IMG/VR virus record: IMGVR_UViG_3300022486_000016
Location: 1 to 19,686 of that record
Strand: one strand, 5' to 3'
DNA length: 19,686 nucleotides
DNA from: a virus
Shown: one piece after another, positions 1 through 19,686 of the stretch
How the letters are laid out: the number at the start of each line of letters is the position of its first letter
How positions within the stretch are numbered: the first letter of the stretch is position 1
The notes under the pieces: generated by a model
What the model saw: the letters and a program-made list of their open reading frames with translations, nothing else
Told to the model about the DNA's origin: nothing
Databases searched by the model: none
Made by a program: the position numbers and the translations under genes

Positions 1-169
1 GGGCTGTAGAAGCGGAAATCGGTTCCCCTCGATAGTCCTGAAATCGTATATCAATTTTTTAAAATTATACCGTGTCTTAAAATCGACTCATTAAAAATTT
101 TGATGTCTATGCTTAGGCGCTTACATGGTCGCGCATATGATGGCGCATAAATAAACGATGGTCTTACGC

Positions 170-198
170 TTGACAATATAGCTAAACGGTGTTATACT
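170..198 (+). promoter_or_regulatory. Early promoter in ITR-L (distal)
   Basis: TTGACA (170-175), 17-nt spacer, TGt extended -10, TATACT (193-198). Near-perfect SigA/sigma70 consensus, directed inward. Confidence 0.75.
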
Positions 199-255
199 TA
201 TATTAGAAATAAGGGATAGCTACTTTAATTATTTGAAATGACTAAGATAAAACGT

Positions 256-284
256 TTGACAAAATGATTGAGGTGTGCTATACT
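256..284 (+). promoter_or_regulatory. Early promoter in ITR-L (proximal)
   Basis: TTGACA (256-261), 17-nt spacer, TGc extended -10, TATACT (279-284). The downstream TATACTTATAGTAAAG is shared with the internal promoter at 18902..18930. Confidence 0.75.
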
Positions 285-335
285 TATAGTAAAGAATATG
301 AAAGGGCTAACTAAAGTTAGCTATGGTTTAATATT

Positions 336-677
336 ATGCTTACAGCTGAACAATTTAACTGGATGTACCAAGATTACAAAACAGACGACGAATTTGTTTA
401 TGAGATGCGTTATGTTAAGGTTTGCGGAGTTACTTACGTAACGAGTATTACAAAAAGCGTAGGTAGTATGGTAGATTACATGAATGACGACTACTGGGAC
501 GGACAAGTTAAAGACGTGTACGATAACTGTTGTTGGAAAGAACATGACAGCACATTTACCGCTACTTACGCGCTAATGACGACCAAGGCTTTTAACACTG
601 GACGCACGCGTAAAAGCTTTAATGCTACTACTGCTTTTTTAGAAAAGCTACCGTTAGACGAAAAAGTAGAATTGTGA
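336..677 (+). CDS. Early protein, unknown function (113 aa, acidic, rich in Tyr/Trp/Asp)
   Basis: First ORF downstream of the ITR-L promoters. An in-frame stop at 318-320 prevents upstream extension. The SD is weak and a GCTAAC-TAAA-GTTAGC hairpin (306-321) lies just upstream. I recognise no family. Confidence 0.6.
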   Translation: MLTAEQFNWMYQDYKTDDEFVYEMRYVKVCGVTYVTSITKSVGSMVDYMNDDYWDGQVKDVYDNCCWKEHDSTFTATYALMTTKAFNTGRTRKSFNATTAFLEKLPLDEKVEL

Positions 678-687
678 GGTGACGATG

Positions 688-1077
688 ATGAAAAGTTATT
701 ACATTACTTATTACAGCTATAAAAAAGACTTAGCGCAATATTGTAGCACAAAGGTTGAGGCTTGCACGTACTTAGCGAATCACGCTGACAAGCTTTGGCG
801 TGAGGTGTTTGAAAGCGGTGCATACGGTGGCGATCATTTCGCAGAGCGAGCAGATACAGAGCTCGAGAACTTTCGCACGATTTTTCTGGACTGCGCAAAA
901 GGTGAGCGAGACGTAAACGAGGTGCTCGCGGTTTTGGACTGCGAGGCGTTGAGCGTTAACGTCGTGACGGCTGATCCAAAAAACATTTTATATAATGATT
1001 TGGTAAGCGATGTGCGACGCGGTGTGACAAAAGTTGTGAAAGATATAGCAAAGGAGTTGACAGACGATGAAATTTAA
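688..1077 (+). CDS. Early protein, unknown function (about 129 aa)
   Basis: The ORF track starts at GTG 679. I prefer ATG 688 (ATG 685 is also possible) because GAGGTG (676-681) gives sensible SD spacing. It is tightly coupled to the upstream stop at 675-677. I recognise no motifs. Confidence 0.65.
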   Translation: MKSYYITYYSYKKDLAQYCSTKVEACTYLANHADKLWREVFESGAYGGDHFAERADTELENFRTIFLDCAKGERDVNEVLAVLDCEALSVNVVTADPKNILYNDLVSDVRRGVTKVVKDIAKELTDDEI

Positions 1078-1417
1078 AAGCGGTAAATATTACGTGGTGA
1101 TGGAATACACTTACGACGGCAACAAGCTAACAAATATTAAACGTGTAAGCGAACTGGTAAGCGCAATGACTGCGAGCGATTATGAGGACTTACTTATTTA
1201 TAAAGGTGAGCTTAAGCAAAAGGCTGAGTTTAACTTTAACGCTTACAAAGACACGGCAGGGCGTACACGTCTCGCAATTTACGAGACGGACGACGAAGGC
1301 TACGACGCGAAAGGATGCGCGGTTATTGTTGGTACGACTGGTAAAAATAGCGTACTGCTACGACGCTTTATAACAAGCGACGAAGGTCGTCCGCAAATTG
1401 ACGAATTGGAGGTTTAG
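1067..1417 (+). CDS. Early protein, unknown function (116 aa)
   Basis: ATG 1067 follows AAGGAG (1051-1056) and overlaps the end of the previous ORF. I recognise no family. Confidence 0.65.
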   Translation: MKFKSGKYYVVMEYTYDGNKLTNIKRVSELVSAMTASDYEDLLIYKGELKQKAEFNFNAYKDTAGRTRLAIYETDDEGYDAKGCAVIVGTTGKNSVLLRRFITSDEGRPQIDELEV

Positions 1418-1421
1418 TATT

Positions 1422-1493
1422 ATGCTACTAAGTGTATTAGCCTGTGATTTGATGCGCTGGATGTTAGATATGGTATTACAATACGGAAAATAA
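1422..1493 (+). CDS. Candidate micro-ORF, 23 aa (MLLSVLACDLMRWMLDMVLQYGK)
   Basis: Too short for the ORF track. GGAGG (1408-1412) sits 9 nt upstream of ATG 1422, and the TAA stop (1491-1493) is directly before the terminator stem. The peptide is hydrophobic/amphipathic. Confidence 0.4.
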   Translation: MLLSVLACDLMRWMLDMVLQYGK

Positions 1494-1494
1494 G

Positions 1495-1520
1495 AAAAAG
1501 AGCCATGACGGCTCTTTTTT
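1495..1520. terminator. Bidirectional intrinsic terminator between the convergent left early and late transcription units
   Basis: AAAAAGAGCC-atgac-GGCTCTTTTT: a GC core stem flanked by an A-run and a T-run, so a U-tract follows the hairpin on either strand. It lies between the + strand ORF end (1493) and the - strand endolysin stop (1544). Confidence 0.75.
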
Positions 1521-1543
1521 GCTTTTGTTTAAGCTTTGTGTTA

Positions 1544-2866
1544 TTATTGCTGTGGCGCATTTACGCCAGTCGCTTTTAGGTCTTCAATTTGTTTGACAAC
1601 GTCCGCTGATGCGTCTTTAAGCGCTTTAGCTACGTCCGAGCTAGATGCGCGTGAGTCGATAAAGCGTCCGAAGTCTGCGTCGTTAAGGTTGAGGTGTTTA
1701 GCTCCTGCGGCTTGTAATTGAAGTACCGTGTCCATGTCTCCAATTCCGAAAACGCGGTCATTTACTACTGCTACGTACCCGCTGTCTCCCGTGTGGTTGC
1801 GTGCTACAAAGTCTGTCATGTTGTTTTCCTCCGTTTGTGTATTAATAATATCTGTGTCATCTGTTAGAAAAATTGATTTGTCGAGTCCGCCTGCGATGGC
1901 TGTTGACGTAAATTGCCACGCGATTTGTCCGCTCATATCTGGATTTAGAGGCCAATATGGCTCGGGCGTTATATCATAATTTGGATATGCTGCAATCCAT
2001 AAGCAAGACCCAAAGGTTGCTGTGATTCGATCCGCGTCGACGTTTGCGAGCGTGTAAGGCTTGTATGAGTAATACAGTGGCTTGTAACCAGCGTCCTTAC
2101 AACGTTGCATAAAGTGAATGACTGCTTCCGTGTTTGCGTTTTTGTCTCCGCTTGCGTCGTCCTCATAGTCACATACAAGATATTTGACGTTTGGATATGG
2201 CAAGTTTGACAAAAAGTGTGAGGCTTCTGCGTCCGCTTGCGCTACTGATCCGCCAAAGCGTGCGAAATGATAGTAACCGATAGCGTTTGAGGTTTGCACT
2301 TGTTGCGATGCAACTGGACTAGTCCAGCCCGTGCCTTCGGTTGTTTTGATAATTGTGTCGCGTGTTCCTGCTTGCTCACAAATTCCGCTGAGGTCGCCTG
2401 GTTGGTATGCGCTGACATCCAAAAAATATTTATTTGTACGCTGTGCGCTTGTTTGCGTCAAGCCTTTACGCCTAAAAGCCGTCGGGTAAGTTGCGTCATA
2501 CGGCAATTGTACGATATTGTACACGCCGTCAGGTGCTCCTTGATTTTGCCCGAAAAAGTTGCCGTAGCCGTTGCCCGCGTCGCTGTCAAAAATGGCGACA
2601 TGGCTCACGGGCGTTGCGGGGTGAATTTTGAAAATTGCAATGTCGCCTGGTTGCATGACTTCCACTTCGTCGAAGTTGTCAAGCATGCCGTTTTCATGGC
2701 GCTGTTCCCAGATGTCTTTAGCGTAGCCACTGGCGGTACAGTTTGCATACGGTACGCCCAAATACTGACAATAGTCCGCGTAGCCATCCCAGCACTGATT
2801 CCCGTACCATCCGTCGACATCTACGCCAAGGGACATATGAGAATTTTTATAATCTTGGTAACTCAT
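1544..2866 (-). CDS. Endolysin: N-terminal CHAP, central GH25 muramidase, unrecognised C-terminal domain of about 90 aa
   Basis: CHAP signature: NQCWDG Cys, SHVAIF His. GH25 signature: FLDVSAYQ, CDYEDD, GGLDKSIF. AGGAGG SD before ATG 2866. It is the last gene of the late operon, just after the holin. Confidence 0.9.
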   Translation of the reverse strand: MSYQDYKNSHMSLGVDVDGWYGNQCWDGYADYCQYLGVPYANCTASGYAKDIWEQRHENGMLDNFDEVEVMQPGDIAIFKIHPATPVSHVAIFDSDAGNGYGNFFGQNQGAPDGVYNIVQLPYDATYPTAFRRKGLTQTSAQRTNKYFLDVSAYQPGDLSGICEQAGTRDTIIKTTEGTGWTSPVASQQVQTSNAIGYYHFARFGGSVAQADAEASHFLSNLPYPNVKYLVCDYEDDASGDKNANTEAVIHFMQRCKDAGYKPLYYSYKPYTLANVDADRITATFGSCLWIAAYPNYDITPEPYWPLNPDMSGQIAWQFTSTAIAGGLDKSIFLTDDTDIINTQTEENNMTDFVARNHTGDSGYVAVVNDRVFGIGDMDTVLQLQAAGAKHLNLNDADFGRFIDSRASSSDVAKALKDASADVVKQIEDLKATGVNAPQQ

Positions 2867-2870
2867 TCTT

Positions 2871-3257
2871 TTAGTCCTCCTTTGTCTTTAATTTGTTTTC
2901 GTAGCGTTCGATCTCAGCTTGGATTTTAGCTTGTAAGAATTTAGGTGTAATAACGCCCATTACACCGAGATTCTCAACGATTGATAAAGCGTAATTAAGC
3001 AAGCTATAGACAACAAGCGTAATGCCAAGCGTCGACATGTCAAAGTCAATTGCTAGACCATAAGCAAAGACATAAACGAGCAAAGTTGTCAAGTGTTTCA
3101 AGAGTCCTTTAACACCGACAGCGCTGTCGGTGACTTTCCAGACGTAGCTTTTTGCGTAACCTGTTGCGATGTCAATCGCGATGACAATTGTAAGCAATGC
3201 TGTCCAGTCGCTTTGAGCTGCTTTAAGTAGCGCTCCATAGAGTTGATGTTCTACCAT
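2871..3257 (-). CDS. Holin (phage_holin_4 / TcdE-like type, 128 aa)
   Basis: Small membrane protein with hydrophobic segments (LLTIVIAIDIATGY, LTTLLVYVFAYGLAI, LGITLVVYSLLNYAL) and a charged C-terminus. GAAAGGAGG SD. Sits directly upstream of the endolysin. Confidence 0.8.
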   Translation of the reverse strand: MVEHQLYGALLKAAQSDWTALLTIVIAIDIATGYAKSYVWKVTDSAVGVKGLLKHLTTLLVYVFAYGLAIDFDMSTLGITLVVYSLLNYALSIVENLGVMGVITPKFLQAKIQAEIERYENKLKTKED

Positions 3258-3278
3258 GTTTTCTCACCTCCTTTCTAG

Positions 3279-4358
3279 TCATAGTATTTTAGATATGAGA
3301 GATAACATGTAATTTTTTGCCTCAGCGTTTTCATACCAAATGCAATTTTTTAAATAGCATTGTCTGAGTGTCCACGCGAGATCCGAGCTTCTGTCCATGT
3401 AAATAAGTCCGTTCTCAGATTCCGCTGGGTCTACGCTGTAAATGTCGCGGTGTTTGTCATAGCCTACTTTGACGTAAACAAGACCGTTACAACTGTAACA
3501 AGAGAGCGTGATGCCGTCTATGTACAGCGAATAAAGATAAGTCTTGTCACCCTTGAGCTTCCCGATATTTTTTCCTCGGTCGACTTGAAATTTATTATTT
3601 GCTACTGAGTCGTAAATCTTTGAATCCTTGATAAGATGGTAAATGTCGTCATCCGACGAGCCGTCGAAGGGTTGATTCGGTGGAAACTCAATCAGGATGC
3701 GTCGGTCTTTTAGATTGTAAAAGCGTCGGTCTGTGTTTTCGTAAAACTTGAAATAAGCGAAATATGGATTATTAATATTCGCAGCATTTGACAAGAGGTA
3801 GACGTGGCAGTTTTTACGCTGACGAAATACCGAAATGAGCAGATTTAGAAAAGCCTCTACTTCATTTTTTAAATAGCGCTTATTAGAGCTTGTGTCGATT
3901 AAAACTTCATCAAACATTATAAAGAAAACGTTATCATATTCTGAACCTTTGAGGTTTACCCACGTGCTTAAAGATTTTAAGTAAATGACTACGCGTCCGT
4001 TTAGCATAATTTTACCGCTCGTTATAATAAACTCGCCGTCTTCGTAGCCTTCAAGCGTTGACGTAAATGTTATCTTAGTCTGTGTTCGCGATACGTTCAC
4101 TTCTGCTTCTTCATATCCTGGAAAGATTTGTTCTAACATAATTCGCGGAAAAAAGCTTTCTTTGTCAATACCATCTAACTCTGTTTTATTTCTCCGCAAA
4201 TAGAGTGATTGTTTCCCGTTCTTCACGAACTGTTGTAACAGGTATTTTTTCATGGCGAAAGTCTTTCCGATGTCACGTCCACCAATAACAAAATTTAAGA
4301 ATTGATTATAAGAGAGCATTTTCTGTGGATTGTACCACTCTTTTTTATGTTGTTCCAT
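3279..4358 (-). CDS. DNA encapsidation ATPase (phi29 gp16-like)
   Basis: Walker A GGRDIGKT and Walker B FFIMFDEV. At 359 aa its size is close to phi29 gp16. AAGGAGG SD. Confidence 0.85.
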   Translation of the reverse strand: MEQHKKEWYNPQKMLSYNQFLNFVIGGRDIGKTFAMKKYLLQQFVKNGKQSLYLRRNKTELDGIDKESFFPRIMLEQIFPGYEEAEVNVSRTQTKITFTSTLEGYEDGEFIITSGKIMLNGRVVIYLKSLSTWVNLKGSEYDNVFFIMFDEVLIDTSSNKRYLKNEVEAFLNLLISVFRQRKNCHVYLLSNAANINNPYFAYFKFYENTDRRFYNLKDRRILIEFPPNQPFDGSSDDDIYHLIKDSKIYDSVANNKFQVDRGKNIGKLKGDKTYLYSLYIDGITLSCYSCNGLVYVKVGYDKHRDIYSVDPAESENGLIYMDRSSDLAWTLRQCYLKNCIWYENAEAKNYMLSLISKIL

Positions 4359-4374
4359 GCATGCTCATACCTCC

Positions 4375-7300
4375 TTAATCAAAGTTTCGATAACTGTCCA
4401 AAACGGCTTGGTCGTCCGCGCGGTTAGGGTTTGGCGTGTAAATATCAAACGGCTTAGGCTTAGTATAGTCAAGATATTTAGCTTCCCAGATTCGCACGCC
4501 ACTCGCTAAAATATTTTTAATCATGGCTAAGTCAGATTGTGGCGCTTCAAGTCCGCTCACGTCAGCGCTTGTAAGTTTGATATAATTAAACGCTCGACGG
4601 TTGTAAGCATATTTCAAAACGTCGTTCGATTCGGTTTGATAGATATATCCGTATAAGTGCATATATGTGAGAACAGTTTTGAGTTGCTCTGGATATGGAA
4701 AACGAATGCGGATAAAAAGTCCTTGTTGATAGTTTGATGTTTGGAAGCTAATGTCATTACCCATCTGTTGGATCGAGTCAGGTTGGTTTTGTAAGTCCGT
4801 CATCGTTGCGTTAAATGCGCGGATTTGTTGATCAATTGCCGTTTTAGCTTGCAAGTTTGCGAGCGCTGTACTTTGACTACGTAATTCGTTTTCGTCCTGT
4901 GCAAAAGAGCGATTTACTTTCGCGTTTGTAACGTCCATGAGAGACTGTTGGACGTTGTAATATCCGTTCATTCCAGCTTTTGCGGTGTTGCTGGCTGTTG
5001 ACATAAACTTACCGAGATACGTTTCATCTTTTTTTAACGGACTGAAAATATCGAGAGCGTTTGTCGCTACGTCTACTGTAGCCATGACTCCAGCTTTTCC
5101 ACGCTTGAAAACGCTTTGATCCACGGCAAAATTAGCGCCGTAAATATTTTTGTCATTCGCAAATGACGTCTGGCGGTTATTCATGTCCGCTTGTTGTCTT
5201 TGGAGTGATGCGTTTTCGTTAAAACTTGCCTGTTGCGCCTTAATCTGTGCCGCGTGTCCTTGAATATAAGTCGCGGTAGCGTCGTCCAAAATCGTCAAGT
5301 TTTTACCAGTCGTGTCAAAAATTCCGTATTGCATAATATCCCACTTGGATATAATGTTTTCATCCGCTTTAGCTTTGATTTTAAAGGTTTTATTGTTTTG
5401 GTCTACAATATTATGAGTATGCCCGTAAGCGACTAAGCCTGCAAAATTGTAATTCTGATCTCCTACTGAGCCTAAAAGCATAATGGCTGATTTATTGTAG
5501 TACTTACCGTCTTCGGTCTGAAGATTGTTCAACAATTCCAGCTGATAAGCGTATGTGTTCCCGTAATAATCGTAAAGTTCCACGTCGATAAGTTCGGAAA
5601 TGAGAAGCAATTGATTCGCCATGTGAACGAAACGTTCACCAAGTGTATCTTTAATATACGCTTTTAAGCGTTTTAAGATCTTTGGTTTAAGCTCGTCAAT
5701 CTCGATAAATTTAGGCGCTGCTTTTGGATGCTCGACAATTTTAACAATATAAGCTGCACTATTTGCGCCTCCTGAACCGTCACCGCCTGAGGCGTCACCG
5801 ACTACGTCAGGATTAATCTTACCGCCTGCGAGTACGTCTGGTGGTATGCAAATACTAGAGAGAGCGTCTGCGTGTACGTGCGTGACGACGTGATCGAGCG
5901 TATAGCCGTTGTTACCGTAGTTTTGCTCCACGGTGTGTAAGCTGTGTCCGTCGTAACTAATACAGATCCCCGTGTGTCCTGCTCCACCTGTAACTGTTGG
6001 GCCATAGTTTGGTTTATAGTTAATCATGCAACCTGCGGCATTTTTAAAATCTTCCTCGGATGGGTTAAATTTTACACCCCATCCGCACGATTTCCAATCG
6101 TAGGCGCTACCGATGGCGTAGGCGTTATAAGTGTCACCTATTTGTTTGTACAAATTCCCAACACCTGCACCGAGTCCAGGCGCATCAACGCCAAACTCGC
6201 GGAAGCATTGACAATAATAAGACGAAAGGGCGTAACATTGCCCGTTACCCACGCTTTTATTCGCCATAGCTTTTACTTTTGCGATTACTTTTTCGGTAAC
6301 TTCTGCAGGTTTTGGCGCTGATGTTGTCTTATTGTCCGCGTTTTTTCCTGCGTTGCTGTTATTACTTGCGTCATTAATCACGGCTTTTACAATTGGAACA
6401 AAGCTTTCCGCATACGCTCGACGCTTATCAGCAACTGGAATCCCTGCACGTTCCCAACGTGTCACGAATACATCAGATAAATTTCCTGCGCTGTCATTTC
6501 CTGAAAGGACTGCTTTAGCTGTTTCAGATTCGCCTGGCTCGTTCAAGAGCCAGCCTACTTGCGCTTCTATAGTGTGTTCAGAAATTCCTTTCGAGTGCGC
6601 ATAGTTTCTGAGTCCTTGCGCACGTGTGCTCGTCCACTGCCAAAGTCCAAGACCTGCCGCAACATCGATCGTATAATCCATAGAGCTTTCTTGTTTTGCG
6701 TTTCCTAAAAGTGCGGCGATACCGTTCACAGTCGCAGGTGGATAATTTGCTTTAATGGTTTTGGCGATACGTTCCGCGATTTCTTTTTCACTTCCTGTTG
6801 GGCCTCCAACGGTTACGAGATCCCCCGAACCTCCTGACGGTGCGGCGCTTGATTGACGCCCAACGCCCACAACGTTGAAAATATCGCCATCCGCTTTTTT
6901 AATCTTGACAACGCTTCCGTCATAGTCATAGTCAATACCTAAATAGCGACTATAATACATATTTACAATATTATTAGTCGCAATGTGTTGAGCGTCCGCG
7001 GTGTTGTCTTTTGTTGGACTAATATGTTTACCGCCAACGGTAATCCCAAAGCACTCAAGCAAAATTGTGACAATTGGTTTAGGTGGGTATGTTTGACCAT
7101 CTAGCTCAAACTGTTTCGTCATTTTTCCTGCAATTTCAACAGGTACAAAATAGTATTTTAAACTTTTTTGAGTACCTGAAAATGACATGTCTGAAGCAGG
7201 TGTTCCAGCTTCTCCCTTAAATTTAAACTCTGGCTTAGCTACAATGACAAGCCAATCAACTAAGTTAGCGCCTACGTCATAAATTTCTTCCGTCGCTTTT

Positions 7301-7764
7301 GATCCTACGTTAAAACCTTGCGTGTTCGTGTGTCGTGCTCTGAAATTCTTGTCGTCGCTTGGCAAATATGGCAAATACTGAGCAATAGTTCCGCTGACTT
7401 GCGTATTTTTATTAAAGAGCATGGGTTGATAAGTGTTCCATATATCCAACTCGTAAATAATTTTAGTCGTATTCTCGTTAATGTAAGCGATGTCGTAAAC
7501 GAACGCGTAATACTCTTTACCAGCGTTTTTAAAAAACATGTAAGTCGCTGTCTCAAATTGTTCCTGACGTCCGCTTACGTAGATTTCACCCGTGCGTGAA
7601 ATAAACTGAAAATTATCAGATTCGTAAATCTTTTTAAGATGCGGTGAATCGGTATCAAAATATTTTTGCATCTCAGCGCGATTGTCAAAGTGAATGACGT
7701 TCGCGTAATCGCTACGAAATGGCGATTTTGAGTAAAGTTTAATTTTAGTTGTTTCTTTAACCAA
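4375..7764 (-). CDS. Tail knob protein (phi29 gp9-like N- and C-terminal parts) with an internal lysozyme-like + CHAP peptidoglycan hydrolase cassette, 1129 aa
   Basis: The N-terminus (SPFRSDYANV...YYAFVYDI...ELDIWNTYQ) resembles the phi29 gp9 N-terminus. Residues ~325-460 (LLGNAKQESS...GLGLWQWT...RWERAG) resemble the phage tail lysozyme family. Residues ~500-625 are CHAP-like (GNGQCYAL Cys, GAGHTGI His, EQNYG). Gly-rich linkers flank the cassette. TTG start at 7764, with AAAGGA 11 nt upstream. Confidence 0.8.
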   Translation of the reverse strand: MVKETTKIKLYSKSPFRSDYANVIHFDNRAEMQKYFDTDSPHLKKIYESDNFQFISRTGEIYVSGRQEQFETATYMFFKNAGKEYYAFVYDIAYINENTTKIIYELDIWNTYQPMLFNKNTQVSGTIAQYLPYLPSDDKNFRARHTNTQGFNVGSKATEEIYDVGANLVDWLVIVAKPEFKFKGEAGTPASDMSFSGTQKSLKYYFVPVEIAGKMTKQFELDGQTYPPKPIVTILLECFGITVGGKHISPTKDNTADAQHIATNNIVNMYYSRYLGIDYDYDGSVVKIKKADGDIFNVVGVGRQSSAAPSGGSGDLVTVGGPTGSEKEIAERIAKTIKANYPPATVNGIAALLGNAKQESSMDYTIDVAAGLGLWQWTSTRAQGLRNYAHSKGISEHTIEAQVGWLLNEPGESETAKAVLSGNDSAGNLSDVFVTRWERAGIPVADKRRAYAESFVPIVKAVINDASNNSNAGKNADNKTTSAPKPAEVTEKVIAKVKAMANKSVGNGQCYALSSYYCQCFREFGVDAPGLGAGVGNLYKQIGDTYNAYAIGSAYDWKSCGWGVKFNPSEEDFKNAAGCMINYKPNYGPTVTGGAGHTGICISYDGHSLHTVEQNYGNNGYTLDHVVTHVHADALSSICIPPDVLAGGKINPDVVGDASGGDGSGGANSAAYIVKIVEHPKAAPKFIEIDELKPKILKRLKAYIKDTLGERFVHMANQLLLISELIDVELYDYYGNTYAYQLELLNNLQTEDGKYYNKSAIMLLGSVGDQNYNFAGLVAYGHTHNIVDQNNKTFKIKAKADENIISKWDIMQYGIFDTTGKNLTILDDATATYIQGHAAQIKAQQASFNENASLQRQQADMNNRQTSFANDKNIYGANFAVDQSVFKRGKAGVMATVDVATNALDIFSPLKKDETYLGKFMSTASNTAKAGMNGYYNVQQSLMDVTNAKVNRSFAQDENELRSQSTALANLQAKTAIDQQIRAFNATMTDLQNQPDSIQQMGNDISFQTSNYQQGLFIRIRFPYPEQLKTVLTYMHLYGYIYQTESNDVLKYAYNRRAFNYIKLTSADVSGLEAPQSDLAMIKNILASGVRIWEAKYLDYTKPKPFDIYTPNPNRADDQAVLDSYRNFD

Positions 7765-7792
7765 GTTTTGAAAGTTCCTTTCTAGCTAACAT

Positions 7793-7827
7793 ATAAAAAT
7801 AGTGTTAGCTTTTTAACTAACACTATT
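7793..7827 (-). terminator. Candidate partial intrinsic terminator/attenuator inside the late operon
   Basis: An 11-bp perfect stem, AATAGTGTTAG (7798-7808) / CTAACACTATT (7817-7827), with an 8-nt loop. On the - strand RNA it is followed by UUUAUAU. The stem is AU-rich, so the call is marginal. Confidence 0.4.
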
Positions 7828-7869
7828 ATATCATACTTTGTACTATTGCGCTAGTACAAGTATCTTTTT

Positions 7870-8619
7870 TTAGTCGCCGATTTCGGTCTGTCCGACCCAC
7901 GTTCCGCCGTGGCGGATGCGGTGTTTTCCGCGTCCTTGAGCCTTTCTGTCAGCGTTGCTCATTGTGCTCACGTCGCTCCATGTTCCGCCTTTGCGGATTT
8001 TAAACCATCCGTTATGTTTTTGATGACTCTTGAAAGTGCCATTTTTGCGAGTCGCCCAAGGTCGAAACTCTGGCGGTGGAAAGTACGCGATAGCGTCAAA
8101 CCATAATTCGATTTTATTATCACCGCTTGGATCTGCGGCCAAGTCGTCAAAGCGTAGAAGTTTAATTCCTACGTGTTGCGTATGCTCGCGAGCAAATTCA
8201 CTTTTTTTAATAGTGAGGATAGGAACAGAACCGAACACCGTAGCGCCTCCGAGCTGTTGGTTATAGCTATAACCCGTACCTGACTGGTAGTGTAAGTCGA
8301 CCAGTGTTTGACCGTTCGCATTTACTAAGCTATCATGGACAGGGAAAGGAGTGCCACGGCGTAGGCTTGTGATAGTCAAGCCGTAACCGCTCACACCTTT
8401 TACTTTGATACGAATTTCGTCCGTCGTTTCTTCAATGTCATAGTCAAAACTTACTCGCGTGTCAATCGTTTCATTTTCTGGAGATCCGACCGTATAGGCG
8501 TTGTACATGTGAAAAATGGAAGTGTTGCCTTCGTAGCTCACGCCTCTATATGTACCCCCCTGAATGACAACAGGTTTAAGTTGAAAATCTACGCGTCCGC
8601 CGTTTTTAAGTTGTGCCAT
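7870..8619 (-). CDS. Virion structural protein, putative fibre/receptor-binding protein (249 aa)
   Basis: Sits in the structural block. GGAGGTG SD. The C-terminus has repeated basic motifs of the type K/R-I-R-K/H-G-G-T-W (FKIRKGGTW, HRIRHGGTW). The function is inferred from position only. Confidence 0.5.
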   Translation of the reverse strand: MAQLKNGGRVDFQLKPVVIQGGTYRGVSYEGNTSIFHMYNAYTVGSPENETIDTRVSFDYDIEETTDEIRIKVKGVSGYGLTITSLRRGTPFPVHDSLVNANGQTLVDLHYQSGTGYSYNQQLGGATVFGSVPILTIKKSEFAREHTQHVGIKLLRFDDLAADPSGDNKIELWFDAIAYFPPPEFRPWATRKNGTFKSHQKHNGWFKIRKGGTWSDVSTMSNADRKAQGRGKHRIRHGGTWVGQTEIGD

Positions 8620-8622
8620 ACA

Positions 8623-9327
8623 TTAAACACCTCCAGCCAAGTCGTCCTCTGTTGCTCCGTTATTTGTGCGGATAAAGTGCGCACCGTCTGTCGCTCCACC
8701 GAATACGTTAATATTACCTGTCGCAATATTGCGGTCTGGCTTAAGGTTACCATTTTCCCAAGCGCCTGAATTTTTGAGGTTGTCAATAATCTTATTGAGG
8801 TTGTTTTCAATCTCAGTAATACCGAGCTTATCTTTCAAATCTTTCAAAAATTTAGGGTCGTTGAGCAACTCTTTGAGATAGTCTTTAAACCATTTTTGCA
8901 TTTCAGGATCGTGCATAATTTCTTTGAGATAATCCTTGAAAAATTCACGCATGTCTGGATCTCGGAGAATATCTTTAAGATAATTTTTAAACCATTGCTT
9001 CAAGTCGCTATTAAGGACATCTTTGAGCAAGTCTGAGAAGATTTTGCGGAACTCTGTCGAGTGTGCAAAGCGTCGAATAAGTTCAGGAATAAGATATTCT
9101 AACAAATCAATTAGCGCATTTTTAAAGTCTTCAAACTCATTTTCCAACGCTGTAAAGTCGTCCAAGAGTTGCTTAAAGGCTCTTTGAAGCCACGCGATAA
9201 GCTCATAAATAGAGTTCGCGTTGTCAAAGCTCGTTGGGAGTTCTGGAATTAGTCCGAAGCGCTCAATCCAGTATTGACTATAACGACCGCGGTAGTTTTT
9301 GAAAAAGTCTTCGTTTTCGTTAAACAT
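8623..9327 (-). CDS. Putative fibre/appendage protein with four 17-aa helical repeats (234 aa from ATG 9327)
   Basis: The track start TTG 9333 is replaced by ATG 9327, which lies 7 nt after GAGGTG. The N-terminal NSIYELIAWLQRAF motif resembles N-termini of Gram-positive phage fibre/appendage proteins. Tandem repeats follow, then a Gly-rich C-terminus. Confidence 0.55.
   Translation of the reverse strand: MFNENEDFFKNYRGRYSQYWIERFGLIPELPTSFDNANSIYELIAWLQRAFKQLLDDFTALENEFEDFKNALIDLLEYLIPELIRRFAHSTEFRKIFSDLLKDVLNSDLKQWFKNYLKDILRDPDMREFFKDYLKEIMHDPEMQKWFKDYLKELLNDPKFLKDLKDKLGITEIENNLNKIIDNLKNSGAWENGNLKPDRNIATGNINVFGGATDGAHFIRTNNGATEDDLAGGV
8827..9030 (-). repeat. Four imperfect tandem 51-bp (17-aa) repeats inside the CDS
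   Basis: Protein units: LLKDVLNSDLKQWFKNY / LKDILRDPDMREFFKDY / LKEIMHDPEMQKWFKDY / LKELLNDPKFLKDLKDK. On the + strand, TTTGAGATAxTCxTTxAAA recurs about every 51 nt. Confidence 0.8.
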
Positions 9328-9344
9328 AATCAATCACCTCTTTT

Positions 9345-11111
9345 TTAGTAGATTGTTTTAAGAATAGGTGGACATTTTGTGCCAGGCTCAAGCAATTCGC
9401 TCGCTTTAATTGTTTCAACTTCCGCAGTGTCGACGTTGTACGTTTTAATATTAAAGTCGAGAAGCGCTTGAGCGTCCGATTTATTGCCGCTAAACGTAAC
9501 TGATGTACCTGACACGCTTACATGGACTGGAAGCCAATACCCACCCATGTCAATCAACAAACCGCCTGAGACAATTACACCAGCGTCAATGTCATCCTGT
9601 GTAAAGTTTGTACGTCCTTTAGCTTGTGAAAGTTGGAGAAGCGCTTTCGCAGGAGTGAGCGGTGGGAATTCAAGCCAGTCGCGAATTTGGATAAAATTGT
9701 TAGCGAAGTTTTTTTCGGCTGATGCGAAGCGGATGTCTGTCACAATGTTTGTAAGTACACGGTTTTCATCGTCATATTTAAGTGAGACGAACAATCCTGA
9801 TCCGCCGTTTAGTCCGCCGAGCTGGCTAGTTTTTAGACCGTGATCAAAATCGGTGAGTCGAGCGTCGTTGTAACCGGTTTCGTTAATGTTCTCTTGATCC
9901 CACGTTATCGTAACTGTTTCGCCTCCGACGACAAAATCTACAGATTCTAGACCTGTTTGTCGCGTGCGTGCTTGTAAAATTGCACGCTTAGATTCGTCGG
10001 TGACTTTGAGCGGTTCAGCGCTGTTTGTTGTATTAGCGTTCTTTAATTTCTCAGCGAGTGCATCAATCGCTTTTTTAAGCTCACCGTCAGCTGTTTTACT
10101 AGCTTCTCCGAGTTTTGTGACTGCGTCCGTCACGCTTGCAATATCTGAGATTTCTTTCGTTTTAGCGTCTTCGAGCTTTTTAGCTAAAGCGTCAGCTTTT
10201 GTTTTCGCTTCGTTTGCTTTGCCTTGTGCTTCAGCCGCGCGGTCTTGTGCGTCCTGAACAGCGACACCTAAAGCATCAAAGTCAGGAAGCGCTGGTTTTG
10301 CAACTTCAAGACGAATTTCTCCGACTTCTCGCGAGAAGTCGAGAGAGTCGATAGAGTTGTCATTTTGCTTGAGAGTAACAGTAAGAGTGACATTATCTGA
10401 CACCGACAAGCTGACAGCGTTCGAATTATCTAAGTCTGTATAGAGTTCGACGCGTTTGAGTCCTTCGACGCGTCCGTTATGTTTTTTCGCAATGTCGCGA
10501 CTTTCTTCGTTGACGTACAATTTCGCATCTTTTGGCAACTTCGACAAGATTTCTTTAATGTTGTCGATATCGGTTTTTAGCAACTTGTCAGCACCTTCAG
10601 ACGCTTCTTGCAATTTTGCAAGAGCGTCTTTCACGTCCGCAATTTGAGTAATAGCAGTAGTAGCCTTTTGGTCTGCAAGACCTGCTTTTTCTGCTGCTTT
10701 GTCAGCTTTATCTTTCGCTTCTTTTGCGTCATTCAAAGCTTTTGTCAAGTCCGCTTCAATTAATGTACCGTCAATTACCGCTTTTTCTTGCGTTTTGTTA
10801 ATGCTGAGATATTTGCCAGCAGTTTCGAGAGCTAGACCGCGATAGTCGTGCCCAAGGGCGACTGATTTTTTCGGATCATCCGTTCCTTCATCAGCTGTTG
10901 TAACGGTCGTAGTGACAAAAGGAGTCCCTGAGACTTCGTTAACTTTGTCTGGATCAGCTTTTACTTTTAATTTAAAGTCTCCATCACGCTCTGAAAAGTC
11001 AACGCTTGTAAGCGCATCTTTTCCGCTTACGCTAATGTCTTTAATTTTTTGATGTTGTTGGAATTGAATGGTCTTTGAAACTGGTAAAGGTCGTTTAGTT
11101 GATTTAGTCAT
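9345..11111 (-). CDS. Large fibre/appendage protein with a duplicated beta-segment + Ala/Lys/Asp coiled-coil module (588 aa)
   Basis: GAGGAAA SD. There are two similar modules: DFSERDGDFKLKVKA followed by KALNDAKEAKDKADKAAEKAG..., and DFSREVGEIRLEVAK followed by DAQDRAAEAQGKANEAKTKADALAKK.... A distinct C-terminal globular part follows. The receptor-binding role is inferred. Confidence 0.6.
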   Translation of the reverse strand: MTKSTKRPLPVSKTIQFQQHQKIKDISVSGKDALTSVDFSERDGDFKLKVKADPDKVNEVSGTPFVTTTVTTADEGTDDPKKSVALGHDYRGLALETAGKYLSINKTQEKAVIDGTLIEADLTKALNDAKEAKDKADKAAEKAGLADQKATTAITQIADVKDALAKLQEASEGADKLLKTDIDNIKEILSKLPKDAKLYVNEESRDIAKKHNGRVEGLKRVELYTDLDNSNAVSLSVSDNVTLTVTLKQNDNSIDSLDFSREVGEIRLEVAKPALPDFDALGVAVQDAQDRAAEAQGKANEAKTKADALAKKLEDAKTKEISDIASVTDAVTKLGEASKTADGELKKAIDALAEKLKNANTTNSAEPLKVTDESKRAILQARTRQTGLESVDFVVGGETVTITWDQENINETGYNDARLTDFDHGLKTSQLGGLNGGSGLFVSLKYDDENRVLTNIVTDIRFASAEKNFANNFIQIRDWLEFPPLTPAKALLQLSQAKGRTNFTQDDIDAGVIVSGGLLIDMGGYWLPVHVSVSGTSVTFSGNKSDAQALLDFNIKTYNVDTAEVETIKASELLEPGTKCPPILKTIY

Positions 11112-11409
11112 AATTTTTTTCCTCGTTTTCTATAAATGTAAAACTCATGGTTTTTGGATGCAATTCCGCTAGCTGTTTTAAATAAAGGACAGCTTGCAAA
11201 AGCATTTTTTTCGTTTGCTTGCTGTACGCTATTTCAGCGTAACTGTAACCGTCCGCCGTTTTTTTGTCGATGATCTTGTGAGTGAAAGTGTATGTGATAG
11301 CCTGAAAAGCCGTCGTCGCTCGGGCGCAATCTTCACGCCCCGTGGCGCTGTGCCCTTTTACTGTTAGGCGGAGGCTTGTTGCGGTCATTTCCGCATTTAT
11401 TGTAATCAT
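11104..11409 (-). CDS. Prp-like (ribosomal-processing cysteine protease family, former DUF464) small protease candidate, 101 aa
   Basis: MITI..., LRLTVKGHSATGREDCARATTA and C-terminal LLQAVLYLKQL line up by eye with S. aureus Prp (MITV..., DGHADHGEYGHDIVCAGASA, LILQTMLVSLQT). That includes the His/Cys dyad positions and the ~100-aa size. Confidence 0.5.
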   Translation of the reverse strand: MITINAEMTATSLRLTVKGHSATGREDCARATTAFQAITYTFTHKIIDKKTADGYSYAEIAYSKQTKKMLLQAVLYLKQLAELHPKTMSFTFIENEEKNYD

Positions 11410-12095
11410 AGTTTTTCGTGTCCTTCCCCTCCGACCAAAGAAATACGTTTCTCGCCGTCGTGGTTATTCGTCGCGGTGAGTTGGAACTTATCCCAATCTT
11501 TCAGGTAGTGCACCCATCCAGGCTTTTTGAGTCCTCGGTTGTTGTTGTCATACCATACAATACCGATTTCTTCCCAGCTTTCCGCATCGTTCCAAGGTTT
11601 CTCATAAGTTGCTTTAAATTTAAAATTATTAGACGTTAAGACTCCGTTATCCCAATGCGTAAGCTCGTTGATAATAGGTATACGACTAAAATACTCATTA
11701 TCGTCAATGACTCGCCCGAAGCCTTTAAGTTTAGACTTAGATAAAAGCTTATCTTTGCTATAATAAACGCCTAAAACTTTAAAGCGGATGAAACATAAGC
11801 AGTTAAGCTCGTCGCCTGATGTCGTTACGGCTGTAATCGGTTTGTTTACAACTTTCGAGCGTGTTGATGTAATGCCCCAACGTTCAGCGCTTGATGCGTC
11901 TGCGTAGTAGTAAAGCACCGCTCGCGCTTTGACGTAGAGATTTTTTAAGCGTTTACCATAGCGTGGATTAGTTACTTTAAAATAGTACAGCTCGTCAGGC
12001 TCAGGTGTGAAATCCTGAGGTACTTTAATAAGTAGCTGAGCTAGATATTTATCGTAGCTGACTAAGTTTTCGTTAGCTATTGTTAATTCTCGCAT
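11406..12095 (-). CDS. Structural-module protein, unknown function (229 aa)
   Basis: AAAGGA SD. ATGA-type overlap with the downstream gene. Located between the lower collar and the protease. I recognise no motif. Confidence 0.6.
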   Translation of the reverse strand: MRELTIANENLVSYDKYLAQLLIKVPQDFTPEPDELYYFKVTNPRYGKRLKNLYVKARAVLYYYADASSAERWGITSTRSKVVNKPITAVTTSGDELNCLCFIRFKVLGVYYSKDKLLSKSKLKGFGRVIDDNEYFSRIPIINELTHWDNGVLTSNNFKFKATYEKPWNDAESWEEIGIVWYDNNNRGLKKPGWVHYLKDWDKFQLTATNNHDGEKRISLVGGEGHEKL

Positions 12096-12112
12096 AGTTT
12101 GTCCTTTCTAGG

Positions 12113-12772
12113 TCACCACACTTGTAAAAAGAGCGGTTCCAAAATGTTGAAGATTTCAAAAGTGAGGTCTTCCATTTGCGCGAGTTGGTTGTAACGCTGA
12201 GCGAGTTGACCGCCTGCCCATCCGTGCGTATAGCTGTGGTGGTCTTCCTTGCCTTTTGCGTTACCCTCACCGAGCGCATTTGCGTAATCTATTGCGCCGT
12301 ACTTTTGGTCGTGGTCGTTGTCATAAGTTATGCTTAAGTGTTCTTGTGGTGTCGTGTTTGAAATCGATAAAGTGTGACTGTCATTTTTAGAGCTTCCGTC
12401 GTTATACATGCTGGTATCTTGATTCATTTGATCAAGTGACATGTTTTTAAGCGTGTCACGGACTTTAAACAAATTGAGACAGTCCGTGTTTAATTCTTGC
12501 TCTAAAAATACCTGGAAGCGTGCGAACGTCTCGAAACCGATTTCGCGATTATAGAAACGCTGACAAAAGAGTTTTTTAAAGTCGTCATCGACGTACTTAT
12601 TTAAGTGCATGTCTTTAAATAGCTCATTAAATGTCTGGTCAATAATGACATTATAGTGTAAAAAGTCGCCGTTTTCGTCAACTGCCAAACCGTCAAGATT
12701 TCCTGTAATCGGATTACGATACCGAGATTTTAAAAATTGCTCAATTGTTACTGTTGTGTTGTTTTGTGTCAT
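12113..12772 (-). CDS. Lower collar protein (phi29 gp11-like)
   Basis: FYNREIGFETFARF resembles the conserved lower-collar motif as I remember it. It sits directly after the connector gene, as in phi29. GGAGG SD. Confidence 0.65.
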   Translation of the reverse strand: MTQNNTTVTIEQFLKSRYRNPITGNLDGLAVDENGDFLHYNVIIDQTFNELFKDMHLNKYVDDDFKKLFCQRFYNREIGFETFARFQVFLEQELNTDCLNLFKVRDTLKNMSLDQMNQDTSMYNDGSSKNDSHTLSISNTTPQEHLSITYDNDHDQKYGAIDYANALGEGNAKGKEDHHSYTHGWAGGQLAQRYNQLAQMEDLTFEIFNILEPLFLQVW

Positions 12773-13806
12773 GGCTGTAAACCTCCGTCCGCGTTGTCGT
12801 CGAGATTTTCGGTGTTTAAGTCTTTCTCAACATCCGCAAAGTTAAAGCGTTGCACCCATTCAGCAGGCTCTACGTCAATATTTAAGCCGTAAGCTTCATT
12901 AATACGTTTCACCGCGTTTCGACGAGATTTCCAACCTACCTCAATATTAGCTGAGATAATTCCTGCGTTAGAAATTGCTTCAGCAGTAACTAAGCGCTCA
13001 GCTTTGTCCACTGGATTATTATTAATACCTATAAATGTTAAGAGCTGATTGATCACTCGGTTTTTTTCGTCGTGTAACTTATCCAAGAGATACGGAGCCT
13101 CAGTCCTAAAGACTTTAATTCTGTCGTCTAACTGTTGGAAGTCTGCTGTCCCTGCGGCGTTCTTTTGCGTGTTAGCGTAAACGACAGGCTCAAAGCTCTG
13201 GATCTTGTTAAAAATATTTTTTAAACTTAATACAGATTTTTCATCAGCTAAGACAAAGAACGGAGTGACTTGAGCGTTGCGGTTTAATTGAATAGTCATT
13301 TCAATATCTGCGAGCTTTTCGCAATAGAGGTGGATATAGTCCAGATATGGCTCAAATAAGTTATTATTCGGAATAACGATACAAGGTTTGTCCGTCCGTG
13401 TCTCATCATGCATTTTTTGGAGTAAGTCAAAATCCCTTTTACTGTACGCGATTTGCATTTTAGGGAATCGCATCTGCTGAGCCGCGTTAACAGGTAAGTA
13501 CGTCGTCGGATAGTCGTAAATGTTTAACTCTTGCCCGCGTGTGCCTCCTTGGACGACATATCCGAGCTGTTCGTCTTCGAAAAATGCAACGTGTCCATTT
13601 TCCAAAAGCTTACGCTCTATAAAGAGCTCATCAAGGTCATTCGGTAAATTGTACCAAGAGAAGTAGTTTACGACAATGTCATAAAAGTAATTAAAGTAAA
13701 AGTTATACCATGCTGTACGATTACGGTCGACGGTTGTTTTACTGTGTTCAATGCGTCCTAAAGTTTTTGTATATTCCTTGAGACTGTGATAATTTACAGT
13801 ATTCAA
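12769..13806 (-). CDS. Head-tail connector / portal (upper collar, phi29 gp10-like)
   Basis: By-eye matches to phi29 gp10: RNRTAWYNFYFNYF versus RNRWFIHYLNYL; LNRNAQVTPFFV versus VNQNAQKTPVLI; FRTEAPYLLDKLHDEKN versus FKTDAPYVVDKLNAQKN; INEAYGLNIDV versus INELYGLNVKV. TTG start, 7 nt after GAGGA. Confidence 0.85.
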   Translation of the reverse strand: MNTVNYHSLKEYTKTLGRIEHSKTTVDRNRTAWYNFYFNYFYDIVVNYFSWYNLPNDLDELFIERKLLENGHVAFFEDEQLGYVVQGGTRGQELNIYDYPTTYLPVNAAQQMRFPKMQIAYSKRDFDLLQKMHDETRTDKPCIVIPNNNLFEPYLDYIHLYCEKLADIEMTIQLNRNAQVTPFFVLADEKSVLSLKNIFNKIQSFEPVVYANTQKNAAGTADFQQLDDRIKVFRTEAPYLLDKLHDEKNRVINQLLTFIGINNNPVDKAERLVTAEAISNAGIISANIEVGWKSRRNAVKRINEAYGLNIDVEPAEWVQRFNFADVEKDLNTENLDDNADGGLQP

Positions 13807-13830
13807 ATACTTTTCCTCGCTTTCTTTGTT

Positions 13831-13864
13831 TTAATAAAAGCCCAGACCCATTGTGGGCAGGGCT
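13831..13864 (-). terminator. Intrinsic terminator (probably partial) just downstream of the major capsid gene
   Basis: The - strand RNA reads AGCCCUGCCCA-caa-UGGGUCUGGGCU, a GC-rich stem with one small bulge, followed by UUUAUU. It starts 16 nt after the capsid stop codon. Confidence 0.6.
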
Positions 13865-13879
13865 AGTAGAGGAATACTA

Positions 13880-14977
13880 TTAGTCTTCCACGTAGAACAT
13901 GTGGATGTTTTCGAAAAGTGAAAGGCTAGTAAGGTAATGGTGATGGTAGAAGTAGTTATAAGACATAGTCTTTGGATTGCGGATGCTTTCCATGTGTACT
14001 AATTTGTCCTTTAAGATAATCGAGTTCTTAGATACTAAGAAAGCAACTGGACGGCGTCCGTTATTTTGTCCAGCTCCTGTGAACTTGTCAAAGAAGTCGA
14101 CAACAATTTGACGAGCTTGGACTGACGCTTTATCCATGTTGAAAGCGTTAGCAAGCATGAGGTCGATATCAGTTGAGTATTCAGCGTCGATAATCAAATA
14201 TTGATCTTCGAGTGGCGTCGCATTAGGTACACCTACTGGATTATTTGAATGAGCTTTATCACGCGAAGGGATTGTAAACTGTTTAGATTTCGCGATGATG
14301 TCCTTCACCATTTCCTCAATATAGTTATTATGAGTCGTGTCGACTTTAGTACCTGCTACCGTGATTTGGTGAGCTGTACCAGCGTTATCTGTGTAAGTAA
14401 CCTCAGCGAGTGAGTCGTTAAGCACTTGTTTAACTGCTGCATATTCATCGAGCGTGTCTGAGCTAATCAAAGATGTGAACATTTTGTCAATAAATTCATC
14501 AAATGCCATATCTGAGGTAAAGGCTTTTTGAACCCAGGCACGTTCGAAAGTACGATCGTAGCGGTATTCGTTGTTCAACTTGTGATAAAAGACTTCGATA
14601 TCTGTATCAGCGAAAGCGAAAGGATGTCCGTTGTCTTTTGCGTTAAAGTTGTTACGTTCCGCAGGTGCGACGTAAATTTCTTCCAACGTATCACCGAACT
14701 CGAAAATTTCAGATTTAAAAATAGCGAGTGGGTTTTCATAAGTCAAAGCCTTCACGACAACTGATCCAATACGGTTAATCAACTGTTCAAAAAATTCATT
14801 TTCATGAACTTGAAATTGTTGTACAGGGATATTACTGTGGTTGATAGCGCCTTTAAGTACAGGAATGTCAGCCCGATAAGCATTTGAAGCTTTTTCACGG
14901 ATGGCGTTTAAGAGGTCGATGTTGCTTACTGTTTGTCCCGTTTCATGAGACATAAAGCGTGTAATTTTATTGCTCAT
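13880..14977 (-). CDS. Major capsid protein (phi29 gp8-like)
   Basis: By-eye matches to the phi29 gp8 N-terminal half: DLLNAIRE versus DIVNAIRN; RIGSVVVKA versus RIGLVVIRQ; NPLAIFK versus NPLKKFK; TLEEIY versus TIEEIY. AAGGAG SD. Confidence 0.85.
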   Translation of the reverse strand: MSNKITRFMSHETGQTVSNIDLLNAIREKASNAYRADIPVLKGAINHSNIPVQQFQVHENEFFEQLINRIGSVVVKALTYENPLAIFKSEIFEFGDTLEEIYVAPAERNNFNAKDNGHPFAFADTDIEVFYHKLNNEYRYDRTFERAWVQKAFTSDMAFDEFIDKMFTSLISSDTLDEYAAVKQVLNDSLAEVTYTDNAGTAHQITVAGTKVDTTHNNYIEEMVKDIIAKSKQFTIPSRDKAHSNNPVGVPNATPLEDQYLIIDAEYSTDIDLMLANAFNMDKASVQARQIVVDFFDKFTGAGQNNGRRPVAFLVSKNSIILKDKLVHMESIRNPKTMSYNYFYHHHYLTSLSLFENIHMFYVED

Positions 14978-15210
14978 TATTTTTCTCCTTCTTCTACAGG
15001 AATTTGATTATTTTCGTTAACTTCAGTCGTTTCGAGTTCGTCAGCGCGTTCAACGCGTTCAGGATAATTTTGTTCACGGTTTGCGATGTTATCCGCAGGC
15101 GTTTCGAGTGGTTGTTCGACGTCGGTAGGTGCGTTAGTTTCTACGGCACGGTCAGCGTAAATAGCTTTAAGCTCGTCGCGTCCGTACCAGTCAATTTTTG
15201 GAAGATTCAT
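14977..15210 (-). CDS. Small acidic head-morphogenesis protein (77 aa), function unknown
   Basis: AAAGGA SD. Its stop overlaps the capsid start (ATAATG). Very acidic and of low complexity. Positioned between the scaffold candidate and the capsid gene. Confidence 0.6.
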   Translation of the reverse strand: MNLPKIDWYGRDELKAIYADRAVETNAPTDVEQPLETPADNIANREQNYPERVERADELETTEVNENNQIPVEEGEK

Positions 15211-15233
15211 TTTTTTGGTGTCCTTTCTGTTAA

Positions 15234-15536
15234 TTAAAACAAGTCGTTAATTTGTGCAATTTTTGAGACTGCTTCTTTAGCTTCCTCAGCTGCCTCGTTT
15301 TGTTTTCCGATTTGACGGTAAAGCGTGTTATTAGATGCCATAAGACCTTGGTTTTTCTTGTTAAGGTTTGCGACATCTTCGTTCAACGTTGCCACGATTT
15401 CGTCAATTGTACTTACAAAATCTTTAAGCGTAATAAGATCCGCGAGAATTGATTCGATTTCGTCGTCGTTCCCAACACGTTCAGGGAGAGAGTCGAGAAG
15501 CTCAAGAGCGTCTTTAGTTTCAAAAGCTGTATCCAT
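15234..15536 (-). CDS. Scaffolding protein candidate (100 aa, acidic, helical)
   Basis: The track ORF starts at 15584, inside the promoter. I trimmed it to ATG 15536 (MDTAFETKD...), which follows AAAGGAGG. It is the first late gene, and its size and composition resemble phi29 gp7 (98 aa). Confidence 0.7.
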   Translation of the reverse strand: MDTAFETKDALELLDSLPERVGNDDEIESILADLITLKDFVSTIDEIVATLNEDVANLNKKNQGLMASNNTLYRQIGKQNEAAEEAKEAVSKIAQINDLF

Positions 15537-15569
15537 TGTGGAGAAGCCTCCTTTACATTTATTTGTACT

Positions 15570-15601
15570 ATTATAATAACACAAGACAACAAATATGTCA
15601 A
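15570..15601 (-). promoter_or_regulatory. Late-operon promoter (P-late)
   Basis: On the - strand: TTGACA (15601-15596), a 17-nt spacer ending TGt, then TATTAT (15578-15573). This overlaps TATAAT (15575-15570). The SD and scaffold start follow. About 45 nt are paralogous to the promoter at 15966..15997. Confidence 0.75.
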
Positions 15602-15606
15602 GTGGC

Positions 15607-15635
15607 TTGACACTTTTAATGGTTTGTGTTAAGAT
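15607..15635 (+). promoter_or_regulatory. Plus-strand promoter divergent from P-late
   Basis: TTGACA (15607-15612), 17-nt spacer with TGt, TAAGAT (15630-15635). Its -35 and the P-late -35 together form the palindrome TGTCAAG-tgg-CTTGACA (15596-15612). Confidence 0.65.
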
Positions 15636-15641
15636 AATAAT

Positions 15642-15788
15642 ACAAGAAGCACCGATTGTGATTGACGTATAGCGTCTGGACGATTACGCATTGAGTTGCG
15701 CCTGACGCTTTCGCATCTTAATCACATGCTCTGTCAGTCGCTCTCGATTCGTTTCTTCAAACAGTTTCCTTACGGAAGCTGTTTTTTT
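15642..15788 (+). ncRNA. Candidate small RNA A (~147 nt)
   Basis: Bounded by the + promoter and a + terminator. Nested helices: AAGAAGC (15644-50) / GUUUCUU (15751-57); UGUGAUU (15657-63) / AAUCACA (15720-26); AGCGUC (15671-76) / GACGCU (15704-09); CGCA (15687-90) / UGCG (15697-15700). Two G-U pairs exist only in the + sense. No SD-led ORF is present. Confidence 0.55.
15759..15788 (+). terminator. Intrinsic terminator of candidate RNA A
   Basis: ACAGTTTCC-ttac-GGAAGCTGT, 9 bp including one U-G wobble that would be an A-C mismatch on the other strand, followed by T7 (15782-15788). Confidence 0.7.
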
Positions 15789-15794
15789 ATATAT

Positions 15795-15824
15795 AAAAAA
15801 TCCCCTTAGACATCTCGTCTAAGG
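15795..15824 (-). terminator. Intrinsic terminator of candidate RNA B
   Basis: On the - strand: CCUUAGAC-gagau-GUCUAAGG (15824-15804), then GGAUUUUUUAUAU. It converges 3'-to-3' with the RNA A terminator across the spacer T7-ATATAT-A6. Confidence 0.6.
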
Positions 15825-15960
15825 AGTAGTAGTGGTAGAGCTAAATTTGATAGATAAATAAGAAAGAAAGGAGATTTTATGATTTAATAAGAAAGGTGGT
15901 ACTTCATATAGTAAGACTCGTGTAATTTTGTGAGATAGACGCTCTACCTTGCCTATCTCT
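15795..15960 (-). ncRNA. Candidate small RNA B (~165 nt), pRNA-like size
   Basis: Bounded by the late-type promoter at 15966..15997 and the terminator at 15795..15824. It has a 5' hairpin GAGAUAG/CUAUCUC (15959-53 / 15938-32). A 5'-proximal GGUAGAGC (15948-41) pairs with a 3'-proximal GCUCUACC (15841-34). The AU-rich core holds two anti-SD-like tracts (CCACCUUUCUU, UCUCCUUUCUUUCU). There is no credible ORF. Confidence 0.5.
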
Positions 15961-15965
15961 GTACT

Positions 15966-15997
15966 ATTATAATAACACACTAAGGCAAATACGTCAA
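15966..15997 (-). promoter_or_regulatory. Late-type promoter paralog (drives candidate RNA B)
   Basis: On the - strand: TTGACG (15997-15992), 17 nt ending TGt, TATTAT/TATAAT (15974-15966). The string CTTGAC(G/A)TATTTG...TGTGTTATTATAATAGTACA is shared with P-late. Confidence 0.7.
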
Positions 15998-16009
15998 GCG
16001 TCAGGATAC

Positions 16010-16037
16010 AAAAAAAGAGCGTTTTTTATAAACGCCC
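16010..16037 (-). terminator. Intrinsic terminator T2 (second copy of a duplicated terminator module)
   Basis: On the - strand: GGGCGUU-uauaaaa-AACGCUC followed by U7. The G-U pair exists only in the - sense (A-C mismatch in the + sense). It shares the 17-nt identity TACAAAAAAAGAGCGTT with 16089-16105. Confidence 0.65.
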
Positions 16038-16091
16038 TGACGATTCCTGAGTAGTGCCAGTAACTCTAACGCGTACCACTAAAAACAGTAC

Positions 16092-16120
16092 AAAAAAAGA
16101 GCGTTGCACTACTAACGCCC
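16092..16120 (-). terminator. Intrinsic terminator T1 (ends the early operon and candidate RNA C)
   Basis: On the - strand: GGGCGUU-aguagugc-AACGCUC followed by U7. It is the first terminator after the polymerase stop codon. Confidence 0.7.
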
Positions 16121-16163
16121 CGATTTTAGCGATACTCTGCGAGGCAATACCACTTAACCTCAC
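16092..16163 (-). ncRNA. Candidate small RNA C (~70 nt; ~155 nt if it reads through to T2 at 16010)
   Basis: It lies between a perfect-consensus promoter (16170..16198) and T1. There is no ORF (ATG ATG TGA only). Confidence 0.45.
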
Positions 16164-16169
16164 ATCATT

Positions 16170-16198
16170 ATTATAGCAAAACTTTAAAAAATTGTCAA
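16170..16198 (-). promoter_or_regulatory. Consensus promoter overlapping the polymerase stop codon
   Basis: On the - strand: TTGACA (16198-16193, containing the polymerase TGA stop), 17-nt spacer ending TGc, TATAAT (16175-16170). Confidence 0.7.
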
Positions 16199-17811
16199 TA
16201 GTCAAAATCATCAATGGCTTTAATTTCAAAAGTTGTCGTGACAATGGACATACCGCCACGGCGACCAATCATTTTTTTGAGACCGTCGAACTTTTGACCA
16301 ACTTTGAAATTTTCAAAGGTTACTTGTTTCTTTACAGCGTCCGTCATGCCTGCTACCTTGACGTGGAGTGAGCCGTCAGTTTTTTGGATAGCGTAGCATT
16401 TTTGACGGATATATTTAAAGCGAGTTCCTGTAACTTCGAGATCAAATGCACCGAGTTTTTTTGCGTCGACCTCAAATTTTACATTTTTAGTCGTTAAGTG
16501 TACCGCGTCGGTATCACTGTAAACAAAGTTATCACGATGCATTAGAGCGATTGATACAATATAAGTACGAGCAATAGACGCGATTGCGGCAGTCATTGGC
16601 GCATAAATCGCTTTTACAAATGTATCGCGTCCGTTTTCATAGACCACACGTCCTGTCGTTTCATCGATGCGAGGATCTTTGCTTGTTAAACGAGTTTTAG
16701 CGCCAAACTTACCGTAAAGACTCACAAGCATAGCTTTCGCGTGTTGACGGCTAAAAGGAGTCGATGCCTCTTGTTTTTCAGCGTAGTATTTATTTACATA
16801 CATATCAAACAAACCGCGAGCACCTGCAAATGTTACCTGTTTAAAAAATACAAAATCCACAACGTCGTAACTTTTCAAGAAAAGCTGATATTCAGTCCAG
16901 GACATACAAAACGTAGAGCGTCCTTTAGTTTCATAAATCAGATGTCCTTCTTGACACATGCTATTCTCTGTTTTCGCAAACGGGAAAAATCCGTCCTTTA
17001 ATTCAAATTCACATTCAAAGCTAACAAACGAAACTTGAGACTCTAAAGGAGCTTTAGGCTTTGTTGTATTGATTTCGACAGGCTTGCCGTAAGGGAGAAC
17101 AGCGGATTTTTGGATAAAAGCGTACATACTATTAATATCAAAAACGTTGATTTCACCTTTGATGTCTTTGTTTACATATTTAGGAACGATGTAATTCCAA
17201 CCCGATTTATCAACCTCACGACAAAGTTTATCGACATCGTCTGGCAACTGTGGAAAGTAGCTGTCAAAGGCGTAGCCTTGCTGTTTCATAATTTGTTTAA
17301 ACTCATACAAAGCCTGAGAAGCATTAGTAAAACGAACGTATTTACCAGCTACGAAATATTCTTCAACCGCTTTACAAAAGACATCGATATCGCTACCCGA
17401 AAGCTTAAAGGTCTCACGCATGGCGTCAACACCGCCATCAAAAACTTTTTTAAAGTCTTTAATCTCAAAGCGGTAATCATTCACATAGAAACGCAACTCG
17501 TAAAACTCTAAGCCAATCTGTGTATCATACTTAATACCGTTCTCGATAAAATATGCGACAAATGTATTAGTAACTTCAATTAAGCTAGGAACAAAAAGCG
17601 TATGTACTGTGTTTGTATCATTAAGCCCTTGACCTACCCAAGCTTTTAAAAATGCACCAATGCTTTCGAACGTTGTAGCAGAAGTAGTAAGACAACGTTT
17701 AAACGTTATGCTATTAAGTGTAACGCTTTGAACGTCTTCACTGACCATGTCCGCCACTGCCGCATAGTACGTGCGGTCAGTGCGGTTCTTTTTATTATCT
17801 GTGGTATTCAT
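16195..17811 (-). CDS. Protein-primed family-B DNA polymerase (phi29 gp2-like), 538 aa
   Basis: Motif A VFDINSMYAF, motif B AKAMLVSLYGKFGAK, motif C FVYSDTDAVHL, KxY motif RQKCYAIQ. The C-terminal AGMTDAVKKQVTFENFKVG is almost identical to phi29 AGMTDKIKKEVTFENFKVG. See the findings for the missing exonuclease residues. Confidence 0.95.
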   Translation of the reverse strand: MNTTDNKKNRTDRTYYAAVADMVSEDVQSVTLNSITFKRCLTTSATTFESIGAFLKAWVGQGLNDTNTVHTLFVPSLIEVTNTFVAYFIENGIKYDTQIGLEFYELRFYVNDYRFEIKDFKKVFDGGVDAMRETFKLSGSDIDVFCKAVEEYFVAGKYVRFTNASQALYEFKQIMKQQGYAFDSYFPQLPDDVDKLCREVDKSGWNYIVPKYVNKDIKGEINVFDINSMYAFIQKSAVLPYGKPVEINTTKPKAPLESQVSFVSFECEFELKDGFFPFAKTENSMCQEGHLIYETKGRSTFCMSWTEYQLFLKSYDVVDFVFFKQVTFAGARGLFDMYVNKYYAEKQEASTPFSRQHAKAMLVSLYGKFGAKTRLTSKDPRIDETTGRVVYENGRDTFVKAIYAPMTAAIASIARTYIVSIALMHRDNFVYSDTDAVHLTTKNVKFEVDAKKLGAFDLEVTGTRFKYIRQKCYAIQKTDGSLHVKVAGMTDAVKKQVTFENFKVGQKFDGLKKMIGRRGGMSIVTTTFEIKAIDDFDY

Positions 17812-17836
17812 AATAAAGTATCGCTTTCTTTATTTG

Positions 17837-18577
17837 TTATTTTTTACGTTTTGCTGAACGACTGCGAGCGTTCTTTGATGCTCTACTGATATCATCAAAA
17901 GATCCAGAAAGCTCACTCGCTTTAGTGCTGTCGCTCATTTCTATTTTTTTACCGTCGGAATCATAAAACCATTCACGGAGATTTTTAATGTTCCATTCCA
18001 TTCGCGTTGATGGATCTCGGATACTGTCTACAAACTTTGTAGGACTGAGTAAACGAACGCTACGAATCGCGGCACGTGCTTCTTTTAATTGTCCAGGTGT
18101 AGCGCCCGCCTTTTTCATAACTTTATAGCGAGATTCAAGAGCGCTGATATACTGGCTCTTTTTGTCTTTTGCGTAGCTTGTTTTCATCTTACGGACTTGC
18201 GTTTCATTCATGCGACTAAACTTGCTTTTTTGTTCACTTGCCCAATTGCGCCCCATTGCCACGCCGTCCACTCGTCCACCGCCTTCGATAGTTGTTTCCA
18301 TACGTCGAAAGAGTTGGAGTTTTTTCGTCGTCGACTCACGGTAAATACCGCCCGTCTCTGGATTGACCGAGAGATCTTTGGACGAGTAAGCCTTAGTCTT
18401 TAGTTTACTTGCTACGCGTCGTACTGTCTTTGTATCCATTTCTTTACTAGAGAGAGTATTAGTACCAAGGACAGCTTTAATCTCTTCGTCTTTTGCGCCC
18501 ATGCTTGAAAGTTGATTGACACGGCGTGTGATATACCCACGGTCACTGCTGAGGCTTGTTTTTTTCTTAGCTGTCAT
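17837..18577 (-). CDS. Terminal protein candidate (246 aa, basic)
   Basis: Lies immediately upstream of the polymerase, as gene 3 does in phi29. Its size is similar to known terminal proteins (phi29 266 aa). Lys/Arg/Ser-rich. AAAGGA SD. Called from synteny; I recognise no sequence motif. Confidence 0.6.
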   Translation of the reverse strand: MTAKKKTSLSSDRGYITRRVNQLSSMGAKDEEIKAVLGTNTLSSKEMDTKTVRRVASKLKTKAYSSKDLSVNPETGGIYRESTTKKLQLFRRMETTIEGGGRVDGVAMGRNWASEQKSKFSRMNETQVRKMKTSYAKDKKSQYISALESRYKVMKKAGATPGQLKEARAAIRSVRLLSPTKFVDSIRDPSTRMEWNIKNLREWFYDSDGKKIEMSDSTKASELSGSFDDISRASKNARSRSAKRKK

Positions 18578-18866
18578 AATCTAGTCCTTTCATAAACAAA
18601 TCTAATGAGATATACGATGTCAATTTCTTGTACGCGATATCCGTAACTTTAAATCCGTCGTATCCGTTTTCGTCGCAATACTCAGCATAACGACGATTAA
18701 TTTCAGATTGTGTACGCTTGAGCGGTAGTGTCATATTATATTCAGTCGTGGTGATGTCGCCATCTGTGCTTACGTTGTAAACGTAGCCTTTCACAAATGT
18801 AACCGCTCGACGTACACTTACTGTACGCTCTGTATCGTCCATATATTTATAATAACCTTTACGCAT
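18567..18866 (-). CDS. Early protein, unknown function (99 aa); SSB/DNA-binding role is possible from position only
   Basis: First gene after the internal early promoter. AAGGA SD. Overlaps the start of the terminal-protein candidate by 11 nt. No motifs recognised. Confidence 0.6.
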   Translation of the reverse strand: MRKGYYKYMDDTERTVSVRRAVTFVKGYVYNVSTDGDITTTEYNMTLPLKRTQSEINRRYAEYCDENGYDGFKVTDIAYKKLTSYISLDLFMKGLDYDS

Positions 18867-18901
18867 AATGTTTTAATCCTTTTTTGTTTTTCTTTACTAT
18901 A

Positions 18902-18930
18902 AGTATACACCAAATAGGGTGATTTGTCAA
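18902..18930 (-). promoter_or_regulatory. Internal early promoter
   Basis: On the - strand: TTGACA (18930-18925), 17 nt, TATACT (18907-18902). The downstream TATACTTATAGTAAAGAA is identical to that of the proximal ITR promoter. Confidence 0.7.
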
Positions 18931-18969
18931 GTGTAATACCCTACTTTTTTTAAAAATGTTTATATGTTT

Positions 18970-19368
18970 TTATTTTAAATGATTGAAGAAGTACTCAGCG
19001 TCCATGTTGTAATCTTTTGGCTCAATCGCTGATTTTTTACGTTTCGTCTTTGCATACGCGTCAACTATATCCGTATAAGCTACGTCTTTATCTTGAGATA
19101 GTAGTAGCTCAAGGCAAGCATCCACGCGCTTAATCTTCAAATCCTTTGGCCCTGCCTTACGAAACCACGACTCTACTTTTTTAAGTTGCTGTGGTGCTCG
19201 GTACGGATCCATTTTCATATTCCAACAATATGATTTAATCAGTAAGCCCGCTGATTTAGGTAAGGCGCTGTCAGGCATATAATAATCTAAAAACATATTT
19301 TTCTGATTCATCAGGTCACGCACGTAACCCTGATAGGCTTTCAATAATTCTAAGCTTAGTGTTTCCAT
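18970..19368 (-). CDS. Early protein, unknown function (132 aa, basic/helical)
   Basis: The track ORF starts at 19419, inside the ITR and promoter. I trimmed it to ATG 19368 (METLSLELL...), 10 nt after AAAGGAG (19379-19385). That SD straddles the ITR boundary. Confidence 0.65.
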   Translation of the reverse strand: METLSLELLKAYQGYVRDLMNQKNMFLDYYMPDSALPKSAGLLIKSYCWNMKMDPYRAPQQLKKVESWFRKAGPKDLKIKRVDACLELLLSQDKDVAYTDIVDAYAKTKRKKSAIEPKDYNMDAEYFFNHLK

Positions 19369-19402
19369 CTGGAGATTTTCTCCTTTCATATTCTTTACTA
19401 TA

Positions 19403-19431
19403 AGTATAGCACACCTCAATCATTTTGTCAA
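19403..19431 (-). promoter_or_regulatory. Early promoter in ITR-R (proximal), mirror of 256..284
   Basis: Exact ITR copy: TTGACA (19431-19426), 17 nt, TATACT (19408-19403) on the - strand. Confidence 0.75.
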
Positions 19432-19488
19432 ACGTTTTATCTTAGTCATTTCAAATAATTAAAGTAGCTATCCCTTATTTCTAATATA

Positions 19489-19517
19489 AGTATAACACCG
19501 TTTAGCTATATTGTCAA
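19489..19517 (-). promoter_or_regulatory. Early promoter in ITR-R (distal), mirror of 170..198
   Basis: Exact ITR copy: TTGACA (19517-19512), 17 nt, TATACT (19494-19489) on the - strand. Confidence 0.75.
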
Positions 19518-19686
19518 GCGTAAGACCATCGTTTATTTATGCGCCATCATATGCGCGACCATGTAAGCGCCTAAGCATAGACATCAAAATTTTTAATGAG
19601 TCGATTTTAAGACACGGTATAATTTTAAAAAATTGATATACGATTTCAGGACTATCGAGGGGAACCGATTTCCGCTTCTACAGCCC

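Follow-up and report, generated by a model that had tools for sequence, protein, structure and literature searches.

Why does a phage genome that is otherwise densely packed with genes carry several hundred base pairs devoid of genes, yet crowded with transcription signals, at the junction of its early and late modules? The question arises in IMGVR_UViG_3300022486_000016, a complete Cp-1-like, phi29-type phage genome of 19.7 kb, which in its full length of 19,686 nucleotides constitutes the window analysed here. The gene-free island is best explained as a small-RNA locus that unites a well-supported counterpart of the prohead RNA (pRNA) with another two or three units that are short, non-coding and very conserved. 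Among viral DNA-packaging motors, the pRNA is the sole RNA component known, and it has become a standard tool of RNA nanotechnology; the well-characterised pRNAs come from a handful of Bacillus phages. Equally, pRNA has been considered unique to phi29 and related Bacillus phages (PMC11476376, a review of 2024). A covariation-backed pRNA lineage in Cp-1-like streptococcal phages, with more than 60 natural variants and three natural interlocking-loop pairs, would provide a deeply diverged and independent view of the essential features of this molecule, and would indicate that pRNA genes can differ in genomic location and in the timing of their expression.

A gene-free island in a phi29-type phage genome

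The window genome is bounded by terminal repeats of 305 bp and encodes a B-family DNA polymerase, a terminal-protein-sized gene, an upper collar connector (PHROG match with E = 5e-89), a lower collar and a terminase (phrog_2150). Its packaging ATPase (3279-4358) matches the phi29 gp16 structures 7jqq and 5hd9, and the combination of a gp10-type connector with a small gp16-type ATPase expected of a pRNA-encoding, phi29-like genome is present. The major head protein is 67-70% identical to those of Cp-1, Cp-7 and SOCP (Cp-1: 67%). The genome is that of a small Streptococcus-type phage, and its clade one of oral Streptococcus-type phages.

The first-pass annotation had described an island without credible ORF in an otherwise gene-dense genome, a description that is borne out with slightly wider bounds. 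The gene-free interval spans 658 bp (15537-16194) and is larger than first noted because the scaffold gene begins at the ATG at 15536, behind the ribosome-binding site AAGGAGG (15551-15545), and not at the TTG at 15584; at the other end, the stop codon of the DNA polymerase gene (16195-16197) is located directly before promoter P1. All other intergenic gaps of the window genome measure at most 126 nt. The ORFs of at least 20 aa within 15537-16194 are frame-noise and none is conserved; even a 7-codon AUG ORF in unit B has lost its AUG in the relative L010. Equally, indels whose length is not divisible by three are spread across the island alignments and no conserved ORF with start codon and ribosome-binding site emerged, in agreement with the earlier view that the stretch has no credible ORF, and ARAGORN predicted no tRNA or tmRNA genes. 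Nucleotide searches with the whole window and with the island against 50,697 phage records gave no match. The island is 91-93% identical to that of close relatives versus approximately 85-87% for the rest of the genome, and this conservation above the flanking DNA is judged to be more than chance.

Promoters and terminators of the island

The transcription signals considered are the following.

16170-16198, minus strand: promoter P1, TTGACA-17-(TG)TATAAT, perfect 12/12 match, TG
15969-15997, minus strand: promoter P2, 10/12 match, TG
15573-15601, minus strand: late promoter P3, 11/12 match, TG
15607-15635, plus strand: promoter of the putative pRNA gene, TTGACA-17-(TG)TAAGAT, 10/12 match, TG
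15759-15784 (stem), U-tract to 15791, plus strand: terminator T(+), called on one strand only
16098-16121, U-tract 16097-16091, minus strand: terminator T1, called on one strand only
16016-16038 (stem), minus strand: terminator T2, called on one strand only
15802-15826 (stem), minus strand: terminator of unit B, called on one strand only

Four sigma-A-like promoters, three on the minus and one on the plus strand, and five terminators had been proposed initially. All four promoters were recovered with 10-12 of the 12 hexamer positions and the TG extension, and four of the terminators as calls on a single strand; the fifth, probably the palindrome at 15596-15613 (TGTCAAGTGGCTTGACA) that is formed by two divergent -35 boxes, is only weakly flagged on both strands and not credible. 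The strand arguments brought forward at the same time, namely one-sided U-tracts and G-U pairs, hold. So does the cluster of promoter- and terminator-bounded units at the early/late junction, each unit being conserved together with its promoter and terminator, and none of 8 distinct close relatives has lost any of these island signals. Genome-wide, 8 sites match at least 10 of 12 positions with an extended -10 element; 4 of them reside in the island, which makes up 3% of the genome, and 4 in the terminal repeats.

The hexamers of P1 are kept in all relatives. P2 is a paralogue of P3 by way of a 66-nt repeat (73% identical), while the promoter of the plus-strand RNA lies back-to-back with P3 and is invariant in relatives. 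P3 drives the genes for scaffold, major head protein and connector and then the following genes; T1 probably also ends the early operon. The predicted transcripts comprise A1 (~73 nt), a read-through product of A1 and A2 (~155 nt), B (~168 nt) and the plus-strand RNA (~150 nt).

A covarying structured RNA on the plus strand

The plus-strand RNA and its elements are located as follows.

15642-15792, plus strand: pRNA-like RNA (~150 nt), core 15642-15758 followed by terminator T(+)
15680-15686, plus strand: 5'-side bulge ACGAUUA, counterpart of the CE loop; GAUUA (15682-15686) is complementary to the D-like loop
15687-15700, plus strand: E-like hairpin CGCA-UUGAGU-UGCG, 4-bp stem with 6-nt loop
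15713-15729, plus strand: D-like hairpin with loop CUUAAUCAC, in which UAAUC (15719-15723) is complementary to the bulge

In the predicted fold, the 5' and 3' ends pair into a closing helix that leads to a three-way junction, from which a bulged hairpin and another hairpin, with a 9-nt loop, emerge; the fold energy of -50.2 kcal/mol (z = -4.79) was equalled by none of 200 shuffled sequences. Among the nine sequences of the window clade, 6 of 36 pairs have undergone compensatory changes. A covariance model built from the window clade only (R1) finds an element in Cp-1 (4684-4804, minus strand; 27.8 bits, E = 1e-6), a phage whose corresponding RNA is too diverged from that of the window clade for blastn, and scores 35.5 bits in L021 and 36.6 bits in L026. 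Its matches in Cp-1, Cp-7, L021, L026, L027, L044, L055 and L077 have E values from 4e-8 to 1e-2, and every one directly precedes the scaffold gene on the antisense strand, at a distance of 600-730 nt from the major head protein gene downstream. The element of the Cp-1 clade is detected by the model of the other clade at the syntenic position; it has kept its place and direction in Cp-1 and in about 60 relatives. In Cp-1 itself, the element at 4684-4804 with its terminator to ~4655 lies between orf7 and orf8.

RNAalifold applied to 52 distinct sequences of the Cp-1 clade returned an equal architecture with compensatory changes in 23 of 42 pairs. In the full structure, with pairs counted per clade because the joint MAFFT alignment, although collinear in the centre, shifts the outer helix by one column, 97.8% of the cells are paired versus 40-54% with the partners slid, 26 of 56 pairs show double changes versus 4-12, and the covariation score amounts to 0.290 versus at most 0.085; the observed values were reached by none of 500 shuffles. 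The bulge/loop pair itself covaries, occurring as GAUUA/UAAUC, GGUUA/UAACC and GGUAA/UUACC plus G-U variants, and its complementarity is kept in all 61 sequences with at least 5 contiguous pairs each. In L026, bulge and loop have both changed at once compared to the nearest relatives.

Two expectations of the first-pass annotation can be judged at this point. Compensatory substitutions in related phages are indeed seen, in the 26 of 56 pairs of the plus-strand RNA and also in the hairpins of A1 (one change) and B. The suggestion that the units of the island are structured RNAs is shown to hold for the plus-strand RNA only, through its z score and covariation; the folds of A and B are not distinguished from those of shuffled sequence (z = -1.9 and -1.35, respectively).

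Relationship to known packaging RNAs

With these features, the plus-strand unit is probably a pRNA gene and its product the counterpart of the phi29 pRNA, as part of the explanation of the whole island as a small-RNA locus. The suspicion that a missing pRNA might hide in the cluster was well placed, as the unit ending at T(+) combines pRNA architecture, strong covariation and the covarying bulge/loop pairing. In the core of ~120 nt, the bulged C/E arm and the D hairpin meet an A helix at a three-way junction, and the complementarity of the CE bulge to the D loop is kept through change. Minimum free energy folds of the window, Cp-1 and phi29 RNAs share an equal topology. As in phi29, the bulge of the window RNA (7 nt, within a range of 7-9 nt for the RNAs compared) resides on the 5' side, followed by a 4-bp apical helix with an identical UUGAGU E loop; the Cp-1 element, unlike both, has a 5-bp helix with a 4-nt loop. 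In comparison with the phi29 family (RF00044: phi29, PZA, B103, M2/Nf, SF5 and GA-1), further common features are the core of ~117-120 nt closed by 5'/3' pairing around a three-way junction, a second hairpin loop complementary to the bulge (AACC/GGUU in phi29, GAUUA/UAAUC in the window), an extra domain 3' of the ~117-nt core and an encoding phage of phi29 type with gp10-like connector and gp16-like ATPase. On the other hand, the kissing helix comprises 5-6 bp in the window/Cp-1 set versus 4 bp, the 3' domain of the window RNA is just the intrinsic terminator, and the gene is placed mid-genome between the replication and morphogenesis modules, antisense to both. While the phi29 pRNA gene is found at the left end (147-320; PMC11476376) behind early promoter A1, the window gene at 15642-15792 of 19686 is read from a late-type promoter and lacks the left-end position behind an early promoter, a trait typical of, though not defining, a pRNA gene.

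Screening with the Rfam pRNA model, which had been recommended as a check, did not recover the RNA: Phage_pRNA (RF00044) matches nothing across the window at its gathering threshold and nothing in 15500-16250 at E up to 10, a limit at which Rfam gave chance-level matches only (MIR4208, SprD, Pistol and others). In the reverse direction, a combined model (R2) aligned to the phi29 pRNA out of register (11.9 bits, E = 0.09) and gave nothing significant in the phi29 left end, Enterococcus phage CUB-FM, a faecal phi29-like contig, Actinomyces phage Av-1 and Bacillus phage VMY22. R2 is a clade-specific model and, since it misses the phi29 pRNA in register, homology with the Bacillus pRNAs is argued from architecture and context only. 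A Bacillus-derived model likewise fails on Cp-1 (PMC6266182).

The earlier statement that pRNA outside the Bacillus phages is poorly defined or unknown requires some adjustment, as it is not wholly unknown: 'the pRNA of Cp1' is cited in PMC6266182, and a 'packaging RNA' is annotated in Actinomyces phage Av-1. The Av-1 feature, a misc_RNA at 16295-16402 of NC_009643, represents a pRNA prediction for a phi29-like phage outside the Bacillus group; it is located at the right end of the genome, overlaps annotated ORFs and has no match to R2. We know of no comparative support for it. For Cp-1, a pRNA-like small RNA is said to have been suggested by Martin, Lopez and Garcia in 1996 (J Virol 70:3678). 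The public records of Cp-1 and SOCP contain no RNA feature at the element, and the signals in the Cp-7 record are on the opposite strand. Window phage and Cp-1 belong to a common lineage, as seen in the major head protein; the window-clade RNA nevertheless differs from that of Cp-1 in its kissing pair, its phi29-like E loop and its non-coding neighbours in place of orf6/orf7.

Two other readings of this RNA deserve consideration. It might be a conserved structured RNA with another job, antisense or regulatory at the early/late switch or an insulator, with the bulge/loop complementarity forming an intramolecular pseudoknot. Such a role would suit an RNA encoded at a divergent late promoter, with which its own promoter overlaps in Cp-1 and L021, and would be in line with the lack of detectable sequence homology to Bacillus pRNAs and with pRNA reviews of 2014, 2016 and 2025 that make no mention of Streptococcus or Cp-1; phi29 and its relatives have been described as the only phages known to need a packaging RNA (PMC5066667, a review of 2016). 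Speaking against it, the architecture matches the phi29 pRNA element by element including the covarying bulge/loop complementarity, and the phage encodes a gp16-type ATPase, the C-terminal domain of which cannot bind the connector, a role taken over by the pRNA (PMC11476376). Furthermore, the window genome offers no other pRNA candidate, as judged by Rfam matches and by the search for another large non-coding gap. A different job is considered unlikely. Equally, a real structured RNA could be read from the other strand (minus in the window, plus in Cp-1), as the Cp-7 record LK392619 has plus-strand -35/-10 elements (4860-4891) on one side of the element and a terminator (5005-5033) on the other, and the Cp-1 RefSeq record lists the plus-strand start points PL1 (4740) and PL2 (4835) in the element region. 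Most helices do survive reverse complementation, but the fraction of paired cells drops from 97.8% to 82.5%. The excess of G-U over A-C cells (457 vs 10 in the Cp-1 clade, 46 vs 2 in the window clade) assigns the RNA to the strand antisense to the genes. The minimum free energy fold is more stable on this strand for 51 of 52 Cp-1-clade and 7 of 9 window-clade sequences, and a consensus promoter and a hairpin-plus-U-tract terminator are found on it in the window, L021 and Cp-1, with consensus promoters and U-tracts confined to this strand, all of which leaves the opposite strand a highly improbable source. With strand and ends of the gene fixed, annotation and testing become possible in the culturable phage Cp-1.

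Expression and proposed role in packaging

Transcription of the putative pRNA gene would diverge from that of the late promoter and run antisense to every gene nearby. The promoter of the gene belongs to one sequence class with those of unit B (P2) and of the late genes (P3), which makes it probable that pRNA and morphogenesis genes are expressed together. By analogy with phi29, the bulge GAUUA of one pRNA molecule would pair with the loop UAAUC of the next, so that a ring assembles at the prohead's connector vertex, the protruding A helices would dock the gp16-type ATPase, and the ATPase would pump the terminal-protein-linked DNA into the head. The bulge/loop pairing may be intermolecular or an intramolecular pseudoknot, with the sequence fitting both.

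The minus-strand units A1, A2 and B

The remainder of the island is occupied by units on the minus strand.

16091-16163, minus strand: unit A1, predicted RNA of ~73 nt with 5' hairpin, single-stranded AGAGUAUCGCUAAAAUC and terminator T1
16009-16090, minus strand: unit A2, partial duplicate of A1 (repeats D7, D14 and D15), ending at terminator T2
15795-15962, minus strand: unit B, predicted RNA of ~168 nt with 5' hairpin, long-range helix, CU-rich core and terminator
15850-15914, minus strand: near-invariant core of B, containing CCACCUUUCU and CAUAAAAUCUCCUUUCUUUCUU

A and B are predicted to be RNAs on the basis of their conservation and signals. P1 would drive the near-invariant A1, with A2 as read-through extension; as A2 lacks a convincing promoter, its synthesis would depend entirely on read-through of T1. 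The late-type promoter P2 would drive B with its core complementary to a ribosome-binding site plus AUG. The 5' hairpin of A1 (16163-16139, GUGAGGU...GCCUCGC) shows one compensatory change (GUAAGG/CCUUAC in L013) and U-A/U-G alternation. In B, the 5' hairpin GAGAUAG/CUAUCUC and the terminator each contain compensatory changes, and a long-range helix is formed by GGUAGAGC and GCUCUACC. Mean pairwise difference amounts to 0.032 in A1, where 66 of 73 columns are invariant, and to 0.037 in the B core (59 of 65), versus 0.111 for the pRNA core and 0.26-0.36 for third codon positions, while A2 is more variable than A1 (0.124). A and B are too invariant for a structure test by comparison.

Within the B core, CAUAAAAUCUCCUUUCUUUCUU is the exact complement of the Shine-Dalgarno sequence AAAGGAG, a 5-nt spacer and AUG. 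The streptococcal csRNAs and the staphylococcal C-rich sRNAs are anti-Shine-Dalgarno sRNAs of Firmicutes, which B resembles as a short, terminator-ended unit with a single-stranded, CU-rich stretch complementary to Shine-Dalgarno plus AUG and from which it differs in being phage-encoded and behind a late-type promoter, with no family match in Rfam. As a weakly supported working guess, B may be an sRNA that blocks translation, and A1 a further sRNA that acts in trans. Scanning IMG/VR, metagenomes and GTDB genomes for exact patterns of A1 and B brought up contigs of their own phage clade only and no bacterial genome; B has no homologue in 185,579 species-representative genomes. RNAduplex energies of A1 and B against all 21 translation-initiation regions of the phage remained at best within the range of shuffled sequence (B core against the holin gene: -23.4, null minimum -23.6), and a search of the window for near-exact complements to the two B motifs gave back only the motifs themselves, so that no phage target was found. 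The A1 loop (AAGUGGUA) and B (UACCACCUU) share a bulged 8-bp complementarity, noticed by eye and judged no better than chance.

How the minus-strand units arose and what they do can be viewed in several ways. That this clade swapped the early proteins orf6/orf7 of Cp-1 for the phage-specific regulatory sRNAs A1 and B, with B as an anti-ribosome-binding-site RNA shutting off host or early-phage translation within a three-RNA control and packaging hub, is a possible but rather doubtful scenario. The slot of A1/A2 and B does correspond to the slot of orf6/orf7, where Cp-1, SOCP, Cp-7 and L021 contain two ORFs of about 150 and 170 aa. The same occupancy might suggest that the island is a decayed orf6/orf7 remnant with promoter and terminator motifs arisen by chance in AT-rich DNA. 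However, tblastn with orf6/orf7 of Cp-1 and L021 against the window finds no similarity and no remnant, the 10-12/12 promoters with extended -10 are concentrated in the island and the terminal repeats, and the higher conservation of the island than of the flanking coding DNA already contradicts decay, which can hardly be entertained. A1, A2 and B could, on the other hand, act in cis in DNA or transcription control, as tandem insulating terminators, duplicated promoter sinks for RNA polymerase or a regulator, or sites for phage DNA-binding proteins; this is a quite plausible account, although not the one considered probable. It is in line with the tandem arrangement of T1 and T2 directly after the early operon, the duplication of the late promoter in P2, the unremarkable fold z-scores and the lack of A1 and B targets in the phage. 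Yet the most invariant parts are the transcribed interiors, namely the A1 loop and linker and the B core, and not promoter spacers or terminator flanks; the U-A/U-G alternation and the compensatory changes in the hairpins fit a minus-strand RNA, and a perfect-consensus promoter leading straight into a terminator would give a discrete product by construction.

If A1 and B are trans-acting, they would represent the first regulatory sRNAs described in the Cp-1-like phage group and would be under tighter sequence constraint than the pRNA, and a three-RNA hub, if true, would be an arrangement not described for any phi29-like phage. Within the A units, the loop of T1 (AGUAGUGC, 16113-16106) is complementary to 16057-16050 in A2.

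Genome and relatives

Perfect inverted terminal repeats of 305 bp (1-305 and 19382-19686) mark the window as a complete linear phage genome, with the gene set of a phi29/Cp-1-type podophage.

Features outside the island
170-198 and 256-284, mirrored at 19517-19489 and 19431-19403: promoter matches in the terminal repeats, firing inward at both ends
336-1417, plus strand: three small left-end ORFs, without PHROG match for the two scanned
3279-4358, minus strand: gp16-type packaging ATPase, matching phi29 gp16 structures 7jqq and 5hd9
15234-15536, minus strand: scaffold
16195-17811, minus strand: B-family DNA polymerase
Also minus strand: terminal-protein-sized gene, major head protein, upper collar connector, lower collar, tail proteins, holin, endolysin

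At the nucleotide level the whole window had no match among phage records. Among isolates, the pneumococcal phages Cp-1, Cp-7 and SOCP come closest, with a major head protein identity of 67-70%, and about 10 metagenomic contigs (IMG/VR, ENA/NCBI metagenome collections) are related at a genome-wide identity of ~85-87%. Judged from protein identities, the genome is a mosaic of Cp-1-like morphogenesis proteins (12769-15536) versus a diverged polymerase and terminal protein (16195-18577); identity to Cp-1 amounts to 47% for the scaffold, 31% for the DNA polymerase and 24% for the terminal protein, Cp-1 being as distant as phi29 (32%) in the DNA polymerase/terminal protein. The convergent left-end plus strand ORFs and the endolysin gene are separated by a bidirectional terminator at 1494-1520, with calls on both strands.

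Promoters and terminators of the island

From the polymerase stop (16195) to the ATG at 15536 that opens the scaffold gene, no credible or conserved ORF was found, in agreement with the first-pass annotation of a non-coding island, and the resulting gene-free gap of 658 bp is even slightly larger than had been stated. All four promoters proposed there, three on the minus and one on the plus strand, were recovered by a consensus scan with matches counted out of 12, while four of the five proposed terminators stood as intrinsic terminators, each on one strand only.

Signals of the island
16198-16170, minus strand: promoter P1, 12/12, extended -10
15997-15969, minus strand: promoter P2, 10/12, extended -10
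15601-15573, minus strand: promoter P3 (late promoter), 11/12, extended -10
15607-15635, plus strand: pRNA promoter, 10/12, extended -10
15759-15784: terminator T(+)
16121-16098: terminator T1
16038-16016: terminator T2
15826-15802: terminator of unit B

The fifth was not accepted and is probably the palindrome TGTCAAGTGGCTTGACA (15596-15612) arising from two back-to-back -35 boxes. These boxes, one from the late and one from the divergent pRNA promoter, are perfectly palindromic, stand 5 bp apart and lie within 40-nt arms of 78% complementarity (15563-15602 and 15606-15645). The genome holds eight such strong extended -10 sites in total, four in the island and four in the terminal repeats, and the island promoters and terminators are all retained in 8 distinct close relatives. 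In Cp-1 and L021 (L-numbers denote related sequences or records), the late and pRNA promoters overlap with the -35 box of one beside the -10 box of the other, which suggests that RNA-polymerase binding is mutually exclusive.

A covarying pRNA-like RNA on the plus strand

The plus strand RNA from its predicted start to the U-tract (15642-~15791) folds at -50.2 kcal/mol (z = -4.79), with a helix joining its two ends, a three-way junction, two hairpins and then the terminator hairpin. In the first hairpin, a lower helix leads to a 7-nt 5'-side bulge, ACGAUUA, and then to a 4-bp helix with the loop UUGAGU; the second carries the loop CUUAAUCAC, whose UAAUC is complementary to GAUUA of the bulge. 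A covariance model built from the nine sequences of the window and its close relatives alone (R1) recognizes the element even in the distant Cp-1 clade, where blastn with the window clade's RNA gave no match. R1 matched L021 (35.5 bits), L026 (36.6), L027 (31.4), L055 (30.0), Cp-1 (4684-4804, minus strand, 27.8 bits, E = 1e-6) and Cp-7 (23.8 bits), each match lying directly upstream of the scaffold gene and antisense to it. Equally, when 52 distinct Cp-1-clade sequences were aligned separately and folded with RNAalifold without reference to the window, the same architecture emerged. Compensatory changes, for which the first-pass annotation had pointed to related genomes, occur in both clades, in 6 of 36 pairs among the nine close sequences and in 23 of 42 in the Cp-1 clade.

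After addition of the outer and bulge/loop helices to the Cp-1-clade alignment, standard pairs make up 97.8% of 2,909 cells, and sliding the partners by 1-3 columns lowers this to 40-54%; double changes affect 26 of 56 pairs (slid partners 4-12), the covariation score is 0.290 (slid partners at most 0.085), and none of 500 shuffles matched the observed values.

Complementarity of bulge and loop, the interlocking loops, is the hallmark of pRNA. It covaries here, with at least five contiguous pairs in 61 of 61 sequences.

Bulge/loop pairs
GGUUA/UAACC: 47 sequences, Cp-1 among them
GGUAA/UUACC: L020 and, separately, L024, L025 and L028
GGUUA/UAACC: L026, both sides differing from its own L024 group
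GAUUA/UAAUC: L021 and most of the window clade
GAUUA/UGAUC: L013, G-U variant
GAUUG/UAAUC: L019, L011 and L018, G-U variant

The strand has to be decided with care because the Cp-7 record (L092, LK392619) annotates a promoter and a terminator on the sense strand across the pRNA locus (4860-5033). The Cp-1 record (L093, NC_001825) equally places the late start points PL1 (4740) and PL2 (4835) on the sense strand across the antisense pRNA locus, and no RNA feature is annotated at this locus in the Cp-1, SOCP and Cp-7 records. On the proposed strand, G-U cells outnumber A-C cells by 457 to 10 in the Cp-1 clade and by 46 to 2 in the window clade, and reading the opposite strand lowers pairing from 97.8% to 82.5%. 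Folds of the proposed strand are the more stable ones in 51 of 52 Cp-1-clade and 7 of 9 window-clade sequences, and in the window, L021 and Cp-1 this strand carries a consensus promoter and a hairpin-plus-U-tract, the L021 promoter being a perfect TTGACA-17-TATAAT. The comparative data support the initial reading of the island as small RNA units with a suspected pRNA among them. Across these genomes they show that the plus strand unit is a structured RNA, conserved, specific to one strand and delimited by a promoter and a terminator, that its topology is that of pRNA and that its loop complementarity covaries; the phage encodes a gp16-type ATPase.

Comparison with known packaging RNAs

Folded with the same tool, the 120-nt core of phi29 pRNA shows the same order of elements, from a long A helix and a junction through a lower helix and a 9-nt 5'-side bulge with AACC to a 4-bp helix with a UUGAGU loop and a second hairpin loop with GGUU. 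The window clade (15691-15696 in the window) and phi29 (record L094, ~268-263) have exactly this apical loop, UUGAGU above 4 bp, in common, which could be a retained prohead-contact motif or a coincidence; the Cp-1 clade, unlike both, has an apical loop of 3-4 nt (CAA or UCAA, within CUCAAGG). On the other hand, early promoter A1 precedes the phi29 pRNA gene at the left genome end, whereas the window gene lies mid-genome in antisense orientation and diverges from the late promoter. A common pattern, TTGACR-N11-TGTGT-TAWKAT-AATARTACA, is found in the pRNA promoter, P2 and P3, from which we infer that the pRNA would be co-expressed with the late genes.

Rfam's Phage_pRNA model, a check already named at the first pass, found no match in the window, and the two-clade model R2 did not find phi29 pRNA in register. 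Such failure of sequence-level membership fits the report that pRNAs have only ~12% of sequence in common with conserved secondary structure (PMC5066667); a Bacillus-derived model equally fails to find the Cp-1 RNA, cited as 'the pRNA of Cp1' (PMC6266182). By analogy, the plus strand RNA is built like, and presumably works like, a pRNA outside the Rfam family as defined. As in phi29, bulge and loop might pair head-to-tail between molecules into a ring at the prohead's connector vertex, with the A helices docking the gp16-type ATPase, which would translocate the terminal-protein-linked DNA; the pRNA would then have left and be absent from the mature virion.

A pRNA-like small RNA in Cp-1 was reportedly suggested by Martin et al. 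in 1996, and this old, neglected suggestion becomes directly testable. Streptococcus or Cp-1 is not mentioned in the pRNA reviews searched (2014, 2016 and 2025), and a 2024 review of phi29-like phages regards pRNA as unique to phi29 and related Bacillus phages (PMC11476376). Compared with known pRNAs, the candidate has the same architecture and presumed role without detectable sequence homology; new are its differing genomic position, orientation and promoter class, the defined strand and the comparative proof. With it, a second pRNA lineage becomes available, deeply diverged and with natural variation in its loop pairs. R2 did not match the misc_RNA 'packaging RNA' annotated in GenBank for Actinomyces phage Av-1 (L114, NC_009643; 16295-16402), whose span overlaps that of ORFs C and B on the opposite strand. 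Enterococcus phage CUB-FM (L112, PV646496) has the Cp-1 gene order with just two very small hypothetical ORFs, 56 and 45 aa long, in its polymerase-scaffold gap (4347-4795), a candidate place for another pRNA in which R2 gave no match.

Constrained units on the minus strand

In Cp-1, SOCP, Cp-7 and L021, orf6 and orf7 fill the space between polymerase and pRNA gene; the window nowhere contains a counterpart of either Cp-1 ORF, and its clade has ~420 bp of non-coding DNA in this slot.

Predicted minus strand RNAs
16163-16091: A1, ~73 nt from P1; 7-bp hairpin, single-stranded linker, T1
Read-through to 16009: A2, ~82 nt more, ending at T2
15962-15795: B, ~168 nt from P2

P1, a perfect consensus, abuts the polymerase stop codon, and P2 is a duplicate of the late promoter. 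Mean pairwise difference among the nine genomes is 0.032 for A1 and 0.037 for the B core, as compared with 0.111 for the pRNA core, 0.124 for A2, and 0.26-0.36 and 0.002-0.038 for third and second codon positions of the flanking genes, indicating strong purifying selection on A1 and the B core at the sequence level. The A1 hairpin shows one compensatory change (L013) and a U-A/U-G alternation. The 8-nt T1 loop AGUAGUGC (16113-16106) is exactly complementary to GCACUACU in A2 (16057-16050), extended by the adjacent GCUC/GAGU and invariant throughout the nine genomes. The read-through RNA may have an alternative or long-range structure here.

The B core contains the motifs CCACCUUUCU and CAUAAAAUCUCCUUUCUUUCUU, the latter an exact complement of AAAGGAG + 5 nt + AUG. 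A1 and B as trans-acting sRNAs, with B blocking ribosome-binding sites, is the reading we prefer, tentatively and with considerable doubt; a search within the phage gave no convincing targets. The main alternative regards the minus strand units as cis-acting DNA that controls transcription. Fold z-scores of units A and B are ordinary, and neither Rfam nor tRNA matches were obtained for the minus strand units. Searches of IMG/VR, of metagenomes and of 185,579 species-representative genomes gave no copies of A1 or B outside the window clade. A1 and B are without known counterpart and stand as two strongly constrained non-coding units.

In the Cp-1 record L090 (Z47794), orf6 (3703-4149) as annotated extends over the 3' end of the polymerase gene and includes an annotated terminator (3756-3775); at least its 5' part looks doubtful as coding sequence.

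Follow-up and report, generated by a model that had tools for sequence, protein, structure and literature searches.

The locus between the early and late operons of this phage genome raises two questions: whether the plus strand of a region otherwise read from the minus strand specifies a functional RNA and, if so, which task that RNA would perform. A transcript of approximately 147 nt (RNA A) had been proposed here from the sequence, and three roles were offered for it, namely a prohead or packaging RNA (pRNA), an antisense insulator, and a part of the early/late switch. To place these options, we begin with the phage itself.

The window, that is, the whole stretch of DNA analysed (19,686 bp), is a complete linear, Cp-1-like phage genome of the phi29 type, bounded at its two ends by perfect inverted terminal repeats of ~304 bases. 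The major capsid protein (MCP) shares 67-70% identity with those of the Streptococcus phages Cp-1, Cp-7, and SOCP, and about 30% with those of phi29-like Bacillus phages. Judged by these MCP identities and by the RNA A locus, for which blastn found no match among 50,697 phage records, the window phage is a new relative of Cepunavirus. Its map is reversed relative to Cp-1. Both the early (polymerase) operon and the late operon are encoded on the minus strand, and three short genes at the left end run convergent to them. The following genes and signal frame the locus:

1494-1520, both strands: bidirectional terminator
1544-2866, minus strand: CHAP + GH25 lysin (Pfam)
3279..4358, minus strand: phi29-type DNA encapsidation ATPase, gp16 homologue (Pfam PF05894, E = 4e-47)
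4375-7764, minus strand: tail-knob/lysozyme fusion (Pfam)
12769..13806, minus strand: phi29-type head-tail connector, gp10 homologue (Pfam PF05352, E = 7e-104)
13880-14977, minus strand: phi29-type MCP (Pfam)
16195-17811, minus strand: protein-primed type-B DNA polymerase (Pfam)

The connector is about 32% identical to phi29 gp10. The bidirectional terminator had been placed at 1495-1520 and was recovered one nucleotide longer. The statement that RNA A is the only plus-strand unit to the right of position 1520 fits the ORF map, in which all plus-strand ORFs lie inside longer minus-strand ORFs. RNA A itself, flanked by the polymerase operon and the scaffold gene, is ~3.9 kb away from the nearer end of the genome. 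Its transcription signals and those of its neighbours are as follows:

15601-15573, minus strand: late promoter, back-to-back with the RNA A promoter (consensus scan)
15607..15635, plus strand: RNA A promoter, with TTGACA (15607-15612), a 17-nt spacer, and TAAGAT (15630-15635) (consensus scan and direct reading)
15642..15788, plus strand: RNA A transcript of ~147 nt with a start near 15642 (fold and full-length covariance-model matches in relatives)
15759..15788, plus strand: intrinsic terminator of RNA A, an 11-bp stem (15759-15784) followed by T7 (15782-15788)
15826-15802, minus strand: convergent terminator of 'RNA B' (consensus scan)

The RNA A promoter matches the consensus in 10 of 12 positions and carries a TG extension (15627-15628). 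Together, its -35 box and that of the late promoter form the palindrome TGTCAAGTGGCTTGACA. At the other end, the last three U of the terminator stem continue into the T7 tract. The original prediction of a TG-extended promoter back-to-back with the late promoter, of a hairpin plus T7 as the 3' end, and of terminators of RNA A and RNA B converging on each other thus described the segment correctly. RNA B was also considered as a second structured RNA and rejected: its fold is not significant (z = -1.4), and it is present in the window clade only.

RNA A folds far better than expected from its composition. For 15642-15790 on the plus strand (149 nt), the MFE was -50.2 kcal/mol compared to -33.6 +/- 3.6 kcal/mol for shuffled sequences (z = -4.64), and none of 200 shuffles was as stable. 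The reverse complement reached -42.6 kcal/mol (z = -2.6). The counterparts from Cp-1 and Cp-7 adopt the same architecture with z = -5.5 and -5.4, respectively. The elements of the fold, all on the plus strand, are:

15644..15667 (RNA nt 3-26), plus strand: 5' strand of the A helix, 7+3+10 bp with two small internal loops, pairing with 15732-15757
15671..15679 (RNA nt 30-38), plus strand: 5' strand of the C helix, pairing with 15701-15709
15680..15686 (RNA nt 39-45), plus strand: 5' bulge ACGAUUA of 7 nt, counterpart of the phi29 CE ('right-hand') loop
15687..15700 (RNA nt 46-59), plus strand: E hairpin CGCA-UUGAGU-UGCG (MFE fold, phi29 comparison)
15701..15709 (RNA nt 60-68), plus strand: 3' strand of the C helix (MFE fold, covariation)
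15713..15729 (RNA nt 72-88), plus strand: D hairpin of 4 bp, counterpart of the phi29 D ('left-hand') loop
15717-15725 (RNA nt 76-84), plus strand: D loop CUUAAUCAC of 9 nt, containing UAAUC (15719-15723)
15732..15757 (RNA nt 91-116), plus strand: 3' strand of the A helix (MFE fold, covariation)
15759-15784 (RNA nt 118-143), plus strand: terminator hairpin (consensus scan)

The A helix closes a three-way junction, the two arms of which are the C/E arm and the D hairpin. Nucleotides 1-116 therefore make up a pRNA-like domain I, and the terminator hairpin follows it. As had been drawn by eye, the outermost helix ties the start of the RNA to the segment preceding the terminator; in the MFE fold, nt 3-9 pair with nt 110-116 directly before it. 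The G-U pairs that had been noted on the plus strand are present as well, although their number was put too low at two. The fold holds five (15649/15752, 15659/15740, 15662/15737, 15667/15732, and 15765/15778). Within the unpaired regions, GAUUA of the bulge (15682-15686) and UAAUC of the D loop (15719-15723) are perfectly complementary.

Conservation of this fold was explored in related phages. By blastn, RNA A was detected in nine close relatives only (83-97% identity). These nine and the window sequence, ten sequences of the window clade alone, were used to build the covariance model R1, which matched a further 43 loci from other clades over the full length of the RNA (E = 1e-6 to 1e-10), all of them invisible to blastn and among them the Cp-1 homologue at 4652-4804 on the minus strand. 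A second model, R2, detected a full-length homologue in 74 of the 74 viral contigs containing the region and in the isolates Cp-1, Cp-7, and SOCP. It also matched 21 metagenome contigs and one contig of the genome collection (L088), which constitute every fetched locus of both scans with an MCP identity of at least 67%; the relatives from the genome collection are MAG contigs only. Wherever a locus of these scans or of the viral contigs lacked an R2 match, its sequence ends before the region. In total, about 95 genomes of related phages hold a homologue. When the viral contigs of IMG/VR were scanned by MCP, each of three different queries returned the same ~89 contigs, so the family has been sampled essentially completely in IMG/VR.

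The position of the homologues is constant: the last early gene (polymerase operon) lies on one side and the scaffold gene on the other, and the RNA is encoded on the strand opposite to both. In every clade, it is preceded at constant spacing by a sigma-A-type promoter (TTGACA or TTGTTA, about 17 nt, then TATGAT, TATAAT, or TAAGAT), and in every homologue the terminator hairpin is succeeded by a U tract. Conservation of the helices in related genomes had been set as a check on the original prediction; the fold is kept in the ~95 relatives.

Covariation was assessed in a model-fitted alignment of 63 distinct sequences. Standard pairs occupied 96.9% of the alignment cells, compared to 70.1% in shuffles and 38-48% with slid partners. 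Compensatory, two-sided changes were observed at 43 of 46 base pairs, and all seven helices covaried. In helices 1-3, which form the A helix, pairing reached 93-98%, and 16 of 18 pairs had changed in a compensatory manner; two-sided changes affected 10 of 10 pairs of helix 4 (the C helix) and 9 of 10 pairs of the terminator hairpin.

As this alignment was fitted to the model, three independent checks were run, namely single-sequence folds, an alignment made by MAFFT alone, and a topology descriptor that is described below. Most MFE folds of 46 distinct single sequences showed the same architecture, the exceptions being a few sequences of the window clade and L071. In the MAFFT-only, structure-blind alignment of 17 divergent representatives, the C/E arm was recovered together with the 7-nt bulge, as were the terminator and a portion of the A helix, with compensatory change at 23 of 26 predicted pairs.

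The same data settle the strand. Across the alignment, 345 G-U pairs stand against 14 A-C oppositions, and since the G-U pairs would be mismatches on the other strand, the functional strand of RNA A is plus. The claim of a functional structured plus-strand RNA as opposed to chance symmetry is thus strongly supported by conservation, covariation, and the asymmetry of G-U over A-C in about 95 relatives.

The complementarity between bulge and D loop is conserved, too. At least five contiguous pairs (G-U allowed) can be formed in 63 of 63 distinct sequences, and six Watson-Crick pairs in 50 of them. In the structure-blind alignment, the five core loop-loop pairs were 100% paired, compared to 6-49% in slid controls, and two of them covaried, one changing from G-C to A-U in 7 of the 17 sequences and the other from U-A to A-U in 3 of them. 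The bulge and D-loop sequences encountered are:

(U)GGUUA / UAACC(A): 47 distinct sequences, Cp-1 clade and L017
GAUUA / UAAUC: 8 distinct sequences, window clade, L012, and L013/14
GGUAA / UUACC: 4 distinct sequences, L015/16/19 and L011
GAUUG / UAAUC (wobble): 3 distinct sequences, window clade
GAUUA / UGAUC (wobble): 1 distinct sequence, L004

The invariant bases of the 63 sequences fall largely into these two elements and the E loop. They are G15682 and U15684 in the bulge, U15719, A15721, C15723, and A15724 in the D loop, and A15694 and G15695 in the E loop; elsewhere, near-invariance is confined to the U tract of the terminator, a single U of the junction (15732), and two positions within helices. 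In phi29 pRNA, the CE bulge, the D loop, and the E loop constitute the domain for prohead binding and multimerisation (PMC5066667).

RNA A was compared with the known class, Rfam RF00044 (Phage_pRNA), which is represented by the Bacillus phages phi29, PZA, M2/Nf, B103, SF5, GA-1, and the Goe4 and DLc1 groups. In both cases the RNA belongs to a small protein-primed podophage with genes for a gp10-type connector and a gp16-type ATPase, and a domain I of ~116-120 nt is followed by a 3' hairpin, so that the terminator hairpin of RNA A is the positional analogue of domain II of phi29 pRNA. The order of elements is the same as in phi29 (A helix, three-way junction, C helix, 5' bulge, E hairpin, short junction, D hairpin). 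Both E stems have 4 bp and a 6-nt loop; the loop of the window, UUGAGU, is identical to that of phi29, as is the loop together with its closing pair (AUUGAGUU). Complementarity and covariation of bulge and D loop are likewise common to RNA A and the phi29-family pRNA. Upon folding of phi29 pRNA (EU771092, 147-320, minus strand), a 9-nt bulge with AACC, a UUU junction, and a D hairpin with GGUU were obtained, and the GGUU:AACC duplex of the Cp-1 clade is the same as that of phi29.

There are also clear differences. The strands of the duplex are swapped relative to phi29, as in the Cp-1-like RNAs GG is supplied by the bulge and CC by the D loop. The kissing duplex comprises 5-6 bp in Cp-1-like RNAs, but 2-5 bp in Bacillus pRNAs (PMC4201828). 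A GG/CC kissing pair has been reported in the phi29, BFSP1, vB_BceP_LY3, and GA1 pRNA groups (PMC12670572), whereas GAUUA/UAAUC of the window clade lacks it. The hosts are streptococci for the Cp-1-like RNA and Bacillus for the phi29-family pRNA. Finally, the phi29-type gene organisation, at the left genome end, downstream of the early promoter A1 and read outward from it, was not found for RNA A, the gene of which separates the early from the late operon and runs antisense to the two. A terminal pRNA of the phi29 kind was considered and rejected: the transcript expected from the annotated outward promoter in the Cp-1 terminal repeat has no significant fold (z = -0.9), and the topology descriptor detected nothing at the ends of the window.

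This descriptor was derived from phi29 and works on MFE folds. To match, an RNA must have a three-way junction and an A helix of 10 bp or more. The first arm must carry a 5' bulge and the second must end in a hairpin loop, each 5 nt or longer, and bulge and loop must be able to form 4 or more Watson-Crick pairs. The genuine phi29 pRNA was recovered with its known AACC/GGUU pairing. On both strands of the window RNA A was the sole match, and in Cp-1 the RNA A orthologue was accompanied by one weak false match inside a coding region. In ~150 kb of other phi29-like sequence, the only match was the family member in L256. Distant relatives (L255-L270 except L256, as well as L170, L089, and L090) gave no match with R2 or the descriptor, though their flanks are short and the descriptor is strict; their MCP identities range from 24 to 48%, with 48% for L255 and 24-30% for the other loci. 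Phage asccphi28 and Enterococcus phage CUB-FM likewise gave no R2 or descriptor match; for all of these relatives, the negative result is a weak one.

Sequence-based models did not connect the two groups. The RF00044 covariance model scored the positive control phi29 at 145 bits (gathering threshold 100 bits), but recognised nothing in the window or anywhere in the genome of Cp-1; relaxing the cut-off to E <= 10 over the locus did not change this. Rfam searches of the window, with gathering and with permissive thresholds, returned chance-level matches only and no pRNA. Conversely, R2 with filters off produced only an 8.7-bit, misaligned match on phi29, so homology to phi29 pRNA is not demonstrable by sequence. 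With no match and nothing above the gathering threshold, RNA A is outside RF00044 and would need a family of its own.

Among the three roles offered by the original prediction, the pRNA option is favoured by the topology, the covarying bulge and D loop, the invariant bases, and the presence of connector and ATPase genes. RNA A is very probably the prohead/packaging RNA of a Cp-1-like phage, a function inferred from its architecture and context, both of which are pRNA-like. The best reading of these is a divergent pRNA lineage, not a new kind of RNA. A phi29-type motor alone does not imply a pRNA: packaging without pRNA has been reported for the related lactococcal phage asccphi28 (PMC7823558).

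By analogy with phi29, RNA A would act as follows. Host sigma-A RNA polymerase would synthesize it from the strong promoter that diverges from the late promoter, and transcription would stop at the intrinsic terminator. The first ~116 nt would then fold into the long A helix closing the three-way junction, the C/E arm with the 7-nt bulge, and the D hairpin with the 9-nt loop. GAUUA in the bulge of one molecule would pair with UAAUC in the D loop of the next, and identical molecules, joined head-to-tail in this way, would build a ring at the narrow end of the empty prohead's connector, the putative docking site being the product of 12769..13806. We infer that the loop-loop pairing is of this intermolecular kind and that the RNA is needed for packaging. 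The A helices would point outward as spokes and dock the gp16-like ATPase, for which the product of 3279..4358 is the candidate partner. The docked ATPase would pump the terminal-protein-capped DNA into the head, and RNA A would depart after packaging.

The alternative that survives best accepts the structured non-coding RNA, but has the bulge and the D loop form an intramolecular pseudoknot that serves another role, such as host-factor decoy, replication, or transcription, instead of packaging. The covariation, which proves the pairing, is compatible with contacts within as well as between molecules; moreover, RNA A has no sequence homology to known pRNAs, and its genomic location is unlike that in phi29. 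We nevertheless regard this alternative as unlikely, because RNA A agrees with pRNA in how its elements are ordered, in having the bulge on the 5' strand of the C/E arm, in the sizes of its helices, and in the motor genes of its phage, and we know of no other phage RNA class with this layout. Furthermore, the same arrangement of bulge and D loop pairs between molecules in phi29 (PMC4201828).

An RNA acting mainly in antisense fits the data less well. As such, it would insulate the late operon by blocking or processing read-through from the early operon or RNA B, or its promoter would compete with the late promoter. RNA A is indeed antisense to any read-through into the late operon. In the window the two promoters stand back-to-back, and in the Cp-1 clade they appear to overlap; in Cp-1, the terminator hairpin of the homologue lies 5 nt past the stop codon of orf7. 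Antisense action, however, requires complementarity and not a conserved three-way junction. The sequence has diverged beyond detection by blastn, and yet 43 of 46 pairs and the loop-loop code have been retained by compensatory change, which is the signature of a structural RNA. RNA A was also rejected as a cis-antisense regulatory RNA, a class defined by complementarity with otherwise free structure, in view of this covariation and as no annotated gene overlaps it. The options of an antisense insulator and of an early/late switch thus received no specific support, and neither explains the conserved junction and the loop-loop pairing. As a main function, an antisense mechanism is quite improbable; insulation or switching may be a secondary role of the presumed pRNA, and an antisense or insulator effect could be a side effect of where its gene lies.

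Public records point to the other strand. The entries Z47794, NC_001825, LK392619, and KJ617393 annotate at this locus no RNA and no promoter on its own strand (minus in Cp-1), and the signals they do annotate there are all on the opposite strand: in the Cp-7 record a promoter and a 'terminator' of the late-gene strand bracket the RNA A segment, and in the Cp-1 RefSeq record the mapped late start PL1 (4740) falls within the homologue. These annotations, together with the reverse complement, which also folds well, would suit a late-gene-strand transcript as the actual product, but this is ruled out by the ratio of 345 G-U to 14 A-C, the U tract follows the hairpin on the RNA A strand only, and the opposite-strand promoter of Cp-1 is apparently not conserved in the window, so that such a product is barely credible. 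The same holds for a peptide from the 27-codon ORF at 15726-15809, which exists in the window, but is not conserved. Its C-terminal part is frameshifted in L001, L006, and L008, only 23 codons are left in L004/L005, and in L002/L009 a stop is reached after 2 codons; the ORF also has no Shine-Dalgarno sequence.

PMC6266182 attributes the 'pRNA of Cp1' to Martin, Lopez and Garcia (J Virol 1996) and mentions that a covariance model derived from Bacillus phages could not reliably find it. If the pRNA of 1996 is the minus-strand unit at Cp-1 4652-4804, RNA A is its orthologue. According to reviews from 2016 and 2024, pRNA is a peculiarity of phi29 and its relatives among the Bacillus phages (PMC5066667, PMC11476376), and an Infernal survey from 2025 that was seeded with Bacillus-phage pRNAs mentions neither Streptococcus nor Cp-1 (PMC12670572). 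The RNA A family is probably a streptococcal pRNA lineage, backed by covariation, that is curated in none of the public records checked.

A broader reading is that pRNA is an ancestral part of the protein-primed podophage motor. Cepunavirus and its relatives would then represent a second, deeply diverged branch that retains the ring design of three-way junction and kissing loops, with the gene relocated to between the early and late operons, the strands of the duplex swapped, and the RNA missed by every current pRNA model; in locus or strand it may differ from what the annotators of Cp-1 and Cp-7 had in mind. We lean towards this reading by a small degree only. The family would make the pRNA ancestry of phi29-type motors testable in a tractable pair, S. 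pneumoniae with Cp-1 or SOCP. It is relevant, too, to reports of DNA packaging without a pRNA in relatives such as asccphi28, and the covariance model is ready for the annotation of Cp-1-like genomes.

The pRNA is a workhorse of RNA nanotechnology. It has been described as the only natural RNA known to form a functional ring from identical molecules (PMC4201828). A second lineage, unrelated in sequence, would help to reveal which features of pRNA are essential, be it the junction, the E loop, or the kissing duplex with its length and polarity, and it would supply three natural orthogonal kissing codes. Non-cognate combinations among the three code types allow only 2-5 Watson-Crick pairs. GGUAA/UUACC occurs in two clades, the nearest sisters of which carry GGUUA/UAACC (L017) and GAUUA/UAAUC (L012), and this code therefore seems to have arisen at least twice. 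The same GGUAA/UUACC combination was found in L239, a locus from a later metagenome scan.

The E-loop octamer of RNA A, the ~147-nt plus-strand candidate pRNA, comprises the loop and its closing pair (AUUGAGUU, window 15690-15697) and is identical to that of the phi29 pRNA (L087); beyond this octamer, no further similarity between the two RNAs was detectable. In the other clades of the RNA A family, the E loop reads YYAAGG, and its A and G are invariant throughout the family.

In the window clade (window 15573-15635), the promoter of the RNA gene is merely back-to-back with the late promoter, whereas in the Cp-1 clade the two appear to overlap (Cp-1, L081 4800-4840). Each -35 box there seems to lie within the spacer of the other promoter, inside the inverted repeat ATCATACTTG...CAAGTATGAT. 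Such an overlap, if true, would make the use of both promoters by RNA polymerase mutually exclusive. Public records of this clade's namesake and of Cp-7 carry the following annotations inside the RNA gene:

Cp-7 (L083, LK392619), 4860-5033, late-gene strand: promoter and "terminator"
Cp-1 (L086, NC_001825), 4699-4740, late-gene strand: promoter and mapped start PL1

Neither record has an annotation on the RNA gene's own strand at this locus. The Cp-7 "terminator" occupies the same place as the inverted repeat that surrounds the two divergent promoters, and PL1 of Cp-1 could mark either a genuine internal promoter or a point where reverse transcriptase stopped at the structured region.

In addition to RNA A on the plus strand, the window carries a second small transcription unit, RNA B, on its minus strand, as well as terminators that follow the polymerase operon:

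~15795-15997, minus: RNA B
15997-15969, minus: RNA B promoter
15826-15802, minus: RNA B terminator
16121-16098 and 16038-16016, minus: two tandem intrinsic terminators after the polymerase operon

The RNA B promoter is a near-copy of the late promoter, with TGTGTTATTATAATAGTACA common to both. RNA B contains a CU-rich, anti-Shine-Dalgarno-like segment (CUCCUUUCUUUCU), and its fold was not significant (z = -1.4). Its conservation, at 90-94%, is confined to the window clade (close relatives among L001-L010, nine in all); the Cp-1 clade lacks it, and the entire intergenic region there measures ~220 nt. The tandem terminators (16016-16121) overlap a mechanically listed 80-codon ORF (16026-16268), which is probably not a gene.

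Two regions were considered in more distant phages:

asccphi28 (L092, EU438902), 23-401, with a second copy at the right end: region in the 577-bp inverted terminal repeat
L255 (human gut contig UOJE01002140), 1-530: AT-rich non-coding region of 530 nt upstream of the scaffold gene

For asccphi28, reported to be without a pRNA (PMC7823558), the annotation shows a promoter, P1, that faces outward, and a terminator, T1; between them lie ~300 nt of non-coding sequence, at the position where phi29 carries its pRNA. The strict MFE-based descriptor found no pRNA topology in this segment. The L255 region (major capsid protein 48% identical) contains several promoter-like boxes and two hairpins with the common core GTCAAGAGAC; neither R2, the covariance model of the family, nor the descriptor found a pRNA-like fold in it. 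As the contig ends at this region, an RNA gene may be cut off.

The termini of the window are formed by repeats:

1-304 and 19383-19686: perfect inverted terminal repeats, ~304 bp (236 bp in Cp-1)

Because these perfect repeats occupy both termini, the window represents a complete linear genome, its ends presumably capped by terminal protein. Each repeat contains inward-facing consensus promoters.

Follow-up and report, generated by a model that had tools for sequence, protein, structure and literature searches.

A clade-restricted candidate small RNA gene with tandem anti-Shine-Dalgarno tracts beside the packaging RNA gene of a Cp-1-like phage

Introduction

Phages of the phi29-like group are the textbook minimal tailed phages, and their genomes are among the smallest of tailed phages. 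In Gram-positive bacteria, small RNAs such as RNAIII, SprD and RsaE of S. aureus and RoxS/FsrA of B. subtilis pair through C/U-rich motifs with the G-rich Shine-Dalgarno (SD) sequence of their targets. These motifs usually lie in hairpin loops, and the genes are chromosomal or located on pathogenicity islands. The type III antitoxin RNAs (ToxI, antiQ) consist of two to several near-identical repeats of ~34-36 nt, expressed from a constitutive promoter and followed by a terminator, and mimics of such RNAs are known from phages.

The csRNAs of streptococci, i.e. the CiaR-dependent RNAs ccnA-E and their relatives, are 51-202 nt long (PMC3091779, PMC4507080). They are built from a 5' stem-loop, an unpaired region with anti-SD and anti-AUG sequence, and a terminator, and have been proposed to block translation initiation (PMC3091779). 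The packaging RNA (pRNA) has been called unique to the phi29-like group, and it is the sole non-coding RNA of phi29-like phages that we met in this literature (PMC11476376, PMC6266182). A pRNA of phage Cp-1 was reported by Martin et al. 1996, as that work is cited in PMC6266182, and Cp-1 is missed by a covariance model derived from the pRNAs of Bacillus phages (PMC6266182).

Here we analyze a locus of a Cp-1-like phage in which the pRNA gene converges with a second small RNA gene, RNA B. As judged from its sequence and that of its relatives, RNA B is a putative small RNA gene, previously undescribed and restricted to one shallow clade, whose mechanism would be of a known kind.

Results

Genomic context of RNA B

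The window, i.e. the whole stretch of DNA analyzed, comprises 19,686 bp and corresponds to the complete linear genome (~19.7 kb) of a Cp-1/phi29-like podophage. The following genes served as landmarks:

16195-17811, minus strand: family-B DNA polymerase
15234-15536, minus strand: scaffold protein
13880-14977, minus strand: major head protein
12769-13806, minus strand: upper collar connector
3279-4358, minus strand: encapsidation ATPase
2871-3257, minus strand: holin
in the window, minus strand: CHAP+GH25 endolysin

The head protein shares 67-70% identity with those of the Streptococcus phages Cp-1, Cp-7 and SOCP, and from this kinship to Cp-1 the host genus is probably Streptococcus. At the DNA level, the window matched no deposited phage, and a similarity search with the intergenic region against 50,697 phage records returned zero matches. 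No tRNA or tmRNA was found by a dedicated search.

RNA B sits in a gene-free gap of 610 bp between the polymerase and scaffold genes. This interval contains no ORF, and no adjacent toxin or partner gene is present; independent gene callers left the same gap empty in related contigs and called no gene at RNA B. Within RNA B itself no conserved ORF was detected, with indels of 1-3 nt in the relatives breaking the frame. Two coding candidates were discarded. The small peptide AUGAAGUACCACCUUUCUUAUUAA (7 aa) is without an SD and its AUG is lost in locus L004, and a 53-aa ORF with a GTG start begins upstream of the predicted transcription start site (TSS) and is disrupted by the relatives' indels.

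Promoter, terminator and transcript

The transcription unit predicted for RNA B is composed of the following elements:

15969..15997, minus strand: RNA B promoter, with the -35 box TTGACG at 15992-15997, a 17-nt spacer and the extended -10 box TGtTATTAT ending at 15969
15960..16009, minus strand: promoter module, a paralog of the late-operon promoter (15564-15613; 50 nt, 78% identity)
15796..15962, minus strand: predicted transcript of ~167 nt, with its TSS at ~15962 and its 3' end at ~15796 in a U run
15796..15826, minus strand: intrinsic terminator, with its stem at 15802-15826 and its U run at 15796-15801

The promoter scored 10/12 in the promoter scan, with the TG motif present, and the TSS was placed 7 nt past the -10 box. 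The resulting length agrees with the ~165 nt given in the first-pass annotation of this DNA. Neither the -35 nor the -10 box changes across 10-13 relatives, while the sequence of the spacer drifts at constant length. The first-pass annotation had also recognized a paralog of the late promoter upstream of RNA B, and the alignment bears this out: beyond the identity over the 50-nt module, the 20-nt -10 module TGTGTTATTATAATAGTACA is identical to that of the late promoter (15564-15583) at 20/20 positions, with 0 such matches expected by chance.

The module resembles the pRNA promoter (15606-15645) as well, in inverted orientation. This promoter, on the opposite strand, is the third member of the class (-10 module 17/20), and the pRNA and late promoters together form a 40-nt inverted repeat. 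The early promoters have a different -10 box, TATACT. Since the pRNA promoter falls into the same class, the -10 module is not specific for late genes. As assigned from sequence, the promoter class of RNA B is common to the late operon and the pRNA gene, beyond the structural genes alone. The earlier proposal that RNA B is co-regulated with the structural genes is plausible, but the promoter class is equally that of the pRNA.

The terminator of RNA B (11 pairs) has the best score of all intrinsic terminators in the window and shows compensatory changes at 5/8 pairs among the relatives, in agreement with the separate 3' hairpin described previously. It lies back to back with the pRNA terminator, the two genes being convergent. 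The region as a whole is dense in terminators. Its own promoter, a Rho-independent terminator and a short non-coding transcript, the features used generically to recognize sRNA genes, are all present at RNA B. Sequence analysis establishes RNA B as a discrete predicted non-coding gene on the minus strand, which is not the pRNA gene.

The neighboring RNA A is the predicted pRNA

The pRNA gene is located immediately downstream of RNA B, on the other strand:

15607..15795, plus strand: pRNA gene (RNA A), with its promoter at 15607-15635, transcript at ~15640-15795 and terminator at 15759-15784

RNA A folds far better than its shuffles (z = -4.8), into a 5'/3' helix, a three-way junction and two hairpins, with the terminator last; hairpin one carries an apical stem-loop besides a bulge of 7 nt. 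The equivalent RNA occupies this position in Cp-1, antisense to the late genes (z = -4.83), and every clade has RNA A-type genes of 143-149 nt (61 distinct sequences) there, upstream of the late promoter. In an alignment of 23 sequences, 87% of cells were paired vs 70% in shuffles, and changes on both sides were present at 36/57 pairs. The pentamer in the bulge and the loop of the second hairpin are complementary in 100% of these sequences, with 2 pairs covarying, and occur across clades as GGUUA/UAACC, GGUAA/UUACC and GAUUA/UAAUC. We take this pairing to be the right-hand/left-hand loop arrangement of phi29 pRNA. The Rfam pRNA model RF00044 matched neither RNA A nor RNA B, in keeping with the model failure published for Cp-1 (PMC6266182).

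By these sequence features, the RNA encoded antisense immediately ahead of the late promoter is the putative packaging RNA in this phage and in every other Cp-1-like phage examined. With a junction, covariation and synteny in all clades, RNA A already fills the packaging-RNA role. The first-pass annotation had compared the layout of RNA B with that of phi29 pRNA; this comparison is not supported, as RNA A takes this role and RNA B is clade-restricted with an interior predicted to be unstructured. The annotation should be corrected such that RNA A is the pRNA, backed by covariation, and RNA B is not labeled as pRNA. A search for paralogy between the two RNAs was negative, as their local alignment scored 17 and shuffled sequences reached 16.2 ± 2.4. 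The 11-mer GUA(U/G)AGCGUCU, which occurs in both, was rejected as a chance match that is not kept in the pRNA of the relatives.

Distribution of RNA B among Cp-1-like phages

Relatives were collected by a head-protein search of viral contigs (80 loci), from metagenome data and from polymerase-encoding contigs. Homologs of RNA B, detected by nhmmer and pattern scans, are confined to the clade of the window, where they comprise 13 distinct variants of 89-95% identity. No counterpart was found in Cp-1, Cp-7, the SOCP-type phages or the other Cp-1-like clades examined. The polymerase of the window clade is isolated, with three clusters at ~90% identity and nothing further above about 36%. This clade lacks orf6 and orf7, which in every other Cp-1-like clade separate the polymerase gene from the late promoter; RNA B fills the corresponding space, together with two more small units. 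RNA B stands where the sister clades have two protein genes.

Rfam returned no match to RNA B at the gathering threshold. Relaxing the search to E <= 10 on 15400-16400 yielded nothing meaningful, with SprD, ncr1175 and others far below their gathering scores. The match to SprD was dismissed as noise (E = 0.39; 18 bits vs a gathering score of 100), and it covers the upstream terminator and the promoter rather than the RNA. Given that RF00044 misses RNA A too, the absence of a match to this model is a weak test of whether RNA B is a pRNA.

Fold and strand of RNA B

Outside the terminator, the following structural elements were considered:

15932..15959, minus strand: 5' stem-loop, a 7-bp helix GAGAUAG/CUAUCUC (15953-15959/15932-15938) closing an invariant 14-nt loop, GCAAGGUAGAGCGU
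15941..15948, minus strand: 5' arm of the long-range helix, GGUAGAGC, inside the loop of the 5' hairpin
15834..15841, minus strand: 3' arm of the long-range helix, GCUCUACC, complementary to GGUAGAGC

The 5' hairpin, already noted with GGUAGAGC in its loop, is paired in 100% of the 13 variants, with one AU->GC pair and three G·U-variant pairs, and its predicted energy in isolation is -10.4 kcal/mol. The G·U pairs of the two terminal hairpins would turn into A·C mismatches in an RNA read from the opposite strand. They are workable on the minus strand only, indicating that the folded molecule is the minus-strand transcript.

The 8-bp closing helix proposed earlier can form: GGUAGAGC and GCUCUACC pair around 99 nt and do so in the MFE fold. 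However, an 8-bp Watson-Crick helix was also found in 44/300 dinucleotide shuffles, and RNA B as a whole folded no better than shuffles (z = -1.14), so that the helix alone is not beyond chance. All 8/8 pairs are invariant in the 13 variants, and covariation is uninformative where variation is absent; with both sides invariant, the present data neither support nor refute the pairing by this measure. The 3' arm AGCUCUACCA is an island of constancy, varying at 0/10 columns, while its flanks vary at 8/9 and 6/10. In both the MFE and centroid folds, the ~99-nt interior of the helix is predicted to be essentially open. Constrained folding gave -29.5 kcal/mol with the closing helix vs -28.1 kcal/mol with the 5' hairpin. 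In these models, the 8-bp helix and the 5' hairpin would either be near-isoenergetic alternatives or combine in a putative H-type pseudoknot with connectors of 4 nt and 2 nt.

Two tandem anti-SD modules in a conserved core

The interior of RNA B contains two modules, each including one of the anti-SD-like tracts listed in the first-pass annotation:

15889..15908, minus strand: anti-TIR module 1, UAU (CAU in most relatives), 8 nt, anti-SD CCACCUUUCUU
15889-15899, minus strand: tract 1, CCACCUUUCUU, unpaired probability 0.78
15861..15881, minus strand: anti-TIR module 2, CAU, AAAA, anti-SD UCUCCUUUCUUUCU
15861-15874, minus strand: tract 2, UCUCCUUUCUUUCU, unpaired probability 0.93

Both tracts are thus present and predicted to be accessible. 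Module 1 reads CAUGAAGUACCACCUUUCU in most relatives, with the window having UAU, and is invariant from GAAGUACCACCUUUCU onward; the change from CAU to UAU would preserve pairing with AUG via G·U. Module 2, CAUAAAAUCUCCUUUCU, is invariant across the 13 variants. With CAU or UAU located 5' of each anti-SD, each module mirrors, in antisense, a canonical SD-spacer-AUG translation initiation region (TIR).

On the minus (mRNA-sense) strand, CCTTTCT occurs in 2 copies in 19.7 kb, both of them in RNA B. The plus strand contains 5 copies, each the antisense of a minus-strand AGAAAGG, and at least 3 of these 5 AGAAAGG sites lie just upstream of gene starts, serving as SDs. Sense-strand CTCCTTTCT is nearly absent from the ~12 kb analyzed of each of ~70 other Cp-1-like loci. 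Both tracts are part of a 29-nt tandem duplication (77% identity), so they reflect a single event that was copied rather than two independent ones.

Variable columns were significantly less frequent in the core (6/60) than elsewhere (43/122; Fisher p = 3e-4). This pattern of conservation argues that RNA B is a functional RNA gene, within one narrow clade of shallow evolutionary depth. The ~60-nt core is near-invariant throughout, including the AU-rich stretches between the tracts. We note that retention of the whole ~60-nt core, and not just of two ~10-nt seeds, is also what a protein-binding platform would display.

Complementarity to phage and host sequences

Both tracts can pair with the phage's own SDs, as suggested previously, at energies near those of the 16S 3' tail. 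Among the phage TIRs, module 2 paired best with that of the holin gene (3257; -17.3 kcal/mol), followed by ORF 11409 (-16.0 kcal/mol), ORF 19368 (-14.2 kcal/mol), the example named in the first-pass annotation, and the connector gene (-14.1 kcal/mol). In no phage TIR did the complementarity extend beyond a generic SD, implying that late mRNAs of the phage itself would be targeted too. Searching the phage for 14-mers complementary to either tract gave no match with fewer than 3 mismatches, RNA B itself excepted.

We also scanned 185,579 species genomes. The double-tract pattern had 0 matches. The complement of module 1 (18 nt, perfect) had 15 matches, about the number estimated for chance, with none of them in Streptococcus and none in a host TIR. 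Three unrelated viral contigs of 41-64 kb contain a 20-nt exact match to the complement of module 2, located in each case in the TIR of an unknown early gene. The matched sequence is SD-like and of low complexity, the phage records contain no relative of this gene, and we set the match aside as probably due to chance.

A 9-bp complementarity between the terminator loop of RNA C (GUAGUAGUG) and CACUACUAC of RNA B was likewise rejected, since the relatives do not preserve this pairing: RNA B varies at this site (CACCAC, CAUUAC) against an unchanging RNA C. When RNA B was scanned for duplexes without restriction, with the genome, RNA C, RNA D and the pRNA as partners, no significant result emerged. 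These scans gave inflated energies with giant loops and were replaced by the scans of TIRs with short modules.

Discussion

A tentative model for RNA B

The reading that we favor, tentatively, is that RNA B is a translation-repressing, base-pairing sRNA of ~165 nt made alongside the late transcripts. The host sigma-A RNA polymerase would transcribe it from the duplicated promoter of the late/pRNA class. Its working part would be the ~60-nt, largely unpaired and U/C-rich core with two tandem modules of ~29 nt, each of the form 5'-CAU (or UAU), 4-8 nt, anti-Shine-Dalgarno-3'. The modules may base-pair with the SD/start regions of phage early/lysis mRNAs or of host mRNAs. Such pairing would occlude binding of the 30S subunit and reduce translation, timed with the synthesis of late-gene transcripts and pRNA. 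The 5' stem-loop and the terminator would stabilize the RNA, and pairing of the invariant loop sequence GGUAGAGC with the 3' GCUCUACC may present or gate the core, as a pseudoknot or an alternative fold. A role as translational regulator had been raised as an alternative in the first-pass annotation. We prefer it to the packaging role suggested there, but no complementarity past a generic SD points to a particular target.

It is possible, though we would not put it higher, that the phage has a dedicated double anti-TIR sRNA in addition to its pRNA, which mimics the 16S 3' end and shuts down translation of the host or of its own early/lysis genes, for example in holin timing. If so, this would be, to our knowledge, the first base-pairing regulatory sRNA in the phi29/Cp-1-like group. 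Were a genome of 19.7 kb to harbor a second conserved RNA gene, riboregulation would be at work in these phages too. Blocking of ribosome binding sites (RBS) by RNA B would provide a compact case of RNA-based control of translation during the lytic cycle in streptococci, and a natural template for a dual anti-RBS silencer.

Alternative explanations

The 5'/3' helix, with the terminal hairpin behind it, recalls the domain I/domain II outline, and RNA B shares its promoter class with the pRNA, as would suit a second packaging RNA or pRNA paralog that binds the prohead or connector and uses its 8-bp helix in the manner of the A-helix. We give this a negligible chance: an RNA of the pRNA type with the full architecture and covariation adjoins RNA B and is present in every related clade, while RNA B has neither a three-way junction nor paired loops, folds with a z of -1.14, has no Rfam match and is absent from the Cp-1, Cp-7, SOCP-type and further clades that use the same kind of packaging motor. 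RNA B might instead have no function in trans, being a by-product of a duplicated promoter and terminator that is either neutral or serves to insulate the pRNA/late promoters from the early operon or to buffer convergent transcription between them. The promoter and first ~17 nt do duplicate the late promoter region, the surroundings are packed with terminators, the overall fold is no better than that of shuffles and all other Cp-1-like clades do without the element. However, the core is conserved significantly above the flanks and the terminator stem, the 3' arm is an invariant island amid variable flanks and the 5' hairpin is maintained via compensatory change. In a genome of 19.7 kb, moreover, 200 bp of neutral DNA would be hard to accommodate, and we regard the by-product explanation as distinctly improbable.

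Conservation of the core would also be expected if RNA B, instead of pairing with mRNAs, bound or titrated a protein of the host or the phage, for instance ribosomal protein S1, an RNase, an RNA chaperone or a toxin belonging to an RNA-antitoxin defense system. The near-invariance of the ~60-nt core, AU-rich spacers included, fits such binding, the 29-nt tandem repeat recalls the repeat-type antitoxin RNAs ToxI and antiQ, and the scans of phage TIRs and species genomes revealed no specific mRNA target. Nevertheless, there are just two repeats, 77% identical, with neither an adjacent toxin or partner gene nor a match to an Rfam family, and protein binding would leave the combination of CAU and anti-SD with TIR-like spacing in both modules as an unexplained coincidence, making a protein-binding or decoy RNA unlikely. 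Very improbable, in our view, is that the functional element is the DNA, in the form of protein-binding repeats, or the plus strand, as a ribosome trap on read-through transcripts of the pRNA gene. Read plus-strand, the region offers two strong SDs, each with an ATG 4-5 nt further on and a stop codon right after it (AAAGGAGAttttATGATTTAA; in most relatives, GAAAGGTGGTacttcATGTAG), and with the pRNA terminator just upstream, read-through is conceivable. Yet this strand has no conserved promoter, a weak match at 15884-15912 being lost in the relatives; a strong terminator precedes the region and none follows it, the second start is ATA in the window, and the G·U pairs of the flanking hairpins fit the minus strand only. 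Repression of translation by the minus-strand RNA remains our preferred, if tentative, reading.

Comparison with known RNA systems

RNA B resembles the phi29-type pRNA (RF00044) in occurring in a Cp-1-like phage between the replication and morphogenesis genes, in its length of ~165 nt, and in its 5'/3' complementarity followed by a terminal hairpin. It differs in having no C/E/D-type hairpins, three-way junction or complementary loop pair, in its weak fold, and in that it is not syntenically conserved among phages sharing the connector and encapsidation ATPase, as RNA A is. With ToxI and antiQ it has in common the tandem AU-rich repeats provided with a promoter and terminator; in contrast to these, it contains two 29-nt repeats of 77% identity, has no toxin gene nearby and matches no family. 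Like the C/U-rich sRNAs of Gram-positive bacteria, it displays pyrimidine-rich motifs, predicted to be single-stranded, that are independent of Hfq-type seeds, but it has no sequence relation to them.

The likeness to the csRNAs extends over size, layout and the unpaired anti-SD plus CAU between a 5' stem-loop and a terminator, which RNA B has as two modules, and over the probable host genus, as deduced from the kinship to Cp-1. In contrast, the CiaR repeat TTTAAG-N5-TTTAAG (PMC3091779) is missing, the RNA B promoter CGCTTGACGTATTTGCCTTAGTGTGTTATTATAAT having a TTGACG -35 box and no TTTAAG. Also missing is the nonamer [A/C]UCCUAAA[A/C] (PMC3091779): the RNA B 5' hairpin is followed by ACAAAAUUACACGAG, and UCCUAAA occurs nowhere in RNA B. 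RNA B furthermore has two anti-TIR modules in tandem where a csRNA has one, originates from a virulent podophage with a phage promoter class, and has no detectable homology to the csRNAs. On this comparison, the resemblance is functional, and RNA B is not a member of the family. If the translation-blocking reading is true, RNA B would be a phage-borne functional analogue of the streptococcal csRNAs.

A pRNA-type gene opposite the late promoter

The phage's real pRNA-type gene lies on the plus strand, convergent with RNA B, the predicted ~167-nt minus-strand non-coding RNA encoded between the polymerase and scaffold genes.

15607-15795 (+), pRNA-type gene, encoding an RNA of ~147 nt antisense to the late genes
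L001 (Cp-1 locus) 4650-4836 (-), Cp-1 counterpart of this gene

A three-way-junction fold is predicted for the RNA, in which a pairing between bulge and loop pentamers covaries (GGUUA/UAACC, GGUAA/UUACC and GAUUA/UAAUC). Every Cp-1-like clade has the gene, in 61 distinct sequences overall; in the Cp-1 and Cp-7 records inspected it has no RNA annotation.

The promoter of the pRNA-type gene is divergent from the late promoter and overlaps it. Together they form a 40-nt inverted repeat (15563-15645), whose arms are 78% complementary and separated by 3 nt; the palindrome TGTCAAGTGGCTTGACA holds both -35 boxes, back to back. The late, pRNA and RNA B promoters constitute a three-member class that differs from the early TATACT promoters, which suggests that a common regulator may act on all three.

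Two further units between RNA B and the polymerase gene

Two adjacent segments on the minus strand combine to form a double terminator downstream of the early operon.

16098-16198 (-), RNA C, promoter, ~65-70-nt unit and terminator (16121-16098)
16008-16094 (-), RNA D, ~82-nt segment without promoter, ending in a second terminator (16038-16016)

RNA C is a candidate second sRNA, beside RNA B. Its promoter, located where the polymerase gene ends, is a perfect consensus (TTGACA, 17 nt, TGcTATAAT; 12/12). In relatives, the 5' hairpin of RNA C shows a compensatory change from GUGAGG/CCUCGC to GUAAGG/CCUUAC, and the loop UUAAGUGGUAUU is without variation. This loop can pair with UACCACU in the invariant 3' arm region of RNA B (-13.2 kcal/mol); equally good pairing was obtained in 21 of 500 shuffles. 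The RNA D segment is more variable, and a 17-nt exact repeat, TACAAAAAAAGAGCGTT, occurs at both 16007-16023 and 16089-16105. On sequence, RNA D appears to be a tandem duplicate of the RNA C unit that has diverged.

Matches to RNA B elsewhere

The initiation region of the first gene at the right end (start 19368) can hide its own SD in a hairpin, GGAGAAAAUCUCC (19371-19392 (-)), the anti-SD half of which, AAAUCUCC, is identical to a sequence in module 2 of RNA B (CAU, AAAA and anti-SD). Codons 8-11 of the scaffold mRNA (AGACGCUCU, 15505-15513 (-)) are perfectly complementary over 9 nt to the invariant 5' loop of RNA B, AGAGCGUCU, and relatives with GCUUUA at this site keep the pairing through a G·U pair. 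Because its rough chance probability is ~0.03, we do not count this match as evidence.

A 20-nt exact complement of module 2, ATAAGAAAGAAAGGAGATTT, occurs in three unrelated viral contigs of 41-64 kb.

L103 12301-12320, module 2 complement
L104 3893-3912, module 2 complement
L105 7328-7347, module 2 complement

There it forms the 5' UTR/SD of the gene that opens an early operon and encodes a 111-aa protein with zero matches in phage records. The match probably arose by chance, the sequence being SD-like.

Genome ends and origin of the replication module

The inverted terminal repeats (1-~296 and ~19391-19686), at least ~290 bp long, carry strong promoters that mirror each other.

170-198 and 256-284 (+), left-repeat promoters
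19517-19489 and 19431-19403 (-), right-repeat promoters

The window is therefore the whole linear genome.

By sequence comparison, the replication module of this clade (16195-18577 (-); related loci L004-L013) is alien to the other members of the Cp-1 group. Its polymerases form three clusters at ~90% identity, with nothing next above ~36%, and Cp-1 orf6 and orf7 are absent, yet the clade shares 67-73% identity with the Cp-1 group in its head and connector genes. This combination points to a module exchange at the exact site of RNAs B, C and D.

Follow-up and report, generated by a model that had tools for sequence, protein, structure and literature searches.

A small RNA gene, here called RNA1, lies on the minus strand of the viral genome analysed, directly behind the DNA polymerase gene. 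It is identified as a real RNA gene by a conserved promoter that is the best in the genome, by low sequence diversity, by a compensatory change in its first hairpin (H1), by the lack of a conserved open reading frame, and by the emptiness of the surrounding gap in relatives. Our reading of its function, held with moderate confidence and built on sequence comparison, is that RNA1 is an independently transcribed, 3'UTR-type sRNA that would repress translation of the polymerase, and that the second of two tandem terminators (T2) behind it would be a fail-safe. If this is true, a protein-primed phage limits its own DNA polymerase by means of an sRNA encoded directly behind the gene.

Genome context and relatives

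The window, that is, the whole 19,686-nt stretch of DNA that was analysed, is a linear genome in its entirety, bounded by inverted terminal repeats of 305 bp (1-305 and 19382-19686) that match perfectly. Each repeat contains two inward-pointing near-consensus promoters (11/12 positions, with TG). Nearly all genes are located on the minus strand, and their order matches that of Streptococcus phage Cp-1: early genes, terminal protein, polymerase, scaffold, major head protein, connector, tail genes, packaging ATPase, holin, and lysin. Counterparts of the major head protein in ~70 Cp-1-like viral contigs share 67-73% identity with it, and the connector and ATPase are 64% and 52% identical to the respective Cp-1 proteins. 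Identity of the polymerase to any polymerase outside the clade is ~33%; the search list drops from ~90% straight to 36% or less, and no polymerase between these two values was found among 5.8 billion proteins. The genome is a mosaic of structural and packaging genes (1544-15584) that are 52-73% identical to those of Cp-1-like phages and a polymerase side (16195-19419) at ~33%, and from these comparisons the replication module and the RNA1/RNA2 cluster look to have been swapped relative to Cp-1. Between the polymerase and scaffold genes, Cp-1-like phages carry two genes (orf6 and orf7); the same position in the clade of the window is a 610-nt gap in which gene callers, applied to the relatives as well, called no genes. 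The RNA1 unit occupies the polymerase end of this gap.

The clade sample consisted of 13 distinct versions of the region and one partial version, 88-94% identical to the window, which were obtained from viral and metagenome collections. A scan for more divergent relatives, which took in genome collections as well, recovered 13-14 distinct clade sequences in all; no isolate genome carrying the phage was found in the genome collections scanned. The gap region had no blastn match among 50,697 phage records, and a tRNA/tmRNA scan found none.

Several other features of the genome were recorded. The endolysin combines CHAP and GH25 domains without choline-binding repeats. A bidirectional terminator hairpin with A/T tracts on both sides (1494-1520) separates the convergent lysin gene from three plus-strand genes. 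Three copies of a 32-nt repeat at 51-nt spacing (8863-8996) lie within a 236-aa ORF (8623-9333), which suggests a 17-residue protein repeat.

Promoter, structure, and termination of RNA1

The elements of the RNA1 unit are as follows (minus-strand features are described in their own 5' to 3' direction).

16170..16198, minus strand: RNA1 promoter, with the -35 box TTGACA at 16198-16193, a 17-nt spacer with TG at 16178-16177, and the -10 box TATAAT at 16175-16170
16091..16165, minus strand: RNA1 short form, ~73 nt, comprising hairpin H1, a single-stranded linker, the T1 hairpin, and a U tract, its ends placed from consensus motifs
16138..16164, minus strand: hairpin H1, with an 8-bp stem (16164-16157 / 16145-16138) and the invariant 11-nt loop UAAGUGGUAUU (16156-16146)
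16091..16121, minus strand: terminator T1, with a hairpin at 16121-16098 (GGGGCGUU, 8-nt loop AGUAGUGC at 16113-16106, AACGCUCU) and U7 at 16097-16091
16060..16069, minus strand: conserved island 1, GUUAGAGUUA, diversity 0.031, of which AGAGU pairs with GCUCU of the T1 3' arm in the alternative helix described below
16047..16057, minus strand: conserved island 2, GCACUACUCAG, whose first 8 nt (16057-16050) complement the T1 loop
16009..16038, minus strand: terminator T2 (back-up), with a hairpin at 16038-16016 (stem AGGGCGUUU/AAACGCUCU, 5-nt loop) and U7 at 16015-16009

A preliminary description of this DNA had named TTGACA-17(TG)-TATAAT as the best promoter match in the genome and had stated that it drives only non-coding sequence. 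Both statements held: the promoter is the sole 12/12 match in the window, and the frames downstream of it differ in length and phase among relatives, with single-base indels at several places and no reading frame of the RNA1 unit conserved across them. The polymerase stop codon TGA (16197-16195) falls within the -35 box. The promoter is present in 13/13 clade sequences, with an invariant -35 box, conserved spacing, and a -10 box of either TATAAT or TATACT, and in these 13 sequences it overlaps the 3' end of the upstream coding sequence, as in type I 3'UTR-derived sRNAs. Because the 4 nt after the -10 box have a near-neutral diversity of 0.53, the transcript start was placed at ~16165-16163.

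The fold of the short form has an energy of -22 kcal/mol (z = -2.2). In the H1 stem, one compensatory change from G-C to A-U occurs (in 2 sequences), two positions alternate between U-A and U-G, and 100% of the cells are paired. An Rfam scan of the whole window (E <= 1) gave no family match, and the scan of Cp-1 gave nothing relevant. A CRISPR-repeat or tracrRNA mimic, prompted by TTTTTGTACT and GTTAGAG strings, was dropped because neither a CRISPR-DR nor a tracrRNA match was found in Rfam.

T1 and T2 are intrinsic terminators in tandem, with 8 and 9 pairs and hairpin energies of -9.0 and -9.8 kcal/mol, respectively, and each is followed by U7. They had been described as two terminators with the same stem that lie 82 nt apart and have a 17-nt block in common, which was confirmed: AACGCTCTTTTTTTGTA occurs exactly twice, at 16105-16089 and 16023-16007, and two copies were found in 0/200 shuffles. 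The further proposal of a tandem module duplication stands for the terminator arms and U tract (7-nt 5' arm and 17-nt 3' block) but not for the loops and flanks, which are unrelated. In one relative (L007), T2 is improved by a change from G-U to A-U. The position of T1 agrees with the proposal that it ends the early operon, since it is the first same-strand terminator after the polymerase gene and early transcripts would be expected to use it.

Selection on the unit

Diversity at 4-fold degenerate sites of the polymerase gene (0.41) was used as the neutral yardstick, and the value for polymerase codon positions 1+2 was 0.052. Diversity was 0.029 in the RNA1 body and 0.000 over the 31 nt of T1 with its U tract, so the constraint on these parts exceeds that on the protein positions. 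From T1 to T2, the spacer consists in order of GUACUGUUUUUAG (0.039), a drifting patch (0.30), island 1, two variable bases, island 2 (0.014), and a second drifting patch (0.57), followed by T2 itself (0.056). The 11-nt island 2 is flanked by near-neutral patches (0.38-0.57). The RNA1 unit is constrained more than the polymerase protein positions, and sequence beyond T1 is also under selection. The promoter, both terminators, and the 8-nt loop with its complement are retained in 12 related metagenomic phages.

Predicted pairing with the polymerase translation start

The genome was scanned with three conserved single-stranded parts of RNA1, from which a match of the linker to the polymerase leader emerged. 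The two seeds of RNA1 and their predicted target are given below.

16146..16153, minus strand: seed 1, GUGGUAUU, located in the H1 loop and perfectly complementary to polymerase mRNA +4..+11 (AAUACCAC), invariant in 13 sequences
16128..16138, minus strand: seed 2, AGAGUAUCGCU, located in the linker, which forms 11 bp (one of them G-U) with polymerase mRNA -14..-4 (AGCGAUACUUU), is left unpaired when the short form folds, and is invariant
17801..17825, minus strand: predicted target, the polymerase translation-initiation region, consisting of AGCGAUACUUU (17825-17815), AUU, AUG (17811-17809), and AAUACCAC (17808-17801)

With RNAduplex, the seeds form a collinear antiparallel duplex of 8 bp and 11 bp around the polymerase AUG (-26.1 kcal/mol), in which the two helices are separated by 6 nt on the mRNA and by the 8-nt H1 3' arm on the sRNA. 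When the two accessible segments were compared with the whole genome on both strands, the polymerase start was the best site apart from the RNA1 template strand (-26.0, against a background mean of -8.9 and sd of 2.9); a plus-strand site at 6756 scored -24.0. The runner-up among 21 gene starts reached -14.9. When the two segments were shuffled 300 times, the best of the 21 starts averaged -15.5 (sd 2.2, minimum -23.0) and none (0/300) reached -26.

Both sites on the polymerase mRNA are invariant in 12 relatives, including the synonymous positions of codons 2-4, and indels and substitutions start directly outside them; three relatives have an AAA insertion between the AUG and AAUACCAC. The pairing partners are all invariant in the 13 sequences, which are 88-94% identical, and hence the duplex shows no covariation. 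Translation needs alone could also account for the constancy of the polymerase start. Formation of 8 bp within an 11-nt loop would require distortion or partial opening of H1. No canonical Shine-Dalgarno sequence was found in the polymerase leader (17812-17836), which has GAAAG 12 nt upstream; the start is 25 nt past the terminal-protein stop, and 16 nt of the leader, GAAAGCGAUACUUUAU, are invariant across the clade.

In the proposed mechanism, transcription would start at ~16165-16163 and mostly stop at T1, yielding a two-hairpin RNA of ~73 nt, and early-operon transcripts running through the polymerase gene would stop at T1 too, carrying the RNA1 sequence as their 3'UTR. T2 would act as a fail-safe that keeps early and RNA1 transcription off the downstream units. 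The H1 loop and the linker would pair on both sides of the polymerase AUG, covering the ribosome-binding window, and this pairing is assumed to lower polymerase translation. Acting in trans from its strong promoter and in cis as a 3'UTR, the RNA could feed back negatively on the replication enzyme or limit it in time. A put-like antiterminator was also considered and was dropped because the early-operon terminator would be defeated as well. The polymerase model leaves the conservation of the T1 loop and of the two spacer islands unexplained.

RNA2 and other possible partners

A second conserved RNA is encoded in the gap on the same strand.

15795-15963, minus strand: RNA2, ~168 nt, conserved, with its promoter at 15997-15969 and its terminator at 15826-15802

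RNA2 has a 5' hairpin and a terminator stem with 4 compensatory pairs. Two pyrimidine-rich motifs in it, CAU-N5-CUCCUUUC and, in most relatives, CAU-N7-CCACCUUUC, are reverse-complementary to idealised ribosome-binding sites. No long match to these motifs was found at the phage gene starts, and RNA2 may therefore be directed at host mRNAs.

An alternative reading, which we consider unlikely, gives RNA1 a regulatory or decoy function directed mainly at another partner: host mRNAs, a protein, or RNA2, in which AGUACCAC and CACUACU match the H1 and T1 loops. Such a role is supported by the conservation, structure, and anti-ribosome-binding-site motifs of RNA2, by the invariant T1 loop, left unexplained by the polymerase model, and by the position of the genome's three copies of CACTACT or its complement, which are confined to 290 nt of the RNA cluster. 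Against RNA2 as the partner, the whole-molecule duplex energies of RNA1 with RNA2 and with RNA3, a third RNA described below, are no better than those of shuffles, the order of the two RNA2 sites does not allow a collinear duplex, the CACUACU site of RNA2 varies in 3 relatives while the loop is constant, and RNA2 is outside the top 15 bipartite sites. A search for genomic partners of the spacer islands outside RNA1 gave none that was convincing; its best hit, at 18432 within the terminal-protein gene, is probably due to chance.

The promoters in the gap were also compared with one another. Those of the late operon (15548-15613) and RNA2 (15944-16009) form a 66-nt duplication with 73% identity and an identical -10 region. 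The late and RNA3 promoters are arranged back-to-back, and their two TTGACA boxes form the palindrome GTCAAGTGGCTTGAC (15596-15612). The conserved motif GUACUGUUUUU after T1 complements AAAGACAGUAC in the terminal-protein coding sequence (18422-18432, minus strand) over 11 bp with one G-U, which is probably a chance match.

Possible alternative folding beyond T1

The preliminary description had pointed out that the 8-nt loop of T1 has a perfect complement 48 nt downstream, had cautioned that such a match is not very improbable, and had suggested a pseudoknot. The match is correct in all coordinates: the 8-mer GCACTACT / GCACUACU has just two genomic copies, at 16057-16050 (minus strand) and as the complement of the T1 loop at 16106-16113 (plus strand). 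Among ~520 hairpin-like sites on both strands, T1 alone has a full 8-nt loop complement within 150 nt, and full-loop complements of 6-7 nt are common (~4% of sites). The caution was well placed, since by our arithmetic ~0.5 cases are expected genome-wide, and the 8-mer match alone is not significant. Conservation raises the pair above chance, with the loop invariant in 13 clade sequences and its partner within a low-diversity island. Seven of the pairs are invariant in the clade and one changes from G-C to G-U (C to U, L007), which is weak support; the partners are frozen in the 13 sequences and show no covariation.

The 8-mer duplex alone has an energy of -10.8 kcal/mol. In the RNAalifold consensus, the T1 loop and 3' arm (AGUAGUGC-AAC-GCUCU) are paired with the spacer islands (AGAGU-UACNG-GCACUACU) in a nested helix of 13 bp, which has its internal loop exactly at the variable spacer bases and in which the AGAGU pairing corresponds to columns 68-73 with 105-109. 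In the window, this fold and the T1 fold are isoenergetic (-45.6 kcal/mol each), and the probability of the alternative helix is above 0.8 in 9/13 relatives. The suggested pseudoknot was not upheld: RNAalifold draws none, and the pair nests in cis within the 13-bp helix. Since such a helix is available, neither a pseudoknot nor an intermolecular ring is needed, and the 8-mer pair is best read, from the modelled folds, as a component of the 13-bp alternative helix, which would form solely in transcripts that pass T1, displacing the T1 hairpin. This helix accounts for the conservation of both spacer islands while the patches between them drift, whereas a loop-only pseudoknot or ring model leaves island 1 unexplained. 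A second possible partner of the linker seed in the modelled long form is UUUUUAGUGGUAC, just past T1, and self-masking of this seed is therefore possible.

A more elaborate reading, which we regard as quite unlikely, can be assembled from these folds. RNA1 would be a two-isoform riboregulator, with a 73-nt form that exposes the seeds and the T1 loop and a 156-nt form that refolds; terminator efficiency would set the level of the polymerase repressor, and RNA1, RNA2, and RNA3 would make up a hub replacing the two Cp-1 protein genes in the 610-nt gap. The 156-nt form would alternate between the 13-bp alternative helix and a helix that masks the linker seed with AGUGGUAC, a look-alike of the polymerase site.

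Punctuation and operator readings

It is improbable, in our judgement, that the unit is transcriptional punctuation alone. On this reading, T1 and T2 are a tandem fail-safe for the early operon, the promoter is there incidentally or as an insulator, and chance produced the complementarities. Both hairpins are canonical terminators, and chance alone would supply the half a loop-complement 8-mer per genome calculated above. Termination, however, requires neither an invariant H1 loop and linker nor a compensatory change in H1 nor a conserved 12/12 promoter, and the complementarity to the polymerase start was matched by none of the 300 shuffles.

Very little probability is given to the inverted 8+11-nt match being a pair of DNA operators for a phage regulator rather than an RNA-RNA interaction. 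The DNA has the same complementarity, with both copies invariant, but the half-sites are spaced by 6 nt at the polymerase start and by 8 nt in RNA1 (9 against 8 in the three relatives with the AAA insertion), a shift that an internal loop in RNA tolerates better than a protein operator would. One half-site, moreover, lies exactly in a hairpin loop with a covarying stem, which is an RNA-level feature.

RNA3 and the packaging RNA

The preliminary description had also put forward the RNA1 unit as a candidate packaging RNA (pRNA) that might assemble into a ring. A third RNA in the gap bears on this proposal.

15640-15790, plus strand: RNA3, with its promoter at 15607-15635 and its terminator at 15759-15784

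RNA3 lies ~300 nt beyond RNA1 in the 610-nt gap. It folds (z = -4.8) with its ends paired in a long 5'/3' helix; two hairpins branch from a three-way junction, and a terminator domain follows on the 3' side. RNA3 is conserved together with the morphogenesis module, and its model matches Cp-1 at 4648-4808 (complement; L015) and ~40 Cp-1-like contigs, in every case just upstream of the scaffold gene and divergent from it. Double (compensatory) changes were found in 43/52 pairs of the alignment, and the bulge of one hairpin covaries with the loop of the other (GAUUA:UAAUC, GGUUA:UAACC, and GGUAA:UUACC), a covariation that is the hallmark of pRNA loop-loop pairing. RNA3 had no Rfam match, and the Cp-1 records carry no RNA annotation at 4648-4808. 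According to PMC6266182, a pRNA of Cp-1 was described in the 1996 Cp-1 genome paper. On present comparisons, the pRNA label would fit RNA3, whose family reaches Cp-1, and not the RNA1 unit. The assignment bears on the long-standing question of whether packaging RNAs occur outside the Bacillus phi29 group.

The phi29 pRNA gene has its own promoter, is located at the end of the early operon, and shares a terminator. RNA1 mirrors this layout in its early-operon-end position, its own promoter, and its common terminator, and the perfect 8-bp complementarity between two conserved partners, stable as a duplex, would allow 156-nt read-through RNA1 to multimerise through the T1 loop and the downstream 8-mer. 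This is nevertheless the least probable of the readings weighed, and the proposal was not supported. No match to the Rfam Phage_pRNA covariance model was obtained in the window (E <= 1); H1 sequesters the 5' end and a terminator hairpin the 3' end, without a 5'/3' helix A or a junction in any fold; the 8-mer partner lies outside any conserved loop and can pair with the T1 loop in cis; and a strong terminator interrupts the molecule. RNA1 is absent from phages with which the motor proteins are shared, as neither blastn nor an RNA1 covariance model (noise, E > 0.3) found it in Cp-1 and 54 Cp-1-like loci despite the common connector and ATPase, and the pRNA hallmarks are already present in RNA3.

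Comparison with known systems

The phi29-family prohead RNA (Rfam Phage_pRNA) has been reviewed (PMC5066667, PMC11476376). Like it, RNA1 is small and non-coding, is driven by a strong promoter of its own, lies at the early-operon end by the polymerase gene, and contains a loop with a complement in the same molecule. Unlike it, RNA1 has no match to the model, no helix A, three-way junction, or in-loop partner, and is not co-inherited with the connector and ATPase. RNA3 fits the phi29 pRNA architecture far better than RNA1 does.

With tandem operon-end terminators, the unit has in common two GC-rich hairpins, each followed by U7 and placed 82 nt apart at the early/late boundary. It differs from them in that the arms of T1 and T2 are identical and the spacer contains a selected complement to the T1 loop and 3' arm.

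Pairing of a 3'UTR with the 5'UTR of the same mRNA is known, for example, in Staphylococcus aureus icaR. Similarly, early transcripts that stop at T1 would have a 3'UTR containing the seeds, and this 3'UTR could pair back onto the polymerase start. Unlike icaR, the RNA1 sequence is also a separate RNA, and the polymerase cistron is internal to a polycistronic phage mRNA. We know of no description of RNA-level control of replication proteins for phi29- or Cp-1-like phages.

The c4 antisense RNA of phages P1 and P7 is ~75 nt long and uses two segments directed at the ribosome-binding-site region of a gene in the same unit, acting in trans on translation. RNA1 resembles it as a small phage RNA with two short segments complementary to the region around the start of a gene in the same unit. 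It differs in having no Rfam C4 match, in having its own promoter, and in lying downstream of its target, whereas c4 arises by processing of a precursor that lies upstream of the target gene.

Type I 3'UTR-derived bacterial sRNAs, such as DapZ and MicL, are a known class. As in this class, the RNA1 promoter lies over the 3' end of the upstream gene, T1 would be common to RNA1 and the parental mRNA, and a conserved seed is directed at a translation-initiation region. In contrast to the members of this class, RNA1 is phage-encoded and has no Rfam or sequence kinship with any described sRNA, its predicted target is the parental gene itself, its seed is bipartite (loop and linker), and it is followed by a second terminator with identical arms and by an alternative helix.

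Follow-up and report, generated by a model that had tools for sequence, protein, structure and literature searches.

A phi29-like DNA polymerase with a degenerate, probably inactive exonuclease site in a lineage of Cp-1-like phages

The window, which is the whole stretch of 19,686 nucleotides of viral DNA that was analysed, encodes a single DNA polymerase, and this enzyme appears to be a naturally exonuclease-inactive, protein-primed replicase, a reading well supported at the sequence level by the loss of carboxylates, the deletion of the residues equivalent to phi29 Y165 and K143 and the replacement of ligands. An initial annotation had located the defect at 17182-17811 on the minus strand, and this position is right, the segment encoding residues 1-210 of a 538-residue open reading frame at 16195-17811. 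Its core claim, that the N-terminal domain carries no working ExoI, ExoII or ExoIII motif, is borne out by profile alignments. The gene is made up of the following features:

16195..17811, minus strand: DNA polymerase gene, 538 aa, protein-primed family B, phi29/Cp-1 type (from the ORF, Pfam, PHROG, PDB and the model)
16195..17331, minus strand: polymerisation domain (palm, TPR1, fingers, TPR2, thumb), residues 161-538, with catalytic residues intact and aligned to phi29 end to end
17200..17211, minus strand: degenerate YxGG/A motif, DKSG (D201 and S203 at phi29 Y226 and G228)
17332..17811, minus strand: degenerate pseudo-exonuclease domain, residues 1-160 (from HHalign to the outgroup exonuclease domain, the model and dN/dS)
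17743..17769, minus strand: ExoI remnant YYAAVADMV, residues 15-23 (59-sequence MAFFT; V19, A20, D21 and M22 at phi29 D12, F13, E14 and T15)
17560..17598, minus strand: ExoII remnant LFVPSLIEVTNTF, residues 72-84 (P75, S76, E79, V80 and T81 at phi29 H61, N62, F65, D66 and G67)
17365..17409, minus strand: ExoIII remnant FKLSGSDIDVFCKAV, residues 135-149 (K143 and Y165 lost through a deletion of about 26-31 residues)

The product matches Pfam PF03175 (DNA_pol_B_2; E 1.5e-27, 97 bits for a cutoff of 25.8), PHROG 1907 (E 1e-67) and the phi29 chains of the PDB (E 5e-46). Motifs A (consensus Dx2SLYP; DINSMYA here), B (Kx3NSxYG; KAMLVSLYG) and C (YxDTDS; YSDTDA) are present together with KxY, as KYIRQKCY, and all 36 members of the clade described below have the same catalytic residues, D225 (A), K359 and Y366 (B) and D433 and D435 (C). 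The deviations from phi29 in the polymerase motifs are non-catalytic (P255A, N387V and S459A); K555 is also substituted, and so are Y226 and G228 of YxGG/A, which is listed among the DNA- and TP-contact motifs of phi29 polymerase (PMC4974454, PMC1635332). Both the TPR1 and the TPR2 insertions are found, the alignment being colinear through phi29 residues 261-358 and 398-420, and the AF2 model shows a beta-hairpin at 374-398. Priming by a terminal protein (TP), processivity and strand displacement are predicted for this enzyme. It belongs to the same family and size class as phi29 gp2 and has the same architecture (exonuclease-like domain, palm, TPR1, fingers, TPR2, thumb), but its earlier description as strikingly close to gp2 is overstated, the identity being about 32% with BLAST and phmmer alignments that begin only at residue ~118-120.

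The exonuclease site of phi29 is defined by four carboxylates together with Y165 and K143 (PMC4974454), and the ExoI, ExoII and ExoIII motifs have been described as conserved throughout the group of phi29, Nf and GA-1 (PMC1635332). In the registers obtained from profile alignments (MAFFT with 59 sequences, hmmsearch, HHalign and phmmer), the 538-residue polymerase departs from this conservation, D12 and D66 being replaced by valine and K143 and Y165 being deleted. The carboxylates that bind metal in phi29 are D12, E14, D66 and D169, and at most two of these four are kept here, D21, which is variable, and D141; neither the four carboxylates of a DEDDy exonuclease nor its ExoIII tyrosine (Y165) and the auxiliary lysine of family B (K143, in Kx2hxA) are found. 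Acidic residues at the metal sites were what the initial annotation had named as evidence against itself, and Asp indeed occupies two of the four. A regular-expression search of residues 1-215 retrieved neither DxE nor Yx3D, in agreement with what had been reported. The absence of Nx2-3(F/Y)D had been reported as well: ExoII is absent, but a literal Nx3YD exists (NGIKYD, residues 91-96), whose counterpart in phi29 is RNGFKWS rather than ExoII.

The ExoI register is uncertain, as three were obtained and residues 1-48 stay unaligned in full-length HHalign. In MAFFT, the remnant lies opposite YYAGDFETT, while a low-confidence HHalign alternative puts D21 at D12 and V23 at E14. The register first proposed, SEDVQSVT opposite SCDFETTT with Q at E14, was given by no alignment method, and 23 of the 36 relatives have N in place of the D26 that it contains. 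Valine occupies position 19 in 33 of the 36 clade members, and position 21 varies (D28/N4/K1/G1), Asp being lost to N, K or G in 6/36. For ExoII, the S and V proposed at N62 and D66 were recovered as S76 and V80 by MAFFT, by HHalign on the N-terminus alone and by hmmsearch for the relative P0001; full-length HHalign also gives V80 at D66, but T71 at N62. The N62 counterpart is S76 or N76, and V80 and E79 are fixed throughout the clade (36/36). At ExoIII, non-acidic residues had been claimed at both Y165 and D169. Y165 is deleted, but D141 (SGSDIDVF) is placed opposite phi29 D169 (IKNDIQII) by phmmer, MAFFT, hmmsearch and full-length HHalign, so this carboxylate has probably been retained; a global HHalign alternative deletes D169 too. 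D141 and D143 are invariant in 36/36 members, and the ssDNA-ligand positions T15, N62, F65 and S122 are all substituted. The valines at D12 and D66 coincide with both positions mutated in D12A/D66A, the standard exo-minus phi29 enzyme used in crystallography (PMC4974454). Compared with that laboratory mutant, the loss described here is natural, fixed in the lineage and wider, with K143 and Y165 deleted.

The N-terminal domain is nevertheless predicted to adopt the phi29 fold (DnaQ-like/RNase H-like). HHalign against the outgroup profile aligned residues 49-534 with a probability of 100% and residues 11-145, taken alone, with one of 79% (E 1.7e-5), with colinear anchors at the helix in the FHNLKFD position, ENGIKY, WY/FY, DSLK/DFKK, FKL and D169. 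Among the by-eye anchors of the initial annotation, ENGIKY/RNGFKW, IKDFKKVF/IYDSLKKL and FKL were reproduced by MAFFT, hmmsearch and HHalign, but EEY had been misplaced. The full-length, homologue-informed AF2 model has a pLDDT of 87 (73-93 for residues 11-150) and a Foldseek TM of 0.87 to phi29 polymerase. AF2 on the N-terminal 160 residues with four clade sequences only was uninformative (pLDDT 44), so that fold retention rests on the homologue-informed model. When residues 1-150 were compared by phmmer with 1.84 billion representatives, only their own cluster was found, with no evolutionary intermediates; P0121 (E 1.7e-4) was discarded as a spurious repetitive match.

The clade consists of three clusters at 90% identity with 305 sequences in total, from which 36 distinct full-length versions were compared, and the four relatives examined most closely were recovered from different samples. 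All 36 share the active-site loss, with the same substitutions and the same ORF length, and are mostly found on contigs of ~18-20 kb, near the full genome. Two cluster members were called as 517 aa, starting at M22. The comparison with the closest relatives that the initial annotation had called for shows a loss common to the clade (36/36) and absent from the outgroup (0/55). In the outgroup polymerases (n=55), D12, F13, E14, T15, N62, D66, G67, S122, K143, Y165 and D169 are 100% invariant, and because all 55 homologues are invariant there, the absence of the exonuclease residues is specific to the lineage and not due to chance. Near-invariant outgroup columns were changed at 16/23 positions in the exonuclease domain against 13/54 in the polymerase domain (Fisher p = 2.7e-4). 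At dS ~1, the N-terminal domain had a dN/dS of 0.07-0.12, which shows strong purifying selection, and the polymerase domain one of 0.03-0.07. Ongoing relaxed selection on the clade polymerase was also considered; this idea was abandoned because the whole-polymerase dN/dS is the same in the clade (0.053-0.060) as between Cp-1 and Cp-7 (0.055), and the ratio of exonuclease-domain to polymerase-domain dN (~1.0-2.0) is similar to that of the exonuclease-proficient Cp-1 group (0.4-1.6).

The genome is complete and linear, 19.7 kb long, with the full gene set of a Cp-1/phi29-type podophage. The features that bear on protein-primed replication are:

1..305, no strand assigned: left inverted terminal repeat (ITR), 305 nt, 100% complementary to 19382-19686, the replication origin of a protein-primed linear genome
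19382..19686, no strand assigned: right inverted terminal repeat, pairing with 1..305
17837..18577, minus strand: gene for the 246-aa terminal protein, directly upstream of the polymerase gene, in the position of Cp-1 orf4

The TP is 23-27% identical to Cp-1-type TPs, and its orthologues in relatives match Pfam Phage_Cp-1_Terminal weakly or faintly. In phi29, too, the TP gene lies next to the polymerase gene and the linear genome is bounded by ITRs, which are 6 nt long there (PMC4974454) against 305 nt here. Among the 21 other ORFs, searched against PHROGs, Pfam or both, there was no match to an exonuclease or helicase family, and seven small ORFs (149/132, 99, 80, 77, 116, 132 and 113 aa) had no family match. 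An Rfam scan of the window and its 610-nt gap found no family, pRNA included, the sole match, SprD, being noise (18 bits for a gathering score of 100), and megablast of the whole window against 50,697 phage records gave no nucleotide match.

With Cp-1, Cp-7 and SOCP (Cepunavirus), the phage shares gene order, long ITRs and the Cp-1-type TP family. Its morphogenetic module is colinear with those of Cp-1-like phages, with identities of 67-70% for the major capsid protein (MCP), 64-70% for the connector (64% to the Cp-1 group), 52-55% for the lower collar and 52% for the packaging ATPase. Gene order and morphogenetic homology thus agree with this genus, whereas nucleotide similarity to Cp-1, Cp-7 and SOCP at genus level was not found. 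The family of Cepunavirus is Salasmaviridae in GenBank records and Madridviridae in a 2024 review (PMC11476376). Judged by lysins and closest relatives, the hosts of these phages appear to be streptococci. Cp-1 orf6 and orf7 are absent, and the endolysin is B30-like, of CHAP+GH25 type, against the Cpl-1 type in Cp-1. Among the outgroup polymerases, the one with the highest score (P0004) shares 78% identity with that of Cp-1 (orf5), and Cp-1-type polymerases keep DFETT, HNLKFDG, K143 and YxxxD, all of which are lost here. The polymerase and TP of the window are 31% and 23% identical to those of Cp-1, compared with 78% and 73%, and 83% for the MCP, in the exonuclease-proficient pair Cp-1/L007. 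A recent homogenisation of the structural module by mosaicism was not supported, dS being uniformly ~1 across genes.

The initial statement that such an enzyme had not been described for this family was too broad, as the protein-primed PolBs of mavirus (pPolB) and of polinton-like viruses (pPolB-S1H, the 'Tlr1-like helicases') have also naturally lost the exonuclease, with a predicted lower fidelity (PMC11161782). In these viruses the domain is physically lost or a remnant, and a helicase (S3H or S1H) was gained (PMC11161782), whereas in our phage purifying selection maintains the domain, the destruction is confined to the active site and no helicase gene is found. The exonuclease fold is kept with substituted catalytic residues in Pol alpha, Pol zeta and archaeal PolB2, where the polymerase is active or partly active (PMC7544198); those are RNA/DNA-primed cellular enzymes working beside proofreading polymerases, whereas here the enzyme is protein-primed and the sole viral replicase. 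No report of an exonuclease-dead phi29-like polymerase in tailed phages was found in the literature covered, most subscription-journal papers lying outside its scope.

The most likely explanation, and one that we regard as quite probable, is a naturally exonuclease-dead replicase in which the old domain would be kept as a scaffold. An artefact or a decaying gene (sequencing or assembly error, frameshift, mis-called start or pseudogenised N-terminus of a defective phage) could be suspected from the two 517-aa calls at M22. It is highly improbable, and in fact already refuted by the population data: ORF length and substitutions agree across 36 distinct versions from three clusters, dN/dS is ~0.1 at dS ~1, the complete genome carries perfect ITRs and the full set of genes, and codons 1-21 are translated, because synonymous differences occur at their conserved residues. 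The same relatives and dN/dS exclude the sequencing errors and frameshifts mentioned by the initial annotation, and purifying selection together with the phi29 fold in the model argues against a pseudogene or artefact. Replacement of the domain by an unrelated one, comparable to the domain swaps of polinton-like-virus pPolB-helicase fusions, would account for residues 1-118 being unaligned to any other polymerase by phmmer or BLAST, for the search with residues 1-150 finding only its own cluster, and for the low-confidence clade-only model. This reading can hardly be upheld against the HHalign probabilities, the colinear anchors, the FHNLKFD-position helix, ENGIKY, FKL and D169 included, and the superposition of the homologue-informed model on full-length phi29 polymerase.

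A re-wired metal site formed by D21, E79 (which directly precedes the position of the lost D66), D141 and D143 could keep the exonuclease active; the invariance of E79, D141 and D143, the alignment of D141 with catalytic D169 and the strong purifying selection on the domain all speak in its favour. We know of no DEDD exonuclease with an arrangement of this type, D21 is N, K or G in 6 of the 36 members, Y165 and K143 are deleted and the four ssDNA ligands are substituted, and we consider such a site very unlikely. Single D12A or D170A changes already cripple phi29-type enzymes: D12A lowers the exonuclease activity of a phi29-like enzyme, and D12A/D169A reduces it by about 1e5-fold (PMC12383890). 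It is unlikely, if a little less so, that an exonuclease-dead polymerase has its errors removed in trans, whether by a host 3'-5' exonuclease or a small unannotated phage protein, for which the seven small ORFs would be the candidates. Proofreading in trans is known elsewhere, for example by the epsilon subunit of Pol III, but DnaQ-like domains typically have ~170 aa or more and the unannotated ORFs are shorter, and no ORF of the window matches an exonuclease family in PHROGs or Pfam. Moreover, a phi29-type polymerase binds once and then replicates processively (PMC4974454), so that an external nuclease has little access.

If the replicase is exonuclease-dead, synthesis would start on the adjacent TP at the 305-nt ITRs, and the 19.7-kb genome would be copied processively with strand displacement. 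The dead domain would contribute, with TPR2, to the tunnel for the downstream template and, with TPR1, to the surface that binds the TP, a role that would explain its conservation. In phi29, the exonuclease domain helps to build the template tunnel, and contacts with the TP are made by Y59, H61, F69 and S122. Reduced polymerisation has been reported for D12A-type phi29 mutants (PMC12383890), and if this defect applies, it would have to be compensated in the present enzyme. Fidelity would come from nucleotide selection alone. The published nucleotide discrimination of phi29 is 1e-4 to 1e-6, which without proofreading gives about 0.02-2 errors per genome copy. Such a load may be tolerable for a 20-kb genome and may aid escape from host defences. 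A stronger proposal, towards which we lean slightly, is that an abundant and stable lineage of tailed phages replicates its whole genome by protein priming free of proofreading, with the dead domain purely a scaffold for strand displacement and TP docking and a mutation rate ~10- to 100-fold above that of its exonuclease-proficient Cp-1-like cousins (an estimated factor), which would make it a natural mutator and its enzyme a ready-made exo-minus strand-displacing polymerase.

The phi29-type polymerases are the textbook single-subunit replicase, combining protein priming, extreme processivity, strand displacement and proofreading. If the present reading is true, proofreading is dispensable in nature for a protein-primed phage of ~20 kb, the exonuclease domain is essential for a function other than catalysis, and exonuclease loss need not bring the helicase gain seen in mavirus and polinton-like viruses. 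The enzyme would be a natural candidate where engineered exo-minus phi29 polymerase is now used, and the way in which it offsets D12A-type polymerisation defects would be informative for enzyme engineering. The existence of exonuclease-dead and exonuclease-proficient Cp-1-like phages would make the effect of proofreading on phage evolvability testable.

The exonuclease motif loss concerns residues 1-210 of a 538-aa ORF (16195-17811, minus strand), which is matched by Pfam DNA_pol_B_2 (97 bits, polymerase residues 159-441), by PHROG 1907 'DNA polymerase' (E 1e-67) and by PDB chains of phi29 DNA polymerase (E 5e-46). Its description in the initial annotation as "strikingly close" to phi29 was too strong, since the identity is about 32% and BLAST and phmmer alignments start only at residue ~118-120. 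To define what replaced the motifs, the window protein and three ~90%-identical cluster representatives (members of the clade sharing the loss) were aligned with 55 more distant homologues, the outgroup. Residues D12, F13, E14, T15, N62, D66, G67, S122, K143, Y165 and D169 (phi29 numbering) are invariant in 55/55 outgroup sequences, and F65 is F in 54/55. In the clade, the ExoI positions D12, F13, E14 and T15 are occupied by V19, A20, D21 and M22, and the ExoII positions N62, F65, D66 and G67 by S/N76, E79, V80 and T/A/C81. F120 stands at S122, a deletion of ~26-31 residues takes out K143 and Y165, and D141 aligns with D169.

The ExoII register (D66 to V80) was obtained by MAFFT twice, by N-terminal HHalign and by hmmsearch of the relative P0001 against the outgroup profile; full-length HHalign inserts a gap there, with V80 still opposite D66. 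For ExoIII, phmmer, MAFFT, hmmsearch and full-length HHalign all pair D141 with D169, and one forced-global HHalign deletes D169 too. The ExoI register is the least certain of the three: MAFFT sets YYAAVADMV opposite YYAGDFETT, a low-confidence HHalign places D21 at D12 and V23 at E14, and residues 1-48 are unaligned in full-length HHalign. At most one ExoI carboxylate survives under every register. The by-eye alignment of SEDVQSVT with SCDFETTT was reproduced by none of the alignments, and the D26 of its SEDVQS register is Asn in 23/36 relatives. The reported absence of DxE and Yx3D holds, a regular-expression search over residues 1-215 finding neither, and S and V at N62 and D66 were correctly placed. 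A single literal Nx3YD string does exist (NGIKYD, 91-96), contrary to what had been stated, but it aligns with phi29 RNGFKWS and not with ExoII. Non-acidic residues had also been proposed at Y165 and D169; the former is deleted, whereas the latter aligns with the acidic D141.

The clade comprises three 90% clusters (237, 56 and 12 sequences), and 36 distinct full-length members were retrieved, most on contigs of ~18-20 kb, near full genome length; the GenBank MAG members UVY23598.1 and DAN30603.1 carry the plain label DNA polymerase. V80, E79, D141, M22, F120 and a DKSG-type degenerate YxGG motif are found in 36/36 members, and position 19 is V in 33/36. At position 21, 28 members have D, four N, one K and one G, and two lack the position; constraint of the kind that a catalytic residue should show is absent there. 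The polymerase catalytic residues D225, D433, D435, Y230, K359 and Y366 are fixed in all 36. Among columns with an outgroup conservation of 95% or more, 16/23 of those in the exonuclease domain are altered in the clade, versus 13/54 of the polymerase-domain columns (Fisher p = 2.7e-4).

Between four genomes with synonymous divergence near 1, dN/dS was 0.07-0.12 within residues 1-145 and 0.03-0.07 over the remainder. Over the whole polymerase, dN/dS in the clade (0.053-0.060) equals the 0.055 of the Cp-1/Cp-7 pair, the clade and the exonuclease-proficient Cp-1 group have similar exo/pol dN ratios, and dS is uniform across the genome; neither polymerase dN/dS nor the exo/pol ratio gave a sign of ongoing relaxation of selection within the clade. 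Codons 1-21 show synonymous differences at conserved residues, and the annotated start is therefore in use. Two clade database members, P0126 and P0140, are annotated as 517-aa proteins that begin at M22; since purifying selection acts on codons 1-21 in the four genomes compared, this is probably a choice of the gene caller. The sequencing errors or frameshifts envisaged in the initial annotation were looked at and, together with pseudogenisation, are excluded by the residues shared among 36 members, the dN/dS values and codons 1-21. The loss of the exonuclease motifs is a real feature.

An AF2 model built with the 59-sequence alignment reached pLDDT 87 overall and 73-93 over residues 11-150, with the strand/helix order expected of a DnaQ-like domain and a full-length Foldseek match to phi29 polymerase (TM 0.86-0.88). 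As the control with four clade sequences alone was uninformative (pLDDT 44), fold retention appears to have good, though not independent, support from profile alignment and from homology-informed modelling. Changes also extend to the rest of the protein:

16195-17331: polymerase domain, with outgroup-invariant positions (53-55/55) altered and fixed in the clade

These clade-fixed changes include P255 to A231 in motif A, N387 to V363 in motif B, S459 to A436 in motif C, Y226 to D201, K555 to L511 and T434 to A411, and may compensate for, or result from, the proofreading loss. Mutagenesis by the Salas laboratory reportedly tied the YxGG/A motif and the K555 position to primer shuttling between the polymerase and exonuclease sites; the degenerate YxGG/A and K555L may fit a loss of this shuttling.

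The linear genome in the window is complete and carries a phi29/Cp-1 gene set: a gene resembling terminal protein (TP), lying just upstream of the polymerase gene, and genes for scaffold, phi29-type MCP, connector, lower collar, tail knob, gp16-type packaging ATPase, holin and endolysin. It holds a single polymerase, and PHROGs/Pfam scans gave no exonuclease or helicase family match in any window ORF. Whole-window megablast against 50,697 phage records returned no match; the nearest cultured relatives are the Streptococcus phages Cp-1, Cp-7 and SOCP, with identical gene order (MCP 67-70%, connector 64%, ATPase 52% identity).

1-305 and 19382-19686: perfect inverted terminal repeats, 305 nt (shorter in Cp-1, 236 nt)
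1544-2866, minus: endolysin, CHAP+GH25, sharing 59% identity with B30-type lysins of group B streptococcal phages
4375-7764, minus: tail gene, 1129 aa, with Caud_tail_N, tail lysozyme and phi29 gp9 C-terminal domains
12769-14977: structural module
15585-16194, minus: 610-nt gap without credible gene, between polymerase stop and scaffold gene
17837-18577 and 16195-17811: replication module, TP and polymerase
18970-19419, minus: 149-aa ORF near the right terminal repeat, TTG start within the repeat (mechanical call)

Within the terminal repeats, promoter-like TTGACA...TATACT units recur (repeat pairs I2 and I3). Given the domains and the lysin identity of the endolysin, the host is probably a non-pneumococcal Streptococcus; Cpl-1 of Cp-1 matches in the GH25 part alone (51%), the C-terminal ~100 residues being unaligned. 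The tail gene spans regions corresponding to orf17, orf18 and orf19, which are separate in Cp-1. Since relatives have a 132-aa version of the ORF at 18970-19419, the ATG at 19368 probably marks its real start; neither its product nor a 99-aa neighbour matched any family, and the two sit where the Cp-1 early genes orf1-3 precede the TP gene.

The gap is 92% identical over four genomes, while synonymous sites of the flanking genes are near saturation, and its sole ORF is a doubtful 80-aa TTG ORF (16026-16268) not called in relatives. It contains three consensus TTGACA-N17-TATAAT promoters and several terminators (stem-loop and T-run), with one promoter-to-terminator unit of ~175 nt, the size of the phi29 packaging RNA, and another of ~70 nt. 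An Rfam scan of the gap found no family. In Cp-1 this position is occupied by orf6 and orf7, both missing from the window phage.

P0004, the highest-scoring outgroup member, is the polymerase of a Cp-1-like phage, with 78% identity to the Cp-1 enzyme. In this exonuclease-proficient pair, replication and structural proteins are about equally diverged (MCP 83%, connector 77%, polymerase 78%, TP 73%). Against the same phages, the window phage shows 67-70% for MCP, 64-70% for connector, 31-32% for polymerase and 23-27% for TP. Because polymerase and TP are far more diverged than MCP and connector, unlike in the proficient pair, the TP-polymerase pair lies on a long branch, reflecting either a burst of co-evolution or a module from an unsampled lineage. 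A search with residues 1-150 through 1.84 billion representative proteins gave no intermediates.

Pol alpha, Pol zeta and archaeal PolB2 are known examples of polymerases with an inactivated exonuclease domain (PMC7544198). Among protein-primed enzymes, mavirus PolB has no more than a remnant of this domain and pPolB-S1H of polinton-like viruses (PLVs) lacks it, both having gained a helicase (PMC11161782), so that the earlier statement that such a loss was undescribed for this family was too broad. In contrast to mavirus and the PLVs, selection maintains the fold here, and there was no gain of a helicase. Our literature search found no report of exonuclease loss in phi29-like tailed phages, and a 2024 review of the group makes no mention of an exonuclease-dead polymerase (PMC11476376).

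The phi29 exonuclease site comprises the carboxylates D12, E14, D66 and D169 together with K143 and with Y165, whose role is to orient the attacking water; D12A/D66A is the exonuclease-minus enzyme of crystallography (PMC4974454). D12A/D169A lowers activity ~1e5-fold, and a related enzyme is crippled by either D12A or D170A (PMC12383890). Since Val occupies D12 and D66, Y165 and K143 are gone and the ssDNA ligands are substituted, the sequence indicates that the window polymerase is almost certainly incapable of proofreading. The phi29 exonuclease domain also forms part of the downstream-template tunnel underlying strand displacement (PMC4974454), and the titles of cited works point to TP contact through S122 and Y59/H61/F69. 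The retained, constrained domain would thus most plausibly serve phi29-type structural roles, in the template tunnel and in TP contact. With the published phi29 insertion discrimination of 1e-4 to 1e-6 (PMC4974454), each copy of the 19,686-nt genome would carry roughly 0.02-2 errors.
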